A DNA stretch of 64,000 nt from a virus. Positions 1 through 64,000 of the stretch are shown here, one piece after another. The notes under the pieces are model-generated. The model saw only the letters and a list, made by a program, of their open reading frames with translations. It was not told the origin of the DNA and made no database searches. The translations under genes and the position numbers were made by a program. The number at the start of each line of letters is the position of its first letter. The first letter of the stretch is position 1. The stretch is from positions 33,311 through 97,310 of IMG/VR virus record IMGVR_UViG_3300047321_000445. The stretch is one strand, 5' to 3'.

Positions 1-1074
1 GACCGTGCCGCCGAGGCCCTGCGCGCGGCCGGCTGGACCGTCGTCATCGACATCGACGAGGACACCCGGCGCAGCTTCGCCGAGGCCGAGGCGGACCGCG
101 TGGAGCGCGCAGGGAACCGCGCCGACCGGTTCGACGGGTACGCCGACAACGCCGCCTCGCGCTCCGACGCCGCCTATGCCGGGGTCAAGCGGATCGCCGA
201 CGGGATACCGATGGGCCAGCCGATCCTGGTCGGCCACCACAGCGAGGCCGGGGCGCGCCGGGACGTCGCGCGTATGGACGCCGGGATGCGCCGCAGCATC
301 GACGAGGGCGACAAGGCCGCGCACTGGGCCAGCCGCGCCAAGGCCGCAGGCTCGTACGAGGAGTTCCGGAAGGCTCCGGGGCGCACGCTGCGCCGCATCG
401 CCAAGCTGGAGGCCGACCTGCGCCGTGTCGAGAAGTGGCTGCGCGGCGAGAGCGCGGGCGGCTTCACCCGGGACCTCACGCCCGCCACGGTCGCCGAGTT
501 GAACCGGCGCAAGGAGGAGCTGGAGGAAGAGATCGGGTTCTGGCGGCACGTCATTGCCAAGGCCGAGGAAGGCGGCTTCAAGGTCTGGGGCAAGGCCGAC
601 TTCAAGCGCGGCGACTTCGTCCTGTACGGCGGCACCTGGTACGAGGTGCTGCGCGTCAACGCCAAGTCCGTGTCGATCCCGCACATCCACAACGGCACCG
701 GCCGCAGGGTCGTGCGCAAGGGCGACGGCCACGTGGCGGACTGGACCTGGTTGGCCCCGTACGACGACGTGCGCGGCCGCAGGACGGCCGAGGAGCAGGC
801 GGCTGTGGAATCGCCCGCCGAACCGGTCGCCGAGGCCGCTGTGGAGGACGAGAGGCCCGCGCGCTTCGCCGTGGCGATCGAGACCGACGAGCGGGAGTGG
901 ATGCGGTTCCACGAGCGGGACCGCGCGGTCGCCTGCGCGGCGGGCTACGGGCTCGGTGAGGAGTACGTCAAGGACACCCACGAGCCGGCTGCCGAGGCCG
1001 CTGAGGGCGCGGAGAAGCCCGCCGCCGCGGTGCCCGTGATGCACGAGGACCGGTTCCTGCCGCTGGACCGCTGA
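1..1074 (+). CDS. DUF3560 domain protein (5' partial)
   Basis: GQPILVGHHSE signature; frame is open from base 1. Confidence 0.85.
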   Translation, partial: DRAAEALRAAGWTVVIDIDEDTRRSFAEAEADRVERAGNRADRFDGYADNAASRSDAAYAGVKRIADGIPMGQPILVGHHSEAGARRDVARMDAGMRRSIDEGDKAAHWASRAKAAGSYEEFRKAPGRTLRRIAKLEADLRRVEKWLRGESAGGFTRDLTPATVAELNRRKEELEEEIGFWRHVIAKAEEGGFKVWGKADFKRGDFVLYGGTWYEVLRVNAKSVSIPHIHNGTGRRVVRKGDGHVADWTWLAPYDDVRGRRTAEEQAAVESPAEPVAEAAVEDERPARFAVAIETDEREWMRFHERDRAVACAAGYGLGEEYVKDTHEPAAEAAEGAEKPAAAVPVMHEDRFLPLDR

Positions 1075-1172
1075 GCCCCTGGAGTTGCTGCGCCCCTGAC
1101 CCGGTCGAGTGGTCGGGGGCGCAGTCGCGTCCGGGGTCGGCTGCGCCCTGACCAGCAAGGTTTCCAGGAAGG

Positions 1173-1226
1173 GACTTGCTTTCACGTCGGGACGGGTGTA
1201 CCTTAAGTCTTGTGAACGGGGCACAC
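1173..1226 (+). promoter_or_regulatory. Repeated promoter/operator motif A, copy 1
   Basis: TTGCTT(1176)-17 bp-TACCTT(1199), spacer CACGTCGGGAC, downstream GTCTTGTGAACGGG. Confidence 0.8.
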
Positions 1227-1246
1227 CGCCCCCGAAGGGAGAGACG

Positions 1247-2086
1247 ATGATCGCCCACAAGCCCACCCTCGCCACGGTCCTCGCAGTCAGGCCGGCCCAG
1301 CTCACCAGCCTCACCCCGGTCGAGATCGACCGCATGAACCTGGTCCTCTGGACAGAGGTCGACCGCCGAGAGGCCGCCGTCGACCGGGCCGAGGACCGTC
1401 TCTTCAGCGCCCTGCTGATCGACAAGGAGAGCGTCCGCCACGGGCGCGGCTGGCGCCAGGTCTGGCCGGTCAGCGTGACCGAGGCGGAGCGGCTCGCCCG
1501 CGAACACCTCGACACGGGTTACGAGATCAGCGACCGCGACAAGCTGATGCGCGGCCTGCACGGCAACCGCTACGCCGAGCAGCTGGCCGCAGCAGTCGAC
1601 ACGCTGGTGGCCGGCCGGGCCGCGGTGAAGGAGCTCACCGGCGGTCCCGTCGAAGTCCTGGACGACGAGTACCGCCGTCGGGGCGGCTGGTCGCGCATGC
1701 ACCTCTGCCTCACTGACGGAGGCCACATCCACACCGGCCGCGAGTGCCCGAGCATCGGCCCCTCCACCCAGCTGGCATGGCTGCCCGAGGTCTCTGGCAT
1801 GGACTGGCGCGAGGCGTTCGAGACGGTGATCGCCAAGAGCATGGCGGGGAGCACCCAGGTGATCATGTGCACCAAGTGCTACCGGGACGCGCCCACCGAG
1901 TGGACCGAGAAGCAGGCCGACCCCAACGAGTGCCCCATGTCCCGCAAGGACGCGTTCGAGCACATGACGCCCAAGCAGCGCCGCCTGCACCGCAAGTACG
2001 CCACCTGCCCGGGGTGCCAGGAGGGCGTGAGCGTGACGAGCGCCTGGAAGTTCCGCAAGCACGGCAAGCCGCAGCGCGCGGTCTGA
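1247..2086 (+). CDS. Hypothetical protein with C-terminal Cys/His (Zn-binding) motifs
   Basis: RBS GGGAGA before ATG 1247; HIHTGREC, CTKC, CPGC motifs. Confidence 0.75.
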   Translation: MIAHKPTLATVLAVRPAQLTSLTPVEIDRMNLVLWTEVDRREAAVDRAEDRLFSALLIDKESVRHGRGWRQVWPVSVTEAERLAREHLDTGYEISDRDKLMRGLHGNRYAEQLAAAVDTLVAGRAAVKELTGGPVEVLDDEYRRRGGWSRMHLCLTDGGHIHTGRECPSIGPSTQLAWLPEVSGMDWREAFETVIAKSMAGSTQVIMCTKCYRDAPTEWTEKQADPNECPMSRKDAFEHMTPKQRRLHRKYATCPGCQEGVSVTSAWKFRKHGKPQRAV

Positions 2087-2170
2087 CCGGCAGCTGGCTG
2101 GGGCCTGGCACTCGACTTGCCAGGCCCCAGCCCCGGGCTCGGCCCCGGTCTGCGCGGGAGTCTTGGCGTC

Positions 2171-2220
2171 CGACTTGTTTTCACGTCGGGACGTATGTAC
2201 TCTAGGTCTTGTCAACGGAA
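2171..2220 (+). promoter_or_regulatory. Motif A promoter, copy 2
   Basis: TTGTTT(2175)-17-TACTCT(2198). Confidence 0.8.
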
Positions 2221-2241
2221 CACCGACCCACGGAGGACCCC

Positions 2242-2583
2242 ATGATGATCACCCTCGACCTCCCCGAGGCCCTGAGCTACGAGATCGTCTACACGGCCGC
2301 GACGACCTGCCTGGCCAACCGTCGCTCGGGCATCTTCGAGTCCATCTCCATCCCTGCCGCCGAGAACCCCGCCGACGGCTGGAACCTGCGCCTCGTGGCC
2401 CTGAACAAGAAGGACGGCAGCACGCTCCTGGTGGACCTGCTGCGCCCCGTGGACGAGCGCTCCCCGTTCGCCGCCAGCGCCCGCGAGCGCCTGGCCGGAG
2501 GCGAGCGCCTGGCCATGCTGCTGGACCTGCTGCCCGAGCAGGCGCGCGGCGAGGTCATCCGCATCCCGCTCACCCGGGACTGA
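2242..2583 (+). CDS. Hypothetical protein
   Basis: GGAGG RBS, GC3-rich codons. Confidence 0.75.
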   Translation: MMITLDLPEALSYEIVYTAATTCLANRRSGIFESISIPAAENPADGWNLRLVALNKKDGSTLLVDLLRPVDERSPFAASARERLAGGERLAMLLDLLPEQARGEVIRIPLTRD

Positions 2584-2663
2584 CCCACCCCCCCCAGCTC
2601 CGCCCCCGGCTACTCGACTTGGCCGGGGGCGGCCGCCCACCCACCCACCGGAAGGACCCCAGC

Positions 2664-3245
2664 ATGACGACCGCAGCCGCAGGCCTCGGCGGGCTCATCG
2701 CCCGCGCAGCCCCGTTCACCTCGTACCGCACGTACACGTACAACACAGACCCGAACGTCCCGGGCATCCAGGGGCTTGCCACGGTCGCCGAAGCCACGGA
2801 GCTGGTGCGCGCCCACGTGGCTGCTGACAGCCGGCTGCGCAGCACGGCGGCGACCCCCTACGGCGCGGTCATCCTGCACCAGGGCGACACGCATATCCGG
2901 CTGGAGCCGGGCATCGACGCTCGCCCCCAGCGGCTGACCGGGCGCCAGGCCGACGACCTGCTGCTGATCGGCCGTGTTCAGGACCGGGCGAAGGTCGTGT
3001 GGGAGCCGGCCAAGGGGTGGGCGACGGTCCAGGGCGGGGTGTGGCGCATCCCCGCGGTTTCCACGGAGCGGCTGGTCAGGCGTGGATGGATCGCCACGGA
3101 GGGCGCCGACGGGGCCCTGGTGACCGTCTCCCTGGCTGGGGTGGTCGCCCTGCAGTGGCGCTACCTCAAGGGCGAGCGGGTGTCGTCGACTGCGCGCTGG
3201 GCGGAGGACGTGGCCGAGCATGTCGTGGACGTATTCTCCTCGTGA
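2664..3245 (+). CDS. Hypothetical protein (possible C-terminal winged helix)
   Basis: GGAAGGA RBS; ERLVRRGWI...VSLAG pattern. Confidence 0.7.
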   Translation: MTTAAAGLGGLIARAAPFTSYRTYTYNTDPNVPGIQGLATVAEATELVRAHVAADSRLRSTAATPYGAVILHQGDTHIRLEPGIDARPQRLTGRQADDLLLIGRVQDRAKVVWEPAKGWATVQGGVWRIPAVSTERLVRRGWIATEGADGALVTVSLAGVVALQWRYLKGERVSSTARWAEDVAEHVVDVFSS

Positions 3246-3247
3246 CC

Positions 3248-3300
3248 CGACTTGCTTTAACGTCGGGACGCCTGTACCTTAGGTCTTGTGAACGGGGCAC
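3248..3300 (+). promoter_or_regulatory. Motif A promoter, copy 3
   Basis: TTGCTT(3252)-17-TACCTT(3275). Confidence 0.8.
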
Positions 3301-3328
3301 ACCGCCCCGACCGACCGAGGAGGACCCC

Positions 3329-3847
3329 ATGGCCATCACCACCGCGACCGCCACCGGCCAGGCCGAAGCCGACCGCCTGCGCGCCTCGGCCCGCCAGCAC
3401 GAAGCGGACGTGATCGAGTCCCGCGACCGCTGCGACACCGACGGCTTCCTCTCCCAGTGGGCGTCCGGCCGCATGGCCGGCCTGGACTACCTCGCGGCCG
3501 AGATCGCCGAGGCGGGCGGCAAGTGGGACTTCGGCGGCCTCTTCGACCTGGAGGGCAACCTGGTCCCGGCCATCCGGCTCCAGAACCGCTACGACGGCTG
3601 GTCCTGGAAGCTCCTGGACGAGCGCGGCCGGTGCGCTGGCTGGTTCAACGAGTCCAAGGCCAAGACCGAGGAGCGGCGCGTGGCCGCCCACGCCAAGCAG
3701 GGCTTCTACGTCGGCCGCGTCCGCGTCCCGGCCAAGGCCGAGATGCAGGGCGGCAACTACTTCTCGGTGCGGGCGGTCCCGGTCCGCCTGGACGAGGGCT
3801 GGGACCCGGAGGCCGAGATCCTCGACAACGGCCAGCCCACGGCCTGA
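3329..3847 (+). CDS. Conserved actinophage-type hypothetical protein
   Basis: GAGGAGG RBS; RCDTDGFLSQWASG motif. Confidence 0.8.
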   Translation: MAITTATATGQAEADRLRASARQHEADVIESRDRCDTDGFLSQWASGRMAGLDYLAAEIAEAGGKWDFGGLFDLEGNLVPAIRLQNRYDGWSWKLLDERGRCAGWFNESKAKTEERRVAAHAKQGFYVGRVRVPAKAEMQGGNYFSVRAVPVRLDEGWDPEAEILDNGQPTA

Positions 3848-3929
3848 CACCCCGCCCCTTGGCTGCGCCCGGCCACTCGACTTGGCCGGGCGTGGCCGCC
3901 CCCGCCACAAGCCCCAGGAGTAGAGCCCC

Positions 3930-4244
3930 ATGAGCAACCCGCCCACCTCCATCGCCGACCAGCGGCAGGCCTGGAAGAGACTTCGCCCCGAGGCTCTCGC
4001 CCAGCTCGCCACGACCATGAACGCCGCCGAGATAGCCGACGCCTTCGGCGTGGCCCGCCCGGCCGTGGAGCAGCGTCTCGCGTACCACGGTCTCGTCGCC
4101 TGCGTCGGTGGCCCCACGCCCCGCCGCAAGCTCGTCCACAACCGGCTCATCCACTGCCCCGCCACCACGACGCTCGGCACCGTCTGCGGCGCGCCCCAGG
4201 AGCCTGACGGCACCTGCCGGTGGGCCCACCAGCACACGGCCTGA
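3930..4244 (+). CDS. Hypothetical protein, HTH-like N-terminus with Cys/His C-terminus
   Basis: AGGAG RBS; AAEIADAFGVARPAVEQRL. Confidence 0.65.
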   Translation: MSNPPTSIADQRQAWKRLRPEALAQLATTMNAAEIADAFGVARPAVEQRLAYHGLVACVGGPTPRRKLVHNRLIHCPATTTLGTVCGAPQEPDGTCRWAHQHTA

Positions 4245-4341
4245 CACCCCCCTCCCTGGTTGCGCCCGGCCACTCGACTTGGCCGGGCGCAGCCGCCCCG
4301 CTCATCCATCCCCGCTCCATCACCCTCCCGAGGAGAGATCC

Positions 4342-4632
4342 ATGGACACCACCGCTGCATCCACGGCCGGCGCCGAGGACACCCGCCGCGACTGGGCCAT
4401 CGTCGCCATCACCTCCCAGTCCATCCACTGCGCCGACAGGCAGGCCGCCGAGGAGGTGGCTGAAGACCGCCCGCACCTCACGGTCGTCTCGCGGCCGCTC
4501 GGGGGCGAGTGGGAGCCGCTGTCGCAGCCGGTCGTCCCGGTCGACCTGGGGCCGCTGAGCGACGAGCAGCTGGCGGCGCTCCAGTTCGAGGCCGCGCGGC
4601 TGTTGGCGCGCCGTCAGGGCCGCGCGCTGTAG
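4342..4632 (+). CDS. Hypothetical protein
   Basis: GAGGAG RBS. Confidence 0.7.
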   Translation: MDTTAASTAGAEDTRRDWAIVAITSQSIHCADRQAAEEVAEDRPHLTVVSRPLGGEWEPLSQPVVPVDLGPLSDEQLAALQFEAARLLARRQGRAL

Positions 4633-4728
4633 TTCCTGCTGAGTCCTGCTGCGCCCCGGTCGACATGGCCGGGGCGCAGTCGCGTTCGGGGGTGGGCTGT
4701 GCCCTGACCAGCGGGTTTTCACCCCTAG

Positions 4729-4778
4729 GCTTGCATGCACGTCGGGACACGTGTACTCTAGGTCTTGTGAACGGGGCA
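4729..4778 (+). promoter_or_regulatory. Motif A promoter, copy 4
   Basis: TTGCAT(4731)-17-TACTCT(4754). Confidence 0.8.
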
Positions 4779-4805
4779 ACGCCCCACCCGACCGAGGAGG
4801 ACCCC

Positions 4806-5066
4806 ATGGACACCATCGCCGCCGACAACCTGACCGGCACCTACTACCCCGCCGCCCCCGGCGCCCGCACCTGGCGCGAGGCCCGCCCCCTCTACATCGG
4901 CCGCGACCGCGTCTCGGCCGAGATCACGGCCGACCGCCAGGGCTACGTCTTCGTCGGCCTGCACATGGTCTTCGCCGGGGCCATCCCCGCCGACGTCCAG
5001 GGCAGCGCCGACGTGACCCGCTGGGCCCGCGAGGTGGCCCTGTCCACGCTCACGCTCGCCGCCTGA
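4806..5066 (+). CDS. Hypothetical protein
   Basis: GAGGAGG RBS. Confidence 0.75.
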   Translation: MDTIAADNLTGTYYPAAPGARTWREARPLYIGRDRVSAEITADRQGYVFVGLHMVFAGAIPADVQGSADVTRWAREVALSTLTLAA

Positions 5067-5138
5067 CCCACCATCCGCCCGCCGCGCCCCGGCCGCTCGA
5101 CTAGCCCGGGGCGCGGCACCCACCCCGAGAGGAACCCC

Positions 5139-5660
5139 ATGGCCATCGCAGACCTGAAGCTGCTGCCCGCCGTCGCCTTCGACCGCCCCACCCAGGACGG
5201 CATGAAGCCGCTCCCCGAGGGCTACGACCCGAGCCGGCTGACGATCGTCCGCGCCGACCAGGTGCGCACTGGGGACCTGGTCGTCGGCAGCGTCGACCAG
5301 CCCCTGAAGCGCGGCAGCCTGCTCCGCTGGGCGACGTACCTGGCGGCCGCGTACGTCGCGCAGCCGGGCCCGTACGAGGCCGACTGCGCGTCCTGCCGGG
5401 CCTGGACGTCCACGCCCGTGCCGGATGCCGAGTGGGTGTCCCTGGCCCCGCACGTCCCGCAGCTCGCGGACGAGCTGATCTCCATCGTCCCGGCGCCCGA
5501 GCCGGTGGAGGCCGCACCGCGGCCGTGCGTGCACACCTGCACCTGCGAGAACGGCCGCCTGCGGCAGACGACCCGCAGCTTCTACCCGGCCGCCATCTGC
5601 GGCGACTGTCACCGCCGTCCGTGCGGCGCCTGCCGTGACGCGGCCCGCTCGACCCACTGA
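5139..5660 (+). CDS. Hypothetical protein with Cys-rich C-terminus
   Basis: GAGAGGA RBS; several CxxC motifs. Confidence 0.7.
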   Translation: MAIADLKLLPAVAFDRPTQDGMKPLPEGYDPSRLTIVRADQVRTGDLVVGSVDQPLKRGSLLRWATYLAAAYVAQPGPYEADCASCRAWTSTPVPDAEWVSLAPHVPQLADELISIVPAPEPVEAAPRPCVHTCTCENGRLRQTTRSFYPAAICGDCHRRPCGACRDAARSTH

Positions 5661-5729
5661 TCCCACCTCACGGCTGCGCCCCGGCCACTCGACTTGGCCG
5701 GGGCGCAGCACCCACACCGAGAGGACACC

Positions 5730-6305
5730 ATGCCCACCTTCACCTTCCCCAGCGGCGCGACCGTCGAGGCGCCCGACGGACTGCCCCTGTGTGAGCGGCC
5801 CGAGACCGTCACGGAGGACGTCGGCCGTTCCATCCTGGTCGGCCTGACCCGCAGCGACCGACCGGTCTTCTCCACCTTCTCCTGTGCCGCTTACGCCGCC
5901 CTCGGTCGCCTGTTCACCATGCGGGGGGACGTTGCCTACGACCGCCGTCGGGCCGAGCGGCTGGAGGCCCGCGGCCGGACCTGGCAGGCGGGGAACGTGC
6001 GCCGCCATGCCGACGAGCGGGAGGCGCGCAACGAACGGCTCCTGGCGCGCATGGTGGCCGACCCGGCGCCGTGCACGTGCGTGATCCCTTACGTGCCCGC
6101 TGTCGAGCTGGCTGAAGAGGTCGGGGTTCTCAAGGCTGACGTCCTGGAGAAGATCCGCGATCGTGCCGACCGGATGAGGGCGCTCGGGGGGCGGGACGTG
6201 GAGCAGCTCGTTTTCCGCCTGGGCCCCGACGGTGAGGTGCTGGTGGCGCCGATTACGGCTCTGTCGCTGCGGATGCACTTCGCCCAGCCTGCGCACCTGC
6301 GCTGA
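5730..6305 (+). CDS. Hypothetical protein
   Basis: GAGAGGA RBS. Confidence 0.7.
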   Translation: MPTFTFPSGATVEAPDGLPLCERPETVTEDVGRSILVGLTRSDRPVFSTFSCAAYAALGRLFTMRGDVAYDRRRAERLEARGRTWQAGNVRRHADEREARNERLLARMVADPAPCTCVIPYVPAVELAEEVGVLKADVLEKIRDRADRMRALGGRDVEQLVFRLGPDGEVLVAPITALSLRMHFAQPAHLR

Positions 6306-6407
6306 CGCCTGACCCCGGACGCAATACGGCCGTCTGCTGCTTCTCGACTAAGCGGCAGACGGCCGGCCCCCACCGTAGCAAGACTGAACCCCCGGAAGGA
6401 ACCGTTC

Positions 6408-7052
6408 ATGAGCACGACTACGCCCGCCAGACCGGACGTGCCCGCTCTCGCCCACGAGACCGCGCGCATCCTCGGCACTGACTGGCACGCCCAGCCGGAC
6501 ACGGACTGGGTCAGCGCCTGGGCGCTGCACCACCGGGACGGGCGCCGCGTCCGCCTGTACGGCCCGGAGTACGGCAACGAGGGCCGGCTGTACATGGAGG
6601 GACTGCTGCCGAACGCGCCCGAGGACGAGCGGCCGGACCGGACCGGCCTGGACTCCGGGAACATCTCCGTCGCTGCGTCCTCCCCGGCCCGCCGTGTGGC
6701 CGGGGAGATCACCCGGCGCCTGCTGCCCAAGCTGACCCCGGCGTGCGAGGAGTACCGCCGTCGGCTGGAGGAGCTGCGTACGGCGGAGCGAGCCCGCGTG
6801 GCGGCTGCCCGCAGCCTGGCGGAACTGCCGGGCCTGTCGGAGCCGCGCCGGAACTACCACGACCGGAGGGTGACGGCGTATCACCTGGCCTGGGACGGGC
6901 CGAGGCGCGGCGAGTGGCACGGGGCGAAGCCGTCCGCGCGGATCGACGTGGACGCAGACCGGGAGACGGCTGAGCCGCACGTGTGCATGGAGCTGCGGGG
7001 GCTGTCGCCCGAGCAGGCCGAGCGGGTGCTGCGGGCGCTCATCGAGCCGTAG
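6408..7052 (+). CDS. Hypothetical protein
   Basis: GGAAGGA RBS. Confidence 0.7.
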   Translation: MSTTTPARPDVPALAHETARILGTDWHAQPDTDWVSAWALHHRDGRRVRLYGPEYGNEGRLYMEGLLPNAPEDERPDRTGLDSGNISVAASSPARRVAGEITRRLLPKLTPACEEYRRRLEELRTAERARVAAARSLAELPGLSEPRRNYHDRRVTAYHLAWDGPRRGEWHGAKPSARIDVDADRETAEPHVCMELRGLSPEQAERVLRALIEP

Positions 7053-7113
7053 GTCTGAGCGTCGTGGGTGTGCCCCGGCCGGGTTGGTCGGGGCACACCC
7101 ATATCTGCCTCAC

Positions 7114-7166
7114 GTCCCGACTTGCTTTCACGTCGGGACTCATGCATGCTTGGTCTTGCGAACGAC
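7114..7166 (+). promoter_or_regulatory. Motif A promoter, copy 5 (perfect GTCCCGAC-N10-GTCGGGAC inverted repeat)
   Basis: TTGCTT(7122)-17-CATGCT(7145); preceded by a hairpin at 7066-7100. Confidence 0.75.
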
Positions 7167-7191
7167 ACCAGCGACCAGGGATCGGAGATCC

Positions 7192-7896
7192 ATGCCTCAC
7201 GCACGCGCTCAGCTCATCGGCGGCCGCGACCGCCAGTGCGACGCCACCGCCGTCTACACGAAGCACAACAAGGTCCGCGCCTACGTCCTCCTGGACGGCA
7301 TCGGCGACACCACCGACGTCCACCTCTGGACCCTGCTCACCGCCCGCCGCCTGGCCTACCAGGCGGCAAACGACGCCGACGCCGAGGCCGGACTGCGCAC
7401 AGTCCACGCCCGGATCGCCGAGGAGCGCGCCCCGCTCGGCTTGGCCGCAGACTTCGAGCCGTCCGCGGTTGCCGTCGTCGCGGTCGCCATCCCCGGCGAG
7501 CTGCTCCAGGTCGCATGGTGCGGCGACGCCCGCGCCTACGTCCTGCCCGAAGGCGGCGAGTTGCGGCGGCTGACGACCGACCACAACAAGCGCCAGTGGC
7601 TGATCGACCAGGACCTCCCGTTCGGCCCGTACGACCGTAACCAGGTCCTCTCGTACCTCGGCGACACCGCCGAGGACGCGTCGCAGCGGATCGGGACGGC
7701 ACTCGGTCCCGCCTCGGGCCGCCTGCTGCTGGCCTCGGACGGCGCGTACGAGCCCCTGGAGGACTCGTGCATGGACCTGTCGGCCTACCTCGTGGGAAGC
7801 CCGCGTAAGGCCGCCAGGGACTTCACGCAGGCCGCCATCGACCGCGGCTCGGCCCGCCCGGACAACGCCACGGCCCTGGTCGTCGACTTCGGCTGA
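7192..7896 (+). CDS. PP2C/PPM-family Ser/Thr protein phosphatase
   Basis: RDRQCD, LLDGIG, WCGDARAY, LTTDH, LASDG and DNAT motifs. Confidence 0.9.
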   Translation: MPHARAQLIGGRDRQCDATAVYTKHNKVRAYVLLDGIGDTTDVHLWTLLTARRLAYQAANDADAEAGLRTVHARIAEERAPLGLAADFEPSAVAVVAVAIPGELLQVAWCGDARAYVLPEGGELRRLTTDHNKRQWLIDQDLPFGPYDRNQVLSYLGDTAEDASQRIGTALGPASGRLLLASDGAYEPLEDSCMDLSAYLVGSPRKAARDFTQAAIDRGSARPDNATALVVDFG

Positions 7897-7979
7897 TCCC
7901 CGCTCACCGTCCGCCCCGGCTACTCGACTTGGCCGGGGCGGGCCGCCTCTTCCCACCACACCCACTTGAACGGAGAACC

Positions 7980-8549
7980 ATGGACGCTCACGAGTCCCGC
8001 AACTTCCTGGCCGGCCTGGCCAAGAGACTCCCCGCCGAGGTCACCGTCGAAGACCGCGAAGGGCCGGTCACCCGCGAGGCACTGCTGCGGGTCATCCGTA
8101 ACGACCTGCTGCCGGTCCTGGTCCGCAACCCGCTGCACCGCCACCCGCGCAGGCAGCTCCCCGCCCTCTACGGCCCGGTCGCGGCCGGCCTGCGTCAGGC
8201 CCTGGTCGCCTACAGCTCGGGCCGTGGAGAGGACTTCCTGCCCCGGCTGGAGCAGGCTCTCGAGGCCGCGGCGGCCGCCCGCAAGGCGGACGACTACGAC
8301 CCCGCCACGAAGTACGTGACCGCGACGTCCTGGGCAGTCTCGTGCACCCTGGGCGCGCACATCGACGGCGCGATCCTCAACGTCCACGACCTGGACCACG
8401 AGGCGGTCAACGGCCACGGCGGCTGGGGCGTGGTCGTCTGGCACCCGGTCCACGACAAGCGGCAGTTCCCCAGCCAGGACGCAGCTCGCGCCTACGCCCT
8501 GCGGATGGGGCTGCTGCAGCGCTTCGTGCCGAGCCGCGTGCTGGTCTGA
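7980..8549 (+). CDS. Hypothetical protein
   Basis: GGAGA RBS. Confidence 0.7.
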   Translation: MDAHESRNFLAGLAKRLPAEVTVEDREGPVTREALLRVIRNDLLPVLVRNPLHRHPRRQLPALYGPVAAGLRQALVAYSSGRGEDFLPRLEQALEAAAAARKADDYDPATKYVTATSWAVSCTLGAHIDGAILNVHDLDHEAVNGHGGWGVVVWHPVHDKRQFPSQDAARAYALRMGLLQRFVPSRVLV

Positions 8550-8642
8550 CGGTCCCTCGCTGCGCCCCGGTCACTCGACTTGACCGGGGCGCAGCCGTGT
8601 TCGGGGACGGGCAGGCAGCACTCTCCATCTTTCTTGGGGAAC

Positions 8643-8692
8643 CGACTTGCTTTCACGTCGGGACACGTGCATACTAGGTCTTGCGAACGGGG
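8643..8692 (+). promoter_or_regulatory. Motif A promoter, copy 6
   Basis: TTGCTT(8647)-17-CATACT(8670). Confidence 0.8.
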
Positions 8693-8731
8693 AACGGAAA
8701 GTCCGGCCCCACCAACACCGAGGAGCACACC

Positions 8732-9409
8732 ATGGCTAAGACCCCCGCCTACACGATCACCACCACCGACGACACCAAGGTGGACGAGCGGACCGAGGGC
8801 AAGGCGGCCGACAAGCTGGCCCAGAAGCTCACCGCCGAGACCGGCCTGGTCCACCGGGTCTACACCCCGACCGGCAAGCTCCGCCTGGAGACCGAGGTCG
8901 TCGAGCCGGCCCCGGCCGATGAGGTCCCCTCGGTCGACATCAGCGAGGTCCCCGAGGCCGCGCCGGTCGAGGCCGAGGCCGAGGCGGAGGTCGAGGAGGT
9001 CGTGGAGGCCGAGGTCGAGGCCGAGGAGGTCGAGGAGGCCCCCGAGACGGCCCCGGTCGAGGTCCGCGAGATGAACATCGTGGTGCCCAGGGACTTCGTC
9101 TCCTACGCGACGCTGATGGACCTGCTCAAGAACGACGACGACGCGGTCCGCGAGGACGCCGCGTCCGAGTGGGCCTTCCGCCTGGAGGTCTACAAGCGGC
9201 GCACGAACGCCAAGGACGCCTCGAAGCGGATCGTCGGCCCGGCCATGGCGGCGGCGCTGGAGCGCGGCGAGACCACCGACGGGCGGACCATCGCCTCCCT
9301 GGCCAAGCGGGGCCTGGTGGAGCGCGGGGAGGGTCTGGCCTTCACGGTGAACGAGGCCGGGCGCGCGGCCCTGGCCGCTGCGGTCGCCGCGGTGACCGAC
9401 ACCGAGTGA
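8732..9409 (+). CDS. Hypothetical protein with Glu-rich acidic linker and winged-helix-like C-terminus
   Basis: GAGGAG RBS; EAEAEAEVEEVVEAEVEAEEVEE; GRTIASLAKRGLV. Confidence 0.75.
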   Translation: MAKTPAYTITTTDDTKVDERTEGKAADKLAQKLTAETGLVHRVYTPTGKLRLETEVVEPAPADEVPSVDISEVPEAAPVEAEAEAEVEEVVEAEVEAEEVEEAPETAPVEVREMNIVVPRDFVSYATLMDLLKNDDDAVREDAASEWAFRLEVYKRRTNAKDASKRIVGPAMAAALERGETTDGRTIASLAKRGLVERGEGLAFTVNEAGRAALAAAVAAVTDTE

Positions 9410-9469
9410 TCGTCCCTGAGGTTGCGCCCCGGCCACTCGACTTGGCCGGGGCGCGACTGCTTCCCTGGC

Positions 9470-9516
9470 CGACTTGCTTTCACGTCGGGACGTGTGTACT
9501 CTAAGTCTTGTGAGGG
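9470..9516 (+). promoter_or_regulatory. Motif A promoter, copy 7
   Basis: TTGCTT(9474)-17-TACTCT(9497). Confidence 0.8.
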
Positions 9517-9554
9517 ACCGGAACGACCGGCCCACCAACCACCAGGAGGACGCC

Positions 9555-9932
9555 ATGACCGCCACCGCCACCGAGACCCTGGCCCCCGGCACCGTCGTGC
9601 GCGCCCCCCTCTACCGCAACGGCCAGCCCGTCGGCCGACCCCGCCGCGGCATCGTCCTGCGCACCTTCGCCAGCGACGGCAACCCCAAGTCCGGCTACCT
9701 CGTGTGGTTCTACACGCTCGGGGCGGCCCACAAGGACGGCCAGGGCGACACCAGCACGGTCGGCCTGGTCTTCCCGCGCGAGGCCGAGCGCGTCGGCACC
9801 GTCGCCGACATGGGCGACCGGGTGCTGGCCAACGCCGGTAAGGGCCTGCGCGACTGGCCCACCGGCCGCCAGGCCTGGAACGAGATCTACCGCGTCTACG
9901 TCGCCCGGAAGCGCGCGGCCGCGCAGGCCTGA
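9555..9932 (+). CDS. Hypothetical protein
   Basis: AGGAGG RBS. Confidence 0.75.
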   Translation: MTATATETLAPGTVVRAPLYRNGQPVGRPRRGIVLRTFASDGNPKSGYLVWFYTLGAAHKDGQGDTSTVGLVFPREAERVGTVADMGDRVLANAGKGLRDWPTGRQAWNEIYRVYVARKRAAAQA

Positions 9933-10014
9933 CGGCCCCCCTCGCCGGGCCCCGGCCACTCGACTTGGCCGGGGCCCGGCACCCCACCACCCTCCGGAAG
10001 GAACTGAACCGACC

Positions 10015-10536
10015 ATGAACGTCACCGTCTCGCTCCCGTGCGAGTCCACCGCCGAGGCGAACCTGATCCGCAACGCCGTCAACCGCTACCGGCACGTCCT
10101 CAAGGACCAGGGCGTCGACCCGCGCGACTTCGCCCCGCCCAGCGACGAGGGCGCCGGGTTCGGCTGGGACGCCGTGCAGCGCACCGCAGGCGACATGAGC
10201 GCGGGGAGCGTGACCCACATGTCCCCGCGCATGGCGCGCGCCATCCACCTCGCGTTGCAGGACAAGGCGGCCTGGACCCGCGACCCGGACGCGCAGCGCA
10301 TCGCGGCCGTCCTGATGTCCCGGATCAACCGCCTGATCATCCCGCCGAAGGACGGATGGGTCTGCCCCTACATGCCGTTCGGCCACGCCTGGACGGGCGA
10401 CACCGTGTGCCGGTTGTGCGGCGAGACCCGCACCGTCTCCGAGGTCATCACGTCGCTGCTCGCCGGACTGCCCGGCTTCAGCGAGGAGCGTGCAGCCGCC
10501 CTGGTGGCCCGGCACGTCGCCGAGGCCACGGCCTGA
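10015..10536 (+). CDS. Hypothetical protein with C-terminal Cys/His motif
   Basis: GGAAGGA RBS; CPYMPFGHAW...CRLC. Confidence 0.7.
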   Translation: MNVTVSLPCESTAEANLIRNAVNRYRHVLKDQGVDPRDFAPPSDEGAGFGWDAVQRTAGDMSAGSVTHMSPRMARAIHLALQDKAAWTRDPDAQRIAAVLMSRINRLIIPPKDGWVCPYMPFGHAWTGDTVCRLCGETRTVSEVITSLLAGLPGFSEERAAALVARHVAEATA

Positions 10537-10554
10537 CGCGCCCCGTCGGGGCAT

Positions 10555-10604
10555 GAGGAAGCCCGCTGCACCGGCCGGGAGTGGCCTGTGCAGCGGGCTT
10601 CTTC
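10555..10604. terminator. Bidirectional terminator between convergent genes
   Basis: GAAGCCCGCTGCA...TGCAGCGGGCTTC inverted repeat. Confidence 0.75.
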
Positions 10605-10614
10605 GTGTCTCCAG

Positions 10615-11364
10615 TCAGGCGCCGGGAGCCGCCTCGAACGTGTACTCGTAGCCGACGACCATGCGGCGGGGCAGGCACCATTCCCCGTACTCGATGACCC
10701 CCTGCCCGTCCCACAGCCGGTGCGCGCCGGCCAGGATGGGCGCCCCGATCGGCAGGGCGAGGAAATTCGCTTCACGGGCGTCGGCGTCCCGGCCGTGGAC
10801 GTCGTCGCGGCCGTTGGTGATGCGGCGTCCGGTGGCCTGCTGGATCCTCAGCAGCAGTCCGGGCGACGTGTGCGGGGACGTCGACAGCAGCTCGGGAACG
10901 CTCCCGGCGAGGTGCGCCGGGTACCAGGTGACGAAGAGCCCGGTTCGCTGCTTGCCCTTGCCGGTGTGCCACTGACGGCGCACCACCTGGTCGCCCTCGC
11001 CGAGGTCGAGGAGCTCGGCCACGTACTGCGGGGGTTTGACCATCTCGGCCGCTGTGACGATCATCGTCTCGCCCTCGGCGAGGACGCTGCCGGTGCGCAG
11101 GACGCGGGTGATCCGCTCGTAGGAGCTGGGGACGACCTCGGGTGCGTTCGCAACGAACGTGCCGCGGCGGCTGGTGGTGATGTAGCCCTCCACCTGGAGC
11201 TGGTCGATTGCCCGCCCGAGGGTGGCGATCGAGACGCCGTGCGACTCGGCCAGCTCTCGCTGTCCGGGCAGCTTGGCGCCCTCCTGATAACCGTCCTCGC
11301 CGTCGAGGATGCTGCGTCGGATGTCGGCCGCTACGCGCATGTACGGGTGTTCGGTCTCGGGCAT
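10615..11364 (-). CDS. GntR/HutC-family repressor (KorSA/TraR-like)
   Basis: PYMRVAADIRRSI..GAKLPGQRELAESHGVSIATLGRAIDQL winged HTH plus UTRA-like C-terminus; located in a tra/spd element. Confidence 0.9.
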   Translation of the reverse strand: MPETEHPYMRVAADIRRSILDGEDGYQEGAKLPGQRELAESHGVSIATLGRAIDQLQVEGYITTSRRGTFVANAPEVVPSSYERITRVLRTGSVLAEGETMIVTAAEMVKPPQYVAELLDLGEGDQVVRRQWHTGKGKQRTGLFVTWYPAHLAGSVPELLSTSPHTSPGLLLRIQQATGRRITNGRDDVHGRDADAREANFLALPIGAPILAGAHRLWDGQGVIEYGEWCLPRRMVVGYEYTFEAAPGA

Positions 11365-11379
11365 GGTCCTTCTCCTGTA

Positions 11380-11489
11380 TGTCCTAGGGCACTGACGAGC
11401 GTACTAGGACACGCGTAATCCTGGGAGGGGGGAATGCGGGTGCACCCTGGTGAAGTGTCCTAGGTCACGCTATGGTCTGTCCTAGGACA
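11380..11489. promoter_or_regulatory. Four TGTCCTAGGACA-type palindromic operators between gntR and the DUF6415 operon
   Basis: Copies at 11380-91, 11400-11, 11456-67 and 11478-89 (perfect); candidate -10 TATGGT at 11471. Confidence 0.85.
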
Positions 11490-11502
11490 CACCGCGTAAG
11501 CG

Positions 11503-11525
11503 CCCGACGACTCGACTGCGCCGGG
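11503..11525 (+). repeat. Degenerate CTCGACT-loop hairpin in the DUF6415 leader
   Basis: CCCGACG-A-CTCGACT-G-CGCCGGG, extended by CGCGT/ACGCG. Confidence 0.5.
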
Positions 11526-11548
11526 ACGCGCTGCTTCAGGAGCGTCAA

Positions 11549-11917
11549 ATGACGAAGACCGTAGACACAGCGAGTGAGACCGCGCCCGTAGACGTCGCCA
11601 CGATGCGCGAGGCCATCAGCCGGCTGCTCTTGGCTGAGGCTGAACTGCCCGCCAGCGAGGAGCTGGCGACACTGACCGTACAGCTGCGCGGGCACATGCA
11701 GCTGCTCATCCCGGAAGTCGAGGCAGCCGCCGCGAAGCTGCACAGGGACGACGTGGCCCGGTACTGCGCGCTCGCCTGCCTCGGCACGGCCCGCAACCGG
11801 CTCCAGGAGCGGCCGAACCCGAACCCCGGTGGAGACGTCGCGTACGCCCGGCGTCTGGCCCGCGCGCTCAACGCCCTCGTGGACCACAGCGAGAACCTGA
11901 CCGCCCCGAGCTGCTGA
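11549..11917 (+). CDS. DUF6415-family protein
   Basis: PVDVATMR...LRGHMQLLIPEVE...ARRLARAL pattern; AGGAG RBS. Confidence 0.8.
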   Translation: MTKTVDTASETAPVDVATMREAISRLLLAEAELPASEELATLTVQLRGHMQLLIPEVEAAAAKLHRDDVARYCALACLGTARNRLQERPNPNPGGDVAYARRLARALNALVDHSENLTAPSC

Positions 11918-12019
11918 CACCCACAGACCCCCGCCCTCGGGCCCCAGTCCATGGACAGGTCGAGCCCGGGGGCGGGTCGCACCATCGGAAGTCACCTGAC
12001 ACCCGAGGAGAAACACGCC

Positions 12020-12943
12020 ATGACGATCGCTCCCGAGGTTCCCGTCCGGCAGACAGTGCCGGAGTTCCTGGAGCTTGAGATCACCGGCCGCTGTCAGCTC
12101 AGCTGCGGCCACTGCTACGCGGAGTCGGGGCCGACCAACGGCCACGGCACCATGACCGGCGACGACTGGCGGCGGGTCATCACCGAGGCCGCCGCCCTCG
12201 GCACGAAGATCGTGCAGTTCATCGGTGGTGAGCCCACACTGTCGCCCGAATTCGCCGGGCTCGTCTGGCACGCCCTGGAAGCCGGCCTGCGGGTGCAGGT
12301 GTACAGCAACCTGTACCGGGTGCGCGCCGAGCACTGGGACCTGTTCGCGCACCCGCGCGTGAGCCTGGGGACGTCGTACTACTCCGACGTCCCGGACGAG
12401 CACGACGCGATCACCGGCCGGAAGGGCTCTCACGAGTCGACCAGGGCGAACATCGTGGAGGCCATGCGCCGGAACATCCCGGTGAAGGTCGGCATCGTCC
12501 ACATGCGTGACGGGCAGCGCTCCGAGGAAGCCCGCGCCGAGATGGCCGCGCTCGGTGTGGCCCGGGTGCACATCGACCGGGTCCGTGCCGTCGGCAACGC
12601 CTCGACGGCGAAGACGCTGATCCCGTCCACGTCGGAGCTGTGCGGGCGGTGCGCGGACGGGAAGGCGGCAATCCTCCCTGACGGGAAGGTCGCCCCGTGT
12701 GTGCTGGGCCGGTTCCTGCCCGCCGGGGACGTCAAGTCTGGTTCCCTGGAGCAGGTGTTCACCGGGCAGCTGTGGGCGCAGGTCGCGGCGAGCATCCCGC
12801 GACAGCAGCGGACCGCCGGGTGCCTGCCGGACGAGGACTCGTGCCAGCCCGCGCCGCGGAACACCGCCCAGGGCTGCAACCCTGACAGCGACGGTTCGGA
12901 CTGCTCGCCGGCCGAGACCCCGGCCTGCGACCCCTCGTACTAG
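12020..12943 (+). CDS. Radical SAM/SPASM(twitch) protein with C-terminal Cys-x-Pro repeat tail
   Basis: CQLSCGHC, GGEP, CGRC...ILPDGKVAPC; tail CLPDEDSCQP..CNPDSDGSDCSP..CDPSY. Confidence 0.9.
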   Translation: MTIAPEVPVRQTVPEFLELEITGRCQLSCGHCYAESGPTNGHGTMTGDDWRRVITEAAALGTKIVQFIGGEPTLSPEFAGLVWHALEAGLRVQVYSNLYRVRAEHWDLFAHPRVSLGTSYYSDVPDEHDAITGRKGSHESTRANIVEAMRRNIPVKVGIVHMRDGQRSEEARAEMAALGVARVHIDRVRAVGNASTAKTLIPSTSELCGRCADGKAAILPDGKVAPCVLGRFLPAGDVKSGSLEQVFTGQLWAQVAASIPRQQRTAGCLPDEDSCQPAPRNTAQGCNPDSDGSDCSPAETPACDPSY

Positions 12944-12954
12944 GAGACGCCCGG

Positions 12955-14085
12955 ATGGATTGGCAGACGCACGCACGGCGCCTCGCGGCCGATGTGGTCC
13001 GGCCCGAATCACGCTGGTACGAACCGCTCGCCAGCACGCCCCGGCATGTGTTCGTGCCGCGCTGGTGGGCGAACCGCGACGGAAGTTGGGAGCTGCGCGA
13101 CGGTAGCGCCGACCCCGGCGCGTGGATGCGGGCCGCCTACGCGGACCGGACACTCGTGACCCGCATCGGCCCCGTGCACGCCGACCACGCCGAACCCGGC
13201 GCCACGGTCACGGAGGGGAAACCCACGTCCTCATCCACGCTGCCGGGCCTGGTGGTCACCATGTACCGGCACGCGGCCATAGCCGACGACTCCCGGGTCC
13301 TGGTGACGACCGGCACCGGCTACGGCACGGCACTGCTGTGCCGACGACTGGGCGATGAGCGGGTGACGAGTGTGGACGTCGACCCGCATCTGGTGAAGGT
13401 CGCAGCGGAACGCCTCGATTCCATCGGGGTGCACCCGTACACAGCTGTCGTCGACATCACCCGGCACGATCTGGGGCGGCACGACCGGATCGTGTCCACC
13501 GTGTCCGTACGAGCCGTGCCGGCCTCGTGGCTGGCCGCTCTGCGGCCCGGTGGGCGGCTCGTGACGACCATCGCGGGAACCGGGTTGATCCTCATTGCGG
13601 ACAAGACCGAGGACGGCGGGGCTGTGGGCCGCATCGCCCCCGACGCGGCGGGGTTCATGCGCACTCGCCACGGCGACGACTATGACGACGCGACAGCGGA
13701 GGTGTGGAGGAAGGCGCAGTGGATCGACGGTGAGGAAGTGAGCACCAGCCGGTATCCGCTGTTGTACGTGCCGGACTCGTGGGAGGTGATGTCGATGCTG
13801 GAGCTGAAGGTCCCGGGCATCGACCACCGGATCGTGCAGAACGGCAGCGAGCGGACGGTGTGGATGCTGCACGCCGACGGCTCCTGGGCCCGAGCGTACG
13901 CAGCGGAGTCCCTCGACTCGCCGACGGTGTATCAGGGCGGTCCCCGCCGCCTGTGGGACGAACTGGAGCGTGTCCGGAACCGGCTCAACCGTGAGGGCGG
14001 GCTCCCCTTGTACGGTGCCCGGGTCACCATCACCCCGGATGGCGTGACCACGCTGTCGCGAGGTTCCTGGTCCCTCACCCTGTAG
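12955..14085 (+). CDS. Protein-L-isoaspartate O-methyltransferase-like (RiPP-associated type)
   Basis: PRHVFVP, PTSSSTLPGLV, TGTGYGTALL, VTSVDVD, LRPGGRLV, C-terminal QGGPRRLWD. Confidence 0.9.
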   Translation: MDWQTHARRLAADVVRPESRWYEPLASTPRHVFVPRWWANRDGSWELRDGSADPGAWMRAAYADRTLVTRIGPVHADHAEPGATVTEGKPTSSSTLPGLVVTMYRHAAIADDSRVLVTTGTGYGTALLCRRLGDERVTSVDVDPHLVKVAAERLDSIGVHPYTAVVDITRHDLGRHDRIVSTVSVRAVPASWLAALRPGGRLVTTIAGTGLILIADKTEDGGAVGRIAPDAAGFMRTRHGDDYDDATAEVWRKAQWIDGEEVSTSRYPLLYVPDSWEVMSMLELKVPGIDHRIVQNGSERTVWMLHADGSWARAYAAESLDSPTVYQGGPRRLWDELERVRNRLNREGGLPLYGARVTITPDGVTTLSRGSWSLTL

Positions 14086-14096
14086 GGCCCCTCGAC

Positions 14097-14143
14097 GGCC
14101 CCGTCTGTCCGCTCCCCCCCGTGGCGGATGGGCGGGGCCTTTC
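14097..14143 (+). terminator. Intrinsic terminator
   Basis: GC stem followed by TTT. Confidence 0.65.
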
Positions 14144-14210
14144 CGTGCGCTGGGACGGCTGCGGGTGGGCTAGTGTCGTCGGGCTGCGACACCTCCACAG
14201 TTTTCCCACG

Positions 14211-14254
14211 GTCCCGATTGACATGCACGTTGGGTGGGGTGTACGGTCATGGCA
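14211..14254 (+). promoter_or_regulatory. Motif A variant promoter, probably leaderless
   Basis: GTCCCGA-TTGACA(14218)-TGCACGTTGGG..-TACGGT(14242); ATG 6 nt after the -10 box and no RBS. Confidence 0.75.
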
Positions 14255-15096
14255 TGAAGACGCCGCCCGAGACACCACAGCTGCCCGAAATCTTCGCCGA
14301 ACCCTTCGGCCACCTGACCGCGCTCACACCCGGCCTGGACGAAACGGGCCAGCTCGTGGACCGGGTCAAGCGCCTCGGCCCCGCCCTCGACGCATGGCCC
14401 CAGCTCCAGAAGGCCATCAAGGCCCTGCGCGCCCTCGACGTCCTCGCCGTCCACGAGGCCGGCCGGACCGTCCCCGACCTGGTCAACGACCTCGGCATCA
14501 CACGCGGCCGCGTCTACAGCCTGATCAAGGCCGCCCGCGAGGACCGAGACATCGAGACGAAGGCACAACTGCCCGCCCCGTTCGACACGCTGCTCGCCCC
14601 GCTCCTCGAGGACGCCGGAACGCTGGAGCGCGCGCAGCGGCTCGGACGCATCCTCGCCGACGGCGTCCTCAACGACGGCTCCCGCTACCTGGCCTGGACC
14701 CGCTCGCACGACGTGCTCACGCTGCACCGCAGCCACGGCATCAAGTACGAGACCCTGGCCCCGCTGATCGGCCTGACCAGCGACCGGACCGCGCACCTCG
14801 CCGACATGGCCAAGGGCACCTACAGCCGCAAGCTGCCAGCCGAACGGCGCGAGCGCGACCCCAACGCCCCCCAGCGGAACAAGCCCGGCGAGAGCGCGCA
14901 GGCCGTCGAGGACGCCATGCGCGCACTGGAAAGCCCCTTCAGCATGGCCGAGGTGACCGAGGCGTCCGGCTTCAAGCCGGGCCAGGTGCAGCGTGTGCTG
15001 AAGACGCTCCGGGCCCAAGGCAAGCTGCGCGACGCCGGCCCCCTCCCGAAGGGGGTCGGTGGCCGCAACGTGGCCACGTTCGAGCTGATCGGCTAG
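14254..15096 (+). CDS. DNA-binding protein with three HTH-like segments (candidate repressor)
   Basis: TVPDLVNDLGITRGRVYSLI; KYETLAPLIGLTSDRTAHL; SMAEVTEASGFKPGQVQRVLKTL. Confidence 0.75.
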   Translation: MKTPPETPQLPEIFAEPFGHLTALTPGLDETGQLVDRVKRLGPALDAWPQLQKAIKALRALDVLAVHEAGRTVPDLVNDLGITRGRVYSLIKAAREDRDIETKAQLPAPFDTLLAPLLEDAGTLERAQRLGRILADGVLNDGSRYLAWTRSHDVLTLHRSHGIKYETLAPLIGLTSDRTAHLADMAKGTYSRKLPAERRERDPNAPQRNKPGESAQAVEDAMRALESPFSMAEVTEASGFKPGQVQRVLKTLRAQGKLRDAGPLPKGVGGRNVATFELIG

Positions 15097-15160
15097 GACC
15101 GGCTGACGGGCGGGCAGTTCACAATGGATGCACCACCCTCGCCGTACCGGGAGACCCGCC

Positions 15161-15322
15161 GTGTCCAACACCCCGATCGACCCGATAACCGAACTCGCCG
15201 CAGGCGCGGCCGCGACGCACGAGCTGTTCACCGCGTACGTCGAAGCCGGGTTCAGCAGGACCGAGGCGTTGCAGCTCACGGTCAGCATCCTCACCGCTGG
15301 CATCGGCGGCTCCGCCCAGTAG
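15161..15322 (+). CDS. Small conserved phage protein
   Basis: GGGAGA RBS plus GTG; HELFTAYVEAGFSRTEALQL. Confidence 0.7.
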   Translation: MSNTPIDPITELAAGAAATHELFTAYVEAGFSRTEALQLTVSILTAGIGGSAQ

Positions 15323-15340
15323 GCGCACGCAGACGCGAGA

Positions 15341-15374
15341 CGGCCCCGCACCCCATGCAGGGGGGTGCGGGGCC
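15341..15374 (+). terminator. Terminator, 34-bp direct repeat copy 1
   Basis: CGGCCCCGCACCCCATGCAGGGGGGTGCGGGGCC followed by TTT. Confidence 0.8.
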
Positions 15375-15403
15375 TTTCCCTTCTCCGTGATTACTGGTGA
15401 CCA

Positions 15404-15435
15404 GACTTGCAAATACGCTAGGACGTGTGTACTTT
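15404..15435 (+). promoter_or_regulatory. Motif A-related promoter
   Basis: GAC-TTGCAA(15407)-17 bp ending GGACGTGTG-TACTTT(15430). Confidence 0.7.
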
Positions 15436-15482
15436 CGTGGTGAGGGGGCGGGTCCACCGCCCCCGACGCCGAGGGAGGACAC

Positions 15483-15758
15483 ATGGAGTCGATTCACATC
15501 CCCACCGAGGAGCGCCCTCGCGTGGGCGAGGACGTCACGTACAAGGTCGGCCGCCACACCGTGAGGGCCGTTGTCACCCGCCAGTTCGTGAACGAGGCGG
15601 AAGACGTGGGCGTCGTCGTCTACGGCGACCAGGTGGGGAGCGTCCACCCCGTGGCGCCCGCGCTGCTCAACGTGCAGGCGCCGGACCTCGACAAGCTGCA
15701 CGCCGACGCCCTCGTAGAGGACGAGCTGCGCGCCCTCCTCGACGAGATCGACCACTGA
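15483..15758 (+). CDS. Hypothetical protein (moron-like)
   Basis: GGGAGGA RBS, own promoter and terminator. Confidence 0.8.
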   Translation: MESIHIPTEERPRVGEDVTYKVGRHTVRAVVTRQFVNEAEDVGVVVYGDQVGSVHPVAPALLNVQAPDLDKLHADALVEDELRALLDEIDH

Positions 15759-15777
15759 CACCGCCAACGAACGACTG

Positions 15778-15811
15778 CGGCCCCGCACCCCATGCAGGGG
15801 GGTGCGGGGCC
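15778..15811. terminator. Terminator, 34-bp direct repeat copy 2
   Basis: Identical to 15341-15374. Confidence 0.8.
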
Positions 15812-15825
15812 GTTCCCATTGTCGG

Positions 15826-17067
15826 CTACTCGTCGTCGGCCGCCGCCATGCCGCGCAGCAGGTCCACCACGGCCCGGCAGTCGCCCAACGCGCGGTGCTC
15901 GCCCCCGGCCAAGGGCTGCCATGCGTAGTCCCCGTGGTAGTCGGACCAGTCGCCGACCCATTCCGAGTACGGCAGCATCACGTCCTCCGACCGCACCTCG
16001 GCGAGCCAGGCCGCGGCGGCCGCTGCCGGGTCCGGGTGGCCGGCCTGCCGGTAGTGGACCGTCAGCTCGTGCCGCAGCCGGCCGACGTCGAACGGCTCGT
16101 TGTAGATCAGGCAGCGGCGACCGTCCAACGCTGCGGTGAGCTGCGGCAGGAGAGTCGTGAACGACGGCGCCCCGGCCACCTTGTCGTCGGTGATGCCGTG
16201 CAGGTCGGACACGTCCGGGGGGATCGGCTCGCCCGGGTTGACGAGCGTGTCCAGCAGCACCTTCCCGCCCGTGCTGTAGACCCCGAGCTCTACGATCCGC
16301 GCCTCGTCGTGCAGGCCGGTGGTCTCGCAGTCCAGCACGGCCACGTCCGGGTCGTCGACCAGGGCCCGCGCCCAGTCCACGAGCTCGGCCACACGCCGAC
16401 GCCGCTCCTCGACCGCGCGCTCCTCGGCCTCCTCGTACTGCCGCTGCCGCTCGGCCCGCTCCAGCTCGTCGCGTACCTTGCACGGCGGACACCACACTGG
16501 CGTCCAATACCCGCGCTCGGCCCTCCCCGCGGCGATCTCCTCATCGGTGGCCGTGACCACCTCACAGTCCCGACCCGGGCACGTACGCCGCCATGCGGCC
16601 TCGGCTTCCTGCTCTGCCTGCTGGCGTAGCGCTTTGCGGATGCGGCAGTGCTCGCACGCCCCCCAGCCGTGCACGTCCTTCGCCAACGCCGAACCGGACT
16701 CACGGCGGCACCAATGGCAGGTCCGGGCCCGCCGCTCCTGCGCCTCCTGCTGCGCCCGCCTACGGCAGTCCTCGCAGCGCTGGTACACCACATAGCCGCG
16801 GACCTCCCGGCACTCGGGGCAGGTACGCCGGGCCGTCATCGCCTGCTGCTGCTTCGCCGACAACGGCCGCATCGCCTCCGCCCCGGCCGGGTCGTACAGC
16901 GGGAACTCGCCCCACCCGTGACCGCGCCGGTACATCCGCAGGAAGCCCACGGGCTGTTGCCCCTCGGCCGGCTTGAGCCGCTGCGCCTTCAGCTGCGTCG
17001 TGGTCCGCAGATGGTCCGGGACGTCGCCGGACTTGTAGACGGGCAGGGCTTCCGATTCCGTGGTCAA
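15826..17067 (-). CDS. DEDDh 3'-5' exonuclease (DnaQ-like) with N-terminal Zn-binding region
   Basis: VLDCETTG, LVNP, LHGIT, YNEPFD, HRALGD; RRTCPEC; TTG start with GGAGG RBS. Confidence 0.9.
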   Translation of the reverse strand: MTTESEALPVYKSGDVPDHLRTTTQLKAQRLKPAEGQQPVGFLRMYRRGHGWGEFPLYDPAGAEAMRPLSAKQQQAMTARRTCPECREVRGYVVYQRCEDCRRRAQQEAQERRARTCHWCRRESGSALAKDVHGWGACEHCRIRKALRQQAEQEAEAAWRRTCPGRDCEVVTATDEEIAAGRAERGYWTPVWCPPCKVRDELERAERQRQYEEAEERAVEERRRRVAELVDWARALVDDPDVAVLDCETTGLHDEARIVELGVYSTGGKVLLDTLVNPGEPIPPDVSDLHGITDDKVAGAPSFTTLLPQLTAALDGRRCLIYNEPFDVGRLRHELTVHYRQAGHPDPAAAAAAWLAEVRSEDVMLPYSEWVGDWSDYHGDYAWQPLAGGEHRALGDCRAVVDLLRGMAAADDE

Positions 17068-17173
17068 CGGGCACCTCCGAGCAGACTGAGGGGGGTCAGG
17101 GACCAAGCACAGCGCACGCCACTGACAACGCGCGGCAGGTCCCGCCCGGCTCGGGCGGGACCTGCCGGGATGC

Positions 17174-17551
17174 TCAGGGCTGCACGTGCAAGCCCGGTCC
17201 CATCGCCGAGAGCCGCACCCATCCCCGGGCCTTCTCCTCGTAGATGTCGACCAGGCCCGCGAACGCAGGCTTCGTGCGCCGCAGCTCGGCAGCCCATCCG
17301 GCCGTCAGCTCCCGGCCGTCGACCAGGACCTGCCCGTCCAGGCCGATCGCCGTGGAGAGGACCCCGCCACCCTTCGGCAGCTTGTGATAGCTGACGTCGT
17401 TGCCGTCCTCCATCAGCCCGGCGCGCACGGCCTCATCCCACGCCGGCTTCAGCCGCTCCAGCTCACTGACCGGGCCGAAGCTGTCCGGCGCCTCCGACCG
17501 CTTGCGCTTGTCGCGTCGCTGCTGCTTGGCGCGCTTCGCGTCACGTCCCAT
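17174..17551 (-). CDS. Hypothetical protein
   Basis: AAGGAG RBS before ATG 17551. Confidence 0.7.
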   Translation of the reverse strand: MGRDAKRAKQQRRDKRKRSEAPDSFGPVSELERLKPAWDEAVRAGLMEDGNDVSYHKLPKGGGVLSTAIGLDGQVLVDGRELTAGWAAELRRTKPAFAGLVDIYEEKARGWVRLSAMGPGLHVQP

Positions 17552-17576
17552 CAGAACTCCTTTGTCCGGGGGAAAT

Positions 17577-18542
17577 CTACTGGTTGTTCCGGGGACGGCA
17601 GTCACGACACCGGCCCGGCGCCGCCGCCCGAAACGCCCGCTCGCAGCCGTCACACGTCTGCAACGGCAACACCGGCGCGCGCTCCGTCTTAGGCACGCAC
17701 GCGGCGGGAGCAGCAGGCAGGAAGTCCGGATGCAGCCGGTGCAGGTATACCGCCGCGAGTGACCGCGCAGTGCTCGTTTCCGCCGTCAGCTGCTGCTGCA
17801 GCGACGTCTCGGACCACCCGGCAGCGAGCGCATCAGCCGCCAGTCCGACCAGCACAGCCCGCTGCTTGCGGCCCGGTCGACGGCCCGCGTACGGCAGTGC
17901 GTCCACGAACACCGCAGCGGGCGTTTCGTGCTGTGGCGTAGCGCCGCCCCCTCCGCCTCCTCCCTGGACGTCAGCGGCCGCGGGCTGCGGCTGCTCACCA
18001 GGGGGAAGGGGGGAGGTAGGGATCACTTCGGGATCTATAAGGGATTGAGCGTCAACCTGGGGCGGGGTCGGCGTCACATTGACTCCGGGTCGGCTCCAAT
18101 TTGACTCGGGGTAGGCGTCATTCTGATGTATCAGCAGGTCAGAGGGCTCCGGGGCGTCCGGGGTGCCAGCCAGCGAGCCGGCCGGGTCGCCCTGGCTGTC
18201 GTCCTCGAAGGTGATGGCTTCGATCAGGTTGTCCCGGTACTGCCGCGGCTCCTGCCGCATGGTCGCCAGTAGCGGCAGGTTCACCCGGGTCAGGTTCGAA
18301 ATCGGCTCGCCCGTCCTCGGGTTCACCCGGCGCACTGACTTGACCAGACCGCGCGTGGCCAGCTTGCGCTTCACCCGCTGCACCGTGCTGCGGGACGTGC
18401 CGCAGTCGGCCGCGAGCCGGGCCTCACTCGGCCAGCAGTAGCCGTGCATGTCGGTGTAGTTCGTCAGCGCGAGCAGCAGCAGCTTTTCACTGCCGTCCAA
18501 GCCGTCGGCCTCGAACACGAGGCTCATGTGGGCAACGCTCAC
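17577..18542 (-). CDS. Phage/plasmid replication initiator-like protein (N-terminal HTH_36)
   Basis: EKLLLLALTNY...CWPSEARLAADCGTSRSTVQR; C-terminal CDGC..CRDC; internal iterons. Confidence 0.8.
   Translation of the reverse strand: MSVAHMSLVFEADGLDGSEKLLLLALTNYTDMHGYCWPSEARLAADCGTSRSTVQRVKRKLATRGLVKSVRRVNPRTGEPISNLTRVNLPLLATMRQEPRQYRDNLIEAITFEDDSQGDPAGSLAGTPDAPEPSDLLIHQNDAYPESNWSRPGVNVTPTPPQVDAQSLIDPEVIPTSPLPPGEQPQPAAADVQGGGGGGGATPQHETPAAVFVDALPYAGRRPGRKQRAVLVGLAADALAAGWSETSLQQQLTAETSTARSLAAVYLHRLHPDFLPAAPAACVPKTERAPVLPLQTCDGCERAFRAAAPGRCRDCRPRNNQ
18042..18129. repeat. Four tandem 22-bp iterons (putative origin)
   Basis: ggattgagcgtcaacctggggc / ggggtcggcgtcacattgactc / cgggtcggctccaatttgactc / ggggtaggcgtcattctgatgt. 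Confidence 0.65.
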
Positions 18543-18738
18543 CGCGCAGTCCTCACAGCGCAGTTCGCACGCCGGGCGTGCTTGTGTACCATCGCTGGTG
18601 CCTTTCACGTGCGGCGGGTTGCGCCCCGCCGTGATGGTTCTTCGAGCGGCCACCGGATCCGACCCCGGTGGCCGCTCTTGTTTTTGGCCGACGCTCGCAA
18701 GCTCCTGACCAGCGCTGATCATGCCGCCCCTTGCATTG

Positions 18739-18759
18739 TTGTGCAAGTGTCTTGTACAA
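18739..18759. promoter_or_regulatory. TTGTACAA-type operator pair upstream of rep
   Basis: TTGTGCAA 18739 and TTGTACAA 18752; the same palindrome recurs at 19183 and 19205. Confidence 0.6.
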
Positions 18760-18883
18760 CCTACCCAGAGCGACAACCCCCGAAGTGGAGAGGAGGTAAC
18801 CCGTGAATGTCGCCTCCCTCTTGGTAGACGGCTACACACCGCTACCGTTGTCACATTCGGATGGACAACACGGAGGATGCGCA

Positions 18884-19141
18884 GTGGCCGACGAGACCGA
18901 CCCGCTTCTCAACATGGATGAGGTCGCGGCTCTCATCGGCGTGCGTCCCATGACCATGCGCACGTACCACAACCGTGCGAAGAGGGCGCGAGACGACGGC
19001 TACGCCACCGAGGCGCACCTGCCCGAGCCTGACCGCATGTGGGGCCGTACCCCGAGCTGGCGCCGCTCCACGATCGAGCGGTGGCGGTTGGCGCGCGCCA
19101 ACCGGCCCAACGTGATTGACGTCCCGCCAGCCGAGGACTGA
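18884..19141 (+). CDS. AlpA/MerR-like HTH regulator
   Basis: LLNMDEVAALIGVRPMTMRTY...LPEPDRMWGRTPSWRRSTIERW; GGAGG RBS. Confidence 0.85.
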   Translation: MADETDPLLNMDEVAALIGVRPMTMRTYHNRAKRARDDGYATEAHLPEPDRMWGRTPSWRRSTIERWRLARANRPNVIDVPPAED

Positions 19142-19161
19142 TCTCCCGAGCAACAGATGAC

Positions 19162-19212
19162 TTGACCTAGGACACCGCAGGGTTGTACAAGTGTATTGAA
19201 CAGGTTGTACAA
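19162..19212 (+). promoter_or_regulatory. Promoter region with a GntR box (19163-74) and two TTGTACAA palindromes
   Basis: TTGACC overlapping TGACCTAGGACA; GGTTGTACAAGT twice. Confidence 0.7.
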
Positions 19213-19249
19213 GTCTCTTGAACAACCCTCCCGGAAGGAGCGGTGCGCG

Positions 19250-19480
19250 ATGACCACCAAGCACACGCACCAGGTCGTGTTCGGTCGCCGGGTCGACGGG
19301 TGCCCGCGCTGCGCGGAGCTCGCAGCGGGCGCCGAGCCGGTCCGCTGGAGGGGCTGGACGCGCGAGCGTGAGCTCACCGGTGGCTACCCGACCAGCCGTG
19401 AGATTGACGCCCACTTCGCCCCGGGTGGACCGCACACCCGAGGCGACTGCGGCCCCGTCTGCACGTTCGGGGACTGGTGA
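19250..19480 (+). CDS. Small Cys/His-rich hypothetical protein
   Basis: AAGGAG RBS; CPRC...CGPVCTFGDW. Confidence 0.75.
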   Translation: MTTKHTHQVVFGRRVDGCPRCAELAAGAEPVRWRGWTRERELTGGYPTSREIDAHFAPGGPHTRGDCGPVCTFGDW

Positions 19481-19543
19481 CCGCAATCGGCGGCAGTCCG
19501 CGCCGAGTTCGGATGGATCAGTTCCGGAAACGTCTTCCCATCG

Positions 19544-19577
19544 TGTCCTAGGACAAGATACGTTCCGTCCTAGGACA
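19544..19577. promoter_or_regulatory. Two GntR operators upstream of the spd/tra operon
   Basis: TGTCCTAGGACA 19544-55; CGTCCTAGGACA 19566-77. Confidence 0.85.
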
Positions 19578-19618
19578 TGCGTTCCCCTCTCGCACGTCTC
19601 CTCGAAAGGACCCCTCAC

Positions 19619-21205
19619 GTGACCGCCGCAGTCTCGGCCCGTCTGCTGAGCACCGCCACGGCCGCTCCCGTTCCGGGACCGCCGACCGCCGTTCCGGGCA
19701 CGGCGGCTGCCACTTCGGTTCCGTCCCGCTCGGTTCCCGACGCGGTCTCCGTCGTTCCGGACACGGCGCCTGCCGTTCCCGACGCGGCCCCCGCCGTTCC
19801 GGGCGCGGCCTCCGAGCGTTCCGGACGCGCCCTGTCCGCCGTCGCCATCGTCGGCGGTGCCATCCTCGCCGGGATCGGTTTCACCGGCTCCTACAACGCG
19901 TTGAGGGACCTGGCTTTCAAGCACGGCTTGGGCACCTTCTCCTACGCCTTCCCGGTCGGTATCGACGCCGGGATCGTGGTCCTGTACGTGCTGGACCTGT
20001 ACCTGATCCGTCGTCGCTCTCCGTGGCCGCTGCTGCGGTCGCTGGCCCACCTGCTGACCGTCGCCACCATCGTCTTCAACGCGGCCTCAGCTGACGGGCC
20101 GGCCAGTGCCGACCCGATCGGCACCGCGATGCACGCGGTCATCCCCGTCATGTTCGTCGCCTCCGTGGAGGCCGCCCGCAGGCTCGTCGTGCGGGTGTCT
20201 GACTTTGAGGACGGCCGTGACAGTCAGGGCATCCCGCTGACCCGCTGGGCGCTCTCCCCGGCCCCCACGTACGCCCTGTGGCGCCGCATGAAGCTGTGGG
20301 ACAAGCAGTCCTACCAGGAGGTTGTGGCGCTGGAGCAGGAGCGCACCGTGTACAAGGCCATGCTCCAGCGCCGGTACGGCAGGCGCTGGAAGAGGCGCGC
20401 CCCGAAGGACGAAATGCTGCCCCTGACTATGGCCCGCTACGGCCTGACAGTTGACGAAGCCCTCGCCCTGCCCCGGCAGGCGCTGGAAGCCGAGCAGCTG
20501 CGCAAGGAGCAGAACGAGGCCCTGGAGCTGGAGGCGCAGCAGCGCGCCGAGGAGCGCGCCGCCGCAGCCCGCATCCACAGCATCAACACGCAAGGTGACG
20601 TCGAGGCGGCCACGCACGCGACCGCGGCGAGGGTCGACGCGGCGAAGTCGGCCGCGAACGCGACCCGCACAGAGGCCGAGCTCGCCGCCGAGACGCAGTC
20701 CCGCATCGCCCAGGAGACCGCGCAGGCGGTCGAGTCGGCGGAGGCCGCCGAAGCTCGACGGCGCGCAGCCGAAGCCGAGCGGGCCGCAGCCGAAGCGCGA
20801 GCCGTCGCAGCCGAAACGAACCAGGCCGCTGCCGGAATGGAAGAGGCCGCGTCCGAAGCGCGCGCCCGTGCCGCCGAGAACGCCCGGCGCGAGGCCGTAG
20901 CACGGGCGGAACTTGAGACCGCTGAGCGGACCGCAGCCGAAGCCAGGCAGCGTGCAGCCGAAGCCAGGGAGCGTGCGGCCGGAATCGAACTCCGTGCAAC
21001 CGAAGCGGAGGATGCCGCCCGCCTCACGCCCCGGGAACGGACCGTCCGCAAGGTCGCCCGCATGGCACTGGTCGAGCACGACGGCCGCCTCACACAGCTC
21101 CCGCTCGAAGCCATCACCGAAGCGTTCGGGGTGTCTTCCACGACCGCCTCGGAGTACCGCAAGGAAGCCGGCGCGCTGATCGCCGACGGATACCGGATCC
21201 ACTGA
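19619..21205 (+). CDS. DUF2637 / SpdB-like plasmid-spreading membrane protein
   Basis: IGFTGSYNALRDLA, FPVGIDAGI, ATIVFNA, RWALSP...LWRRMKLW; four hydrophobic segments, coiled coil, C-terminal HTH. Confidence 0.85.
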   Translation: MTAAVSARLLSTATAAPVPGPPTAVPGTAAATSVPSRSVPDAVSVVPDTAPAVPDAAPAVPGAASERSGRALSAVAIVGGAILAGIGFTGSYNALRDLAFKHGLGTFSYAFPVGIDAGIVVLYVLDLYLIRRRSPWPLLRSLAHLLTVATIVFNAASADGPASADPIGTAMHAVIPVMFVASVEAARRLVVRVSDFEDGRDSQGIPLTRWALSPAPTYALWRRMKLWDKQSYQEVVALEQERTVYKAMLQRRYGRRWKRRAPKDEMLPLTMARYGLTVDEALALPRQALEAEQLRKEQNEALELEAQQRAEERAAAARIHSINTQGDVEAATHATAARVDAAKSAANATRTEAELAAETQSRIAQETAQAVESAEAAEARRRAAEAERAAAEARAVAAETNQAAAGMEEAASEARARAAENARREAVARAELETAERTAAEARQRAAEARERAAGIELRATEAEDAARLTPRERTVRKVARMALVEHDGRLTQLPLEAITEAFGVSSTTASEYRKEAGALIADGYRIH

Positions 21206-21223
21206 CCAGAGAAGGGACCAGCC

Positions 21224-21499
21224 GTGTACGGCTCCCGTCGCTCCACCCTCATTGAGGCCGCGGCTGCCATCGGCCAGCGTGTCGTCGCCGCCGCCCGCCT
21301 GTTCTTCAACCTCGCGACCAGCTTCTCCGACTGGTCCCCGACCGGCTTGTACGCGGCGGCCGCCACCGCCCGCTACATGGCCGCGCACCAGCTGATCGAC
21401 CAGGCAGAACGCCAGGTCGACGGCGACCCCGACGTCACCTTGGACCAGGTCCGCCAGCCGCTGTGGTTCGGCGCTACGACGCTTCACGAGGAGCAGTGA
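21224..21499 (+). CDS. Hypothetical protein (transfer operon)
   Basis: AAGGGA RBS; coupled to the next gene. Confidence 0.65.
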   Translation: MYGSRRSTLIEAAAAIGQRVVAAARLFFNLATSFSDWSPTGLYAAAATARYMAAHQLIDQAERQVDGDPDVTLDQVRQPLWFGATTLHEEQ

Positions 21500-22164
21500 T
21501 GACGACTCCCACCGGTTCCGGTGCCCGGACGACCCCGTACGACTGGAAAGACGACGCTGGCTCTGGGTGGGCCGGGAGCGACCCGAACGCGACGCGGCCG
21601 ACGCGACAGGCCCCGCCCCGGCCCCGTCCCGAGGCGAACGGCGGGGCCACGGCCGGCCCGCGCGTGTCCAAGGAGCGCAACATCCACGTGCACATCGGCG
21701 AGGGTGGCGACGGCAAGGACGGCGGCAAGGGCGGCGGCAAGGGTGGTAACGGTGCAGGTCAGGCCGCTTCCGGCGCGCCCGGCAACCACCAGGGCGACGG
21801 CATGATCGCGACTATCGAGCGCATCGAGTTCAAGTCGGAGAAAGACATCCTGGCCCTGGCCAAGGCCGTCAACCGGCTGGGCCGCGAGCTGCACTTCATC
21901 CTCGGCATGCGCGCCGAGGAGATCCAGGCCGTCCTGTCCACCTACAAGGGCAAGTGGTACACGTTCGGCGCCTCTTCGAGGGTCAAGGCCCGCCTGGTCG
22001 CCATGCACCTCAAGGTCAGCGCGGAGGCCGCGAAGGCCCTCGGTGTCGGCGCCCTGAAGATGGCGTACGCCTTTGACCGGCACTTCGTGAAGCCCGAGCA
22101 GGAAGCCAAGAAGCGGCGCAACGGCCAGAAGGCCCGCCGCGAGTTCACGATCGGAGAGGAGTAG
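21499..22164 (+). CDS. Putative plasmid transfer protein (TraA-like)
   Basis: TGATG overlap; Gly-rich N-terminus; directly upstream of traB. Confidence 0.6.
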   Translation: MTTPTGSGARTTPYDWKDDAGSGWAGSDPNATRPTRQAPPRPRPEANGGATAGPRVSKERNIHVHIGEGGDGKDGGKGGGKGGNGAGQAASGAPGNHQGDGMIATIERIEFKSEKDILALAKAVNRLGRELHFILGMRAEEIQAVLSTYKGKWYTFGASSRVKARLVAMHLKVSAEAAKALGVGALKMAYAFDRHFVKPEQEAKKRRNGQKARREFTIGEE

Positions 22165-22169
22165 CGGCC

Positions 22170-24293
22170 ATGGCCCGCGTCACCAGCACCACCAACGGCA
22201 AGACCGAGCAGGTCAACACGGCGCAGGCCACGGACCTCGTGCCGGTCGGCAAGGGGGGTGTCGTCTCCCACCTGCTCGGCAAGGCACTGCCGTACGCCTC
22301 TCCGTGGCTCGGCGCCGGTGCACTCCCGCCGCTCGCCGGGCTCGCCACGAACACCATGTGGGGCGACACCGCCGTCCACGCCGGGTTCGCCTCCGCAGGG
22401 CTCGGGATCGGCGGAGCCGTCCTCTCCGCTGTGACCTGGCAGGTTGCCGGGGGGAACAACAAGTTCCGTCGCTTCCGGCGCGCCCAGGCCACCGCGAGCG
22501 TGGCGGCGGGGATGGGCTGGCTGACGGCCGCGACCTCGGCCGGCCCGTTCGGCCACCCCATGATCGACCTGTGGCTGATGGGGGGCGGCCTGTTCGCCGC
22601 CTCCTGGAACATCCGGTCGGTCATGCGGAACGCCCACGACGAGACTGAGCAGGTCGAGGGCAAGAGCGGACTGGGCAAGATCGCTGAGGCGATCGGGCTG
22701 GAGAAGGTGAAGGTCAGGGACGCCAAGGGCAACGGCAAGGGCATGGTGAAGGCGGCCATCGAGGTCGCTCCCGGGGCGACCCTGGACGACGTGCAGGCGG
22801 CTCTCCCGAAGCTGACCGCGGCCCTGCACGTCCCCGGCTCCGGTGCCACCGTCACCAAGGACCTGGAAAACGCTGGTGAGGGCGTCATCAACCTGCGTGT
22901 CGCAGACCTGCTGAAGGACGGAGTCGAGTTCATACCGCCCATCCGGCTGGGCATGCTGCCGAACGAACCGCTGCCGCTCGGCCTGTACGCGGACGGCGAA
23001 GAGTTCATCATCAACCCGTTCGACGCCGAGATCCTCCAGCACCTGCTGGTCATGGGCGTCACCGGCGCAGGCAAGAGCGAGTTCGCCCGCGGCCTGCTCG
23101 CCCACCTGATGACCCGCCGCAAGATGACCGTGATGGTCGTCGACACCGCCAAGGGCCGTCAGTCCATGGGGCACATTGCCCACGGGGTGGACTGGTTCGT
23201 CACCACCACCCGCGAGGCAAAGCACCTGCTCAAGGCCCTGCCCGGGGCCATCCAGGCACGCGGCGACGTCCTCGCGGAAGAGGGCCTGGACCAGTGGACA
23301 CCCAAGTCCAGGCTGAACGCCATGGTGGTCTGGGTCGAAGAGGCCGCCGACCTCGCCGACTTCGCCGAGCTGGACGAGATCGCCCGCAAGGCGCGCTCGG
23401 TCGGCATCTGGCTGGTGATCTCGCTCCAGCGCGCGACCTGGACGAACGTGTCCACCGACGTCCGCGCCAACCTCCAGGCGTCCGCGTGCTTCGGCGTGGA
23501 CACCGCAGGGGACGCCGGATTCGGCCTGCCCGCCCGCGTGACCGACGCAGGCGCCATCCCGGACTGGGGCGCCACCCGACCCGGCTACGCCTTCGCCACC
23601 GGCATGGGAATCCCCGATAACCGCTGGACGATGGAGTGGCGCTCGGGCCTGACCGACCGGGAGTTCCTGTCCGCGCTGGTCACGGCCGCAACACCGTTCC
23701 GTGACCCGCTGGACGACACGACCGCGAAGGCCCTGGGTTTGGCGTACGCGCAGCGCACCCGCCCGGGCACGAACCGGATGAACATGCAGGCCAGCGAGGC
23801 GCAGGAGGCCAGCTCCGCTCAGCAGCTGCTGGCCGCCGCGCACGTGCTGGGCGAGGCACTGGAGGACGCCGGAGTGGACCTGAACAGTCTGCCCACGGGC
23901 AGCGACGACGAGCGCATCGAGGTGGAGATGGAGGACGCATACGCCGAGGTCATGGGCATGATCCCGGACGATCCGGAGCCGGGCGCGCCGTACGCGAACC
24001 TGGATCTGGACGACGACATGCCCGAAGACACCGACACCGGGATGGAGTTCGCGGAGCCCGAGAAGCTTCCGCCTGCGGACGCCCGGCGCCTGCTGCACGA
24101 GCAGCTGCACGAGTGGGCGCAGCGGGACCGGCTCACGTTCCAGCCTGCGGACCTGGCCCCGGTCACGGTCGCAGCCGGCCGGAAGCGGCCGTGGCTCCAG
24201 GGCGAGTTGAAGCGGCTGGTGGAGGCGGGTGTGCTGCGGCACGACTCGCACGGCGAGTACGACATCGTCCAGTCGCCGCTTGTGCCCGCATAG
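22170..24293 (+). CDS. traB: FtsK/SpoIIIE-like conjugative DNA translocase TraB
   Basis: N-terminal TM segments, Walker A GVTGAGKS, VWVEEA, ARKARSVGIWLVISLQRA, C-terminal winged helix. Confidence 0.92.
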   Translation: MARVTSTTNGKTEQVNTAQATDLVPVGKGGVVSHLLGKALPYASPWLGAGALPPLAGLATNTMWGDTAVHAGFASAGLGIGGAVLSAVTWQVAGGNNKFRRFRRAQATASVAAGMGWLTAATSAGPFGHPMIDLWLMGGGLFAASWNIRSVMRNAHDETEQVEGKSGLGKIAEAIGLEKVKVRDAKGNGKGMVKAAIEVAPGATLDDVQAALPKLTAALHVPGSGATVTKDLENAGEGVINLRVADLLKDGVEFIPPIRLGMLPNEPLPLGLYADGEEFIINPFDAEILQHLLVMGVTGAGKSEFARGLLAHLMTRRKMTVMVVDTAKGRQSMGHIAHGVDWFVTTTREAKHLLKALPGAIQARGDVLAEEGLDQWTPKSRLNAMVVWVEEAADLADFAELDEIARKARSVGIWLVISLQRATWTNVSTDVRANLQASACFGVDTAGDAGFGLPARVTDAGAIPDWGATRPGYAFATGMGIPDNRWTMEWRSGLTDREFLSALVTAATPFRDPLDDTTAKALGLAYAQRTRPGTNRMNMQASEAQEASSAQQLLAAAHVLGEALEDAGVDLNSLPTGSDDERIEVEMEDAYAEVMGMIPDDPEPGAPYANLDLDDDMPEDTDTGMEFAEPEKLPPADARRLLHEQLHEWAQRDRLTFQPADLAPVTVAAGRKRPWLQGELKRLVEAGVLRHDSHGEYDIVQSPLVPA

Positions 24294-24495
24294 CAGTAAC
24301 CCACCGTGATCACCTCACTGTCACGGTCCCGGCCTGACTTTGACTGTCAGGCCGGGAGGGGGCCCTAAGGAAAGTCACCTGACAACGGGCCTAAAAACGG
24401 CTCTGACAGCCCGTCTGACTGTCAAAACAGCCCTCCCCGGCACCCGCCTGACAGCCACCCGCTGTAACCGAACGCCTGAACAGGAGCTCCATCCC

Positions 24496-25020
24496 ATGAA
24501 CCGTCTGCCCGAGCCCGAGCTGCGGCAGCCCCCCGCCAAGCAGGCCGGGCAGCCTGACGTCGACCGCACGGTCGACCAGCTCGTGAACGCCGTCGACCAG
24601 GCCCTCCTGGCGCGAGCCCCGTACGTCGTTCCGACGTCCTTCCGCGACGAGACGAAGACGCCCAAGATCGGCAACGCGATGCCCGTGGCGCAGCCCGGCC
24701 GGCCGCCCATGAGCCAGCGGGCCGTCGACCTCAACACGACCATGCTCGCCGGGGGAGCCACCTTCACCATGGTCGGCGGAACGGTATCGGTCGTCATGTA
24801 CGTGTCCCAGTGGGCCGACCCGGCGGTCTGCGGCATCGTCTTCGGGTCGCTTGTGGCCCTGCCCCTCGCCCTGGGCCGCCTCATGAGACGCACCAAGGAG
24901 GTTGTGGAGGCCGCCCCGGCCACCCACAACCACTTCTACGAGGCGCCCGTCACGAACGTGACCGTGGAGAACCACACCAAGGGGATCATCGCCACGAACC
25001 GCAACGAGCTGCCCAAGTAG
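24496..25020 (+). CDS. Spd-like two-TM membrane protein
   Basis: AGGAG RBS; PVAQPGRPPMSQRA followed by two hydrophobic helices. Confidence 0.7.
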   Translation: MNRLPEPELRQPPAKQAGQPDVDRTVDQLVNAVDQALLARAPYVVPTSFRDETKTPKIGNAMPVAQPGRPPMSQRAVDLNTTMLAGGATFTMVGGTVSVVMYVSQWADPAVCGIVFGSLVALPLALGRLMRRTKEVVEAAPATHNHFYEAPVTNVTVENHTKGIIATNRNELPK

Positions 25021-25030
25021 CCTCCCGTCC

Positions 25031-25069
25031 ACGGCCCCGGCCCCGAACTCCCTCGGGTGCCGGGGCCGT
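25031..25069 (+). terminator. Terminator
   Basis: ACGGCCCCGG...CCGGGGCCGT stem. Confidence 0.6.
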
Positions 25070-25117
25070 TGACGTGTGTCACACTGCGCGGTGGCTAACA
25101 CACGTCCAGGGGGGACC

Positions 25118-25447
25118 ATGCGCCACATCACCACCGCGGCGGCCGCCGTCTGCGCGGCCGCCGTGCTCGCGCTCACCGGCTGCTCCAGCTCCGACACCAG
25201 CAAGCCCGCCAAGCCTTCGCCGGCTGCGTCCTCGAGCGCCCCGGCGAAGCCGAAGCTGTCGGCGGCCGAGCAGATCAAGGCGTGCACCGATGCGATCGCC
25301 GCAGGGCAGGACAAGGGGGACGGCGCACCGGAGTGCACGGACCTGTCGGCGGACGACTACATGAAGGCGCTCCAAGACGCGAACGAGCAAGGCCGGGGCG
25401 GGTTGCAGAAGCTCATCGATGAGGCGTCGAAGTCGGCGCAGCCGTGA
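25118..25447 (+). CDS. Lipoprotein
   Basis: Signal peptide with LTGC lipobox. Confidence 0.85.
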   Translation: MRHITTAAAAVCAAAVLALTGCSSSDTSKPAKPSPAASSSAPAKPKLSAAEQIKACTDAIAAGQDKGDGAPECTDLSADDYMKALQDANEQGRGGLQKLIDEASKSAQP

Positions 25448-25520
25448 TCTCGGTGGAACTCTGCTTGACAGAAAGATCGCACCGAGGCGACTATCTGCTT
25501 CGCTAGGTTCAATGCGCGTC

Positions 25521-25553
25521 AGGGTCACCCCTTCCACCCGGGGTGGCCCTTTT
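25521..25553 (+). terminator. Terminator/attenuator downstream of TTGACA (25465)
   Basis: AGGGTCACCC...GGGTGGCCCTTTT. Confidence 0.7.
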
Positions 25554-25572
25554 GCATGTCCCGGGAGCATCC

Positions 25573-25767
25573 ATGGCGTATACCCCCGTCCTCCTCGCCC
25601 CCGGCGATGTCGCCCACCTGATCCGGCGCCCTGTCGGCACGGTCACCCGCTGGGCGTCCGAGGGGCGGCTCACCTCCTACGACGGCATGTACGACTGGCT
25701 GGAGCTGCAAGACGTGGTCGCCGGACGCCTTCGCGTCCCGCCTGTCCGCCACGCTGCCGCGGCCTGA
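25573..25767 (+). CDS. Small MerR/BldC-like HTH protein
   Basis: LLAPGDVAHLIRRPVGTVTRWASEGRL. Confidence 0.75.
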   Translation: MAYTPVLLAPGDVAHLIRRPVGTVTRWASEGRLTSYDGMYDWLELQDVVAGRLRVPPVRHAAAA

Positions 25768-25789
25768 ACCGACACCTGGGAGGCGCCTG

Positions 25790-25972
25790 GTGGCTAACGC
25801 TGCCCCCAACCCCACACCCGCCCCCGTCACCCGTGATGTAGCCCTCCAGCACGCTGCCCGTCTGCTCCTGGCCGCCGAGATGCTGACCGACCAGGCGCTC
25901 ATGGCCCGGTACGAGTCGCTTGCGGACTCGTGGATCGTGATGGCCCACACCCTCGGCGGCGACAGCGAGTAG
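25790..25972 (+). CDS. Hypothetical protein
   Basis: GGGAGG RBS. Confidence 0.65.
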   Translation: MANAAPNPTPAPVTRDVALQHAARLLLAAEMLTDQALMARYESLADSWIVMAHTLGGDSE

Positions 25973-25987
25973 ACCGCCCCATAGACC

Positions 25988-26025
25988 GGCCCCCTTCGCC
26001 TAGTGCTCGGGCGAAGGGGGCCTTT
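25988..26025 (+). terminator. Terminator
   Basis: GGCCCCCTTCGCC...GGCGAAGGGGGCCTTT. Confidence 0.75.
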
Positions 26026-26150
26026 CCACGCCTGCCGTCGCGTATTGAGGGGTGCGCGACGGCAGGCCCCCTCTTGCCCGGTCCCGGCCGCCGACTCCAC
26101 GGCCGGGACCGGTGCCCTCCTTCTCCGACGACTTCACGGGAGGCCGCCTC

Positions 26151-26885
26151 ATGCCGTGGCTCTTGGGCCGGGGAAACAGCGAGCTGGGCGCCGAAGGCAT
26201 CTACCACTGGTCGCTGCCCGCGTGGGTGGTCGAACTCCCGTGGGGTGGCCACTTCAACGTGTGTCCGTCCGCTTCGGCGTGCGCCCCCCTCTGTTACGCC
26301 AGGAAGGGCACTTACCAGTTCTCCAACGTCAAGGCCGCCCACATGCGGAACCTGCTGCTGACCTTGCAGGACCTGCCCGAGTTCGAGCGGCAGATGACTG
26401 AAGAGGTCCAGCACCCCCGCTACCAGGGCGGATACGTCCGCATTCACGACAGTGGGGACTTCCATAGCCAGGACTACCTGGAGGCGTGGCTGCGGATCAT
26501 CCGCTCCGCTAAGGGCGTTCGTTTTTACTGCTATACGAAGGAAGTCGCCCTCTTTCAGGACGTGGTGGAACCCGACCCGCCCGCCAACTTCGGCTGGGTC
26601 TACAGCCTCGGCGGCAAGCAGGACCAGGCCATCGACCTGGCCACCATGCGGCACGCCGACGTGTTCCCCAGCGAGGAAGCGATCGCCTACCACGGCTACG
26701 CCTCGCAAGACGCCTCCGACCTCCTCGCCGTCTACGGCGAAGACCTGCGGGTCGGCATCCCGGCGAACAACATCCCCCAACTGCGCCGCGAGCAAGGCAT
26801 GCAGTCCTTCGGCTCGCTCCAGCGCATCCGCGACAACCAGGCACAGGCCAAGTCCGGCCGGCGCCGCCCTTCCGACCCTGAGTGA
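26151..26885 (+). CDS. Gp88-family protein
   Basis: CPSASACAPLCYA, VRIHDSGDF, FYCYTK; GGGAGG RBS. Confidence 0.85.
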   Translation: MPWLLGRGNSELGAEGIYHWSLPAWVVELPWGGHFNVCPSASACAPLCYARKGTYQFSNVKAAHMRNLLLTLQDLPEFERQMTEEVQHPRYQGGYVRIHDSGDFHSQDYLEAWLRIIRSAKGVRFYCYTKEVALFQDVVEPDPPANFGWVYSLGGKQDQAIDLATMRHADVFPSEEAIAYHGYASQDASDLLAVYGEDLRVGIPANNIPQLRREQGMQSFGSLQRIRDNQAQAKSGRRRPSDPE

Positions 26886-26897
26886 TGAGGACCCCTC

Positions 26898-27701
26898 ATG
26901 CCTGCTGGCTACCTCGAAACCCGCGACGTCCCGATCGCCGACCTCACCCCCTACCCGGGCAACGCGAAGCGGGGCGACGTCGAGGCGATTCGCCGGTCCC
27001 TGACCCGTAACGGCCAGTACCGGTCCCTGATCGTGAGGCAGACCAGCGACGGCGCGCTGATCGTGCTCGCCGGAAACCACACGATGCAGGCCCTCGCCGC
27101 CAACGGCGAACAGACGGCGCGCTGCGAGGTCATCAGCTGCGACGACGCCGAGGCCAAGCGGATCAACCTCGCGGACAACCGGCTGTCGGAGCTGGGCACG
27201 TGGGATGACGGCGCGCTCACCGCGCTGCTGAAGGACGTGCAGGACGACCTGGAAGGCACCGGGTACGGGGCCGACGACCTGGACGAGCTGCTGCAAGCCA
27301 CGGGCGAACTCGCGGCCGGTGCGACGGAGTTCCTGACGGACTTCCTCACCCCGCCCCCGGCTGTGCCCGCCCCCGCGGCCCCGGTCCCTTCGGTCCCTTC
27401 GGCTCCGGGTACTCCCGGCCAGGAGGCGCCGGCTGCGGACACGGCGTCGGACGACACGGGCACCGTCCCGCCCCCGGCCCCGATCACCCCGGCGCAGCCG
27501 TACGAGCCGCCCCCGGCCGTGCCCGCGCCGACCGGGCCACTGGTGACGCCTATCCAGTGGATCGTCACCGTCGAGCAGCGCGACATCATCCGGGCCGCCC
27601 TCAAGCACGCCCAGGAGACGAACGGCCTGGACAACTCCTCCGCCGCCCTCACCGCCGTGTGCGCGGCCTACCTCGAAACCCAGGAGAGCAACCCCTCATG
27701 A
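26898..27701 (+). CDS. ParB/Srx N-terminal domain protein
   Basis: LTPYPGNAK, VLAGNHT, LADNRLSELGTWD. Confidence 0.85.
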   Translation: MPAGYLETRDVPIADLTPYPGNAKRGDVEAIRRSLTRNGQYRSLIVRQTSDGALIVLAGNHTMQALAANGEQTARCEVISCDDAEAKRINLADNRLSELGTWDDGALTALLKDVQDDLEGTGYGADDLDELLQATGELAAGATEFLTDFLTPPPAVPAPAAPVPSVPSAPGTPGQEAPAADTASDDTGTVPPPAPITPAQPYEPPPAVPAPTGPLVTPIQWIVTVEQRDIIRAALKHAQETNGLDNSSAALTAVCAAYLETQESNPS

Positions 27702-28195
27702 GCGAAACCCACGCCTACGGCCACAACCCCATCGACTATGGCCACGACGGTCCCAGCCTGAACATCGTTAACCTGGTCGACGCCATGGAGGCCATCAAGG
27801 TGGACGGTGTCCCCGTCCACGGCGCGGACGCGACCGGGCTGCCGCTGCACTCGAACGGCCACCTGGGTGTCGACATGCTGTCCGTGCCGCCGAACGCGCA
27901 GTTCCCGATCCATACCCACCCGGGCGACCACCTGCTGCTGTGCCTGGAAGGCGAGGGCACCATCACCATCGGCGACGTCACCTACGAGGTGGAGCCGGGC
28001 GACATCTACATGGTGCCCGGCGAGATCCCGCACGCCGTCGGCGCCGGGGGCGCCGGGCACGTCCTGATCGCGACCGGCTCGCCGCACAAGCCCGTCGACT
28101 CCCCGGAACGGATGACGTACACGGACTGGGCGGGCAACCCGACCGGTCGGCCCCTGTTCGTCGACATCGAGGCCGAGCCCGGGTCGGAGTCGTGA
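27698..28195 (+). CDS. Cupin-domain protein
   Basis: PIHTHPGDH...EG...PGDIYMVPGEIPH. Confidence 0.9.
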   Translation: MSETHAYGHNPIDYGHDGPSLNIVNLVDAMEAIKVDGVPVHGADATGLPLHSNGHLGVDMLSVPPNAQFPIHTHPGDHLLLCLEGEGTITIGDVTYEVEPGDIYMVPGEIPHAVGAGGAGHVLIATGSPHKPVDSPERMTYTDWAGNPTGRPLFVDIEAEPGSES

Positions 28196-28977
28196 ACCAG
28201 CGCAAGCAGACACTGCGCGAACAGGACGACTGGGGCAAGCTGCGGGCCCGCGCCCGCGCCGAGTGGCCGGACGACAAGCTCGACAACCTGATCGACCGCA
28301 CGGTGGAGCAGATCAAGGACAGCGTCGGCGGCCGCCGTGCCGCGTACGCCTGGTCCGGTGGCAAGGACTCCATCGCCCTCGGCCACGTCGCCGAGCTCGC
28401 CGGGATCCACGACTGCGTCCTTGGCATCTCGAACCTCGAGTTCCCGGCGTTCCTTCAGTGGGTCACCGACCACATGCCGGACGGGCTGACCGTGGTCAAC
28501 ACCAGCCAGGATCTGCGCTGGCTGGCGAAGAACCCGAACATGCTGTTCCCGCAAGGCGCGTGGGGCCCGAAGTGGTTCACGGCCATCAACCACCGGTCGC
28601 AGGCCCGCTACTACCGGGACGAGAAGCTGGACGTGCTGCTGCTCGGACGGCGCCACTCGGACGGCAACTACACCGGCCCGGCTGGCGCGACCGAGTACAC
28701 CAACGCTCAGGGCATCACCCGCTCCTCGCCGATCGCGCACTGGTCCCACACGGCCGTGTTCGCGCTGATCGACCGGGAGAACCTGCCGATGCCGCCTTGC
28801 TACGACTGGCCGCGCGGCTACCAGGTCGGCACCGGCTCGTGGCCGGCCCGCCAGTGGACCAACAGCATCGACCACGGCTTCGAGGAAGTGTGGGCGATCG
28901 ATCCGGACGTGGTCCGTCAGGCCGCGCCCGTGCTGCCGCAGGCTGCGGACTGGATGGCACGCACCGGCCACGCCTGA
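28192..28977 (+). CDS. PAPS-reductase-family (PP-loop) protein 1
   Basis: AWSGGKDS, LLGRRHSDG, SPIAHW; GTGA overlap. Confidence 0.85.
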   Translation: MNQRKQTLREQDDWGKLRARARAEWPDDKLDNLIDRTVEQIKDSVGGRRAAYAWSGGKDSIALGHVAELAGIHDCVLGISNLEFPAFLQWVTDHMPDGLTVVNTSQDLRWLAKNPNMLFPQGAWGPKWFTAINHRSQARYYRDEKLDVLLLGRRHSDGNYTGPAGATEYTNAQGITRSSPIAHWSHTAVFALIDRENLPMPPCYDWPRGYQVGTGSWPARQWTNSIDHGFEEVWAIDPDVVRQAAPVLPQAADWMARTGHA

Positions 28978-28994
28978 GAAGGGAGCAACAACCC

Positions 28995-29591
28995 GTGTGC
29001 GGGATTTTCGCCTACACCGGGGACGGCGCTCCTGACCGCGAGTTGCTGACCGCCATCACCCGCGCCGCCGCCACCCGAGGGCCGCATGCCCACGGCTGGA
29101 CGGCCGGCGACCAGACACACCGGGCGCTCGGTCCGATGGACGCGGCCGCGGCCGCCCTCGCGTGCCAGGACGCCAGCCGGTGTCTGGGGCACGCGAGGCT
29201 GGCCACCTTCGGCCGGTACGACGACGAGGACGCCATCCAGCCCATCACCGTGAACGGCCACCATGTGGCGTTCAACGGCAACATCTACAACCCGGGCGAC
29301 GTCTACCCGGGCGAGTGGCCTGCCGACACGCACCACCTGGCGCACGCCTACGCCCGCCATCGGGCCGAGCACCCGCCCGGAGCAGCCCTCTCCCTGGCCT
29401 TGCGCCAGGCCGACATGGACGCGGGTGCCGTGGTGGTCCTCGACTCCTCCGGAACCCTCGTCTACTTCCGGCACCGGCTGCCGCTGTTCACCTACCGCAC
29501 CGGCAGCGGCTTCTACCTGGCATCCCGGCGCTTCCACCCCGACGCCGAAGCGGTGCCCGAAAACACTTACGTCCGCGAGGAGCCGCAGTGA
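28995..29591 (+). CDS. Class II (Ntn) glutamine amidotransferase, stand-alone
   Basis: N-terminal (M)CGIF, RGPH, LGHARLA, QP, FNGNIYN. Confidence 0.9.
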   Translation: MCGIFAYTGDGAPDRELLTAITRAAATRGPHAHGWTAGDQTHRALGPMDAAAAALACQDASRCLGHARLATFGRYDDEDAIQPITVNGHHVAFNGNIYNPGDVYPGEWPADTHHLAHAYARHRAEHPPGAALSLALRQADMDAGAVVVLDSSGTLVYFRHRLPLFTYRTGSGFYLASRRFHPDAEAVPENTYVREEPQ

Positions 29592-30910
29592 GACAGTCGT
29601 CCGCGCCGTATGTCCACAAGAAAGTGACCCTCGACCGGGTGGACGTGGCCACCGACGTCTACACCCTCGCCTGCGAGCGCATGGCGTACGTGATGGACAA
29701 CTTCGACCGGGTACAGGTGCTGTTCTCGGGCGGCAAGGACTCGACTGCCGTCCTGAACGTCGCTCTCGCGGTCGCCCACTCCGATCCGCGGTTCGCCCGG
29801 CACCTGCCGCTGCGGGTGATCTTCTGGGACGAGGAGGCCATCCCGCAGGAGACCGCCGACTACGTGGCCCGCGTCGCAGCCCGCGACGACGTGGCGATGG
29901 AGTGGCTGTGCCTGCCGGTCCAGCACCGCAACGCGTGCTCTCGCGAACACCCGTACTGGTGGCCGTGGGCCCCGGAGGACGAAGCGAAGTGGTGCCGTCC
30001 GCTCCCGGAGCAGGCCATCACCCACGTGGACGGCTTCGAGACGTGGCCGCCCGAGAAGCGCATGTCCATCCCGGACATGTCGGGGCTGATGGCCCCGGCG
30101 CCGTACACCACGGCCGCCCTGATGGGCATCCGTGCGCAGGAGTCCCTGATCCGTACCCGGGCGGTCACCCGCCGCGCGGTCGACAACTACATCGTCTACC
30201 ACTCCGGGTCAAAGACGAACCAGGGCAACCTGTACAAGGCGTACCCGGTCTACGACTGGCGCACCGAGGACGTGTGGGCTGCGACCCGCAAGTTCGGCTG
30301 GGACTACAACAAGGCGTACGACCTGCTGGAGATGGCGGGTGTCGGCCCGAGTCTCCAGCGCTGTTCGCCCGCGTTCGGCGAGGAACCCCTCCAGAAGATC
30401 CACACGTACGCGCAGTGCTTCCCCGAGGTGTGGGGAAAGATGGCCGAACGCGTCCCCGGCATCGGCGCCGCCCAGCGCTACGCGCTCACCGAGCTGTACG
30501 CCTACCGGGACCGGCCCGACAAGCCCGCAGGCATGCCCTGGCCGGACTTCGTGACGCACTACGTGGCCAAGTTCCGGCCGGAAGACCAGCGGATGATCGC
30601 CGCTCGCCTCCGTGAGGAGATGACGAGCCACTACAAGAAGACCCGCGACCCGATCGTCTACAAGATGCCGCACCCGAACACGGGCATCTGCTGGCACTTC
30701 CTCCTGACCCTCGCGATGCGCGGCGACTTCAAGAAGCGCAAGCAGGCCGGGGCCCGCCTGAACAAGCCGGCCGCCCAGCTGTGGGCCGCCTACATCGCCG
30801 AGGTCGCCGAGATCGGCCAGGCCGGAACAGAGGCCGAGTACGCCCACCCGTTCGCCTGGCCCGCCGACCCGATCGCTCTCGTGCCCGAGAACGTCGACCT
30901 GATCCACTGA
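29588..30910 (+). CDS. PAPS-reductase-family protein 2 (IbrA/YbdN-like)
   Basis: FSGGKDS, FWDEEA, GIRAQES, YPVYDW. Confidence 0.9.
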   Translation: MRQSSAPYVHKKVTLDRVDVATDVYTLACERMAYVMDNFDRVQVLFSGGKDSTAVLNVALAVAHSDPRFARHLPLRVIFWDEEAIPQETADYVARVAARDDVAMEWLCLPVQHRNACSREHPYWWPWAPEDEAKWCRPLPEQAITHVDGFETWPPEKRMSIPDMSGLMAPAPYTTAALMGIRAQESLIRTRAVTRRAVDNYIVYHSGSKTNQGNLYKAYPVYDWRTEDVWAATRKFGWDYNKAYDLLEMAGVGPSLQRCSPAFGEEPLQKIHTYAQCFPEVWGKMAERVPGIGAAQRYALTELYAYRDRPDKPAGMPWPDFVTHYVAKFRPEDQRMIAARLREEMTSHYKKTRDPIVYKMPHPNTGICWHFLLTLAMRGDFKKRKQAGARLNKPAAQLWAAYIAEVAEIGQAGTEAEYAHPFAWPADPIALVPENVDLIH

Positions 30911-30942
30911 CCCGCCCTCACCAGAAACCCGGTGATCCCCTC

Positions 30943-31491
30943 ATGACCGACCCCACCCCGACGGTCCCGGCCACTCCGGTCGGCGCCGACGCGCAGCCCC
31001 TCGCGAACATTCAGTGGATGCCGCGCGAGGCGCTGTCCGCGAACGACTGGAACCCGAACGTCCAGGCGCCGCCCGAGCACCGGCTGTTGGCCACCAGCAT
31101 CCTGGAGAACGGCTGGACGCAGCCGATCGTCGCCCGCGAGCAGAACGACGGCACATACGAGATCGTGGACGGCTTCCACCGCTGGACCGTCGCTGGCCGG
31201 CCTGCGGTCGCCGCCCTCACCGACGGGCTCGTGCCCGTGGTGGTGTTGCCGCCGACCGACCCGGCGACGGCGCGCATGGCGACCGTCCGCCACAACCGGG
31301 CACGCGGCACCCACCACGTCCTCGGCATGGCCGGGATCGTGGACGACCTGCTGAAGCTGAACATCTCGCCGGCCGAGATCAGCCGCCGTCTGGAGATGGA
31401 CCCCGAGGAAGTTGACCGGCTCGCCGACCGGGGCAACATGCTCAAGCGGCACGCCCCGGACGGCTTCAACAAGGGATGGACCGTCGCATGA
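30943..31491 (+). CDS. ParB/Srx protein (IbrB/YbdM-like)
   Basis: ANDWNPN, GWTQPIV, IVDGFHR, ATVRHNRARG. Confidence 0.9.
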   Translation: MTDPTPTVPATPVGADAQPLANIQWMPREALSANDWNPNVQAPPEHRLLATSILENGWTQPIVAREQNDGTYEIVDGFHRWTVAGRPAVAALTDGLVPVVVLPPTDPATARMATVRHNRARGTHHVLGMAGIVDDLLKLNISPAEISRRLEMDPEEVDRLADRGNMLKRHAPDGFNKGWTVA

Positions 31492-32960
31492 CCGCCGCCG
31501 TGGACTACGACCGCCTGTACATCAACGGGCAGTGGCAGAAGCCGCTGGGGCGGGACCGGATCACCGTCATCAGCCCGGTCACGGAGGCCACGGTCGGCTC
31601 GTGCCCGGCCGGCTCGCCCGCCGACATCGACGCCGCGGTGACGGCCGCGCGCGAGGCGTTCGACTACGGGCCCTGGCCGCGCATGACCCGGGGAGAGCGG
31701 GCCGAAGCGCTCCAGCGCATGGCGTGGCTGTACGCCGACGGCGCGGCCGAGGCTGCCGAGCTGATCACGCTGGAGATGGGCTCGCCGGCCGCGTTCACCG
31801 CCCAGACCCAGCACCCGCGCGACATCTTCGAGTACTACCTCAGCTTGGTCTCCTCCGGGCGGGACCTGTTCGCCGAGCAGCGGGACGGGCACATCGTCAC
31901 CCGCGAACCGGTCGGCGTCTGTGCGCTGATCACGCCGTGGAACATGCCCCACAAGACGATCCTGATGAAGGCGATACCCGCGCTGTTGGCCGGGTGCACG
32001 CTCGTCATCAAGGCGGCCGTCTGGTCCCCGCTGTCGGCTCTGTGGCTCGCCGAGATCGCCGACGCCGCAGGCCTGCCAGCCGGTGTGTTCAACGTGGTTC
32101 CCGCCCGGCCGGACGCCGCCGAGCACCTGGTCGCCCACCCCGGTATCGACAAGATCGCATTCACCGGGTCGACGGCCACCGGTACTCGTATCGCGCAGCT
32201 CGCCGCACGGAACCTGACCCGGGTGTCGCTGGAGCTCGGGGGCAAGTCCGCGATGGTCATCCTCGACGACGCCGACGTGGACGCCGCCCTGCGCAGCGTG
32301 CTGGACAACAGCCTCGCGTGCTCCGGGCAGATCTGCTCGAACCAGACCCGGATCCTGGTCGCCCGCCCGCTGTACGACCAGGTGTGCAGCGCGCTTCAGG
32401 ACATGCTGGCGCTCGACCTGGCCGTGGGGGACCCGGCCGACCCGATGACACAGATCGGGCCGCTGGTGTCCCGCAAGCAGCTCGATCGGGCGCGCGCCGC
32501 GATCCACGCGCACGACACCCCGCCCCGCACGGGCGGCTACCGCCTGAACCGGGCCGGATGGTTCCTCAAGCCGACGCTGTTCACCGACGTCGACCCGGAC
32601 TCCGACCTGTTCAAGACGGAGGTGTTCGCCCCGGTCCTGGCGGTCACACCGTTCTCCAGCGACATGCAGGCCGTGCACCTGGCGAACGCCACCCCGTACG
32701 GGCTGGACGGGTCGGTGTGGTCCGCAAGCGGGGATCGGGCACACACGGTCGCGTCCGGGATCCGCACCGGCATGGTCCACATCAACGGCGCCCCGCACCC
32801 CATCTCGGCGCCGATCGGCGGCTTCAAGGCCTCCGGGATCGGCCGCGAACTCGGCCCGGAAGGGCTGCACGCGTTCACCGAGGTGAAGGCCACCATCACC
32901 GGCCGCGCGGCCGCGCCTGTCCCTGCGGGCATGCACCGCGGCGAGACCGGCGCCTGGTAG
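31488..32960 (+). CDS. Aldehyde dehydrogenase
   Basis: ITPWN, FTGS, LELGGKS, GQIC, EVFAPV. Confidence 0.95.
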   Translation: MTAAVDYDRLYINGQWQKPLGRDRITVISPVTEATVGSCPAGSPADIDAAVTAAREAFDYGPWPRMTRGERAEALQRMAWLYADGAAEAAELITLEMGSPAAFTAQTQHPRDIFEYYLSLVSSGRDLFAEQRDGHIVTREPVGVCALITPWNMPHKTILMKAIPALLAGCTLVIKAAVWSPLSALWLAEIADAAGLPAGVFNVVPARPDAAEHLVAHPGIDKIAFTGSTATGTRIAQLAARNLTRVSLELGGKSAMVILDDADVDAALRSVLDNSLACSGQICSNQTRILVARPLYDQVCSALQDMLALDLAVGDPADPMTQIGPLVSRKQLDRARAAIHAHDTPPRTGGYRLNRAGWFLKPTLFTDVDPDSDLFKTEVFAPVLAVTPFSSDMQAVHLANATPYGLDGSVWSASGDRAHTVASGIRTGMVHINGAPHPISAPIGGFKASGIGRELGPEGLHAFTEVKATITGRAAAPVPAGMHRGETGAW

Positions 32961-32971
32961 AGAACGGGGGG

Positions 32972-33011
32972 AAGGGCGGGCACCCCTCGGGGGAGGGTGC
33001 CCGCCCCTTTT
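32972..33011 (+). terminator. Terminator
   Basis: GGGCGGGCACCC...GGGTGCCCGCCCCTTTT. Confidence 0.75.
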
Positions 33012-33015
33012 CACT

Positions 33016-33426
33016 ATGGCCAATGACCTGAGCGTGGGCGGCGACATGCTCGCCCACCAGAACCTGCTTCCACCCGAGCCCGAGGCCCCCGAAACGGTCG
33101 CCGACTATGCCGCCCTCGCGGACCGGCTGGCCGCCCGCTACCAGCACGCCATGCGCACGTACGACATGCCGGTGCTCATCGAGACGAGCGCCAACCATGC
33201 GGCCTGGCTGGTGTCGTGGGAGCCCGGACAGCGCAGGGACGCCGAGACCCGCCGCGTGTGCCGACTGGTCGCCGTCCTCGACGGCACCCTCACCGAACGC
33301 ACCCCGACCGGTGTCCGGCCCGTGCACCAGCACACCCAACGTTTCCACCCTCCCGGCTGCTGGCCCGAGCTCGTCAACGACACCACCCGCCCGGCCACAG
33401 CCGTACTCATCTACTTCCGGTCCTGA
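33016..33426 (+). CDS. Degenerate cysteine-dioxygenase-like cupin
   Basis: WLVSWEPGQ, VLDGTLTE, LVN..PATAVLIY; His metal ligands are missing. Confidence 0.5.
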   Translation: MANDLSVGGDMLAHQNLLPPEPEAPETVADYAALADRLAARYQHAMRTYDMPVLIETSANHAAWLVSWEPGQRRDAETRRVCRLVAVLDGTLTERTPTGVRPVHQHTQRFHPPGCWPELVNDTTRPATAVLIYFRS

Positions 33427-33453
33427 CCCCTCGCACCCTCACGGGAGGCAGCC

Positions 33454-33792
33454 GTGGACGACACCACACCCCTCAGCGACGAAGACCGTGCGAAGGCCAC
33501 GCAGGCCCTGAACCTGCGCCTGGCTGGCGTGGACTGGCACACCATCGCCACCCGCCTCGACTACGCCGACGCGGCCGACGCCCTCGAAGCCGCCACCGAA
33601 GTCGCCGACAGCCAGTACGACGGGCTGCCGATGGACCCGCTCCGCGTGCTGGAGATCCTGCGGTACGACCGGCTTCAGGCGGCTGTATGGCCGTCCGCGA
33701 TGAAGGGCGACCTGGCCGCAGTGGACCGGGCCCTGACGATCGGTGACCGCCGTACGCGCATGCTGCGCCTGAACCAGCGGAGCCGGGATTGA
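33454..33792 (+). CDS. Terminase small subunit-like HTH protein
   Basis: ALNLRLAGVDWHTIATRLDY...RYDRLQAAVW..GDLAAVDRAL. Confidence 0.7.
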   Translation: MDDTTPLSDEDRAKATQALNLRLAGVDWHTIATRLDYADAADALEAATEVADSQYDGLPMDPLRVLEILRYDRLQAAVWPSAMKGDLAAVDRALTIGDRRTRMLRLNQRSRD

Positions 33793-34379
33793 GCAGCCTG
33801 CGCCCCGAACGCGCCGACGGCGACAAGCCCAAGTGCGGCGCACAGAAACGCCAAGGCGCGCCCGGCGAGCTGTGCAGCTTCGTCGCCGGATGGGGAACCG
33901 ATCACGTCGGCACCGGACGGTGCCGGCTGCATGGCGGGAACACCCGCAACCAGCGGGCCGCGGCGAGGACGCAGCTTGCAGAGCAGCAGGCCCGCGCCGT
34001 GCTCGCCACGCTGGAAGTGACCCCGATCGACAACCCGTTCACCGCCCTCGCACGGCTGGCCGGGCAGGCCGTCGCCTGGCAGGACACCATCGCCGGAATC
34101 GTCAACGAGCTCGGCGACCGGATCCGCTACGAAGGCGCGGGCGGCAACGAGCAGCTGCGCGCCGAGATCCAGCTGTACGAGCGCGCGATGGACCGCTGCG
34201 CGCAAGTCCTCGGCACGATCGCCCGCCTGAACATCGAGGACCGCATGGCCCGCGTGTCGGAGAGGCAAGCCGAGATCGTCGTGACCGCGATCGAGGCCGC
34301 CCTCTCGTCCGCTGGCATCACCGGACGGGAGGCCGACGAGGCCCGCAAGGTCGCCGCCCGCCATCTGAGAGCCGTCTGA
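33789..34379 (+). CDS. HGGxSTG-like motif protein, second terminase-small-subunit candidate
   Basis: CGA...GTGRCRLHGG; directly upstream of terL. Confidence 0.65.
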   Translation: MSSLRPERADGDKPKCGAQKRQGAPGELCSFVAGWGTDHVGTGRCRLHGGNTRNQRAAARTQLAEQQARAVLATLEVTPIDNPFTALARLAGQAVAWQDTIAGIVNELGDRIRYEGAGGNEQLRAEIQLYERAMDRCAQVLGTIARLNIEDRMARVSERQAEIVVTAIEAALSSAGITGREADEARKVAARHLRAV

Positions 34380-34422
34380 CCTCCCTGTACGGCCGCCTGT
34401 ACCCCTCGCAGGAGGCGTTCCC

Positions 34423-35922
34423 ATGCTCGCTATCGCTGACCCGCTCGCCATGGCTGCTGACCGGCTGGAGGGCCGTTCTGAGGCTGGCGACCGGTACCCC
34501 ACCCCGCACGATCTGGCCCGCGAACTGGACCCGAAGATCGTGCGCACGCCCGCGCTTGAGCTGCTCGACGAAGTCCTCATCGACTGCGCCGAGGGCCGCA
34601 CGAACCGGCTGATCTTCTCCATGCCCCCGCAGGAGGGCAAGTCGCAGCGCGTCAGCCGCACCTTCCCGGCGTGGCTGCTGTCCCGCGACCCCGACCTGCG
34701 TATCGCCATCGCCTCCTACGAGGCGAACACGGCGCGCCGCTGGGGCCGCGCGGTCCGCAACGACATCAAGGGAAACCCGGACAAGTTCGCGCTGCGGATC
34801 CGCCGAGACACCTCCTCCGCCATTGAGTGGCAGGTCGAGGACCACCAGGGCGGCGTGTACAGCGTCGGTATCGGGGGTGCCCTCACCGGCCGCCCGGTCG
34901 ACGTGTTGATCATTGACGACCCGGTCAAGGGCCGTGCACAGGCCGAATCGGAGACGTTCCGGCAGGCCGCATGGGACTTCTGGACCGACACGGCCCGCAC
35001 GCGTTTCGGTCCCAACACCGTCGTTGTCGTGGTCCTCACCCGCTGGCATGAGGACGACCTCGCCGGGCGGCTCCTCGCGCAGGACGTCCGCAAAGAGTGG
35101 CGGTACATCAACATCCCGGCCGAGGCCGACCACGACCCCTACAAGGGGGAGACGGATCCGCTCGGCCGCGAGCCGGGCGAGTTCCTGTTGTCCGCCCGTG
35201 GCCGCACCGCCAAGGACTGGCAGGACACCAGGGACGACGTCGGCTCGCGTACCTGGACGTCGCTGTACCAGGGCCGGCCTGCCCCGGCCGAGGGCGGCCT
35301 GTTCAAACGAGGGGACTGGCGCTGGTACGTCGCCCCGAAGGCGGTCCGCCGCCAGGACGGCACGATGTGGGTCCACGACGCGGACGAGATCATCCAGTCG
35401 TGGGACATGGCGTTCAAAGACACCAAGGGCTCGGACTATGTCGTCGGGCAGGTGTGGGCCCGGTTCGGGGCCAGCGTGTACCTGCTGGACCAGGTCCGTG
35501 ACCGGCTCGACTTCCCGGCCACGCAGCAGGCCGTCAAGGCACTGTCGGCGAAGTGGCCGCAGACGTTCGCAAAGCTCGTCGAAGACAAGGCGAACGGCCC
35601 GGCGATCATCGCCCAGCTTCAGGCGACCGTGCCCGGTCTGATCCCGATCACCCCGAAAGACTCCAAATACGCGCGCGCGTCGGCCGTGGCGCCGTTCGTC
35701 GAAGCGGGAAACGTGTGGCTGCCCGATCCGTCGTTCGCCCCGTGGATCGAAGACTTCGTCTCCGAACTCGGAGGCTTCCCGAACGGCAGCAATGACGACC
35801 AGGTCGACACCACCAGCCAGGCCCTCCAGCGGCTGCTGGCCGGACAGTTCAGCGCCGACCAGGCCATGGACTGGCTCCGCGGCTACGGCAACAACCCGAA
35901 CCCCGAGGGAAGGCAGCAGTGA
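34423..35922 (+). CDS. terL: Terminase large subunit
   Basis: MPPQEGKS, LIIDDPVK, TRWHEDD, SWDMA, EDKANG, DDQVD. Confidence 0.95.
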   Translation: MLAIADPLAMAADRLEGRSEAGDRYPTPHDLARELDPKIVRTPALELLDEVLIDCAEGRTNRLIFSMPPQEGKSQRVSRTFPAWLLSRDPDLRIAIASYEANTARRWGRAVRNDIKGNPDKFALRIRRDTSSAIEWQVEDHQGGVYSVGIGGALTGRPVDVLIIDDPVKGRAQAESETFRQAAWDFWTDTARTRFGPNTVVVVVLTRWHEDDLAGRLLAQDVRKEWRYINIPAEADHDPYKGETDPLGREPGEFLLSARGRTAKDWQDTRDDVGSRTWTSLYQGRPAPAEGGLFKRGDWRWYVAPKAVRRQDGTMWVHDADEIIQSWDMAFKDTKGSDYVVGQVWARFGASVYLLDQVRDRLDFPATQQAVKALSAKWPQTFAKLVEDKANGPAIIAQLQATVPGLIPITPKDSKYARASAVAPFVEAGNVWLPDPSFAPWIEDFVSELGGFPNGSNDDQVDTTSQALQRLLAGQFSADQAMDWLRGYGNNPNPEGRQQ

Positions 35923-36278
35923 CCACCGAGCCTGAGCCTGTCGAACAGCCCGCTTTCTGCACGCACCGGCCGCTGCCGGGCCAGCTCCTGACGGCCGGCT
36001 GTCCGGACTGCGGGCACGCGTTGATCGTGCACATCGGAGTGGAGCACTGCCCCGTGTGCGAGATGCAGCACCTCAACCAGCAGGCCCGCGCCGCCACGGT
36101 CACGTGGGATCAGGTCGTGCGGGGCGAGGTCAGCATCAACGCGTACCGGGCCGCTCGCGGACTGCCGCCCGCACCGGCCGGGATCGTCGGTCTGTCCGAC
36201 CGGGAAGTCGACGCCGCCGTGGAACGCATCCTCGTCCGTGTCGGCCGCTCCCGCTCCCTGCGCCGCCCGTACACCTGA
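35919..36278 (+). CDS. Hypothetical Zn-finger protein
   Basis: CPDCGH...HCPVC; GTGA overlap. Confidence 0.6.
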   Translation: MTTEPEPVEQPAFCTHRPLPGQLLTAGCPDCGHALIVHIGVEHCPVCEMQHLNQQARAATVTWDQVVRGEVSINAYRAARGLPPAPAGIVGLSDREVDAAVERILVRVGRSRSLRRPYT

Positions 36279-36306
36279 CCCCCCCTTACGCAGGAATGGA
36301 GGCGCC

Positions 36307-38994
36307 GTGCCCCGCTGGAACCCCTTCCGTCGCACCGTCGAGCAGCCTGACACCACCAAGGCCGCCCCCCAGGTGCCGGCCGGGGCGCAGACGTTCACCG
36401 CAACCCAGGTCACGGCGCTCCTCGGCTCGGTCACCGCCAACCCCACCGGCGTCCTCAACCCGCTGCCGCGCACGGATCCGATGGTGGCGTTCGGGCCGGG
36501 TGTGCCGGTGTTCCCTGCGGCGATCGACCCGCTGCGCCCGGACTCGGGCCGCCCCGAGCCGCGGCTGACCGAATACCAGGTGTCGACCAACCTGCCGGGC
36601 GTCAGCGACAGGTTGGTGCCCTGGAAGGTGCTGCGGGACGCGGCCGAGCACGGCGGCCTCCCGCGCCGCTGTATCGAGATCCGCAAGAACGAAGTGTCGA
36701 CGTTGGCGTGGACGGTCACGATCACCCAGGGCGCGGTGGAGAAGGCGCAGGCCGACAACCCCGGCCAGTCGCGTGCCGACGTGGAAGCCGAACTCGGCAA
36801 ACGACTCGGCCCGCACATCGCGCGCTGCACCGCGTTCTGGGAGCAGCCGAACGTGCGCGAAGGCGAGTATTTCGCCGAGTGGGTCAGCAAGGTCCTTGAG
36901 GAACACCTCGTGTTGGACGCGCTCGCGATCTATCCCCGCTACACCTACGGCGGCGACCTGCACTCGCTGGAGGTCATCGACGGGTCCACGATCAAGCCGT
37001 TGCGGGACCACTCCGGTGGCCGCCCGCAGCCCCCGAACCCCGCCTACCAGCAACTGCTGTGGGGCTTCCCTCGAGGCGAGTTCCTCGCCGACGTGGACCC
37101 TGAAGGGCAGATCCTCAACGGGTACCGGTCGGATCAGCTCATCTACAAGCGGCGCAACGTCCGGACGTGGACCCAGTACGGGTACTCGGCTGTCGAGCAG
37201 GCCCTTGAGGACGTCGATGTATGGCTGCGCCGACGGGGCTGGATCCGAGCCGAGTACACCGACGGCGCCGTGCCCCGCGGCCTGCTGAAGCAGGTCAACG
37301 GCGGGCCCGGGTGGACACCGGGGCAGGTCCTCGACTACGAGCGGGGCCTGAACGACGCCTACGGCGGACAGACCGGCGAACGGCACCGGCTGCGCGTCCT
37401 GCCGCCCGGGATGGAGCTCCAGACCCAGGCCGACGTGGCGGAGCGCTACCGCCCCGAGTACGACCTGTTCCTGATCAAGGCGATAGCCGCGCACTTCGAC
37501 GTCACGATCGCCGAACTCGGGTACACCGAGCAGGGCGGTCTCGGGTCCACGGGCTGGCACGAGGGACAGGCGGCCGTTGAACAGCGCAAGGGCACCATGC
37601 CGACGACGCGCTGGTTGCAGCAGCTCATCACCGCCATCAGTCGCCGCCACCTCGGCATGCCGCCCGAGCTGGAGTTTCGGTTCCTCGGGCTGGAGGAGGA
37701 AGACGAGGCGTCGGCTGACCAGGTCGCCGAGAACCGCGTCAAGTCCGGTCGCATGACCTACAACGAGGACCGGGACCGGATGGGCTTGCCCCGCTTCAAC
37801 TTCCCCGAAGCGGACATGCCGATGATCCACGGCTACAGCGGCGTGATCTTCGTGGAAGGCGCCAGCAAACTTGCGGCGGGCGGCGAAGCCGTCAACCCCG
37901 TCACGGGACCGAAGCTGAACGACGCGGACGGCGACGGCAGTATCGACGCCCCCGCAGGGCCCGACAGCGACGTCAACGGCTCGAACCCCGAGAAGCCGGC
38001 CGACGACGGGAGTGGCCAGGCCGACGCGGTCAAGACCGAACTGGCCGCCTACCGGCGCTGGGCCCGAAAGAACCCGACACCGGCGCGGCCGTTCGTCTTC
38101 CAGACCGTCACCAAGGCCGACGCCCCCGACCTGGCCGGGCAGGCAGTCGTCTACGCGGCAGGTGATGACAGCCCAAAAGCCGGTGACGGCCCCGCCCACT
38201 GGCAGGGCTGGGACCGCGACCAGGACACCGCCGACGTGTGGGCGGGCCGCATCCAGCGGGCCCTCACCGCGGCGGTCAACGTCGACCAGCTCGCGGAACG
38301 CTGGCTCGCGCAGGAACTCGTCAAGGCCGACGAGCCCGACGTGGCCGGCGAACTGCAACAGCCCGAGGACGACAGCCACCTTGGCGAGTTCGCGGCCGCC
38401 CTCGCGGCGGCATGGCTCACCGCCCAAGGCATCGACCTGACCGCCACGATGGCCAGTCTCCTCACCGGCATCTGGACCGAAGGATGGGCCATCGGCGCCT
38501 CCGCTGCCCGCGCCCTCATGGACCGGGGCCGGGCGCTGTTCCCATGGCGGCGAGGCAGCCACGAGGACGCCGCGCGGACCCTCACCACACAGTCCGCTGA
38601 CGACCTGGGCACCTTCCGCAGTCGCAACGCCAGCGACGCGCAGACCCTCGCCCGTGGCCGGATGCACGCCCTGGCCAAGACACTGGCCCGGGCCCGCTCG
38701 GAAGGCTGGACCGCCCGGCAACTCGCTGCGCAACTCCGGGGTGTCCTGCGGGATGAGTCGTGGGCGCGACGGACTGCGCTGACCGAGCTCAGCCGCGCGT
38801 CCACCGAGGCCGCCCGCGACGTCTACACCACGGCCGGCCTGACCAGGTGGCTGTGGCACACCGAGCCGGGCGCCTGCCCCGTGTGCCTCGCCAACGAGGC
38901 CGCAGGCCCCCGCGCGTCCGGCGAGACGTGGCCTGACGGATCACAGGCCCCGCCCGCTCACCCGAACTGCCGGTGCACCCTCATTCCGGCCTGA
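36307..38994 (+). CDS. Portal protein fused to a MuF-like head morphogenesis domain
   Basis: LEVIDGSTIKP, YGYSAVE, MTYNEDR..MGL; C-terminal CPVC...PPAHPNCRC. Confidence 0.9.
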   Translation: MPRWNPFRRTVEQPDTTKAAPQVPAGAQTFTATQVTALLGSVTANPTGVLNPLPRTDPMVAFGPGVPVFPAAIDPLRPDSGRPEPRLTEYQVSTNLPGVSDRLVPWKVLRDAAEHGGLPRRCIEIRKNEVSTLAWTVTITQGAVEKAQADNPGQSRADVEAELGKRLGPHIARCTAFWEQPNVREGEYFAEWVSKVLEEHLVLDALAIYPRYTYGGDLHSLEVIDGSTIKPLRDHSGGRPQPPNPAYQQLLWGFPRGEFLADVDPEGQILNGYRSDQLIYKRRNVRTWTQYGYSAVEQALEDVDVWLRRRGWIRAEYTDGAVPRGLLKQVNGGPGWTPGQVLDYERGLNDAYGGQTGERHRLRVLPPGMELQTQADVAERYRPEYDLFLIKAIAAHFDVTIAELGYTEQGGLGSTGWHEGQAAVEQRKGTMPTTRWLQQLITAISRRHLGMPPELEFRFLGLEEEDEASADQVAENRVKSGRMTYNEDRDRMGLPRFNFPEADMPMIHGYSGVIFVEGASKLAAGGEAVNPVTGPKLNDADGDGSIDAPAGPDSDVNGSNPEKPADDGSGQADAVKTELAAYRRWARKNPTPARPFVFQTVTKADAPDLAGQAVVYAAGDDSPKAGDGPAHWQGWDRDQDTADVWAGRIQRALTAAVNVDQLAERWLAQELVKADEPDVAGELQQPEDDSHLGEFAAALAAAWLTAQGIDLTATMASLLTGIWTEGWAIGASAARALMDRGRALFPWRRGSHEDAARTLTTQSADDLGTFRSRNASDAQTLARGRMHALAKTLARARSEGWTARQLAAQLRGVLRDESWARRTALTELSRASTEAARDVYTTAGLTRWLWHTEPGACPVCLANEAAGPRASGETWPDGSQAPPAHPNCRCTLIPA

Positions 38995-39038
38995 CCCCGC
39001 TCTCTTTCGCGCGCCCGCGCACCGGGCGAGGAGGAACC

Positions 39039-40607
39039 ATGCCCCCTGAGTCCACCACCTTCGCGTGGGCCCCCATCACCAAGTCCGAGAAGCAAGACGA
39101 CGGCACGCTCATCGTCTACGGCCCTGCCGCATCCTCCGCCCTCGACCGGGACCATCAGCGCCTTGACCAGGGATGGCTGGACCAGGCCATGCCCGAGTGG
39201 ATGGCCGAGGGCGGCAACGTCCGCGAACAGCACGACGCCAAGCGCGCGGTCGGTGTCGGCGTCGGCCTGTCCAAGGCTGACGACGGAAGGCACCTGCTGG
39301 CTGCGCACATCGTGGACCCGGTCGCCGTGAAGAAGGTGGCGACCGGAGTCCTCAAGGGCTTCTCCGTCGGCATCAAGGCCCCCCAGATCCAGATGGGGAA
39401 GGCGGACGCGCCGAAGGGCCTGGTCACGGGCGGCTCGATCGTGGAGGTATCGCTGGTCGACCGGCCCGCGAACCCCGGCTGCATGTTCGAGCTGGCGAAG
39501 GCCGACGCGGCCGGTGATCTGACGGCTGTCGAGGACGCCCAGGTCGTCGAGAAGACCGACGCCCCGATCACCTCGAAGTCCCACCTGCGGAAGGCCATCA
39601 AGGCGGTCGGCCGCGGCGACGACCACGACGCCGTCAGGCTGCACATCGTCAAGCGGGCCAAGGCCCTCGGATTGGAGGGCATGGTGCCCAGCGATTGGAA
39701 CGGTGACGGCAGCCTCAACAAGGGCGACGACACCGGCGACACCGGCCCGGAGGAGACGGCGGCAGTCGACCCGGCGATGGCGGAGAAGGCTGAGGCAGTG
39801 CTCCGCGAGGTCCGCACCCTCGTGCCGGAACTCGCCAAGGCCGACGACGGCGAGATGGGCAACGAGGGCGGCGACATCACCGGCGCCCAGCAGGCCATCG
39901 CCTGCATCGCCGGCCTGATCGTCGCTGAGGCCGAGAGCCTCGCCGCGGGCAACCTCAACGAGGCGTACGACATCGCCCTGTTGCTGGATGCGGTCAGCTC
40001 GCTCAAGTACTTCATGCGCCGCGAACAGGCCGAGAACCAGGGAGACGACACCGACATGTCCTTCGCCGACACCGCCGACCTGGCCAAGGCCGACGAGCCC
40101 GACACCGCCAAGACCACCGAGCCCGAGGCCGCGAAGAGCGAGCAGCCCGAGGCCGCCAAGACCACCGAGCCCGAGGCCGCGAAGGCCGACGAGCCTGACG
40201 CGGCCAAGGGCGACGGGGTGCAGCCGGAAACCCCGGCCGCCCCCAAGACCACCGAGCCGGCCGCCACCGTGGCGGCCGACTTCATCACCAAGGCAGACGT
40301 CACCGAACTGATCAAGTCGGCTGTTGCAGAGGCCACGACCGCTTCCAAGGAGCGCACCACGGCGCTCGAAGCGGATCTGGCGAAGGCGCAGAAGGCCATC
40401 GAGGAGTTCCGTGCCATGCCGCTGCCGGGCGGGCCTGTTATGACCCGCACCGCCGCGCAGGAGCAGACCGCCCGCCAGAGCGACGCCGATGCGTTGCGCG
40501 CGCAGGCCGACCACTACCTGCGCAAGGCGGATCAGGTACAGGACCGCGACCTGCGCGAGGGCTACCGAGAGAAGGCCCACCAGCTCATGGCCAAGGCCGA
40601 CGCCTGA
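39039..40607 (+). CDS. Prohead protease/scaffold fusion
   Basis: NVREQH, LKGFSVG, EVSLVDRPANP; acidic repeats and a coiled coil. Confidence 0.85.
   Translation: MPPESTTFAWAPITKSEKQDDGTLIVYGPAASSALDRDHQRLDQGWLDQAMPEWMAEGGNVREQHDAKRAVGVGVGLSKADDGRHLLAAHIVDPVAVKKVATGVLKGFSVGIKAPQIQMGKADAPKGLVTGGSIVEVSLVDRPANPGCMFELAKADAAGDLTAVEDAQVVEKTDAPITSKSHLRKAIKAVGRGDDHDAVRLHIVKRAKALGLEGMVPSDWNGDGSLNKGDDTGDTGPEETAAVDPAMAEKAEAVLREVRTLVPELAKADDGEMGNEGGDITGAQQAIACIAGLIVAEAESLAAGNLNEAYDIALLLDAVSSLKYFMRREQAENQGDDTDMSFADTADLAKADEPDTAKTTEPEAAKSEQPEAAKTTEPEAAKADEPDAAKGDGVQPETPAAPKTTEPAATVAADFITKADVTELIKSAVAEATTASKERTTALEADLAKAQKAIEEFRAMPLPGGPVMTRTAAQEQTARQSDADALRAQADHYLRKADQVQDRDLREGYREKAHQLMAKADA
40087..40210 (+). 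repeat. 24-bp tandem repeats in the scaffold region
   Basis: KADEPDTA KTTEPEAA KSEQPEAA KTTEPEAA KADEPDAA. Confidence 0.75.
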
Positions 40608-40636
40608 TCCAGGCACCACCTCCCCACGACAATCCC

Positions 40637-40673
40637 AAAGACCTCCAACCCGACATCGGGTGGGGGTCTTTTT
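40637..40673 (+). terminator. Terminator-like hairpin upstream of the capsid gene
   Basis: AAAGACCTCCA...TGGGGGTCTTTTT. Confidence 0.7.
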
Positions 40674-40694
40674 GCATGAAAGGAGGGCGGGGCT

Positions 40695-42416
40695 GTGGCT
40701 CTGCCCAGTGTTGACACCCTGTTCGGCGGCACGCCGGACGCTCCCAAGCTGGCCAAGGCCGACGTCGCCACTCGTTTCGACGAGCTCATGTCGGCCGTGG
40801 ACTCCGCACCGGTCCGTACCCTCACCGCGCAGGACATCACCCAGGCGTTCGCGGTCGGGCAGGGTATCGACTTCACCCAGCAGCCCACCACCGCCTACGG
40901 TGCGCTGACGAAGGCTCTGGACACCCCGGAGATCGTCAAGGGCCTGTCCGCGGACGCGCTCGCGTCGGTGACCTCCGCGCTTGCGGAGCTCAAGTCGCAG
41001 CAGCCGGACCTCGTCAAGGACATCTCGCCCACGTCCCCGCTGAGCACGGGTCTGGTGGCGTTCGACCTGGAGGCGCCGGCGAAGCTGCTGACGCCGCGCC
41101 CGACGCCGCTCCGGAACCGGCTGCCGCGCCGCCGTGGCCTCGGTCTGTCGCACCGCTTCAAGGTGATCACCGGGTTCACCGGCACCGGCACCGGTGGTAT
41201 CGGTTCGATCCACCCGGGTATCCAGGACAACACCCAGAACAACTTCGCGCCCTCCGGTGCAGGCAACTCGCTGTTCTACGCGCGAGGCCCGAAGATCAGC
41301 TACGCGGGTTCCGACGTGACGGTGCCCTACGCGCAGTTCTCGGTGTCGGACCAGGTGACGTGGTCGGCGCAGTACGCGGGCCAGGGCTACCAGGACATCC
41401 GTCAGCTGTCCCGCACGTCGCTGATGTACTCCAGCATGCTGCTGGAGGAGCGCATGCTGCTCATGGGCCGTGGCACCGCCGCTGGCTTCTCCGGTGCGCT
41501 CGCCGCGCCGACGGGCCTGACGCTGGGCAGCCCTCGCGCGGCTGTGGCCGGTGAGACCGGCCTGACCGGCGTGACGACGAACATCTTCGTCAAGGTCACC
41601 TCGGACGCGGGTGACTTCGGCCAGTCGGTCCTGTCGACGGCCGCCACCGTGGCGATCACGAACGGGCAGGTCGTGGACCTGACGTTCAACCTGCCCGCTG
41701 GTGCGCTCGGTGCCCGCGTGTACGTGTCCACGGGTGCCTCCGACCCCGGCGACGCGTCGCGCTGGTTCTTCGGCCGCACCGGCAACGGGAAGATCACCAT
41801 CCAGGGTGCGCTGCCCACGTCCGGCACCGCCGCGTCCGCGATCACGGCGGACACTTCGGCGTTCGCCAACGGCTACGACGGCATCCTGCCGATCGTCACC
41901 GGCCCGAACTCGGGCTACGTCAACCGGCTCAACGCTGCCCTGTCCACCAGCAACCCGGGCGTCGAGTTCCAGACCGCGTTCGCGAAGCTGTACGACGCGG
42001 TGAAGGCCGACCCGGACCGCATCCTGTTCAACGGCAGCGACCGCAAGCAGCTGTCGGACACGCTGAAGAGCAGCTCGTCGTCGAACTACCGGATGACGAT
42101 CACGCAGGACCAGCTGACCGGCGTGACCCTCGGCGACGTGGTCAACACGATCATCAACGAGGTCACCGGCAAGGGCGTGGCCGTCGAGGTCCACCCGTGG
42201 CTGCCGCAGGGCAACGCCCCGATCCTGTCCGACACGCTGCCCATCCCGGACACCGAGGTGTCCGACGTGTGGGCGGTGTTCAACGTGCAGGACCTGCTCG
42301 GCGTCGATTGGCCGGTCAACCAGTTTGCGTTCGAGTCGAGCAGCTACTGGTTCGGCACGTTCGTCTGCTACGCCCCGGCCTGGAACGGTGCCATCACCGG
42401 CATCACCGCGGCCTGA
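40695..42416 (+). CDS. Major capsid protein with FN3/Ig-like insertion
   Basis: Follows the protease; DLEAPAKLL.P..TPLRNRLPR, LEERMLL; strongly biased codons. Confidence 0.85.
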   Translation: MALPSVDTLFGGTPDAPKLAKADVATRFDELMSAVDSAPVRTLTAQDITQAFAVGQGIDFTQQPTTAYGALTKALDTPEIVKGLSADALASVTSALAELKSQQPDLVKDISPTSPLSTGLVAFDLEAPAKLLTPRPTPLRNRLPRRRGLGLSHRFKVITGFTGTGTGGIGSIHPGIQDNTQNNFAPSGAGNSLFYARGPKISYAGSDVTVPYAQFSVSDQVTWSAQYAGQGYQDIRQLSRTSLMYSSMLLEERMLLMGRGTAAGFSGALAAPTGLTLGSPRAAVAGETGLTGVTTNIFVKVTSDAGDFGQSVLSTAATVAITNGQVVDLTFNLPAGALGARVYVSTGASDPGDASRWFFGRTGNGKITIQGALPTSGTAASAITADTSAFANGYDGILPIVTGPNSGYVNRLNAALSTSNPGVEFQTAFAKLYDAVKADPDRILFNGSDRKQLSDTLKSSSSSNYRMTITQDQLTGVTLGDVVNTIINEVTGKGVAVEVHPWLPQGNAPILSDTLPIPDTEVSDVWAVFNVQDLLGVDWPVNQFAFESSSYWFGTFVCYAPAWNGAITGITAA

Positions 42417-42427
42417 TCCCCATCCAT

Positions 42428-42464
42428 CGGAGGCCCGCACCCCTGCTTGGGGTGCGGGCCTCCG
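42428..42464 (+). terminator. Hairpin after the capsid gene
   Basis: 16-bp perfect stem. Confidence 0.7.
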
Positions 42465-42487
42465 GTGTCCTCTGGAAGGAGACCGGC

Positions 42488-42760
42488 ATGGCACGTCTGT
42501 GCATGCCTGACGGTGCCGTCCGTGGCATCGACATCCAAGGCGCCCAGACCGGCGTCAACACCAGCTACACGCCCGGCCGGGACGGCACCGTCACGGTCGA
42601 CAACCCGCGCCATGAGAGGGCGCTGCGCGAGTACGGGGCGTTCCCCGCGAACCTCGGCGGTCGTGTACGCGGTGGCTATCGCTGCAAGGCGTGCGGCTTC
42701 GGCGCGTTCTTCGCCGCCTGTGGCCGCTGCGGCGGCGTGTGTGAAAAGGAGAACAGCTGA
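42488..42760 (+). CDS. Hypothetical Zn-ribbon protein
   Basis: AAGGAG RBS; CKAC..CGRC. Confidence 0.7.
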   Translation: MARLCMPDGAVRGIDIQGAQTGVNTSYTPGRDGTVTVDNPRHERALREYGAFPANLGGRVRGGYRCKACGFGAFFAACGRCGGVCEKENS

Positions 42761-43083
42761 TGCCTCCCCGTAGGCGCGCTACTGCCGAGGCCGACGACCA
42801 GGCGCAGACCCCGGCGCCGGACCCGGCCCCGGAGCAGCCCGAGACCCCGGCCGCGCCGGCTGCCCACGAGCAGCCCGAGCAGCCCGAGACCCCGGACCCG
42901 GTCACCCCGGACCCGGTCACCCCGGACCCGGTCCCGGTCATCGCGGATGAGGGATGGGAGGCGTCGGCCGCCGCACTCGACAGCGGACCCACCCTGTGCC
43001 GCGACCACTACCCCGACCCCATCCCCACCAGCGTCACCGCCGTCGCCTGCGAACACGGTTCCTGGATCCGCACCGGATCCTGA
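42760..43083 (+). CDS. Pro/Glu-rich hypothetical protein
   Basis: TGATG overlap; 15-bp tandem repeat x3 at 42889-42933. Confidence 0.65.
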   Translation: MPPRRRATAEADDQAQTPAPDPAPEQPETPAAPAAHEQPEQPETPDPVTPDPVTPDPVPVIADEGWEASAAALDSGPTLCRDHYPDPIPTSVTAVACEHGSWIRTGS

Positions 43084-43110
43084 CCGGCCGAACAAGAGAG
43101 GGGTGGGCTC

Positions 43111-44001
43111 GTGCCAACCGTCCCGTACGTCTCCGCTGCGGCGTTCACCGCCCACCCCACCTACCTGGACCTGGACGACCTGCGCAGCGGGTCCTCATCG
43201 GCGGCCGACCAGACCGCAGCGCTCACAGACCTGCTGCTGACGGCGTCCTCATGGGCCGACGACCAGTGCGGCCTGCCGCGCGGTCTCGGCGCGCACACCA
43301 CCACCCAGCGGACCCGGGCCAGGATCGACCGGAACGGGAACCTGAAGATCCACCCCGACGACATACCGGTGGTCTCGGTGTCGACGGTCGCCTACGGCAG
43401 TACCCCCACCGCGCTGACGACCGTGGACGCGTCGGCGGCATGGGTGGAGGACGAGCGGAACGTGGTGATCCCGCTCGGCGGCGGCGGCCCCTGGTCCGGC
43501 GCGCTGCAATTCGGCGCGCCCTCGTCGGGCGGCGAGATGTTCGTGAAGTTCGGATACACGGCCGGTTTCGTCGCCACCATCCTTACCGCCGCCTCGACGG
43601 CCGGGGCCACCTCGCTGACGGTCGCGGACCCGCTCGCGATCCTGCCCGGCAGCACCTACCGCATCTGGGAGCCCGGCAAGGAAGAGACCGTGGCGGTGTC
43701 CTCGTCGTGGACGCCACCGGCCGTGAGCGTGCCGCCGCAGGCGACCGCGGTTCCCCTCGTCAAGCCCACCATGTTCGACCACCAGGCGGGCCACGACTTC
43801 TCGGGGATGCCGTCCGTGATGCGGCTGGCGATCGTCAACTACACGATCTCGCTGCTGATGAGGCCGGACACAGCGGCCGAGGACTCGTACCCGGACACGT
43901 CCCTGTCGTCGGGCACCCGGTCGAAGGACCCCCGGCGGGACGGTTCCGGGCTGGTCGCCGAGGCCGAACGCATCCTCGCCAAATACGCCCGGGTCAGGTG
44001 A
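43111..44001 (+). CDS. Head-to-tail adaptor
   Basis: Position; LLLTASSWADDQC...MPSVMRLAI...AERILAKY. Confidence 0.7.
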   Translation: MPTVPYVSAAAFTAHPTYLDLDDLRSGSSSAADQTAALTDLLLTASSWADDQCGLPRGLGAHTTTQRTRARIDRNGNLKIHPDDIPVVSVSTVAYGSTPTALTTVDASAAWVEDERNVVIPLGGGGPWSGALQFGAPSSGGEMFVKFGYTAGFVATILTAASTAGATSLTVADPLAILPGSTYRIWEPGKEETVAVSSSWTPPAVSVPPQATAVPLVKPTMFDHQAGHDFSGMPSVMRLAIVNYTISLLMRPDTAAEDSYPDTSLSSGTRSKDPRRDGSGLVAEAERILAKYARVR

Positions 44002-44008
44002 GCGCGCA

Positions 44009-44539
44009 GTGAGTATCCAATCCGTCATGGACGGTATCGCCGTCTACTTCGGCGGCCCCTACGACCCGGCGACCCGCTCCTATCGGTCGTCTCCGGTGCC
44101 CGGCGTCGGGGTGGTACGGCGGGCCTGGTCCAAGCGTGACGATCACGCGGACTACACGCACGGCATGCCACCCGGGACCCGCACCGGCTGCCAGATCGTC
44201 GTCTGGATCCCGCGCAACAGCGAGTCCCGGCTCACTGTCGGCGGGCCCGGAACCGGGCAGAAGAACGTGCTGTACGAGGTGCAGTTGGCCTGTTACGTCC
44301 GCTCCCACACCCCGCATGCGGAGGACGCACAGGACGACGTGTACGCGCTGCGGGACGCCCTGGCGGCGCACCTGCGCGAGGATCCCACGCTCGGCGGGGC
44401 GGTGTTCCAAGCCGGTGAGCATGTGGACGGCGGCACCGGAACGATCGATTTCGAGTACGGCCAGCCCGAGACGAAAGCCGAGTTGACCAAGAGTTTCGTG
44501 CTGATGACGTTCCCGGCGCTGGAGATCGTCAAGGGCTGA
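44009..44539 (+). CDS. Tail terminator / neck protein
   Basis: LREDPTLGG motif; synteny. Confidence 0.6.
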   Translation: MSIQSVMDGIAVYFGGPYDPATRSYRSSPVPGVGVVRRAWSKRDDHADYTHGMPPGTRTGCQIVVWIPRNSESRLTVGGPGTGQKNVLYEVQLACYVRSHTPHAEDAQDDVYALRDALAAHLREDPTLGGAVFQAGEHVDGGTGTIDFEYGQPETKAELTKSFVLMTFPALEIVKG

Positions 44540-44595
44540 GCGCCCTCGGCCGCGAACCCCTCGCTTCCCTGTTGTCCATCGGACCGGAGTTCCGC

Positions 44596-44919
44596 ATGCC
44601 TGCGAAGTCCCCGACGCCTGAGCCGGATCCGACTCCGGCCGTCGTCGACACCATCCCCGAACCTGCTCCCGCACCCGAGCCCGAGCCTGATGAGGCCGCG
44701 GCCTCGGGCCTGCTCCCGGCCGGGACGTACGCGTTCGTCGGCTCCCTGCCGACCCAGTACCTGCACGTGCCGCTCACCGCCTACCCGGCCAGCAACGACA
44801 GGCCGGCGACCGTCTTCGACTGGGCGTTCGGCGCGCCTCCGGACGGCCGCTGGGAGCCCACCCGCAAGAAGCAGAACCAGCAGCCGGACAACGCCCCGGC
44901 CGACCCGGAAGGGGACTGA
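44596..44919 (+). CDS. Hypothetical protein
   Basis: GGAG RBS; synteny. Confidence 0.6.
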   Translation: MPAKSPTPEPDPTPAVVDTIPEPAPAPEPEPDEAAASGLLPAGTYAFVGSLPTQYLHVPLTAYPASNDRPATVFDWAFGAPPDGRWEPTRKKQNQQPDNAPADPEGD

Positions 44920-44922
44920 CCG

Positions 44923-46179
44923 GTGCCTACTCCCGCCACTTTCGCCAGTACAAAGCAGTTCATCGGCCTCGCTTCCGAGGTCACCCAGGGCACGGCCGTG
45001 GCGATGACCGCCACCCAGCTCCTGACGTCCTTCCAGCCGTCCGACAAGCCCACGTTCATCAAGGACCAGAGCTGGCGCGGCAGCATGGGCACCGACGCGT
45101 TCGCGCAGGTGCTCGGCGTCGGCACCGCGGACATCAACCTCGGCGGCCCGGTCTACGGAGACACGGCCGGGTTCTGGCTGCGGAACATGCTCGGCGACCT
45201 GGCCGTCACCGGCACGCCGACCGGTTCCGGCGCGACCACCCTGACCGCCCAGGCCAACCCTGGGGCCGTGTCCATATCGACGCTGGCCACCATCCCGAAC
45301 GGCACGCTGGTGCAGATCGGCACCGGGGCCACGGCGGAGATCGTCACGACCGGTACGCCGACCGGTGCGGGCCCGTTCACCATCCCGATCACCATCCCGT
45401 CGGGCGGCCTGCTGTTCCAGCACGCTTCCTCGCAGGCGGTCACCCCGGTGCAGTCGGCCGGCCTGTTCACCTACACGTGGAGCCTGCTCAACGGCGGTGG
45501 CGGACAGCCGCTCTCGCACACCCTCACGCACTCCCTCGGCCCGACCGCTGTGTCCGGTGCCCGCCAGTACCCCGGCTTCTGCATGTCCCAGCTGAACTAC
45601 GCGTTCAACGCGGAGAGCGAGCTGTTCGCGTGGACGGGGCAGGGCACTTCGTGGCCGTCGGTCGCCGCAGGTACGGCGCCGGTCGCGAACCCGACCACGA
45701 TCCTGCCGACCGCCTCGTGGCGCACGAAGATCGGTATCGGCGGGCCGGCTGCCGGTGGCACCCTCGTGAACACCGTCACGGACGGCGAGGTCAACATCAC
45801 GCGCGAGCTCCAGCCGGTGTTCACTGCCAACGGCAGCCGCACCCCGTACCTCATCCAGCGGGGCGGGCTGTCGGTGGCCGGGAAGTTCAACTTCTCCGCC
45901 GTGTCCGACGAGAGCGTCCTCCAGTACCTGCTGGCGAACACACAGCCGCAGGTCCAGATCGTGTCCGACAACGGCCTGGCCGGTAACGCCCAGATCGTCA
46001 TCCAGATCGACATGCAGTCGGCGGCGTTCACTCAGGCCGACCCCGACACCAGCAAGGCCGCCGTCGGCTACCAGACCAGCTATGCGGCCAACTTCAACAC
46101 CACGAACGCGGGCGGCTCGGGCGGACAGTCCCCGATCAAGGTGTCCGTCACCTGCGCCGTGGCGCCCGGCAGCTTCTAA
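44923..46179 (+). CDS. Major tail (tube) protein
   Basis: FIGLASEVTQGT start; precedes the tail chaperones and tape measure. Confidence 0.85.
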   Translation: MPTPATFASTKQFIGLASEVTQGTAVAMTATQLLTSFQPSDKPTFIKDQSWRGSMGTDAFAQVLGVGTADINLGGPVYGDTAGFWLRNMLGDLAVTGTPTGSGATTLTAQANPGAVSISTLATIPNGTLVQIGTGATAEIVTTGTPTGAGPFTIPITIPSGGLLFQHASSQAVTPVQSAGLFTYTWSLLNGGGGQPLSHTLTHSLGPTAVSGARQYPGFCMSQLNYAFNAESELFAWTGQGTSWPSVAAGTAPVANPTTILPTASWRTKIGIGGPAAGGTLVNTVTDGEVNITRELQPVFTANGSRTPYLIQRGGLSVAGKFNFSAVSDESVLQYLLANTQPQVQIVSDNGLAGNAQIVIQIDMQSAAFTQADPDTSKAAVGYQTSYAANFNTTNAGGSGGQSPIKVSVTCAVAPGSF

Positions 46180-46268
46180 GCCCTGCCGCGGCTCCCTCCG
46201 TTGTCTGCGGTCCCGGAGACGAAGGGCTCCGGGACCGCACCCCCTTCCACACGAGAGGTACATCCCTC

Positions 46269-46628
46269 ATGTCCGAACGAGTTCCCCTCGCGACCCCCGA
46301 CTCGTGGGTCCAGCTCCGCGACCCGCACACCCTCAAGTCCGGTGACAAGCGCCGTGTGCTGCGCGCGATCCGTGACACCGAGGAGGCCGGGGCGGTCGCC
46401 CTCTCCATGCTCGACGCGATCACCGTGGTCGCGATCGAGGCGTGGAGTCTGCAACTGCCCATTCCCGCGCAGGACGTCACGGCGCTGGATCTGATGGAGA
46501 TCTCGGACTACGACATGCTGTCCGACCTCCTCGGCCCGACGCAGGAAGCGCTGTTCCCGACCCCGGTCGAGGACACCCCGGAGCAGCAGGAAGACCCGGC
46601 GTCCCCTACCGAGCCTTCCGCCGCCTAG
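46269..46628 (+). CDS. Tail assembly chaperone (gpG-like)
   Basis: Between tail tube and tape measure; IEAWSL motif. Confidence 0.8.
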   Translation: MSERVPLATPDSWVQLRDPHTLKSGDKRRVLRAIRDTEEAGAVALSMLDAITVVAIEAWSLQLPIPAQDVTALDLMEISDYDMLSDLLGPTQEALFPTPVEDTPEQQEDPASPTEPSAA

Positions 46629-46876
46629 TCGCACGGCTGGAAGGGCGCCCCATCCCCGGCAGCGAGGACGCGCCGTACACGCTGCTGGACGAGGCAGCCG
46701 ATTACGGCTGGTTCGCCGAACGCTGGGGCTGGCCGCCCAGCGTGGTGGACGAGCAGCCCGCATGGGTCGTCGAACGGCTCCCGGCTGTCGCCCGAGCGTG
46801 GGACGAGGCCAAGGTCGCGCTCGAGGAACGGGCTCGGGAAAAGGCGGAGCGCCAGTCCAAGGGGGCGACCGGGTGA
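46601..46876 (+). CDS. gpT-like -1 frameshift extension of the tail chaperone
   Basis: Overlapping -1 frame with no own start; FAERWGWPPSVVDEQP; probable slip near TCCCCTAC 46602-09. Confidence 0.7.
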   Translation, partial: VPYRAFRRLVARLEGRPIPGSEDAPYTLLDEAADYGWFAERWGWPPSVVDEQPAWVVERLPAVARAWDEAKVALEERAREKAERQSKGATG

Positions 46877-47322
46877 CGGAGATCAACGTCAACGTCCAGG
46901 GTGGCGACGAGCTCGCCGCGGCTCTGGACCAGCTCGCCATCAGGGTGCGGACCGCGACCCGCAGCGCCACCAAGGAGGCCACGAGGCTTCTCCAGCGGCG
47001 CGCCTGGGCGCACCTGTCGCGTTACTCCCACCCGCCGAACACGCCGACCCCGTCCCCGCCAGGGGAGCCACCGGCCCGTATCACCGGGTTCCTGCGGGGT
47101 TCGCTGTCGCCGACCGGCCCGTTCCCGACGGGGGATGGCTTCGGCGCCAAGCTCGGCCCGACGGCCGTCTATTCGCGGATCCAGGAACTCGGTGGCCAGG
47201 CCGGCCGCAACCACTCCGTGACGCTGCCGCCCCGCCCCTATATGCGACCCACCCGCGCATCCGTCATCGCCGACGGATCACTGCGTCGTGCGTACGTCGG
47301 CGCCTGGCGCCGCGCCCTGTAG
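46873..47322 (+). CDS. HK97 gp10-like tail completion protein
   Basis: TGFLRGS, YSRIQELGG, LPPRPYMRP. Confidence 0.8.
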   Translation: MTEINVNVQGGDELAAALDQLAIRVRTATRSATKEATRLLQRRAWAHLSRYSHPPNTPTPSPPGEPPARITGFLRGSLSPTGPFPTGDGFGAKLGPTAVYSRIQELGGQAGRNHSVTLPPRPYMRPTRASVIADGSLRRAYVGAWRRAL

Positions 47323-47363
47323 CCCTCACCTGCACACCCACAACTGAATAGAGGGGGCCTGCC

Positions 47364-50300
47364 GTGTCCGACTACCTGCCGCCCGTGGTGGTGGAGCTCG
47401 AAGGTAAGCACGCCAAGCTCCTTGAGACCCTGACGGCGGCTAAGGCCGAGGTTCGCCGGTTCACCACTGACGTCGGCGCGATGCGGGCGACCGTCAACGT
47501 CAAGGCGGACCTGGCGGCCGGTGAGGTCCAGAAGATCCAGCGCAGGGTGGGCGCGATCAGCGCCACGGTCCGTGTCGCGCTCCGTCTGGACGACGCGGTT
47601 GCCCGTGCGCAGTTGGACGACGTCACCCGCACACGGAACATCAACGCGAGGGTCGGCGTGAAGCTGACCCTCGCGGACGGCGAGGTCCAGAAGATCCAGG
47701 AGCGTATCGGCCGGATCAAGGCGACGATCAAGGTCAAGCTCCGTCTCGACACTGCGACCACGACCGCCCGCCTGAACCAGCTGACCCGGGACCGGACGGT
47801 CACCATCACCACCCGCACGGTCGGCGGCGGGCCGGTGCCCCCGGGGGACAGACGGGAAGGCGGAGGCGGTGGGGGTGGGGGTGGCCTGCTGGCCGCGGTG
47901 CTGCCGCTTGCCCCCGCGCTCGTTCCGATCGCCGCGCAGGCCACCGCGCTCGCGGCCTCCATAGGTGCTGCGACTGTCGCGGTCGGTGTGTTCGGTGTGG
48001 CGGTCAAGTCGCAGTTGGGAGCCCTGTCCGCTGTCGCCGACGCGCAGGGGAAGGCCGGGGATGCGGTCGCCAAATACGGCAGCACCTCCAAGCAGGCGGC
48101 GCAGGGCCAGCAGGCGCTGACGCAGACCCTTGACAGGCTGCCCACCGCGACCCGGACGGCGGCCGGCACGTTCCTGAACCTCAAGTCCAATTTCAAAGCC
48201 TGGTCCGACAGCATGGCGAAGTTCACCATGGTGCCCGTCACGCAAGGCCTCGGTGTCCTCGACGCCTTGCTGCCGAAGCTGTCGCCGCTGGTCAAGGACA
48301 CCAGCGGCCAGTTCACCCGGCTCACTACGGCCCTGGCCGGTGGCGTGAACTCCGGCGCGTTCGACGGGCTGATGAGCCGGTTCACCACGTTCGCGAACGG
48401 AGCCCTCCAGAAGGGCGTGGACGGCGTCCTTCACTTCGCCCGGGTGCTGTCCCAGGGCGGCGGCAACGGGCCCATGTCCGCGTTCCTGGCCTACGTGCGG
48501 TCCACCGGGCCCATCGTGGGCGAGACGCTCAAGAACCTGGGCCTGGCCCTCATGAACATCCTCAAGGCGGCCAGCCAGGCCGGCCCGGGGATGCTCACCC
48601 TCGTCAATGCCTTCGCCAAGTTGGTGGCCGCGCTCCCGCCGTCGCTGCTGGCCACGCTCATGCAGGTCGCTCTGGCGATCAAGGTGATCACCCTGACTCG
48701 CACCGGCATGACCGCCCTCGGCGGCTCGGTCACGTCGCTGACGGGCCGGTTCACGACGCTGCGGGGGGTGGCCGTTGCCGCTGGTGGCGGCCTGGCCGGG
48801 TTGCGTGCCGCGTTCCTGTCCCTGGGCACCGCCGCCAAGGCGACCGTCATCATCGCGGTAGTCGCAGCCATCGGTGTCGCGGTGGCCAAGCTCGCATCCC
48901 TGGGGCAGAAGGCGCCCCCGGACATCGACAAGCTGACGAACTCCTTCGGCCGGCTCGGCCAGGGCGGCAAGGTCCAGGGCGAGGCGCTCAAGTCCTTCGG
49001 CGCGAATTTGGACGGGCTGCGGGACTCGATGAAGTCGTTCGTCGCTCCGAGCGTCGTCGACAACATCCAGCAGGGCATCGTCAAGGTGCTGACGGCGGGG
49101 ACCACGGACTCCACCCCCGTCAAGCAGGCCAAGGAGAACCTCGACGCGATCGACAAGTCTCTTGCGAACCTTGTCCAGGGCGGGCACGCCGACCTGGCGG
49201 CCGCGGCCCTGGAGAAGTTGAAGGCGGCGTACGGCAAGGGCGGCCACAACGTCAACAACTTCACGAAGAACCTGACCGAGTACAAGAAGGCCGTGGACGA
49301 CGCCAAGTTCTCCCAAGAACTGGCCGCTCAGTCGCAGGGCCTTTTCGGGCAGCAGGCGCAAGCCACCCAGAAGACCCTCGACGCGCAGAAGGCCTCAGCC
49401 GACGGGCTCAGGCAGTCCCTCCAGGCCCTCAATGACGTGCAGCGCAGCGCGCTGGACGGCGAGATCGGGTTCCAGGCGGCGATCGATGCCGCCGCGAAGG
49501 CCGTGAAGGACAACGGGCGGGCGCTGCACATGCGCAACGGCGTTCTGGACCTGAGCACGGAGAAGGCCCGGAACGAGGCACAGACCCTGTCCGACCTGGC
49601 GGCGAAGACCGAGGCGAACGCGGCCGCCGCGCGGGACGCCAACAAGCCGTGGGGGGAAGTCACCCGGATCTATGACCAGGGCCGGGCCCACCTGGTCGCC
49701 TTCGCGCGACAAATGGGCCTGAGCAAGGACCAGGCGAAGGCACTGGCCGACCAGATCCTGAAGACCCCGAACAAGACCAGCCGCATAAAGATGGACACCG
49801 AGGACGCCACCCGCGACCTCAACACCTTCAATGCGGCAGTCAAGAAGTCGCCGGGCGCCAAGAGCGTCACCCTCAAGACGCTGTCGGCCGCGGCCGAGAA
49901 GGTGCTGAGTGCCTTCGGATTCAAGGTCACGCACCTCAAGGACGGCTCGGTCAAGATCGTCGCGAAGGCGGGCGGCGCGCTCAGCCAGATCGGGAGCGTC
50001 TCCGCTGCGATCTCCAACCTGAACGGCAAGACCGCCACCACCTACGTCATCACCAAGACGAAGACGTCCAACGCGGGCACCGTCTACCACGAGGGAGGGA
50101 AGTACGCGCAGGGCGGTCTGGTGCGCCGCTACGCCGACGGCGGCTCCATCGAGGGCGGCTCCGGCACACGGGACGATGTGCCGCTGCTGGCGATGGGCGG
50201 CGAGTTCATCGTCAACAAGAAGCAGACCAACAAATACCGGCGCCTGCTGGACGCGATCAACGAGGACCGCGTGCCCCACTTCGCCAAGGGCGGGTTGACG

Positions 50301-51419
50301 CAGGCGCAGAAGTCTGCCCGCTCGCAGCTGGGCTCACAGTTCGGGATCTCCCTGTTCGGGAAGGTCGCCGGGTACCAGATCGACCCGTTCGAGAGGGGGT
50401 TGGGAAGGCCCGCCGACCTGGGCAGCCTGGTCTCGGCGCTGAACGGACTCCACAGCCAGATCAAGGCCGCATTCAACGGGAAGACCGAGTCGTCGCTGCT
50501 GAAGCAGTTGGACAAGGCCGGTAAGAGCCTGATCAGCTACGACAAGCAGCTCACCAAGGTCACGTCCAGCTTGGCTTCGGCCAAGACGAAGCTGGACGAC
50601 CTGAAGAACGCGGCCGCACAGGTCAAGTCGTCGGTCGCGTCGAGCATCATGTCCGGCGCCAGCGTGGTCACCCAGGCCCCGCAGGACGGGTTCGGGCTCA
50701 CCAGCGCGGACGTCGTCAACAGCATGGCCGCGCAAGTGCAGAAGGCGCAGCAGTTCACTGCTGAGCTGGAGACGCTGAAGAAACGCGGGCTGAGCGGCGA
50801 CCTGCTCGACCAGATCGCGGCGGCCGGCGTGGACCAGGGCGGTGCGACAGCCGCGGCCCTGACCGGGGCGAGTGACGCCCAGATCAAGCAGCTCAACAGC
50901 CTGCAGAAGAACCTGAAGTCGTCGGCCAACAAGGCTGGCTCGGCGGTCGCCGATGCCATGTACGGCGCCGGGATCAAGGCTGCCGAGGGCTTGGTCAAGG
51001 GCCTGGAGAAGCAGCAGAAAGCGATCGAGGCCGCCATGCTTCGCATCGCGAAGAGCATGGAGAAGGCCCTGAAGGCGGCCCTCGGGATCCACTCGCCATC
51101 GACGGTGATGGCGAACGTGGGCGACTTCACCGCGCTCGGCTTCGCGCACGGCATCACCCGCAGCAGCAAGCACGCGGTGATCGCTGCGCGCGGGATGGCT
51201 ATGTCGGTGGCGCAGGGTGCCACGCTCACGGGCTCGCCGACGTGGGCCGGTATCTCCCACGGCGGGGGCGGCCCGATGGTGGTGCACAACCACTACCACG
51301 CGCACGTCACCGTCGAAGGGCACGTCATGACTGAGCGGAATTTGCGGGATGTCGTCGAGAAGCAGATGACGCAGCTCGGCGCCCGCAATTCCCAGACGTG
51401 GCAGCCGTTCAGGCGCTGA
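47364..51419 (+). CDS. Tape measure protein
   Basis: 1351 aa, Ala/Lys-rich; DDVPLLAMGGEFIVN, LGIHSPS. Confidence 0.92.
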   Translation: MSDYLPPVVVELEGKHAKLLETLTAAKAEVRRFTTDVGAMRATVNVKADLAAGEVQKIQRRVGAISATVRVALRLDDAVARAQLDDVTRTRNINARVGVKLTLADGEVQKIQERIGRIKATIKVKLRLDTATTTARLNQLTRDRTVTITTRTVGGGPVPPGDRREGGGGGGGGGLLAAVLPLAPALVPIAAQATALAASIGAATVAVGVFGVAVKSQLGALSAVADAQGKAGDAVAKYGSTSKQAAQGQQALTQTLDRLPTATRTAAGTFLNLKSNFKAWSDSMAKFTMVPVTQGLGVLDALLPKLSPLVKDTSGQFTRLTTALAGGVNSGAFDGLMSRFTTFANGALQKGVDGVLHFARVLSQGGGNGPMSAFLAYVRSTGPIVGETLKNLGLALMNILKAASQAGPGMLTLVNAFAKLVAALPPSLLATLMQVALAIKVITLTRTGMTALGGSVTSLTGRFTTLRGVAVAAGGGLAGLRAAFLSLGTAAKATVIIAVVAAIGVAVAKLASLGQKAPPDIDKLTNSFGRLGQGGKVQGEALKSFGANLDGLRDSMKSFVAPSVVDNIQQGIVKVLTAGTTDSTPVKQAKENLDAIDKSLANLVQGGHADLAAAALEKLKAAYGKGGHNVNNFTKNLTEYKKAVDDAKFSQELAAQSQGLFGQQAQATQKTLDAQKASADGLRQSLQALNDVQRSALDGEIGFQAAIDAAAKAVKDNGRALHMRNGVLDLSTEKARNEAQTLSDLAAKTEANAAAARDANKPWGEVTRIYDQGRAHLVAFARQMGLSKDQAKALADQILKTPNKTSRIKMDTEDATRDLNTFNAAVKKSPGAKSVTLKTLSAAAEKVLSAFGFKVTHLKDGSVKIVAKAGGALSQIGSVSAAISNLNGKTATTYVITKTKTSNAGTVYHEGGKYAQGGLVRRYADGGSIEGGSGTRDDVPLLAMGGEFIVNKKQTNKYRRLLDAINEDRVPHFAKGGLTQAQKSARSQLGSQFGISLFGKVAGYQIDPFERGLGRPADLGSLVSALNGLHSQIKAAFNGKTESSLLKQLDKAGKSLISYDKQLTKVTSSLASAKTKLDDLKNAAAQVKSSVASSIMSGASVVTQAPQDGFGLTSADVVNSMAAQVQKAQQFTAELETLKKRGLSGDLLDQIAAAGVDQGGATAAALTGASDAQIKQLNSLQKNLKSSANKAGSAVADAMYGAGIKAAEGLVKGLEKQQKAIEAAMLRIAKSMEKALKAALGIHSPSTVMANVGDFTALGFAHGITRSSKHAVIAARGMAMSVAQGATLTGSPTWAGISHGGGGPMVVHNHYHAHVTVEGHVMTERNLRDVVEKQMTQLGARNSQTWQPFRR

Positions 51420-51469
51420 TCAACAACCGATAGAAAGGGCGCCACCGGGCGCCAGAGAGGTGGTGTCCG

Positions 51470-54400
51470 GTGGCTAACCCCAAGCTGTCGACCCTCGTGG
51501 ACGGCTTCACGGCTGCGACGCTCAACGGCAGCGTGTGGACCGGTACCGGAGGGACGTTCGCGCTCGACACGACGCGCGACCTGGTGACGGTCAACGTGGG
51601 CACCACGCCGGGCGTCTTCAACAACTTCAACTCGGTCGCCACCTTCGACGCGACGAACACCTCGGTCTTCGCGCAGGTGTGGCCAGCCATGACCGGTAAC
51701 ACGGCGAACACGGCCCTGAAGCTGGACGCGGGCTCGAACAACGCGATCAGCGCCCTCGTCACGGGCACCGGCAGCTTCACCTTCCGGCTCACCAACGCCG
51801 GCGCGTTCGTAGACACCGCGCTGCCTACCTACAACCCGAGCACGCACCGGTGGTGGATGTTGTCGGAGGCGGCAGGCGTCTACACGTTCTCCACGAGCCC
51901 GGACGGGCAGACGTGGACGGCGCTGGCGAGTGTGGCGCACGCGTGGGATGCGACCGCCTCGAAGCTGTTCTTCCAGACCGGTTCGGGCAGCAACACGACG
52001 GCCGGGCTTCAGGCGGCCATCGCGCACGTCAGCACGCTCGCGGGCGGCAGCACCCGGCCGAAGCTGGGCGCGCTCGTGGACGGGTTCACCGGCAGCAGCA
52101 TCAACAGCGCGCTGTGGAACGCGTCCTCGGTGGGCCAGTCCACGCTGGACACGGTCAACGATCAGGTGCTGCTGAACGTGGCCACCACCACGTTCTCCTT
52201 CCCCAGCTTCGGCAGCGCCTCCTGGGACATAACCGGCTCGGCCCTGTACGCGCAGATCACGGTGGCGCCGAACTTCGCGGGAGTGCTGACCATCCTCAAG
52301 GTGGACGCGGGATCGAATTTCTCGATCTCGGCGAAGGTGACCAGCCCGAGCGGGTTCGAGGTCGACGTCCAAGCCTTCGGTTCCACGAGCGTCCTCAACT
52401 TGCCGACGTACGACCCGCACCAGCACAGGTGGTGGCGCTTCTCCGAGGCGAACGGGCTGATCGTGTTCGCGACCAGCCCGGACGGCCTGAACTGGACCAG
52501 CCTCCAGAGCGTCGCCTACACCTGGCCTTTCACGAGCGTCCAAGTGTTCTTGCAGACCGGCACGGGTGGCACCGCCCCACCGGCCGGGCTGACGGCGGGC
52601 ATCGCGCACGTCAACACCCAGGCCGGTGGGCCCCTCAATCCGAACTGGCCGGTCGTAGAGGACGCCTGGGGCCCGTACTGGGGCGCTAACGCGGGCACGG
52701 TGGCGCCCGATCGGTACGTGGACCTCAGCAACCTGACGCAAGGCAGCGTGAACTTCAACCGCGGCAAGCAGTACGAACTGGACCAGGTCCGGTCGGGCGA
52801 GGGACAGGTCGGGCTGTTGAACACCGACGCGGCGTTCGAGCCGACCAACCCCAGCGGCCCATGGTTCGGGCACGTCAAGCCGTACGAGCCGTTCAAGCGG
52901 CGCGCCCAGTGGCCACCCACCCGGAACCTGCTCACTCAGGTGCAGGCCACCGGGGGTGATCTGGGCGGCTACCCCACCGGCTCGATCCCCACCGAGGCGG
53001 GCGTGTCCTCCGATACGGGCGGCGGCACCATCAAGGCCGTCAGCGGCGCGTGGCAGGGCGGTCGGGTCCTCGACTTCATCGTGGCTGCGGGCGCGCCCTC
53101 GAACTCGGTGGTCTTCCGGACGGCGCAGCCTGCGGCGGACCCGGGCACGATCTACACGCACACCGTGCGGGTCCGTAACGTCGCCGCCTCCGGCACGCTT
53201 CAGGTCAAGCCGTACGTGGCCTGGTATACGGCGGGCGTCGCCACTCCTACGTTCGTGGACGGGGGCACGGTCGGGCTCGTCGGATCGGCGAGCGCCGCCT
53301 GGACGACGCTCACCATCACGGCGACCGCCCCGGCCACGGTGGCGGGCATCGAGATCGGGATGCGGACCGCCGTCGAGTCGCCCGACGCCGATATCCAGGT
53401 CGACGGATGGCAGCTCGAACAGGGCCCCTCGTCCACGGCGTGGACGTGCCCGGGTGTCTGGTATCCCGTGTTCAGCGGGTTCATGGAGCGGTTCCCGTCC
53501 AAGTGGGACATGGAAGGCACGTTCGGGACGGTGCAGCCGACCGTCGTGGACGCGTTCGCCCTGCTGTCGCAGGTCACGCTGTCGGACCCGCTCACGGAGG
53601 AGGTCACCTCGAGCGGGCCGAGGTTCCTGTACAAGCTGGATGACCCGAGCGGGAGCATGTCCGCAGCGGATGCGACCGGCAACTTCGGGGCCGCGCCGAT
53701 TGCCGTGTCGAAGTACGGTGCGGGCAGTCTGTCGTTCGGGAGCCCGGTCACGGCGGCCGACACCGTGAACGGCATCTTCACGGGTGCTCCGGGCCCTGTC
53801 GTCACCATCAACAACGCGAGCCCGGGGCAGGCCGTAACGGCGGCCGCCTCGTTCCTGCGGCTCGCCGCGGCGGGCATCACCGGGCCGGCCGACCCGGGCT
53901 TCTTCACGCGTGCCCTCGCGTTCCGCTACGTCGGCCCCACGCCGACGGCCGCGGCCTGCCTGTGGTCCTGCATGGACAACCAGCGGGCGAACGGCAACCC
54001 CAGCGGATCGCGGATCTTCCTGTACATCCTCAACGACAACAAGATCCATTTCTTCATGACGGGCCCGGACGGCTCGACGCTGGTCAACACCACGATCGGC
54101 ACGGCGAACGTGGTCGACAGCAACTGGCACCTGGTGACCTTCGGCTACCGGAACGACACCGGCCAGGTCATCGTGTCCCTCGACGGGGCCACCACCCTGT
54201 CGTCCGTCACCCCGCTGTCGGGCAAGCCGACGGGCATCGTCGGTGACAACCTGGGCGGGTTCGTGGACGTGACCGTGGGCAACGGCACCACGTGGAACTT
54301 CAAGGGTGACATTGCGTTCGCCGGCGAATGGCCGACGCTGCTGAACGCCACCCAGCTCTCCAACCTGTTCGAGGCGTGGAAGTCCGCGTGCGTGGGGGAC

Positions 54401-55453
54401 ACCACCGACCAGCGGTATGCCCGGATCCTCCGCTACGCCGGGTACACCGGGTCGTCGGTGATCCAGACCGGGCTGACCACGAGCATGGGTCCGGCGAACA
54501 TCGCCGGGCAGGACGTCGTCACAGCCCTGCAGAACGTGGTCACCACCGAGAACGGACAGCACTACATCGACCGATCCGGCGCCCCCACGTTCCGTGCCCG
54601 ATCGGCCCGCTACAACGCCACCATCCCGGCGTACGTCTTCGGTGAGCGCGCCGACCTGGGGGAATGGCCGTACGAGGACGTGGAAACCGACTACGACACC
54701 ACGCACCTGGCGAACGATGTGTCAGTCACCCAGGAGCCGACTGGGCAGGTGTTCCACGCTAAGGACGCTGGCAGCCGCGCCGACTACTTCCCTCGCCCCA
54801 TGGACCGGACGATCAACTCGACGTCCGGCCCGGAGTGCCAGGACGCCGCGGACTACCTGCTCAGCCGGTACAAGCAGCCGCTCACACGGATCAGCACCAT
54901 CAAGCTGCATCCTGCGGCGATACCGGCGATGTGGCCGGTGTGCCTGTCCCTGGAACTCGGCACGCGGGTCCGTGTGATGCGCAGGGCGCCGGGAGTTCCC
55001 GCGAGACAGCTTGAGGCCTTCGTGGAGCAGCTTCAGTGGGAGTTCTCGGACTCGGGGGACGCGTGGCTCACTCTCCAGTGCTCGCCCGCTGACACCACGC
55101 CCTACGGGGTGTTCGTGCCCTGGTACGCGGCCGTCACCTTCACCGTGGCGTCAGGCGTCAACTCCCTGGACGTCCTCAACCGGCGCGACAACGCAAACCC
55201 GCTCGCCGCGCAGCTCGCTCCCGGGCAGCAGCTCGTGCTGGGCGTGGGGACCGCCAACCAGGAGACCGTCACCGTGCAGTCGGTCGCCACGACGTCGCCC
55301 GGCTGGACCTCGGCGACGATCACCTTCACCACCAACACGACCAAACCGCACAGCGCGAATGAGACCGTCAGCGAACCGCTCCCGGCCGGTGTCACGGATC
55401 CGACGACGTGGGATTCCGCTGGCACGTTCGACGCTGTGGCATTCGCCTACTGA
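51470..55453 (+). CDS. Large minor tail / tail-tip protein (duplicated N-terminal domain, CBM-like and LamG-like domains)
   Basis: Follows the TMP; DGWQLEQG, YKLDDPSG, DSNWHLV. Confidence 0.85.
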   Translation: MANPKLSTLVDGFTAATLNGSVWTGTGGTFALDTTRDLVTVNVGTTPGVFNNFNSVATFDATNTSVFAQVWPAMTGNTANTALKLDAGSNNAISALVTGTGSFTFRLTNAGAFVDTALPTYNPSTHRWWMLSEAAGVYTFSTSPDGQTWTALASVAHAWDATASKLFFQTGSGSNTTAGLQAAIAHVSTLAGGSTRPKLGALVDGFTGSSINSALWNASSVGQSTLDTVNDQVLLNVATTTFSFPSFGSASWDITGSALYAQITVAPNFAGVLTILKVDAGSNFSISAKVTSPSGFEVDVQAFGSTSVLNLPTYDPHQHRWWRFSEANGLIVFATSPDGLNWTSLQSVAYTWPFTSVQVFLQTGTGGTAPPAGLTAGIAHVNTQAGGPLNPNWPVVEDAWGPYWGANAGTVAPDRYVDLSNLTQGSVNFNRGKQYELDQVRSGEGQVGLLNTDAAFEPTNPSGPWFGHVKPYEPFKRRAQWPPTRNLLTQVQATGGDLGGYPTGSIPTEAGVSSDTGGGTIKAVSGAWQGGRVLDFIVAAGAPSNSVVFRTAQPAADPGTIYTHTVRVRNVAASGTLQVKPYVAWYTAGVATPTFVDGGTVGLVGSASAAWTTLTITATAPATVAGIEIGMRTAVESPDADIQVDGWQLEQGPSSTAWTCPGVWYPVFSGFMERFPSKWDMEGTFGTVQPTVVDAFALLSQVTLSDPLTEEVTSSGPRFLYKLDDPSGSMSAADATGNFGAAPIAVSKYGAGSLSFGSPVTAADTVNGIFTGAPGPVVTINNASPGQAVTAAASFLRLAAAGITGPADPGFFTRALAFRYVGPTPTAAACLWSCMDNQRANGNPSGSRIFLYILNDNKIHFFMTGPDGSTLVNTTIGTANVVDSNWHLVTFGYRNDTGQVIVSLDGATTLSSVTPLSGKPTGIVGDNLGGFVDVTVGNGTTWNFKGDIAFAGEWPTLLNATQLSNLFEAWKSACVGDTTDQRYARILRYAGYTGSSVIQTGLTTSMGPANIAGQDVVTALQNVVTTENGQHYIDRSGAPTFRARSARYNATIPAYVFGERADLGEWPYEDVETDYDTTHLANDVSVTQEPTGQVFHAKDAGSRADYFPRPMDRTINSTSGPECQDAADYLLSRYKQPLTRISTIKLHPAAIPAMWPVCLSLELGTRVRVMRRAPGVPARQLEAFVEQLQWEFSDSGDAWLTLQCSPADTTPYGVFVPWYAAVTFTVASGVNSLDVLNRRDNANPLAAQLAPGQQLVLGVGTANQETVTVQSVATTSPGWTSATITFTTNTTKPHSANETVSEPLPAGVTDPTTWDSAGTFDAVAFAY

Positions 55454-55462
55454 GGAGGGCAT

Positions 55463-56008
55463 ATGGCGCGAAGCATGCCCGTCGTCGCTACTGAGGCTCC
55501 CGGCTCCTTCGTCACCTCCGCCCTGTGGATGGCGCAGGTCGCCGCCACGATGCAGTGGCTGTTCGGCTCGGGCGCCGGCAACGGAGTGCCCCGCTTCCGC
55601 GGCTTCGCGAGCACCGCCCAGGCCTTCGCGTCTGGGCTCACCTTTGCCCCGGTCAACCTGGACTCGGAGGTGTACGACAGCGAGGGCGGGCATTCCACCA
55701 CCACCAACACATCTCGCTACGTCTGTCAGGTCGCGGGCATGTATCGGCTGACCGCGATGGGTTCGTTCGGCGTCAACAGCGCGGGCAGCCGGGCCGTCGC
55801 CGTCGGGGTGAACGGCAGTTCGGTCATTCAAGCCCAGTCGGCGGCACCGGCCGCGAACTCGTGGGCCAACCAGTCCACTGTCGACCAGTTCCTGAACGTC
55901 GGTGACTATGTCGAAATTCTGACCTGGCAGAACTGCGGCGCAAGCCTCTCCACCAGCACCGGGTCGCTCGCCCCGGCCCTCCTGGTGTGGTGGATCGGTA
56001 ACAACTAG
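55463..56008 (+). CDS. Minor tail / fibre protein (C1q-like)
   Basis: DSEGGHST..NTSRYVCQVAGMY..LNVGDYVE. Confidence 0.75.
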   Translation: MARSMPVVATEAPGSFVTSALWMAQVAATMQWLFGSGAGNGVPRFRGFASTAQAFASGLTFAPVNLDSEVYDSEGGHSTTTNTSRYVCQVAGMYRLTAMGSFGVNSAGSRAVAVGVNGSSVIQAQSAAPAANSWANQSTVDQFLNVGDYVEILTWQNCGASLSTSTGSLAPALLVWWIGNN

Positions 56009-56025
56009 CGGACGGAGACCCTCGA

Positions 56026-56433
56026 ATGGCTACCCCGCCCCCTCCCGTTCCGGTCACGGGCCCGGTGTGCCCCGTCTGTGGTGACCGTGCGGTCGTGAAC
56101 TGGACCCGTCGCCTCACCGACGACGAGATAGCCGACCTGCTGGACCGCGAACAGCAGCAGCGAGACCAGATCACTGCCACGGCTCCGGACGAGCAGCCGC
56201 CCGCTTTCGGGCCCCTGCCGACGCAGGCAAACTCGACTCAGCTCGTGCTCGCCTGCGCAGTCCACGCGATCGCTTTAGACCTGGCTGCGCTGGTCCACCA
56301 GTCCACGTGCACGGCACCCAACCCGACCACCCTGCCCGGCTGCGACTGCACCCCGGAGGCGCCGCCGACGACTGACGGGCCAGCACTGGTGAAGGCGCTG
56401 GCGCTGCCTACGCACTGGCAGTCCGTCGCCTGA
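56026..56433 (+). CDS. Hypothetical protein (tail-associated)
   Basis: GGAGA RBS; CPVC..CAVH. Confidence 0.65.
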   Translation: MATPPPPVPVTGPVCPVCGDRAVVNWTRRLTDDEIADLLDREQQQRDQITATAPDEQPPAFGPLPTQANSTQLVLACAVHAIALDLAALVHQSTCTAPNPTTLPGCDCTPEAPPTTDGPALVKALALPTHWQSVA

Positions 56434-56479
56434 CCCCGGCGCACCCCGCCCCGACCCCGGCCCCGTGCCGGGGTTTTTT
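56433..56479 (+). terminator. Terminator upstream of the lysis module
   Basis: ACCCCGGC...GCCGGGGTTTTTT. Confidence 0.7.
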
Positions 56480-56501
56480 CATGCCCCGGTTTGGAGGCCT
56501 T

Positions 56502-57323
56502 GTGTCCCTTGTCGATCACGGCGTGCTGGTCCGCCGCTATCCCGTACATGCCCGTCTGGGGCGTCACCAGCGGCTCGACGCCCGCTCTCTGCAGTGGCTG
56601 CACCACCACAACCCGGCCGTGACTCTGAAGCGCGTCGACCACGCCCCGCCGATTCCGGTCCTGGACCAGCAGGACCTGATCCGGCAGGGCATCAGGGTGT
56701 CCGAGCTGGTGCCGGGCGCAGCCGACACGGACGCCCTCGGCTCGTGCACGGGCAACGGAGGCACCGTCGCCCTGGCCACCCTCGTGGGCGCGGCCGGCCT
56801 GGCCGCCGTGGGCCTGTCCAGCCGTGACGCGGTCGCCGACGAAGCGTTCGCGATCAAGCTGTATGCGGCGGCGACCCTCGTGGACGACGTGCCCGGGGGG
56901 ATGCCGCAGCAGGACACCGGATCCTCGGGCCTGGCGATCGCCAAGACGCTGAAGAAGCGCCGTCTCATCCGCGGTTACCGGCACGCGGTGAACGCGGACG
57001 CGCTCGCGAGTCTGCTCCAGGCCGGGACCGTGCTGATGGGCACTCCCTGGTTCAACGCCTGGTTCGAGCCGAACGCGTCCGGGTTCGTGGACGGGGTGTC
57101 GGGCTGGGAGCGGTCCGGGGTCGCCGGGGGTCACGAGGTGTGCATCACCGGCCTCGAGGACGTGGTCCAGGACCACGCCGGCCGGGTCGTCCCCGAAAAG
57201 ACGATCATCCGCGTGCGGAACTCGTGGTCGGTGTCCTGGGGCGACAGCGGCGACTTCCTGATGCGGCTGTCCACGTACAACGCGCTCCGCTCCGCTATCG
57301 ACCTGATCCAACTCCACGCCTGA
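56502..57323 (+). CDS. Papain-like (C1) cysteine peptidase
   Basis: LDQ..LGSCTG, GGHEV, RNSW...WGDSG. Confidence 0.85.
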   Translation: MSLVDHGVLVRRYPVHARLGRHQRLDARSLQWLHHHNPAVTLKRVDHAPPIPVLDQQDLIRQGIRVSELVPGAADTDALGSCTGNGGTVALATLVGAAGLAAVGLSSRDAVADEAFAIKLYAAATLVDDVPGGMPQQDTGSSGLAIAKTLKKRRLIRGYRHAVNADALASLLQAGTVLMGTPWFNAWFEPNASGFVDGVSGWERSGVAGGHEVCITGLEDVVQDHAGRVVPEKTIIRVRNSWSVSWGDSGDFLMRLSTYNALRSAIDLIQLHA

Positions 57324-57336
57324 AAGGCACGAGCAG

Positions 57337-58239
57337 ATGACGCTCAAGGGCATCGACGTATCCGGCTACCAGTCCACCAACTATCCGACCGACGGCTTCG
57401 ACTTCGTGTTCGTGAAGGCAAGCGAGGGCACGAGCTACGTCAACAGCGAGTGGTCCCAGCAGGTCGCCCACGGCCGCGACAAGGGCCTCGCCATCGGCCA
57501 CTACCACTTCGGACGGCCCGGCCCGTGGCAGGCCGAGGCGAACCACTTCCTGAACGTGGTCCGGCCGAAGCTGCACACCGGTGACGTCCTGGTCTACGAC
57601 TGGGAAGTGGCGGGCATCCCGAGCGAGTACAAGGACGCCTGGATCAAGTACGTCAAGGCGCAGGCGCCCGGCCACCGGGTCCTGCTGTACGCGAACACCG
57701 ACTTCTGGAAGAACCGGGACAAGACCAGCTACGCGGGTGACGGGCTGTGGATCGCCGACCCGAACCACCCGGTCGGCCACCCCGGCATCACGGCGAAGTG
57801 GCTGTTCCACCAGTACTCCTCGGCGCAGAACCTGGACCGGAACGTCGCCCAGTTCGCGACCAAGACGGACCTTCTGAAGTGGACCGGCGCCATCACCGAC
57901 GGCGGCGGGCACGCCCCGTCCCTGCCGGGCGTGTCCCTCTCGAAGATCATCCACGCGGCGGAGATAGACCCGCACGCCGCGCAGGGCCACCAGACGTACC
58001 AGCTGGGCACGCTCCACATCGAACAGGCCCTCGTGAAGCTCAAGTTCATGGCGTCCACCCGGTACGCGAAGGACGGCTCGTACGGCACCGAGACGCTTCG
58101 CGCCTACGGCGAGTTCCAGCGCTGGTACTCCGACAAGCACAACCTGCACTGGACGGCCGCAGAGTGCAACGGCGTGCCCGGCAAGACCTCGCTGACGGCC
58201 CTCGGTGACCTGTCCAAGGTCTTCCACGTCATCGCCTGA
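57337..58239 (+). CDS. Endolysin, GH25 muramidase with peptidoglycan-binding C-terminus
   Basis: GIDVSGYQ, VKASEG, GHYHF, YDWE, HQYS, DGSYGTET. Confidence 0.92.
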   Translation: MTLKGIDVSGYQSTNYPTDGFDFVFVKASEGTSYVNSEWSQQVAHGRDKGLAIGHYHFGRPGPWQAEANHFLNVVRPKLHTGDVLVYDWEVAGIPSEYKDAWIKYVKAQAPGHRVLLYANTDFWKNRDKTSYAGDGLWIADPNHPVGHPGITAKWLFHQYSSAQNLDRNVAQFATKTDLLKWTGAITDGGGHAPSLPGVSLSKIIHAAEIDPHAAQGHQTYQLGTLHIEQALVKLKFMASTRYAKDGSYGTETLRAYGEFQRWYSDKHNLHWTAAECNGVPGKTSLTALGDLSKVFHVIA

Positions 58240-58308
58240 CCCATCCCCGACCTCGACGGCCCCACCCTCCCAAGGGGTGGGGCCGTTCCCGTTCCGGCAG
58301 GAGCCCCC

Positions 58309-58599
58309 ATGTACACATCGTCTGTCCGTTACGTCGTCACGCTGTCGGCCGGCCTGATCCTCACACAGGGGCTGCGCCTGGGCGTGCACCTGGACCAGGG
58401 CGCCGTCACCATGGTGGTGCAGGCCGCCGTCACGGGCCTGTACTACAACGTCTTCCGGTGGGCTGAGACCCACCTCGGCCAGGGGTGGGGTTGGTTCCTC
58501 GGCCTGGCCCGCCCGCCCCAGTACGCGGACGTCCCGCCCGGGAAGCTGCGCGGCTGGGTGCGCCGGCGTGTGGGCCGTAGGGGAGGCGGCACTGCATGA
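58309..58599 (+). CDS. Putative holin
   Basis: Two hydrophobic segments; YY..FRWAE...GWFLG...P.Y; basic tail. Confidence 0.7.
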   Translation: MYTSSVRYVVTLSAGLILTQGLRLGVHLDQGAVTMVVQAAVTGLYYNVFRWAETHLGQGWGWFLGLARPPQYADVPPGKLRGWVRRRVGRRGGGTA

Positions 58600-58922
58600 C
58601 CAGTCCAACGGACAACACGACGGCACTAGGGCTGGAGCGATTGCGCGGCGAGCTACGCGAGGGCCTGGCACGGATCGAGGGCGCGTTGCAGTTGCTCGTG
58701 GCGCGGTCCGACCAGGCGGAGAAGACGGCCGAGGCGCACGCCGCGAAGCTGGAGAAGCATGACCAGCGGCTCGACACGCTGGAGGCCGCCAACGCGGCGG
58801 CCACGAATCAGGACGTGCACGGCCGGCTGCGGCAGGTCGAGCAGCGGGTGTGGGCCGTCGGCGGTGCGATCACGGTCGTGCTGGCCGTAGGCGAGATCCT
58901 GCTACAGGCGTTTCTGCACTGA
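58596..58922 (+). CDS. Coiled-coil membrane protein (lysis-associated)
   Basis: Heptad repeats plus a C-terminal TM segment. Confidence 0.7.
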   Translation: MTSPTDNTTALGLERLRGELREGLARIEGALQLLVARSDQAEKTAEAHAAKLEKHDQRLDTLEAANAAATNQDVHGRLRQVEQRVWAVGGAITVVLAVGEILLQAFLH

Positions 58923-58925
58923 CAT

Positions 58926-58982
58926 AGAAGGGGCGCGGCCTCTCATCCTTCGGGATGGGAAGGCCGCGCCCCTTCTTTTTTT
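58926..58982 (+). terminator. Strong late terminator
   Basis: 16-bp stem plus a T7 run. Confidence 0.9.
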
Positions 58983-59089
58983 GTTGGCGGGGCCGCGATG
59001 ATGCAGAGCACCTTCGGCTCCCGATGCGGGAGTGGGGCCGTCGCGGCCCGGCCGGTGTGTCTAACGCGCCGCCCGCCCGTCCGTCACGG

Positions 59090-60028
59090 TCAGGTGTCGC
59101 GGCCGCCACGGGCGATCAGGTACAGGTCGGTGGCCACGGGCCAGCCCTTGCGTCCCTCGTGCTCGTCGTTGAGCCACCGCGCCCACTGGCTGTAGGACTG
59201 CTCCAGGCCCTTGCCGGTGATCCGGACACCGGGCGGGATCATGCGCGGGGTGGCGGACGCCGGTTCGGCCTTGGTGTGCCGCAGGGTGATGAACAGGCCT
59301 TGATGCGCGGGATGGTCGGGGCCTTCGCGCAGGTGCTTGCGGATCACCTCGCGGCGTTCGGGTAGCCACAGCCGGATCGCGGCCTGCGCAGGCCGGGGCA
59401 GCTTGAAGTCCTGCTCTTCTGCTTCGGTGCGGCCGGGCGGGTTCACCCACAGCCGGATCCGGGACTGGTCGGGGGCGAGGGCGGTGACGTCCGCGCGCAC
59501 GAGGCCTTCGCGGGTCACGCCGGTTGCCCACAGCAGTTCCAGCGCGGCGAGCAGCCGCAGCCGGTACAGCTCGCGGCGCGGGTGCATCGGCTTGGACAGG
59601 GCGCGGCGCAGGACCAGGTGGCCGCCCGGCTCCAGCGGGACTTTGGTGTGCTTGGCCCACGGGCGGGCGCCGGGCATCTGCCACCAGTACGGGGGCTGGC
59701 CTGCGGCCCGGTTGAGGTCGACCAGCCCGTCCATCAGGTTGCGCTGGTAGGACGGCTTGAGGCGGGTGCCGACGTCGCGTATGCGGTAGTGGCCTGCTGT
59801 GATGCGGCCCAGGACGGTGTCGGGCATGCCGGGGTGCCCGATCACGTCGGGGTGGAGGAACGCCTCCAGCGACTCCAGGGCCTCCGGGGGCACGTCTGCG
59901 GCGGCCCGTTCGAGGGTGTTGACCGTGACGCGGAGCCGCTCGGCGCGTTTCGCGGAGGTGTTGATATCGGGGTTCGCGAGTGCCCGGTCTCGGGCGGCGC
60001 GGAGTTGCCTGATAGCGGGCACAATCAT
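59090..60028 (-). CDS. Tyrosine-recombinase-fold protein lacking catalytic residues
   Basis: RLLAALELLWATGVT (box I with Thr at the Arg position), LFITL; no HxxR or Tyr box; probable leaderless start (TAAGCT 7 nt before ATG). Confidence 0.65.
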   Translation of the reverse strand: MIVPAIRQLRAARDRALANPDINTSAKRAERLRVTVNTLERAAADVPPEALESLEAFLHPDVIGHPGMPDTVLGRITAGHYRIRDVGTRLKPSYQRNLMDGLVDLNRAAGQPPYWWQMPGARPWAKHTKVPLEPGGHLVLRRALSKPMHPRRELYRLRLLAALELLWATGVTREGLVRADVTALAPDQSRIRLWVNPPGRTEAEEQDFKLPRPAQAAIRLWLPERREVIRKHLREGPDHPAHQGLFITLRHTKAEPASATPRMIPPGVRITGKGLEQSYSQWARWLNDEHEGRKGWPVATDLYLIARGGRDT

Positions 60029-60180
60029 GAGGCTCAGCTTACGAGCGGTAACAGACTGATCTGGCTGGATACTCTCGCGTAGGATGCCGCCTGCCGCTGA
60101 TTGATATTTCAATTTGCGCACGTTTCGCGCACCCATATGGCCTCCCGTAGGGGGCTGTTGCCACGGAGGTACCCTCTGCG

Positions 60181-60909
60181 ATGACTCCCGTCGATGTCGC
60201 AGGTGGCCCGCAAGGGTCCTCGGAGCGTCGTCACCTGACGCTCGTGTCCGTTGCCGTCATCGTCCCGAAGGAAGAAGGTGGCGGAGAAGAGGAGGGCGGC
60301 GGGGTTGCCTCCAGCGGACCGAAGCACCGTCGCCCTGATCCTCCGGGCGGCAGCTCGACGCTCCGTGCGCTGATGGCTCTCGGCGCGCTGGCTACGGCCA
60401 TCGGAATCGGCAGCGCCCAGCTGGCGGCCGCCAACCCGCCCAGGACGCGGGCGTCCGCTCCGCCCCGAGACGAGACAGCCCCCGAGACCGGCCGCTCTGC
60501 ACTCGTCGAAACGGCCCCTGGCACCGGGCAGCCGGCGCGCACTGGACACCGGACCCCGGTCGTTGGTGAGGCCGTATCGCGGCCCCCGGCGAACAAGTCC
60601 CACACGAGCAGCCGCATCCGCTCGACCGAGCCGAAGGCCCGCCAGCTCACGGTGAACGCCGCGGTGACGGTCGTGGCCGCCGCCTACACGCTCCCCGAGG
60701 GCACGGGCAAACACCGCAAGCCGACCACGGCCACCTACAGCGACCCCTGCGGCCGCAACGCGGGCTATGTCGGCAGGCACCGCGGTCACCGGGACGGCGG
60801 GTACGAGCATCTTCACCGGCACGACAACGACCACGACCACGACCGAGACCGGGCCGGTTACGGCCACCGCCAAGGGATGTTGGCGGCCGGTCTTACCCAC
60901 AGCGTCTGA
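60181..60909 (+). CDS. Hypothetical low-complexity protein with one TM segment
   Basis: GGAGG upstream; KHRR/KHRK motifs; frame uncertain. Confidence 0.4.
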   Translation: MTPVDVAGGPQGSSERRHLTLVSVAVIVPKEEGGGEEEGGGVASSGPKHRRPDPPGGSSTLRALMALGALATAIGIGSAQLAAANPPRTRASAPPRDETAPETGRSALVETAPGTGQPARTGHRTPVVGEAVSRPPANKSHTSSRIRSTEPKARQLTVNAAVTVVAAAYTLPEGTGKHRKPTTATYSDPCGRNAGYVGRHRGHRDGGYEHLHRHDNDHDHDRDRAGYGHRQGMLAAGLTHSV

Positions 60910-60925
60910 AAGTACAAAGCCACTT

Positions 60926-61345
60926 ATGCGCCTCACAGCCACCCCCCGAACCATCCCGATCCGACGACGCACCCCGGCTGTCCGGGGCGCGGTCGTTGAC
61001 ATCGCCTCGCGACGGACACGCTGTCCGGCCAGGGAACCGGACAGAGCGTCGGCAGGCGACGAAGCGAGTCTCGCGGTCGCGTACTGGGAGGGTGTTTTCG
61101 CTGCGGCCGGCCTGGACCTCCTCACACCGCAGCCACCTGCGATGGTCACGCGGGTGATTGCGTCGGAACTGGAGCGGCTGGTCGGGGGTCTGTCGTTCCT
61201 GCGCGAGGGCGGCGGGCCGAGGAACCTGCCGCCGAACCCGCAGGTGGGCATGGACGCGGTCAGCGCGGCGGAGTGCGCGGGACTGCTGCGGGAGCTGGCG
61301 GCTGCTGCTGAGCGGGCGACGGCCCGCAGCCAGGAAGAGGCGTAA
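60926..61345 (+). CDS. Hypothetical protein
   Basis: ORF ending at the hairpin 61353-61379; start uncertain. Confidence 0.5.
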   Translation: MRLTATPRTIPIRRRTPAVRGAVVDIASRRTRCPAREPDRASAGDEASLAVAYWEGVFAAAGLDLLTPQPPAMVTRVIASELERLVGGLSFLREGGGPRNLPPNPQVGMDAVSAAECAGLLRELAAAAERATARSQEEA

Positions 61346-61396
61346 GACGAAAGCCCCCGCCCTGGGGAGGGGCGGGGGCGCTCGCCGGCGCACGGG

Positions 61397-61585
61397 CTAC
61401 TCGCCCAGGAGTCGGCGCAGGAGTGCACGCATCTCGGGCGTCATCTGGTCCACCAGTGCGTGCGCTGCCTGATGCCCCGAGTACCGCTCCACGAAGTCGG
61501 CCTCCGTGGTCGCGGTGAACTTCTCGCCGCAGCGCCCACAACTGTGCTCGGCCAGGTCCCACGCCTGGCTGGCCTTCCTACTCAT
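61397..61585 (-). CDS. Small C2H2-like Zn-finger protein
   Basis: CGRC...HQAAH; AAGGAGG RBS; ATGA overlap. Confidence 0.7.
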   Translation of the reverse strand: MSRKASQAWDLAEHSCGRCGEKFTATTEADFVERYSGHQAAHALVDQMTPEMRALLRRLLGE

Positions 61586-62106
61586 GCGCGCGGAGCCTCC
61601 TTGCGGGGCCGGCCAATCTTCCTGCCCTGCTTCTCCCATGCGTCCTTGAAGGCGCGCACCTGGTAGGCGAAGTAGATGGGGCCTGCCTTGAGATGGGCTA
61701 CGGGCTGGGCGTGCTCCTGGAACAGGGCCGTCTGCGTGAGCTGCGCGGCGCGCTGCCGACTGGCGACGCCCAGCATCTCCTTGAGGTCCGCGATCCCAAC
61801 GAGGTCCGGGATGGGCAGGGGCTCGCGGTTGCGGCGGTCGAGCTCTTCCTCCGTGACGACCTCGATGCCTACGACCGCGGCGCGCCCGTAGACGGCCTGC
61901 ACGGCGCGGTCGCAGACGGCCAGGGCGGCGGGCACGGCGCGCTCGACGGTGGGCTCCTCCACGAAGACGCGCATGGAGAAGTTGCCGTTGGGGGCGGGGC
62001 TGACCGTGGCGTGGTAGCCGTCCAGGTGGTCGATGGCGGTGTCATAGGCGTCGTCGGGCACGCGGGCGCCGTACTCCACGTACACGCTCCATGCGGGGGG
62101 GTTCAT
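61582..62106 (-). CDS. HicB-like antitoxin / DNA-binding protein
   Basis: C-terminal DLVGIADLKEMLGVASRQRAAQL...PVAHLKAGP; downstream of hicA. Confidence 0.75.
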   Translation of the reverse strand: MNPPAWSVYVEYGARVPDDAYDTAIDHLDGYHATVSPAPNGNFSMRVFVEEPTVERAVPAALAVCDRAVQAVYGRAAVVGIEVVTEEELDRRNREPLPIPDLVGIADLKEMLGVASRQRAAQLTQTALFQEHAQPVAHLKAGPIYFAYQVRAFKDAWEKQGRKIGRPRKEAPRA

Positions 62107-62130
62107 CGGGGTCCTTCCGGTGAGGGCCGT

Positions 62131-62161
62131 GGGGGCCGCCCAAGTCGAGTGGGCGGCCCCC
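62131..62161 (-). repeat. CTCGACT-loop hairpin between the hicA and hicB-like genes
   Basis: Minus strand GGGGGCCGCCCA-CTCGACT-TGGGCGGCCCCC (12-bp perfect stem). Confidence 0.9.
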
Positions 62162-62171
62162 GTGGTGTGGA

Positions 62172-62372
62172 TCAGTGCGGCCACTTGAAGCCAGCTCGTC
62201 GGCAGTCGGCGAGGCAGTTCTTCATGGTGCGGTGGTCGCTTGGGGTGCTGGGGAGGGTGGTGACTCGCTGGCCCTTCTTGCGGACGACCAGGTGCGTGCT
62301 GTTCCTCCCCTTGGTCACTTCGAACCCTTGTGCTTCAAGTTCCTTGATGAGCGTCCTCAGGTCCTTGTTCAC
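62172..62372 (-). CDS. hicA: HicA-like toxin
   Basis: LIKELEAQGFEV..STH...TPSDHR..N...RRAG; 66 aa, basic. Confidence 0.8.
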   Translation of the reverse strand: MNKDLRTLIKELEAQGFEVTKGRNSTHLVVRKKGQRVTTLPSTPSDHRTMKNCLADCRRAGFKWPH

Positions 62373-62391
62373 CGTAGCCCCTTTCCCTGTC

Positions 62392-62433
62392 CGTTGACAA
62401 GGATATTACGTCGTAACCCTTGTCAACGTCAAC
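62392..62433 (-). promoter_or_regulatory. hicAB promoter/operator
   Basis: Minus strand TTGACG-18-TAATAT inside the inverted repeat CGTTGACAAGG...CCTTGTCAACG. Confidence 0.8.
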
Positions 62434-62536
62434 CCTTTTTATGGAGGGAACTGCGCTTGACCTGCAAGGACACCACGCGCGCGCGACTTCAGCCGAACAC
62501 CCTGTAGCGGCGCGTACGAGCCGCTACCCTTGCCCC

Positions 62537-62785
62537 ATGGCGAAGAAGCAGATCAACGTGCGTGTGGACGAAGACGTGTATGCCGGGATCGAGGAGCGCG
62601 CGGCGGCGGCCGGTATGGAGGTGGCCGACTACGCCCGCCAGGTGCTCGCCGACGAAGGCAACGACCTGCGGCACCGGTTCCTCGACGCGGCCCAGCACTA
62701 CGCGGAGGAGTGGGGCCCGCACTTTGCCGAGCGGTTCGGCCACCCCGCGCCCGCTCAGGATGAGGCGCGCGGGCGGGCAGCGTGA
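62537..62785 (+). CDS. Ribbon-helix-helix antitoxin
   Basis: KKQINVRVDEDVY...AAAAGMEVADYARQVL; TACCCT 6 nt upstream suggests a leaderless mRNA. Confidence 0.8.
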   Translation: MAKKQINVRVDEDVYAGIEERAAAAGMEVADYARQVLADEGNDLRHRFLDAAQHYAEEWGPHFAERFGHPAPAQDEARGRAA

Positions 62786-63165
62786 TCGTGCGCATTGACG
62801 GTGCGTGGCTGCTGGACGTCGCGCACCGGCACCTGCCAGGCGACCCGGACGTCACCGACTGGGGGACGATCGAGGCCGCCGTGGCCCGGCACGCCGCGCA
62901 GGTCATGGAACGGTACGTCTATCCCGAGCCACACCATCGGGCGGCGTCCCTCATGCACCAGCTCATCCGGTGCCCGGCGCTGGAGTACGGCAACGAGCTG
63001 TTCGGGGCCGTGACCGCCGCGGCGTACCTGACGGTGTCCGGGGTCGTGGTGACGGTCGACTTCAAGCAGGCGGCGGACCTGGCCGAGCGGATCGCCCGCG
63101 ACGGGCTGGACGTGCGCCAGGTCGCCGAGGAGATCAAGGGCTGGGCGGGGAGGGGACCGCGATGA
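62782..63165 (+). CDS. Fic/Doc-like toxin (degenerate motif)
   Basis: DWGTIEAAVARH...RAASLMHQL..PALEYGNELFG. Confidence 0.8.
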   Translation: MIVRIDGAWLLDVAHRHLPGDPDVTDWGTIEAAVARHAAQVMERYVYPEPHHRAASLMHQLIRCPALEYGNELFGAVTAAAYLTVSGVVVTVDFKQAADLAERIARDGLDVRQVAEEIKGWAGRGPR

Positions 63166-63273
63166 CGACGGTGTGCGTGAACGACACGGATGGAGACGGG
63201 AACTGCGCCGCGTGCGCACGGAACCCGCAGGCTCTGTGTCCGGCCGTGGGGACCAGCGGGGCAGCCAGTAACG
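63162..63273 (+). pseudogene. Probable 5' part of the interrupted HTH gene
   Basis: ATGA coupling to doc; CVNDTDGDGNCAAC; ends in a repeat that is in frame with the 63661 ORF after a 430-bp deletion. Confidence 0.45.
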
Positions 63274-63325
63274 CTAAGCGCTGGGAGTTCCCGTCGGCGG
63301 GGTGGGCCACCGGATCGAGTAGCCG

Positions 63326-63631
63326 TCACACGGCGATCTCCGCCGAACCTGCCCGTTCGCGCTTCCTCCAGGCCGCTGTCCGGCAGGCGCCGGAGCAGAA
63401 CACCTGGTCAGATCGGGTGAAGTACCCAGGAGCAAGACGACGGCCGCACGTCCGGCAGGCTGGTCCGGCCCCGATCGTGTGGGCGGCCATGAGGTCCAGG
63501 CCACGGCCGTAACGACGGTATTGCCGGAACCAGGCCGACTTGCACGCGGTCGAGCAGTACCGCCGCCGCGGCGCCGAGCTCGAAGGCAGCGGCTCGTGGC
63601 ACATCGCGCAGGCCCGCTGCGTGCCAGCCAT
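63326..63631 (-). CDS. Double Zn-finger hypothetical protein
   Basis: CAMC..RRYCSTACK; CRTC..FCSGACR; GGAGG RBS. Confidence 0.75.
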   Translation of the reverse strand: MAGTQRACAMCHEPLPSSSAPRRRYCSTACKSAWFRQYRRYGRGLDLMAAHTIGAGPACRTCGRRLAPGYFTRSDQVFCSGACRTAAWRKRERAGSAEIAV

Positions 63632-63660
63632 ACCTCCGGTCTACGCCCATCGCCGTCCGC

Positions 63661-63951
63661 GTGCCAGTACCGGCCTTGGGGACCAGTGGGGCAGCCGTTA
63701 ACGGCGCCCCCACTGGTCCCCAAGGCCGGTGTCGCCGGCCGAAGTACCTGACCGTCGCCCAGGCTGCCGAGGAACTGGACGTGTCGGAGGATTTCCTCGA
63801 GCGTCTGCTGACCAGCAGGGAGATTCCGTTGCGGCTGGACGGGAATCAGTTGTTGCTGCTGACCTCCTGGGTCCAGCAGTTCAAGCGGCAAGACATCCTC
63901 GGTCGCCGTCTTGTTGCCGAGGGAGTCCGGGGGCCAGCGCGCCAGCAGTAG
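63661..63951 (+). CDS. Excisionase-family HTH domain (start uncertain)
   Basis: YLTVAQAAEELDVSEDFLERLL..EIP. Confidence 0.65.
   Translation: MPVPALGTSGAAVNGAPTGPQGRCRRPKYLTVAQAAEELDVSEDFLERLLTSREIPLRLDGNQLLLLTSWVQQFKRQDILGRRLVAEGVRGPARQQ
63669..63730. repeat. 62-bp loopless palindrome centred on GTT|AAC
   Basis: 29 of 31 pairs are complementary. Confidence 0.9.
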
Positions 63952-64000
63952 TGGAGTGGAGAGGGGCGGGGTGGCCGTGTGGTCGGGCCCCACCCCCCGC

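Follow-up and report, generated by a model that had tools for sequence, protein, structure and literature searches.

Structured hairpins with a conserved loop were found on the coding strand shortly after the stop codons of early genes in the window (the whole stretch of 64,000 nucleotides analysed here). They lack a U-tract, lie mostly inside operons, and belong to a family restricted to one mobile-element lineage. We give about even chances to the explanation that they are intercistronic 3'-end or attenuator RNA hairpins, read by a factor, in the early genes of a temperate Streptomyces phage or plasmid-like element. According to this model, each hairpin would display its 7-nt loop on the coding-strand RNA of an early "cassette" gene. 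The loop would be read by a factor acting in trans, which the element itself most likely encodes, and factor and hairpin together would set the 3' ends of individual cistron messages. The hairpins might then be factor-dependent attenuators, at which termination is partial or conditional, or else 3' caps that protect the message, with their stability set by the factor. In either option, a single factor could tune about 20 early genes jointly.

Number, position and structure of the hairpins

The heptamer CTCGACT occurs 24 times in the window compared to 10.0 ± 3.1 times in shuffled sequences, and 0 of 100 shuffles reached 24. Perfect hairpins with this loop number 11 on the plus strand (2096-9980, loops between 2111 and 9965), and one further family hairpin lies on the minus strand (Table 1). 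The whole 97-kb record holds 21 family hairpins, of which nine are upstream of the window. A related prophage in Streptomyces cavernae, with 60-75% amino-acid identity, holds about 21 more copies, mostly with a CTCGACC loop. The family hairpin has a G+C stem of 13-17 bp and a 7-nt loop, C-U-C-G-A-C-(U/C), with folding energies of -30 to -37 kcal/mol (z -3.8 to -8.3) and C-rich 3' flanks. The gap from the stop codon is 7-21 nt for the window copies and 5-21 nt for the mapped copies of the record, and mapped copies of both elements begin 3-21 nt past the stop codon; a few S. cavernae copies were left unplaced because ORF calls there are incomplete. The orientation matched local transcription in 20/21 record copies, which are spread over four separate gene blocks.

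The original prediction of 11 clear copies shortly after stop codons was confirmed, and the stems it quoted were all found (TGGCA/TGCCA at 2096, GGTCA/TGACC at 8557, and an unrelated stem at 6327). It also described the stems as freely co-varying. The same loop was indeed found on at least four unrelated stems (6327, 2096, 62131, and record position 17861), but the majority are variants of GCTGCGCCCCGGCCA. The predicted range of 1088-9980 holds the 11 copies, but its first hairpin bears the reverse-complement loop, and the range was too narrow, as it left out the minus-strand hairpin, a degenerate copy, and the nine upstream copies.

Table 1. Hairpins and associated features, in window coordinates.
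Feature	Start	End	Strand	Details
Inverted member	1087	1125	+	Plus-strand RNA loop CGGUCGAGU, complementary to that of the family; DUF3560 gene 3' UTR, shortly ahead of promoter 1173
Sigma-70-like promoter	1173	1232	+	One of 13; others in window at 2172, 3249, 4728, 7119, 8644, 9471
Family hairpin	2096	2132	+	Loop CTCGACT 2111-2117; off-consensus stem (GGCTGGGGCCTGGCA); -35.5 kcal/mol; then promoter at 2172
Family hairpin	2600	2632	+	One G.U pair; RBS and gene 2664-3245 directly after
Family hairpin	3860	3898	+	Three sense-strand G.U pairs; gene 3930-4244 directly after
Family hairpin	4257	4295	+	Gene 4342-4632 directly after
Second copy of the longer repeat holding the inverted member	4648	4680	+	Loop decayed to TCGACATGG; before promoter 4728
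Family hairpin	5081	5117	+	Stem top imperfect; gene 5139-5660 directly after
Family hairpin	5673	5709	+	Consensus stem; -36.8 kcal/mol; gene 5730-6305 directly after
Family hairpin	6327	6365	+	Unrelated stem (CGGCCGTCTGCTGCTT); S. cavernae ortholog keeps the loop, stem changes compensated
Family hairpin	7907	7945	+	Two G.U pairs; gene 7980-8549 directly after
Family hairpin	8557	8597	+	GGTCA/TGACC variant; then promoter at 8644
Family hairpin	9418	9460	+	Then promoter at 9471
Family hairpin	9944	9980	+	Covariance model 60.4 bits; gene 10015-10536 directly after
Long bidirectional terminator-type hairpin, non-family	10548	10611		Convergent end of early operon; -70.6 kcal/mol
Degenerate copy	11492	11531	+	CTCGACT with poor stem
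Canonical hairpin with T7 tract	58923	58979	+	Ordinary intrinsic terminators used elsewhere in the element
Family hairpin	62131	62161	-	Other stem (GGGGGCCGCCCA); 10 nt past the stop of the HicA-like ORF; next gene 24 nt on
Weak HicA-like ORF	62172	62372	-	19.3 bits against a Pfam cut-off of 27

Covariation, strand and lineage restriction

Alignment A1 comprised 35 copies drawn from the two elements. Among these, 89% of stem cells were paired, compensatory changes were found in 15/16 stem pairs (matched by 0/500 shuffles), and TCGAC was invariant (35/35). Conservation in A1 was confined to the loop and the stem's CCGG portion and did not extend to the flanks. In 12 orthologous pairs, identity was 71/72 (99%) at loop positions 1-6, compared to 80% in the stem and 36% in the flanks. 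These results support the prediction that structure and loop are both under selection. Since only two elements carry the family, the covariation is based on paralogs and one ortholog set, and since most stems share a consensus, part of their similarity reflects common descent. As the stems mutate in compensating pairs while CUCGAC(U/C) stays fixed, a factor would probably read the loop.

Stem mismatches were asymmetric on the sense strand (32 G.U vs. 8 A.C), and covariance model scores were 45-60 bits on the sense strand and 17-33 bits on the antisense strand. The mismatch asymmetry, the transcription-linked orientation, and the position after stop codons indicate an RNA element on the coding strand. 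An RNA or a cruciform element had been predicted; these data favor the former and speak against the cruciform, or DNA, reading.

Loop position 7 was U in 20/21 record copies and C in 15/21 S. cavernae copies. This shift between the lineages was concerted and included orthologs with unrelated stems. Gene conversion could in principle cause such a concerted change; it is unlikely for the orthologs with unrelated stems. A concerted one-base loop change between two lineages is the mark expected of a specific reader.

The R1 covariance model was run over 151 Streptomyces genomes. The family was found in S. cavernae only, where 14 of the 15 matches fell inside the related prophage, and two other genomes had a single weak match each. 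R1 gave no match in phiC31 or in the five genomes (out of 401) that were richest in pattern matches. Since S. cavernae alone among the 151 genomes carries the family, it is not a host-wide repeat, and the REP-like repeat that had been named as a refutation was not borne out. The covariance model and Streptomyces search suggested in the original prediction thus showed strong covariation and a family limited to one lineage. From this restriction and the concerted change at position 7, we infer that a reader would be specific to the element lineage. In Rfam, no credible family was found for window positions 1-13000, in agreement with the prediction that the motif was not a recognized one. Three chance-level matches (E 0.2-0.5) were far below the gathering scores; one of them, to CcsR1 on the minus strand at 3864-3938 (20.1 bits, with a gathering score of 65.3), coincides in part with the 3860-3898 hairpin. 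No paper describing a CTCGACY-loop hairpin family was found in the literature.

Operon context and comparison with known hairpins

A terminator scan picked up none of the family hairpins, and no T-run follows them. In 8/11 (2613, 3876, 4273, 5096, 5688, 6343, 7923, and 9959), an RBS and gene follow directly without a promoter, and in 3/11 (2111, 8574, and 9436) a promoter follows. The direct lead-in had been predicted, with a count of seven instead of eight. Thirteen near-identical sigma-70-like promoters, with a core GACTTGCTTTCACGTCGGGAC and a GTCCCGAC/GTCGGGAC inverted repeat, delimit the transcription units punctuated by the hairpins, and every one of them produces a conserved 5' leader stem-loop. 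Compared to an intrinsic terminator, the family has the G+C-rich hairpin, but the scan found no 7-9 nt U-tract directly downstream of the stem, and the eight intra-operonic copies do not mark the end of a transcription unit. Because the U-tract is absent, 8/11 copies lie inside operons, and terminators of other types, including canonical ones, stand at operon ends, the family hairpins are not stand-alone intrinsic terminators, in line with the prediction that they are not simple terminators.

A previous report showed that purified mycobacterial RNA polymerase reads through hairpins that lack a U-tract, also when NusA and NusG are present, and its authors leave room for an additional factor (PMC3993855). 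The U-less hairpins of phiC31 were reported to terminate unaided (Ingham et al. 1995, as cited in PMC3993855), and a reader may therefore be dispensable for a basal effect. As described via that source, the phiC31 hairpins resemble the present family in being G+C-rich, lacking poly-U, and separating the early genes of a temperate Streptomyces phage, arranged in promoter-gene(s)-hairpin units (Ingham, Hunter & Smith 1995, Nucleic Acids Res 23:370, via PMC3993855). The present family differs in its conserved asymmetric 7-nt loop and in the intra-operonic location of most copies. In phiC31, there is no CTCGACY-loop hairpin, and the repeated element is a symmetric palindrome, CTACTCACGTGAGTAG, which we take to be the described repressor operator.

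Two of the predicted analogies, to boxB and to the T7 early RNase III sites, did not hold for the defining features. As in lambda nut/boxB, the proposal here is that a phage protein would read the loop of an RNA hairpin, not its stem, and alter downstream termination. However, boxB, bound by the N protein, combines a stem of about 5 bp with a GNRA-like pentaloop and occurs with boxA once per operon near the promoter. Identity with boxB/nut was rejected on the basis of the 7-nt loop, the 13-17 bp stems, the approximately 20 copies after stop codons, and the failure to find an N-like protein among about 35 neighbouring ORFs. The T7 sites are likewise hairpins between cistrons of a polycistronic early RNA and leave messages with a 3' stem, but their duplex spans some 20 bp at least, cleavage takes place at an internal loop or bulge, and the terminal loop is not conserved. 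The present hairpins, whose stems are perfect at 13-17 bp and whose terminal loop is invariant, are unlikely to be sites of this type.

PeSL (promoter-early stem-loop) cassettes of T4-type phages were reportedly described by Arbiol et al. in 2010. There, small orphan genes of a plastic region lie between recurring modules of a promoter and a stem-loop, and these repeats can mediate the shuffling of modules; the inverted cassette duplication bounded by hairpins is the parallel here. PeSL conservation is attributed to the promoter and to recombination, and we know of no description of an invariant loop on covarying stems in PeSL. REP/BIME elements, such as that of malE-malF, are also stable intercistronic hairpins and keep 3' exonucleases off the RNA upstream while letting transcription continue. 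They are host-wide with hundreds of copies, whereas the present family is limited to one mobile-element lineage (1/151 genomes, nearly all in the prophage).

Alternative explanations and a possible reader

One alternative, which we regard as unlikely, is that these are plain U-less gene-end hairpins that terminate weakly or block 3' exonucleases and have no reader, their loop being kept by descent and recombinational homogenisation. The consensus common to most stems, the duplication of entire promoter-gene-hairpin units, and the uniformity of position 7 within each element, as expected from gene conversion, agree with this, as do the U-less early hairpins of phiC31, reported to be terminators (reference 24 in PMC3993855). 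However, the orthologs keep the loop while the flanks have diverged and the stems have changed with compensation, the copies with unrelated stems share the loop without homology for conversion, and the loops of further strong hairpins in the element are quite unlike it. A loop-binding antiterminator could instead relieve conditional terminators, similar to N-boxB with a recognition loop in every terminator, so that the distal early genes need the factor. This we consider improbable. Eight promoterless genes do sit behind hairpins of -30 to -37 kcal/mol, and the loop is invariant in a lineage-specific family, but the missing U-tract makes basal termination doubtful (terminator scan; PMC3993855). 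In addition, about 35 neighbouring ORFs yielded no protein of the N-like, Q-like, or ANTAR kind, and known nut sites occur near the promoter, not behind each gene.

Processing or decay tags have an equally low probability. Here, a sequence- and structure-specific endoribonuclease would cut in or near the loop and either mature the early RNA, as with T7 RNase III, or silence early messages, as with T4 RegB. The intercistronic placement and the exposed, invariant loop are consistent with this, and the conserved leader stem-loop suggests controlled message stability; one copy (62131-62161) lies directly behind the weak HicA-like (RNase-fold) ORF. Against it, the stems are perfect, just 13-17 bp, and without RNase III-site internal loops, and the HicA-like match is under the Pfam cut-off, with no homolog in the searched S. 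cavernae stretch.

Sites acting at the DNA level appear highly improbable. These would be cruciforms or single-strand hairpins for cassette recombination, similar to integron attC, or for a DNA-binding regulator, similar to stoperators. Like the family, attC sites are imperfect palindromes that immediately follow the stop codons of genes lacking promoters and sharing one orientation. The array is largely colinear between the relatives, but gene content between hairpins differs in the comparison that had been proposed, and S. cavernae has a homolog of gene 4342-4632 at two other positions. An inverted duplication of one promoter-gene-hairpin unit has its two ends within hairpins, one inverted hairpin copy (1087-1125) retains its loop sequence in both relatives, and the record encodes a tyrosine integrase. 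In integrons, an IntI-type integrase with attI and Pc lies next to the cassettes. The tyrosine integrase here is the sole tyrosine recombinase (record 906-1907), about 34 kb away at the record end, and it matches only the general Phage_integrase family. Moreover, attC is folded bottom-strand DNA recognized via extrahelical bases and conserved R/L boxes, and its loop is variable; here, the loop is the conserved part, and pairing follows RNA rules, the G.U excess being senseless for DNA. The R''/L''-L'/R' boxes with a GTTRRRY core were absent from A1, in which the flanks are unconserved, and extrahelical bases or a central spacer were absent from the stems, which are continuous with mostly G.U mismatches. 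The stoperators of mycobacteriophage L5 are asymmetric double-stranded DNA sites of about 13 bp, oriented with transcription and bound by the repressor. The family shares the orientation, but it has 6-7 fixed bases, too few for a double-strand operator, needs the flanking dyad, and shows RNA-type pairing. The window also shows no avoidance of CTCGACT outside hairpins, with 12 such copies vs. about 10 expected. The predicted attC-like recombination sites are thus unsupported. The term "cassettes" fits the inverted unit duplication and the differing gene content but not a recombination-site function, and both features look like a probable by-product of repeated sequence.

For the favored factor-read hairpins, a recognizable RNA-binding, antiterminator, or RNase domain was found in 0 of the approximately 35 neighbouring ORFs. 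U-less gene-end hairpins are abundant in actinobacterial genomes, and it is disputed whether they are true terminators, factor-dependent stops, or 3' exonuclease blocks. The present set of about 40 hairpins, whose sole fixed feature beyond pairing is the 7-nt loop, provides a natural experiment. A reader, if found, would add a new factor for termination or post-transcriptional control in high-G+C bacteria, would show a phage tuning a set of orphan early genes by one signal, and would offer a portable intercistronic control part for Streptomyces engineering. If there is no reader, the family remains a clean RNA motif that covaries strongly and is absent from Rfam.

Each element also has exactly one hairpin with a complementary sense-strand loop and a conserved alternative second stem; in the S. 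cavernae ortholog of the inverted member (1087-1125), the loop is AGUCGAG. The gene-end loops might be RNA-RNA docking sites, about 20 of which this hairpin could "kiss", although we consider this very unlikely. In that case, what becomes of all early messages would be tied to one transcript, a one-to-many kissing-loop regulon in a phage. A YUNR U-turn motif reportedly occurs in fast-pairing antisense RNA loops (Franch et al. are said to have described it in 1999), and the loop CUCG fits this motif. However, the base facing position 7 co-varies wrongly (G here against mostly U; A in S. cavernae against mostly C), and the probability that 6 complementary bases are retained by chance across this divergence is approximately 0.2.

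Hairpins with a fixed loop at gene ends

The window spans bases 33311-97310 of an IMG/VR virus record. This 97,310-bp record, with a G+C content of ~70%, encodes a tyrosine integrase, ParA, DciA, SSB, RusA, a C5 DNA methylase, an HU-like protein, a GntR regulator and a TraB/FtsK-like translocase with 72% identity to Streptomyces plasmid counterparts; large genes lie further downstream. An RNA polymerase gene was not found among the record ORFs scanned. This gene content, together with the lack of a polymerase gene in the scanned ORFs, indicates that the record is a temperate Streptomyces phage or phage-plasmid-like element that depends on the host enzyme for its transcription. The orphan-gene array contains a PP2C-like phosphatase gene, and an HU/IHF-like DNA-binding protein gene is located just 3' of the gene after hairpin 23178 (Table).

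The window holds 24 copies of CTCGACT, compared with 10 expected. From 2111 to 9965, eleven copies on the + strand are each closed into a loop by a stem of 13-17 bp, and the 11 clear hairpins after stop codons described in the original prediction were thus recovered. In total, the record holds 21 hairpins of this family (loop CUCGAC(U/C) in the RNA), nine of them upstream of the window, with folding energies of -30 to -37 kcal/mol and z-scores of -3.8 to -8.3. By our own ORF calls, the gap from stop codon to hairpin was 5-21 nt in 18 of 18 cleanly mapped copies, and the upstream gene ran in the orientation of the loop. Hairpin orientation followed the direction of transcription in 20 of the 21 copies, which fall in four separate orientation blocks (Table; coin-toss probability ~1e-5).

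Coordinates of hairpins, promoters and neighbouring features
Feature	Sequence	Position	Strand	Remark
Family hairpin	window	62131-62161	-	CTCGACT loop
Decayed family copy	window	11492-11531
Orientation block	record	17-24 kb	+
Orientation block	record	28-30 kb	-
Orientation block	record	31-43 kb	+
Orientation block	record	95 kb	-
Promoters	window	1173-1240, 2172-2240, 3249-3310, 4728-4790, 7119, 8644, 9471		six more in record
Inverted member	window	1087-1125	+	3' UTR of DUF3560 gene
Longer repeat	window	1087-1160		inverted member plus alternative second stem
Longer repeat, decayed copy	window	4648-4720
Operon-end hairpin	window	10548-10611		~30 bp
Hairpin plus T7	window	58923		textbook form
PP2C-like phosphatase gene	window	7192-7896
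HU/IHF-like protein gene	record	23849-24220

A related prophage is present in Streptomyces cavernae, in which contig 9 (279-346 kb) is syntenic with record 15-66 kb, with tblastx amino-acid identities of 45-92%, mostly 60-80%. This stretch contains ~21 family hairpins, most with the loop CTCGACC and six with CTCGACT, and the copies placeable by ORF calls start 3-17 nt past stop codons. One more hairpin with a CTCGACC loop was observed on contig 52 (4815-4859), which either continues the prophage across a break between contigs or marks a second element.

We aligned 35 copies from the two elements without gaps. In the loop, TCGAC was invariant, position 1 was C in 34 of 35 sequences, and position 7 was C or T. 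In the 16-bp stem, 89% of the cells were complementary, compared to 63% after shuffling and 34-45% when the partner was slid; both sides had changed in 15 of the 16 pairs, and none of 500 shuffles reached any of these measures. Among 12 orthologous pairs, identity was 71/72 at loop positions 1-6, 80% in the stems and 36% in the 32-nt flanks, the last being essentially random. Position 7 agreed in 2 of the 12, being U in the record and C in S. cavernae. Since orthologs keep loop positions 1-6 while their flanks are random and position 7 differs, this comparison indicates that the loop is kept by selection rather than by recent copying. Both structure and loop had been predicted to be under selection, with which the compensated stem pairs and the loop identity agree.

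The stems contain 32 sense-strand G.U pairs versus 8 A.C mismatches, which correspond to G.U on the opposite strand, and several stems attain 16 bp on the sense strand only. A covariance model built from the alignment scored 45-60 bits on the sense strand and 17-33 bits on the antisense strand. The G.U/A.C asymmetry, the model scores and the orientation rule place the presumed functional fold in the mRNA; the cruciform suggested as another option was not borne out.

Termination, promoters and exchange of genes

A terminator scan found no T-run after the family hairpins. As shown by reading the intergenic DNA, a promoter follows only three window hairpins (2111, 8574 and 9436). Eight others are separated from the next start codon by 20-46 nt holding only an RBS; such a direct lead had been predicted, for seven copies. 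The early operon and the GntR gene converge on a different hairpin, around which 101 nt fold with -70 kcal/mol; it probably terminates transcription in both directions, and a weak match to Rfam P37 at this place was dismissed as chance. A further terminator type is the T7-bearing hairpin at 58923. U-less hairpins do not stop purified mycobacterial RNA polymerase, even when NusA and NusG are present; the authors leave room for unknown factors (PMC3993855). In phiC31, U-less terminators have reportedly been described by an older study (reference 24 in PMC3993855). Because the family hairpins lack a U-tract, eight have no promoter after them, operons end with other terminator types and mycobacterial polymerase ignores U-less hairpins, they are not ordinary terminators, which agrees with the original prediction.

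The family is absent from phiC31, which gave no model match and whose repeated palindrome, in contrast, is symmetric. Five strong hairpins of the phiC31 early region (21357, 21602, 22986, 31169 and 34788) have loops sharing CACG, half the core of this palindromic repeat, and in one case the palindrome is the top of a terminator-like hairpin.

At record 29-43 kb lie 13 sigma-70-like promoters that are almost identical, each with an inverted repeat across the -35 box (GTCCCGAC-N10-GTCGGGAC). Downstream of every promoter is a conserved leader (GTCTTGTGAACGGGGCAC...) with the potential to fold into a small 5' stem-loop, GGGGC-loop-GCCCC. The inverted repeat is probably a repressor operator, and the leader stem-loop a 5' stabiliser.

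The record and S. cavernae elements differ in the genes found between hairpins, and a homolog of gene 4342-4632 occupies two other sites in S. cavernae. An inverted copy of window 8554-9451 (75% identity over ~900 nt), made up of hairpin, promoter, gene and hairpin, lies at record 28386-29189, with both of its ends in hairpins. The inverted duplication and the differing gene content fit recombination between repeated regulatory modules, such as has reportedly been proposed for the PeSL of T4-type phages. The predicted shuffling of gene cassettes was supported only in that gene content varies and a unit is duplicated; an integron-like site-specific system does not fit, since its defining features are absent.

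Distribution of the motif

Exact-motif scans of IMG/VR gave 0 matches, and a metagenome scan gave seven, all short stems of chance type. In a genome-collection scan, nearly all of at least 120 matches were one conserved coding sequence (CCGGCTG-CTCGACT-CGACCGG), and the one true hairpin came from S. cavernae. This word encodes part of a conserved protein (...RLLDSTGEFTAEV...) in Micromonospora, Gordonia, Streptomyces and other actinomycetes, and is a trap for pattern searches using the motif. Loose patterns run on two genomes and on 401 genomes were uninformative. No close relative of the element was found in the phage and plasmid collections searched, nor by a TraB-based locus search of IMG/VR, and a search at the protein level across 401 Streptomyces genomes matched S. 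cavernae and a single distant relative, G309, but no others.

The covariance model was run against 151 Streptomyces genomes and found the family in S. cavernae alone, with 14 of 15 matches inside the prophage; the family is therefore not a host repeat. Two other genomes gave one weak match each, one with a CTCGACC-containing loop, and the five genomes richest in pattern matches among the 401 gave none. All Rfam matches in window 1-13000 were at chance level. Thus, neither of the findings named beforehand as refuting, a host-wide REP-like repeat or a known Rfam family, was obtained. No paper in the literature library searched describes the motif. The family is thus real and strongly supported as an RNA motif, and undescribed in the literature searched; hairpins at gene ends in the early regions of actinophages, its general kind, are already known, and the new, testable part is the invariant loop with one base differing between two lineages.

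G309 carries at least four intergenic hairpins on contig 19 (111-116 kb) with different stems and the sense loop UUGGCC or UUGGUC. This element is more distant, its homolog of gene 6408-7052 having 38% identity. Lineage-specific fixed-loop gene-end hairpins may be a wider habit of such Streptomyces elements.

A putative reader of the loop and the inverted member

On sequence evidence, the hairpins are consistent with an RNA element between cistrons, with a loop that would be read in trans by a putative factor. The main argument that this reader would be encoded by the element itself is that the family is lineage-restricted and that the position-7 switch is concerted over independent orthologous sites. 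The switch includes copies with unrelated stems (record 17874 and 39653 versus S. cavernae 283727 and 307149), at which gene conversion, as another source of the switch, is disfavoured because the stems lack homology. The reader could act on termination at a hairpin that would otherwise be leaky, either promoting or relieving it; on a 3' cap, by protecting or exposing it; or on the RNA itself, by cleaving it. Given its known footprint, a ribosome terminating at the adjacent stop codon would overlap the base of the 5' arm, so that translating the upstream gene would have to open the stem transiently.

Pfam and PHROGs searches of ~45 ORFs and one Atlas look-up yielded no RNA-binding candidate, and neighbouring ORFs contained no recognisable RNA-binding domain. 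For the weak HicA-like ORF that precedes the 62131 copy, no counterpart was found in the S. cavernae stretch. Other partners or roles for the loop were dropped: pairing with the downstream RBS (4 bp only), with the 16S rRNA 3' end or with phage tRNA (no tRNA genes in the record), mimicry of the tRNA-Ser(CGA) anticodon loop (fit limited to positions 32-36), TraB clt repeats, primase sites, and resemblance to a promoter -35 box (CGACTTG), which is true only of stems closing with A-T.

The inverted member forms a good + strand RNA hairpin whose loop is the reverse complement of the family loop, as is the loop at the orthologous S. cavernae site. Kissing-loop pairing between this loop and the family loops is possible, since CUCG matches the U-turn motif found in antisense recognition loops; we rate such pairing as improbable because co-variation at the base opposite position 7 is not what this model expects. 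Two GTCGAG words in a 162-nt spacer (record 17114-17275) are not in loops. DUF3560 homologs are many. Both copies of the longer repeat are located at an operon end, just 5' of a promoter. The repeat has a three-segment, switch-like layout, in which the hairpin is followed by a segment able to pair with the 3' arm instead, and both pairings are kept in the S. cavernae ortholog via compensating changes.

Follow-up and report, generated by a model that had tools for sequence, protein, structure and literature searches.

The window examined here, a stretch of 64,000 nt that corresponds to positions 33311-97310 of the 97,310-bp viral record IMGVR_UViG_3300047321_000445, carries near its left end a run of look-alike promoters, each followed by a few small genes. 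What are these promoters for, and does a single protein read the inverted repeat that surrounds their -35 box? A preliminary description had counted seven near-identical strong promoters and proposed that one repressor controls them all, releasing the genes at once upon entry into a naive cell. On the best reading, the element is a Streptomyces phage or phage-plasmid of about 100 kb with TraB-type conjugation genes, and the sites are its early (accessory-gene) promoters.

Promoter copies and the dyad around the -35 box

All seven promoters were located on the + strand where they had been placed (the original coordinates refer to the CGAC immediately upstream of the -35 TTG), each with a spacer of 17 bp (Table 1). 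The copies exist, but the count was too low, as the whole record holds 15 sites: seven more are found to the left of the window (record positions 29118, 29982, 30494 and 31273 on the - strand; 31287, 31694 and 32863 on the + strand), and a PWM scan of the record adds one weak copy at window position 15407. The 15 promoters, 4 leftward and 11 rightward, diverge from a hub where two of them stand back to back (record 31273/31287); all are 70-85 nt 5' of a start codon, in front of genes with a GC3 of 0.93-0.99, and the scan of the 97-kb record detected no site in its structural half. Chance is excluded: with a PWM derived from the sites, true sites reach 53-81 bits and shuffled sequence 1.3 at most.

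Streptomyces cavernae carries a syntenic island with 70-80% nucleotide identity, 15-17 sites and the same hub and layout. The motif is absent from the 400 other Streptomyces genomes searched, deposited phages, plasmids and IMG/VR gave no match, and metagenomes gave single low-scoring matches only; it is restricted to this element family and is, therefore, not a host regulon. The only further PWM match in the 97 kb of the record and 80 kb of S. cavernae is a 16th, variant copy, which precedes a leaderless gene, that of the candidate regulator discussed below.

We pooled the sites of the element and of S. cavernae into a set of 30. TTG is found at -35 in 29-30 of them, the remainder of the hexamer being yTT, which gives 3/6 against the consensus; the -10 box, TAnnnT, has T-12 in 27, A-11 in 29 and T-7 in 28, with a TG directly 5'. 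The host principal-sigma class (HrdB/sigma-70 type) has a -35 related to TTGACN and a spacer of 16-19 bp, and the spacer here (17 bp at cassette promoters, 18 bp at the regulator gene) is within this range. The strength first ascribed to these promoters is not evident from their sequence: TTG and TAnnnT are kept, but both hexamers fit the E. coli consensus at 3/6 positions (6/12 in all), and the sites go unnoticed in a generic sigma-70 scan.

That the inverted repeat first described around the -35 box is a selected dyad of fixed geometry is supported by several observations. The dyad, G(T/A)CCCGAC-N10-GTYGGG(A/T)C, spans -43 to -18 with the -35 hexamer at its centre. Mean pairwise identity among the 30 sites is 0.86 in the right arm, 0.77 in the -35 hexamer, 0.70 from -14 to -7 and 0.61 in the left arm, against 0.34 from -17 to -15 and 0.30 in the flanks; as the conserved blocks are interrupted by positions with no more than background identity, we attribute the likeness of the sites to selection and not to recent copying. 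At the true offset, 5.6 of the 8 left-arm positions agree with the reverse-complemented right arm, compared to 1.5-3.4 at thirty control offsets, and both arms accept the same alternative bases. Complementarity is complete (8/8) in 5 of the 30 sites and at least 6/8 in 16. Perfect dyads are retained at orthologous promoters of both elements; this is the case, for example, for copy 5, where the perfect repeat reported initially was confirmed. At perfect-arm sites, the tail of the hexamer and the spacer are variable, with the TTG retained. One has to keep in mind that two features count against a repressor operator: the upstream (left) arm is degenerate in most copies and poor in about half, and arms of 8 bp whose centres are 18 bp apart are not what one usually finds with a simple HTH dimer.

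Cassettes and the candidate regulator

Each promoter belongs to a cassette with a constant layout, which opens with an upstream GC hairpin, probably a terminator. The promoter (TTG at -35, 17-bp spacer, TG and TAnnnT at -10) comes next, and after it a conserved block at the start site, a 5' stem-loop and a Shine-Dalgarno sequence (SD), ahead of the small genes, of which there are one to four. Of the host-takeover or anti-defence cargo expected at first, no family is recognisable among the genes, which are mostly orphans along with a PP2C phosphatase, DUF3560 and DUF6409. The phrog_5855 protein of unit 3 has numerous actinophage homologues, and the protein of unit 6 has a paralogue at the head of the leftmost cassette (record 28429-29034). 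In S. cavernae, the site orthologous to the isolated weak copy comes after the regulator gene.

Table 1. Promoter/operator copies, transcription units and candidate regulator (window coordinates).
Feature	Coordinates	Strand	Details
Promoter/operator copy 1 and leader	1168..1246	+	Degenerate left arm; -35 TTGCTT at 1176; right arm GTCGGGAC 1186-1193; TG and -10 TACCTT 1199-1204; conserved start-site block, 5' stem-loop, SD
Transcription unit 1	1247..2086	+	279-aa orphan (phrog_2433); GC3 0.94
Promoter/operator copy 2 and leader	2167..2241	+	-35 TTGTTT at 2175
Transcription unit 2	2242..3245	+	Two orphan genes, 2242-2583 and 2664-3245
Promoter/operator copy 3 and leader	3244..3328	+	-35 at 3252; left arm 7/8
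Transcription unit 3	3329..4632	+	172-aa protein (phrog_5855), then 3930-4244 and 4342-4632
Promoter/operator copy 4 and leader	4723..4805	+	-35 TTGCAT at 4731; poorest left arm, 3/8
Transcription unit 4	4806..7052	+	Four orphans: 4806-5066, 5139-5660, 5730-6305, 6408-7052
Promoter/operator copy 5 and leader	7114..7191	+	Perfect dyad GTCCCGAC-N10-GTCGGGAC 7114-7139; -35 at 7122; -10 CATGCT
Transcription unit 5	7192..8549	+	PP2C-type phosphatase 7192-7896; orphan 7980-8549
Promoter/operator copy 6 and leader	8639..8731	+	-35 at 8647
Transcription unit 6	8732..9409	+	225-aa protein with acidic linker
Promoter/operator copy 7 and leader	9466..9554	+	-35 at 9474
Transcription unit 7	9555..10536	+	DUF6409 protein 9555-9932; orphan 10015-10536
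Variant promoter/operator of candidate regulator	14211..14253	+	Left arm GTCCCGA(T) 14211-14218; -35 TTGACA 14218-14223; right arm GTTGGGTG 14229-14236; TG; -10 TACGGT 14242-14247
Candidate regulator gene	14254..15096	+	280-aa protein, N-terminal HTH and C-terminal winged helix
Isolated weak promoter/operator copy and leader	15399..15482	+	-35 TTGCAA at 15407; right arm GCTAGGAC
Gene after the weak copy	15483..15758		91-aa acidic protein

The most likely reader of the dyad is the 280-aa HTH and winged-helix protein. We consider it a candidate because it is common to both motif-bearing elements, has no homologue in the sister provirus G402 and has its own promoter with the dyad; this co-occurrence argument involves two elements only, which also have many orphan proteins in common. 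The protein matches HTH families, and its structure model is confident (pLDDT 81.6), with a C-terminal domain that compares to winged-helix repressors at a Z of 9.5; a second N-terminal HTH is visible only in the helices of the model, and the two halves have no sequence similarity. The S. cavernae orthologue is 77% identical and is found inside an island with unrelated flanks. The family counts only 9 members among 5.8 billion proteins, and the protein is present in one of the 61 genomes searched, the motif-bearing one.

The regulator gene is served by a promoter of its own, some 4.7 kb 3' of the last one in the array, and its ATG comes 6 nt after the -10 box. This variant promoter/operator, also conserved in S. 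cavernae, retains the N10 arm spacing despite a one-base shift of the hexamer register. The element encodes, as a candidate regulator, a DNA-binding protein with the dyad at its own promoter, as in an operator-type repressor regulon.

The sister provirus and known systems

G402 (IMG/VR UViG 2934965791_000001) is a 99-kb sister provirus (terminase 67%, tail genes shared) with about 21 copies of the same cassette of hairpin, promoter, 5' stem-loop, SD and small genes and, likewise, a small leaderless regulator gene behind an operator-bearing promoter. Its operator, by contrast, is a 10-bp palindrome, TGTAGCTACA, present twice per promoter, at about -30 to -21 (in the spacer) and at about -7 to +3 (over the start site); such a layout is typically repressive. 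The neighbouring regulator (98 aa) has a ribbon-helix-helix-like sequence pattern, a poor model (pLDDT 62.6) and no Pfam match.

Among temperate Streptomyces phages, phiC31 reportedly combines a c repressor, conserved inverted repeats (CIRs) and near-identical early promoters. The likeness to our element extends to the many copies of one early promoter, the one dyad operator with a single phage repressor as its reader (here predicted) and the hairpin-bounded early units. Unlike the compact 17-bp palindrome of phiC31, the dyad described here has 8-bp arms 10 bp apart that embrace the -35 box; our promoters are host-sigma-like in appearance, the candidate regulator is unrelated, with a family of 9 known proteins, and the element has TraB-type transfer genes.

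In Aca-repressed anti-CRISPR promoters, the regulator gene is part of the operon that it controls and neighbours known anti-defence genes; we rejected this type of control, the regulator here being outside the regulated operons under a separate promoter, with no anti-defence family recognised in the cargo. As for kil-kor control as in Streptomyces conjugative elements, where a GntR (KorSA/TraR-like) repressor would bind the repeated site, the GntR/UTRA gene at 10615-11364 (- strand) has no homologue in the motif-bearing 80-kb stretch of S. cavernae. Another type of palindrome, GTCC-NN-GGAC, occurs near this gene and before transfer genes.

Cluster A mycobacteriophages have immunity repressors and tens of stoperator copies across the genome; as may be the case here, the repressor may use two different domains per site, and specificity varies between related phages (PMC9283540, PMC6550527). 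Stoperators stop elongation; they are asymmetric, 13-14 bp long and, for the most part, situated within transcribed regions in the direction of transcription (PMC9283540, PMC6550527). We rejected a stoperator system, the sites being dyads found at promoters only, with none within genes or in the structural region. [quoted passage not shown] Finally, archaeal viruses have conserved early regulatory sequences before anti-defence genes (PMC11065993). There too, one promoter with a regulatory motif marks many small genes of unknown function, the promoter being strong and the genes immediate-early, and the motif can serve to predict this class of genes (PMC11065993); the domain of life and the promoter type are different, and no anti-defence function is recognisable in our element.

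Proposed repression and its alternatives

We, thus, lean, at a little better than even, towards early host-sigma promoters gated by an element-encoded repressor, for which the 280-aa protein is the candidate. The dyad is multi-copy, confined to the element and overlaps the core promoter, as in repressor-operator regulons of the lambda or phiC31 CIR type. The element-encoded protein would bind the dyad from -43 to -18 and occlude the -35 box, keeping all units off for as long as the element is carried as a prophage or plasmid; in the absence of the protein, or upon its inactivation, all units would be turned on together. The leaderless promoter of the regulator, where the dyad recurs but its right arm is weakened, would provide negative autoregulation. 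Binding to the dyad, the sign of regulation, its timing and the use of the host principal sigma factor are what we infer. The single-repressor regulon of the preliminary description is upheld in part: the selected dyad, the element-confined motif, the one candidate with a dyad promoter and the typically repressive layout of G402 speak for it, an activator being the less likely reading.

In that case, the cassette promoters would be activator-dependent (middle-type): the 280-aa protein, made first from its consensus leaderless promoter, would bind the dyad and the central block and recruit or re-programme host RNA polymerase at the poor -35, in a manner reminiscent of class II activators or of the T4 MotA boxes, whose centre is near -30. 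We regard this as unlikely. The conserved non-consensus bases of the targets (TTGyTTTCAC, hexamers at 3/6) set against the perfect TTGACA of the regulator promoter would fit it too, and so would a weak PHROG match to "late transcriptional activator" (E 0.0015) and weak leads from the N-terminal part to sigma-70 region-4-like and HTH_23 phage proteins, although the Atlas scores of these leads are under the level that counts (0.86). However, competition with sigma region 4 is to be expected of a protein that occupies -43 to -18 and flanks the retained TTG; this TTG stays the same even at sites with an otherwise variable centre; and in G402, with the same cassette design, the second palindrome sits over the start site, a repressive position.

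A more elaborate reading, which we find rather improbable, has the 280-aa protein as a single-chain, multi-module reader whose HTH module(s) and winged helix would contact separate conserved blocks of the 45-bp unit, namely the start-site block and the two arms with their distance of 18 bp. The protein would be the master switch of a plug-in cassette standard that relatives re-equip with unrelated regulator/operator pairs, the repeats doubling as joints for accessory-gene exchange; in a variant, the protein may activate by replacing -35 recognition.

We doubt strongly that there is no dedicated regulator, i.e., that the extended conservation tunes host RNA polymerase alone, as in T4/T5 early promoters, possibly with an alternative host sigma factor. 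The G-TAC at -13 to -10 does recall SigB-type GGGTAC boxes, the TG/G directly 5' of TAC is invariant, a conserved block covers the start site, and other relatives have lineage-specific conserved spacers in repeated promoters. Polymerase contacts, however, leave unexplained a dyad with shared alternative bases and an N10 that is fixed regardless of the hexamer register; the 400 host-genus genomes reveal no host promoter class using the motif, and the sister element replaces the conserved element with an unrelated palindrome while keeping the layout.

It is very improbable that the repeats are mainly recombination joints, whose identical cassette heads and hairpin tails permit accessory-gene swaps and are homogenised: gene content between the promoters does differ from that of S. 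cavernae while the promoters persist, a paralogous gene pair is found at both array ends, and a complete cassette head stands alone on a further S. cavernae contig, but the background identity at -17 to -15 and in the flanks indicates old copies under position-specific constraint, every copy is at promoter distance from a start codon, and such a role is compatible with regulation rather than an alternative to it.

The motif clearly marks out 15 kb, with about 30 genes that are mostly orphans, as a single co-regulated set, which is probably early. For a phage with conjugation genes, this is a ready list for host-takeover or counter-defence testing in Streptomyces, and the cultured strain S. cavernae SYSU K10008, with its related copy, can be used for experiments. 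Promoter, operator and regulator could also serve as an orthogonal switch for Streptomyces engineering. The design principle is textbook phage biology, and the element adds a new case to this well-known kind of control; the comparison of relatives, with the same cassette layout and different regulator/operator pairs, shows the swapping of immunity specificity.

Repeated promoters laid over an inverted repeat

The preliminary description had listed seven near-identical promoters, and all seven were confirmed on the + strand of the window, with the TTG of the -35 box at 1176, 2175, 3252, 4731, 7122, 8647 and 9474, a 17-bp spacer in 7/7 and, at 7114-7139, the perfect dyad GTCCCGAC-N10-GTCGGGAC, i.e., two inverted arms with the -35 box inside. 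An ATG lies 70-85 nt downstream of each and opens a frame with a GC3 of 0.93-0.99. Scanned over the whole record (linear, 97,310 bp, CheckV completeness 89%, the window being its bases 33311-97310, with a G+C of about 70%), a matrix built from the sites finds 15 of them at 13-81 bits, the maximum on shuffled sequence being 1.3. Of the 15, seven stand immediately to the left of the window and a weak one occurs at window 15407, with none in the structural half of the record. The extra sites likewise all precede a high-GC3 gene with a Shine-Dalgarno (SD) site. Four promoters point leftward and eleven rightward, the two sets diverging where a pair stands back to back, at record 31273/31287. That these sites are promoters is, in our opinion, very probable; that they are "strong", as had been proposed, is not supported, their hexamers being poor by consensus and a generic sigma-70 scan flagging none of them. 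By analogy, they may fire upon entry into a naive cell.

The blocks of the promoter are listed in the Table, from a logo of 30 sites, 15 of the record and 15 of Streptomyces cavernae SYSU K10008, which bears a syntenic stretch. A GC stem-loop opens 24-26 of the 30 leaders, from about +4 to +7, and is followed by the SD; the position of these stems is constant and their sequence variable, and known 5' stabiliser hairpins suggest that they could help to stabilise the mRNA. A strong GC hairpin of 13-17 bp also stands 20-40 nt upstream of most promoters (in the window, between 1100 and 9450), and the loop is CTCGACT in 6 of the 15 hairpins. These upstream hairpins are probably terminators insulating the units; a generic terminator scan misses most of them because they have no T-tracts. 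Each unit, or cassette, ends in one to four small genes. Host-takeover or anti-defence cargo had been expected here, and no known family of this kind was recognised: apart from a PP2C phosphatase, DUF3560 and DUF6409, the content is about 25 orphans, several of which have actinophage homologues that lack a known function. Two paralogous genes on opposite strands, both starting with MAKTPAYTITT, head the leftmost and the second-from-right cassettes of the array, and S. cavernae has one copy.

The likeness of the sites reflects selection and not recent copying, blocks of high identity alternating with positions at background level (Table). Agreement of the left arm with the right arm's reverse complement is 5.63 of 8 positions at the true offset, against 1.5-3.4 of 8 at thirty other offsets; complementarity reaches at least 6/8 in 16 of the 30 sites and is perfect in 5. 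The left-arm consensus is the reverse complement of the right-arm consensus, and the tolerated alternatives are common to both arms (second position T/A; sixth position G/A versus C/T). Where the arms are perfect, variation is seen in the hexamer tail and in the TCAC, the TTG being kept, and perfect dyads are kept in both elements at two orthologous promoter pairs, those of the PP2C unit and of the 97-aa unit. Arms and TTG are thus separate constraints, the pattern expected of an operator laid over the -35 box, and we consider the dyad a likely protein site.

Table. Promoter blocks, with mean pairwise identity over the 30 sites of the record and S. cavernae, and location of the other features discussed
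Feature	Position	Sequence or remark	Identity
Upstream flank			0.30 (background level for this G+C)
Left arm	-43 to -36	G-W-C-C-C-G-A-C	0.61
-35 hexamer	-35 to -30	TTGyTT, then TCAC	0.77
Right arm	-25 to -18	GTYGGGWC, then three free positions	0.86
Free positions	-17 to -15		0.34 (background level for this G+C)
TG and -10 box together	-14 to -7		0.70
TG	-14/-13
-10 box	-12 to -7	TAcTnT
Start-site block	-6 to +1	aGGTCTTG	0.54
Candidate regulator, 280 aa	window 14254-15096 (+)
GntR/UTRA protein	window 10615-11364 (-)
GTCC-NN-GGAC palindromes	window 11479, 11947, 19545, 19567	clustered close to the GntR gene and ahead of the DUF2637/TraB genes
MAKTPAYTITT paralogues	window 8732-9409; record 28429-29034 (-)
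Large terminase	window 34423-35922
Portal fused to MuF domain	window
Long tail genes	window
FtsK/TraB-like protein	window 22170-24293
DUF2637 protein	window
RusA, SSB	record, left of window
C5 cytosine methylase	record 19755-21440	left of window, replication and recombination module upstream of array
WhiB-like protein	record 21437-21886	left of window, same module
HU-like protein	record 23849-24220	left of window, same module
Lone cassette head, S. cavernae contig C52	L014:3880-4060	promoter, dyad right arm, leader stem-loop, SD
Divergent control region, G402	L114:8001-8294 (-); G402 68300-68420	four TGTAGCTACA palindromes
Repeats of locus L031	L031:6500-11000	leaderless promoters
Repeats of locus L057	L057:9100-15700	GGGTTGGGTAA conserved in spacer of leaderless promoters
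Repeats of locus L109	L109:6600-10500	CCCTACCACGGAG directly 5' of start codons

The element and the distribution of its motif

Because of its terminase, portal, tail, FtsK/TraB-like and replication-type gene content, the record is a tailed phage of Streptomyces type that also has conjugation-type genes. It is not close to any deposited phage: no nucleotide match was found, and the best terminase match is 58%. Among sequencing runs, one rhizosphere metagenome run, possibly the source, is the only near-complete match of the window, and no RNA run was among the matches listed.

Of 185,579 species representatives, a single genome matches the strict motif pattern, that of S. cavernae, with 15-17 sites in one 25-kb stretch and the same divergent hub, the reversed control pattern giving zero sites there. 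It shows synteny with record 14.9-48.4 kb, the nucleotide identity being 70-80%. When 400 more Streptomyces genomes were scanned with a degenerate pattern, one lone match was obtained, versus four with the control pattern; neither BLAST of one site against deposited phages and PLSDB plasmids nor exact-pattern scans of IMG/VR gave any match, and a scan of metagenome contigs returned 13 matches, each single and low-scoring. On this distribution, the motif is specific to the element family and is therefore not a host regulon; any protein reading it should be element-encoded.

Two cassette heads of S. cavernae deserve mention. One, on a contig other than that of the stretch (C52), is complete and stands alone, with no homologues of record proteins near it. 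In the other, an extra head at 311402 (L012:1402 region), GTG stands in place of the -35 TTG, with right arm and -10 intact; this promoter may be in decay or very weak.

A candidate reader of the dyad

The 280-aa protein has Pfam matches to HTH_IclR, HTH_28 and MarR_2, a PHROGs match to "HTH DNA binding protein", and a confident AlphaFold model (pLDDT 81.6). In a structural search with the C-terminal domain only, residues 208-280 resemble MarR-, IclR- and Fur-type winged-helix repressors (Z 9.5); Foldseek gave no whole-chain match. In the N-terminal part, an HTH spans about residues 56-96, and a second one is possible at residues 165-186, visible only as helices in the model. An internal repeat is unsupported, as BLASTP aligns nothing between the two halves. 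Of 5.8 billion proteins, nine belong to the family; across 61 genomes searched it is present in S. cavernae only, and IMG/VR gave no match. The S. cavernae orthologue, 77% identical, sits in a small homology island with unrelated flanks.

In the 97 + 80 kb of the two elements, the sole further match of the -43 to -7 matrix is the promoter of this very gene. It reads GTCCCGA-TTGACA-TGCAC-GTTGGGTG-GGG-TG-TACGGT, then 6 nt, then ATG, with the N10 spacing of the arms kept and the hexamer register shifted by one base, an arrangement also kept in S. cavernae. The predicted transcript would be leaderless, and a consensus -35 with a weakened right arm would be expected of a negatively autoregulated repressor gene. 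Downstream of this candidate gene, both elements carry the weak isolated cassette copy (15407).

Four kinds of DNA-binding protein are recognisable in the record, GntR/UTRA, WhiB-like, HTH_23 and HU-like; they were set aside as dyad readers, since the 80-kb stretch of S. cavernae encodes no homologue of them. For the C5 methylase, the sole match there is 26% identical. When about 45 proteins from the cassettes and their surroundings were scanned against Pfam and PHROG, no other DNA-binding domain came up. The products of record 17276-17851, of the 8732-9409 paralogues and of 3930-4244 are winged-helix-like by eye only, PDB sequence searches being empty, and were not retained. Separately, the GTCC-NN-GGAC palindromes of the window look like a second, separate operator set; their 4-bp cores are identical to the four outermost bases of each dyad arm.

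Sister elements and the mode of control

Eighty viral loci were fetched via homologues of the protein encoded at 3329-3847, and several have highly repeated intergenic words of their own. The closest relative is G402 (IMG/VR UViG 2934965791_000001), a sister provirus of 99,284 bp with terminase (67%) and tail genes in common and no homologue of the 280-aa protein. In this provirus, promoters that read TTGCG-TGTAGCTACA-...-TAGTC-TGTAGCTACA number about 21, and after each come a stem-loop, an SD and an ATG. The palindromes lie at about -30 to -21 and about -7 to +3; an operator over the transcription start is placed for repression. G402 also has a divergent control region (Table). There, a 98-aa gene, diverging from a standard cassette promoter and with TGTAGCTACA in its own promoter spacer, is leaderless since it begins 7 nt past a TACGGT -10 box. 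The sequence of its product suggests a ribbon-helix-helix protein; it has no Pfam or Atlas match, and its single-sequence model is poor.

Other loci have repeats of different kinds. L031 contains at least nine near-identical leaderless promoters (about 13 by word counts), in which TTGACA is followed, after about 17 nt, by the palindrome GTGCAAT-G-ATTGCAC covering both the -10 and the start site, each gene opening with ATGACGACGAC. L057 and L109 are described in the Table, the repeat of L109 resembling the start-associated sequences of cluster K mycobacteriophages, and L038 has CTCACGTGAG in hairpin loops.

We propose that a protein bound at the dyad would repress the cassette promoters, and that this binder would be the 280-aa protein. 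Repression by whatever binds the dyad seems reasonably likely, the chances that the 280-aa protein is the binder are about even, and we lean slightly towards the statement as a whole. Activation at the cassette promoters, its main rival, is unlikely: it would explain why the poor target hexamers have conserved non-consensus bases and the regulator's own promoter is consensus, and there are weak leads to sigma region-4-like phage proteins, but the TTG within the dyad is invariant and the layout of G402 is clearly repressive. Ranked below activation, tuning of the polymerase alone is improbable, and a role as recombination joint, compatible with regulation, a shade more so.

Repeated early promoters under one repressor operator are a classical design, as in the CIRs and early promoters of phiC31 and in lambda-type immunity regions. 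Cluster A stoperators are another example (PMC9283540), and the same logic has guided the search for early anti-defence genes of archaeal viruses (PMC11065993). What is new is the operator geometry, together with a rare regulator family whose leaderless gene is putatively autoregulated, and evidence that sister elements drive one cassette layout with unrelated, putative regulator/operator pairs.

Follow-up and report, generated by a model that had tools for sequence, protein, structure and literature searches.

The window analyzed here (the whole stretch of DNA, 64,000 nucleotides) carries at 11549-14085 three co-directional open reading frames (ORFs), which encode a DUF6415 protein, a radical SAM enzyme (rSAM), and a PCMT-type methyltransferase. 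The operon probably lies on a Streptomyces mobile element. The rSAM frame spans 11951-12943, and we place its start at the ATG at 12020, 8 nt 3' of a GAGGAG, because homologues begin at MTIAPE; the resulting protein has 307 amino acids (12020-12943). The DUF6415 protein possibly starts at Met19 (nt 11603), and its Atlas sequence begins at residue 19. Gaps of 102 nt (11918-12019) and 11 nt (12944-12954) separate DUF6415 from the rSAM and the rSAM from the methyltransferase, respectively. Neither gap contains a separate small ORF, in line with the original prediction that the operon has no separate precursor ORF.

Table 1. Features of the rSAM operon and its promoter region (feature, position in the window, strand, basis or remark)
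GntR/UTRA-family regulator	10615..11364	-	Pfam GntR E=4e-12, UTRA E=2e-8; divergent from operon
Candidate operator, four copies of palindrome GTCCTAGGAC (0-1 mismatch)	11381..11488	.	Promoter region
DUF6415 protein	11549..11917	+	Pfam PF19979 E=5e-30
Radical SAM core and twitch-like half-SPASM domain, residues 1-267	12020..12820	+	Pfam, AF2
Asp-rich tail, five C-x-P units, residues 268-307 and stop codon	12821..12943	+	Translation
PAMT-type (extended PIMT) O-methyltransferase	12955..14085	+	Pfam PCMT E=1e-9

The palindrome GTCCTAGGAC has seven matches in the window against 1.9 expected, a number reached in 0 of 100 shuffles. The three matches outside the promoter region lie at 19164-19576, upstream of DUF2637 and FtsK-like conjugation genes, and we regard the palindrome as a candidate operator common to the rSAM operon and the conjugation genes. 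This hints at a role during element transfer, with the rSAM operon in the window possibly being cargo of a conjugative element whose transfer genes may share its operator. The GntR gene and the conjugation genes were rejected as constant neighbours, as they accompany the rSAM at only 1 of 80 loci.

The rSAM falls within the radical SAM superfamily (PF04055; E=5e-17, 62.9 bits against a cut-off of 29.5) and carries the CX3CX2C motif as C25-x3-C29-x2-C32. AF2 models most of the core (approximately residues 11 to 260) with pLDDT >95, and the model matches radical SAM structures. The closest solved structures are those of the peptide maturases SkfB, SuiB, EpeE, and CteB, and the NCBIfam maturase models all score far under their cut-offs. 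A full SPASM domain (PF13186) has seven or eight Cys, arranged as CX9-15GX4C, a gap, and CX2CX5CX3C, and holds two auxiliary clusters. The match in the rSAM (22.6 bits against a cut-off of 21.5) covers positions 2-52 of the 67-position profile; the protein has the first half, C211-x10-G-x4-C227, and lacks CX2CX5CX3C, indicating that the domain is twitch-like. Of the "twitch/SPASM" assignment made initially, the twitch-like half thus holds, with its C211...C227 hairpin, and the full SPASM domain does not. An alignment of homologues shows only three invariant Cys upstream of the tail, C208-x2-C211-x15-C227. No PqqD/RRE leader-binding domain was found, either as a Pfam profile match or as an N-terminal domain in the AF2 model, in which the core begins at about residue 15. 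Sactipeptide and ranthipeptide maturases are recognized by an RRE and a separate precursor gene; neither is present within or beside the rSAM.

Translation of the C terminus reproduces exactly the tail sequence of the original prediction, with C-x-P units at residues 268, 275, 286, 295, and 303 and an Asp-Gly (D291-G292) in the loop C286-N-P-D-S-D-G-S-D-C295. Across 238 homologues, Pro occupies position +2 after 1,361 of 1,419 tail Cys (96%) and makes up 18% of tail residues, an enrichment of C-x-P far beyond chance. The predicted variation in the number of C-x-P repeats is borne out by the alignment: copy number per tail ranges from 1 to 55, with near-perfect, recent tandem duplications of units in three homologues (P0129, P0052, and P0163), suggesting an iteratively used substrate motif rather than a fixed set of ligands. 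P0163 and P0198 are the members with the longest tails. The distance between successive tail Cys is broad (3 to 8 residues), and E, C, P, and D lead at position +4, with Arg outside the eight commonest residues. The pN/pS of the tail, 0.52, is the same as that of the rSAM core.

These Cys might be read as a degenerate second SPASM half that ligates one or more auxiliary clusters. The tail does come after the CX9-15GX4C hairpin and a helix, exactly where SPASM Cys are located, the three upstream and five tail Cys make eight non-core Cys in the window protein (sufficient for two fully ligated clusters), and nearly all family members keep at least one tail Cys. However, we consider this reading very unlikely, given that the number of Cys runs from 1 to 55 with no conserved spacing, that CX2CX5CX3C is missing and the Pfam match ends at profile position 52, and that the linker before the first tail Cys varies in length among homologues and is followed by no predicted fold. 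Moreover, the three invariant upstream Cys would presumably suffice for a MoaA-like CX2CX13C-type cluster. The start of the tail at the place of the Cys-rich second SPASM half is a point that we count against a substrate role. It also coincides with what we take to be the position of the SkfB ligands C385 and C387, and the first tail Cys, at least, could therefore be a cluster ligand.

The tail is predicted to be unstructured, with an AF2 pLDDT of 30 to 44 across two runs; in the second, which used a clade-specific alignment of 45 sequences, it was neither docked nor folded (pLDDT of ~32). These values do not prove disorder, since AF2 cannot model metal-dependent folding, and a metal-binding module (Zn or Fe-S) would escape such a prediction. 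Its hairpins would present the Asp-Gly/Ser loop to the methyltransferase, and the rSAM core would not crosslink the tail Cys. In support of such a module, cysimiditide methyltransferases require an Asp flanked by Cys motifs in a tetracysteine hairpin that binds Zn (PMC13001092), and D-[GS] lies between two Cys in 62 of the 81 methyltransferase-linked tails. The module nevertheless appears unlikely: C-x-x-C accounts for 2% of spacings, tails with 1 to 3 or with 55 Cys, or with one Cys per 11-residue repeat as in P0129, fit defined sites poorly, and the strictly linked radical SAM core would be left without a role. We also know of no metal site in which C-x-P is the motif.

The methyltransferase, originally described as PIMT-like, matches the PCMT fold (E=1e-9 over residues 97-221) and has an extra C-terminal domain, the architecture of peptide-modifying homologues (PAMTs). 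Among solved structures, it matches canonical PIMTs only. It aligns end to end with TIGR04188 (residues 7-364 on profile positions 2-361 of 363) at 260.7 bits, under the cut-off of 380, and its operon is without an ATP-grasp gene. By sequence, it is best placed as a sister group of the TIGR04188 methyltransferases of ATP-grasp maturase systems, not as a member. Characterized PAMTs target Asp in macrocyclic or hairpin regions (PMC11285071; PMC13001092).

Tails differ in composition according to whether the methyltransferase gene is linked. The median fraction of D+E is 0.18 with a linked methyltransferase and 0.07 without; D[GS] occurs in 79 of 81 linked tails versus 6 of 52 tails lacking the methyltransferase, and the loop C-x-P-(0-3)-D-[GS]-(1-3)-C occurs in 62/81 versus 1/52. 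This association reflects only a small number of independent evolutionary events and does not reach significance. About seven changes on the tree underlie the correlation of tail acidity with the methyltransferase, and five independent pairs are available (sign test not significant); the independent-contrast test of methyltransferase presence against a D[GS] tail, with five pairs, gave a median p of 0.5 and was underpowered.

In 76 of 80 genome loci, the methyltransferase gene immediately follows the rSAM gene, and no other neighbour of the pair is conserved among them. Of 301 Streptomycetaceae species genomes sampled, 61 contain the pair, in at most three copies each, and one metagenome contig (L163) has two tandem pairs in which both rSAMs carry tails of their own. 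Contrary to the original prediction, which named DUF6415 genes as companions of such clusters in actinomycetes, DUF6415 is upstream of the rSAM in only 16 of the 80 homologous loci and was rejected as a constant partner. We found no conserved protease or exporter next to the pair among the 80 loci, and we count this lack of a pointer to a released product against a substrate role. In a divergent clade from soil metagenomes, the C-x-P tails are poor in Asp, and the methyltransferase is replaced by an APH-like kinase and an AAA_21 ATPase; this occurrence of C-x-P tails with other partners indicates that the methyltransferase is not essential to the role of the tail, which we also count against a substrate role. 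A known defence system was rejected, as the PADLOC matches are generic only (the rSAM to viperin models, the methyltransferase to mad2, and the AAA_21 protein to many ATPase models).

Next to the pair, we found no small ORF that is conserved (80 loci and a six-frame scan of 165 stretches, comprising 164 loci and the window). The same scan revealed no genuine C-x-P-rich ORF other than the rSAM tails, yielding only these tails, frameshifted tails (L125 and L126), and chance shadow frames. In the protein collection, no free-standing tail-like peptide of 25 to 81 amino acids had three 5-residue words in common with the tail, so no split form backs a substrate role by Rosetta-stone logic. The absence of a split peptide also fits a substrate located elsewhere (an unlinked peptide or protein, DUF6415, or a small molecule), with the tail as an accessory in regulation, redox or cluster repair, or partner docking. 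A published survey was likewise unable to assign a substrate (PMC10787088), similar tails occur with a kinase and an ATPase in place of the methyltransferase, and DUF6415 is directly upstream in the window. We find this rather improbable, however, because conservation as a unit is limited to the rSAM and the methyltransferase, with DUF6415 at so few of the loci, and because an accessory tail would make its methyltransferase-specific Asp loop a coincidence. In addition, trans-acting peptide-modifying rSAMs normally carry or recruit a leader-binding domain, which is absent from this rSAM.

We tentatively favour, and judge nearly as likely to be right as wrong, a reading in which the enzyme carries its own tethered substrate in the form of the tail: the rSAM would crosslink the tail at its Cys, and the methyltransferase would then aspartimidylate it. 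This reading builds on how the sequence is organized, on the linkage of the two genes, and on the structure prediction, which gives the tail no fold. The core would have a three-Cys, twitch-type auxiliary cluster whose open iron site could bind a tail Cys thiolate, and may act on the Cys of every C-x-P unit, working either in cis or on the tail of a second copy. The likeliest product would be a thioether joining the Cys sulfur to a carbon of a neighbouring residue (Asp, Glu, or another); such thioethers are the products of SkfB, PapB, and QhpD. The small rings formed in this way could constrain the Asp-Gly/Ser loop between two C-x-P Cys (in the window, C286...D291-G292...C295). The adjoining PAMT-type methyltransferase, probably requiring a cyclized or hairpin substrate like its characterized relatives, would methylate the loop Asp, leading to aspartimide and then isoAsp. 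Observations that we count for a tethered substrate are the 96% C-x-P, the 1 to 55 units, the broad spacing with little C-x-x-C, the predicted lack of a tail fold, the missing RRE, the structural relatives among peptide maturases, the 76/80 linkage and the tandem pairs of L163, the acidity and Asp loop of methyltransferase-linked tails, the pN/pS of 0.52, the orphan pairs already published, and the Asp targets of characterized PAMTs. If the RiPP label applies, the tail is the candidate core.

It is possible, although we hold the idea to be on the doubtful side, that the window protein is the founding member of a large family of self-modifying radical SAM proteins in actinomycetes, in which every protein would contain, as its own substrate, 1 to 55 iterated C-x-P units. 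The resulting poly-cross-linked tail would then be tailored by clade-specific partners, either a PAMT (to aspartimide/isoAsp) or a kinase and an ATPase. Were the tail a substrate, it would supply what is missing from 249 orphan rSAM-PAMT clusters, reduce an open substrate question to a one-protein experiment, and give PAMTs a new route to a constrained Asp. It would also be the first radical SAM enzyme-substrate fusion, in a gene pair that is common (61/301 genomes, as above), and the kinase/ATPase sister clade would indicate a wider, unstudied family of Cys-x-Pro-directed modification.

Among known enzymes, the best match to the rSAM is SkfB, the twitch-type thioether synthase that matures the Bacillus subtilis sporulation killing factor (profile E=4e-29; Foldseek E=3.5e-17). 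In both enzymes, a twitch-like domain with a single cluster comes after the radical SAM core, and the target of SkfB is a Cys in a peptide; however, SkfB carries a leader-binding domain at its N terminus and works on a separately encoded precursor, SkfA, and the window rSAM is not its orthologue, since it scores 58 with the NCBIfam model against a cut-off of 300. The ranthipeptide maturase PapB and QhpD act iteratively on repeated short Cys...Asp/Glu motifs of an acidic peptide, which resembles the window tail, but they have a full SPASM domain, separate precursors or subunits, and a C-x3-D motif in place of C-x-P. The radical SAM enzyme anSME (motif C/S-x-P/A-x-R), also among the fold matches, recognizes Cys-x-Pro and abstracts the Cys beta-hydrogen; it differs in having a full SPASM domain with two clusters and sulfatases as substrates, and the rank of Arg at +4 of the tails weakens an anSME-type formylglycine reading.

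Cysimiditides (type II pamtides) and other aspartimidylated RiPPs share with the window system a PAMT with an extra C-terminal domain and, as proposed here, its targeting of a single Asp in a constrained, Cys-bounded loop. Their loop is constrained by a Zn-(CXXCXGXG)2 site, an ATP-grasp modification, a lasso, or a lanthionine ring, and a small gene of its own encodes the precursor, whereas here the PAMT is paired with a radical SAM enzyme that carries the candidate substrate as a fusion. Contrary to what the original "new RiPP system" implied, the gene pair itself is not new: 249 two-gene rSAM-PAMT clusters, with no precursor found, have been described (Adv Sci 2023, Kim laboratory, PMC10787088). 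As in the window, an rSAM gene adjoins that of an extended PIMT homologue and a separate precursor gene is absent, and most of these clusters come from actinomycetes; that report gives no substrate, and its accessible part does not mention a C-x-P tail. Identifying the tail as the missing substrate does appear to be a new proposal, as our literature searches (DUF6415, CxP with radical SAM, and PAMT with rSAM) returned neither this idea nor a study of the tail, and it offers a plausible answer to the puzzle of an rSAM-PAMT pair without a visible substrate. Newly described here are the tail analysis, the correlation between tail and methyltransferase, and the kinase/ATPase sister clade. Finally, borosins of the OphMA type (PMC7878506) carry the substrate peptide at the C terminus of their own catalytic domain. 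That domain is an N-methyltransferase with proven autocatalysis, whereas autocatalysis by the window rSAM is proposed only; the architecture of the window rSAM fits the same borosin-like logic of an enzyme-precursor fusion.

Translation of the open reading frames (ORFs) in the window shows three genes running in one direction (see table). The radical SAM (rSAM) gene lies in a long ORF from 11951; because its homologues all begin MTIAPE, we took as its start the ATG at 12020, which sits 8 nt downstream of GAGGAG and gives a protein of 307 aa. The protein carries a CX3CX2C motif and a CX9-15GX4C hairpin. Its Pfam SPASM match ends at profile position 52 of 67 and is followed by five C-x-P units, so the tail quoted in the original prediction is borne out. 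The PAMT-type (extended PIMT) methyltransferase begins 12 nt past the rSAM stop codon and can be aligned over its whole length with TIGR04188, the model of graspetide-associated aspartyl O-methyltransferases, at 260.7 bits, under the model cut-off of 380. All evidence on this rSAM-methyltransferase system, a candidate RiPP system at most, is computational.

Features of the window, with positions in homologous loci (L numbers) where these are named
Feature	Position	Strand	Remarks
GntR gene	10615-11364	-	GntR/UTRA regulator, divergent from operon
Palindrome GTCCTAGGAC, four copies	11381-11488		between GntR gene and operon
Three-gene operon	11549-14085	+
DUF6415 gene	11549-11917	+	first gene; Pfam E=5e-30
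rSAM gene	12020-12943	+	second gene
Methyltransferase gene	12955-14085	+	third gene; 376 aa; PCMT domain
Zinc-binding/exonuclease protein	15826-17106	-	426 aa; N-terminal RRQRL/CxxC-CxxC zinc-binding region (NF041638, E=2e-13, under model cut-off); C-terminal DEDD/DnaQ-type exonuclease
Palindrome GTCCTAGGAC, three copies	19164-19576		upstream of DUF2637 and FtsK/SpoIIIE-like genes
DUF2637 gene	19577-21205
FtsK-like gene	22170-24293
Large terminase subunit	34423-35922	+	Terminase_6N/6C
L083, decayed copy	1465-3653		IS30-like transposase interrupts rSAM after twitch domain
L084, decayed copy	1486-2160		rSAM ends at 224 aa; intact methyltransferase right after
L100, soil metagenome	4866-7471		rSAM, AAA_21 ATPase and APH-like phosphotransferase
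L163, metagenome contig	4619-8907		two tandem rSAM-methyltransferase pairs, each rSAM with its own, different C-x-P tail; first methyltransferase broken into two frames

The rSAM family is large (451 clusters at 50% identity, E<1e-30). Among homologues in which a twitch motif could be identified (n=238), Pro stands at +2 for 1,361 of 1,419 tail cysteines (96%) and makes up 18% of tail residues. The number of C-x-P repeats varies, as the original prediction had supposed it might, with 0 to 55 tail cysteines per protein (zero in one homologue). The 645-aa homologue P0163 has 55 C-x-P units and P0198 is another extreme; the P0129 tail is a ten-fold tandem of a near-identical 11-residue unit with one C-H-P each, and in P0052 one unit is triplicated. 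P0163, P0198, and P0129 are known solely from metagenomes. Spacings from Cys to Cys spread broadly over 3 to 8 residues, with hardly any C-x-x-C. A degenerate SPASM ligand set is a very unlikely reading of the tail given this variable number and spacing, although the first tail cysteine could still act as a ligand. Outside the tail, the only invariant non-core cysteines are three, C208-x2-C211-x15-C227, presumably resembling the auxiliary site of MoaA, also built on three cysteines (CX2CX13C), in which one iron is left open for substrate. In the Streptomyces clade, pN/pS of the tail (uncorrected, 961 non-independent pairs) is 0.52, equal to that of the core, and 0.70 without the Cys and Pro columns.

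AlphaFold2 (115 sequences) gives pLDDT >95 for most of residues 11 to 260 and ~42 for residues 268 to 307; a clade-specific alignment likewise yields a confident core and a low-pLDDT tail. No leader-binding domain is present at the rSAM N terminus.

The methyltransferase directly follows the rSAM in 76 of 80 genome loci, the exceptions being truncated contigs or broken genes such as the interrupted rSAM of L083. Among the species genomes sampled from Streptomycetaceae, 61 of 301 contain the rSAM, with at most three copies per genome; an even sample of 401 genomes from the whole phylum gave matches in 4. DUF6415, originally expected to be a regular companion, proved not to be one: even an iterated profile detected it in just 16 of the 80 loci. 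Other neighbors vary and include WhiJ-like HTH_31/DUF5753 regulators, HATPase_c_2, DUF6879, and APH-like proteins; the WhiJ-type modules (HTH_31/DUF5753, HATPase_c_2, DUF6879) recur beside the pair in Streptomyces genomes. A published survey (PMC10787088) mined 9,408 PAMTs and reported 249 rSAM-PAMT two-gene clusters, for which it found no precursor or substrate; its supplement gives a gene map only. This, together with the DUF6415 gene upstream in the window operon, would fit an unlinked substrate and a merely accessory tail, a reading we consider improbable.

A separate set of 80 loci from soil metagenomes was picked with a profile of more distant family members. In most of them the methyltransferase is missing, and its place downstream is taken by an APH-like phosphotransferase together with a small AAA_21 ATPase. 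In ~10 Streptomyces loci, too, an APH-like gene is present, on the upstream side. Tails of this sister clade are Asp-poor C-x-P strings, frequently with a four-residue period; they often end C-x-P-N-Y-D. The median D+E fraction is 0.18 in tails with an adjacent methyltransferase (n=81) versus 0.07 in those without (n=52). A D[GS] dipeptide occurs in 79/81 versus 6/52, and the loop C-x-P-(0-3)-D-[GS]-(1-3)-C in 62/81 versus 1/52, the remaining methyltransferase-linked tails having D-S within a longer Cys-bounded loop. This association is the pattern expected were the methyltransferase acting on the tail, yet it is largely a between-clade contrast. A FastTree phylogeny was built from 129 non-identical cores, excluding rows with an incomplete rSAM ORF, no recognizable tail, or <900 nt downstream without a methyltransferase. 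On it, the association traces back to ~7 changes, and with 5 independent pairs the sign test falls short of significance.

The palindrome GTCCTAGGAC occurs seven times in the window versus 1.9 expected, confined to two promoter regions, and may serve as operator for the divergently encoded GntR/UTRA regulator. Its presence at both regions supports a single putative operator shared by the rSAM operon and the transfer genes of a conjugative element from actinomycetes. The GntR regulator and conjugation genes are not conserved as neighbors in the 80 genome loci, so this context describes this copy rather than the family. Terminase and conjugation-type genes share the 97-kb record to which the window belongs, and which is filed as viral.

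No discussion of a C-x-P tail was found in the literature searched. According to two reviews (PMC11285071, PMC13001092), an extra C-terminal domain is common to PAMTs, which modify an Asp solely where the region around it is macrocyclic or hairpin-like; a Zn-tetracysteine hairpin is required by the PAMTs of cysimiditides (PMC13001092). A metal-bound hairpin of the cysimiditide kind is, for the C-x-P tail, an unlikely reading that leaves the rSAM core without a role. The most economical reading, to which we give a little less than an even chance, is that the tail is a substrate tethered to its own rSAM, acquiring Cys thioether rings and then aspartimide/isoAsp from the PAMT. In this scheme the Cys of every C-x-P unit would be a target of the rSAM, the resulting rings would hold the Asp-Gly/Ser loop in a constrained shape, and the loop Asp would subsequently be turned into aspartimide/isoAsp by the PAMT. 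The nearest solved relatives of the rSAM core are peptide maturases, SkfB first, then SuiB, EpeE, and CteB, and by analogy with SkfB, PapB, and QhpD, thioether rings would be the likeliest product of the rSAM on the tail.
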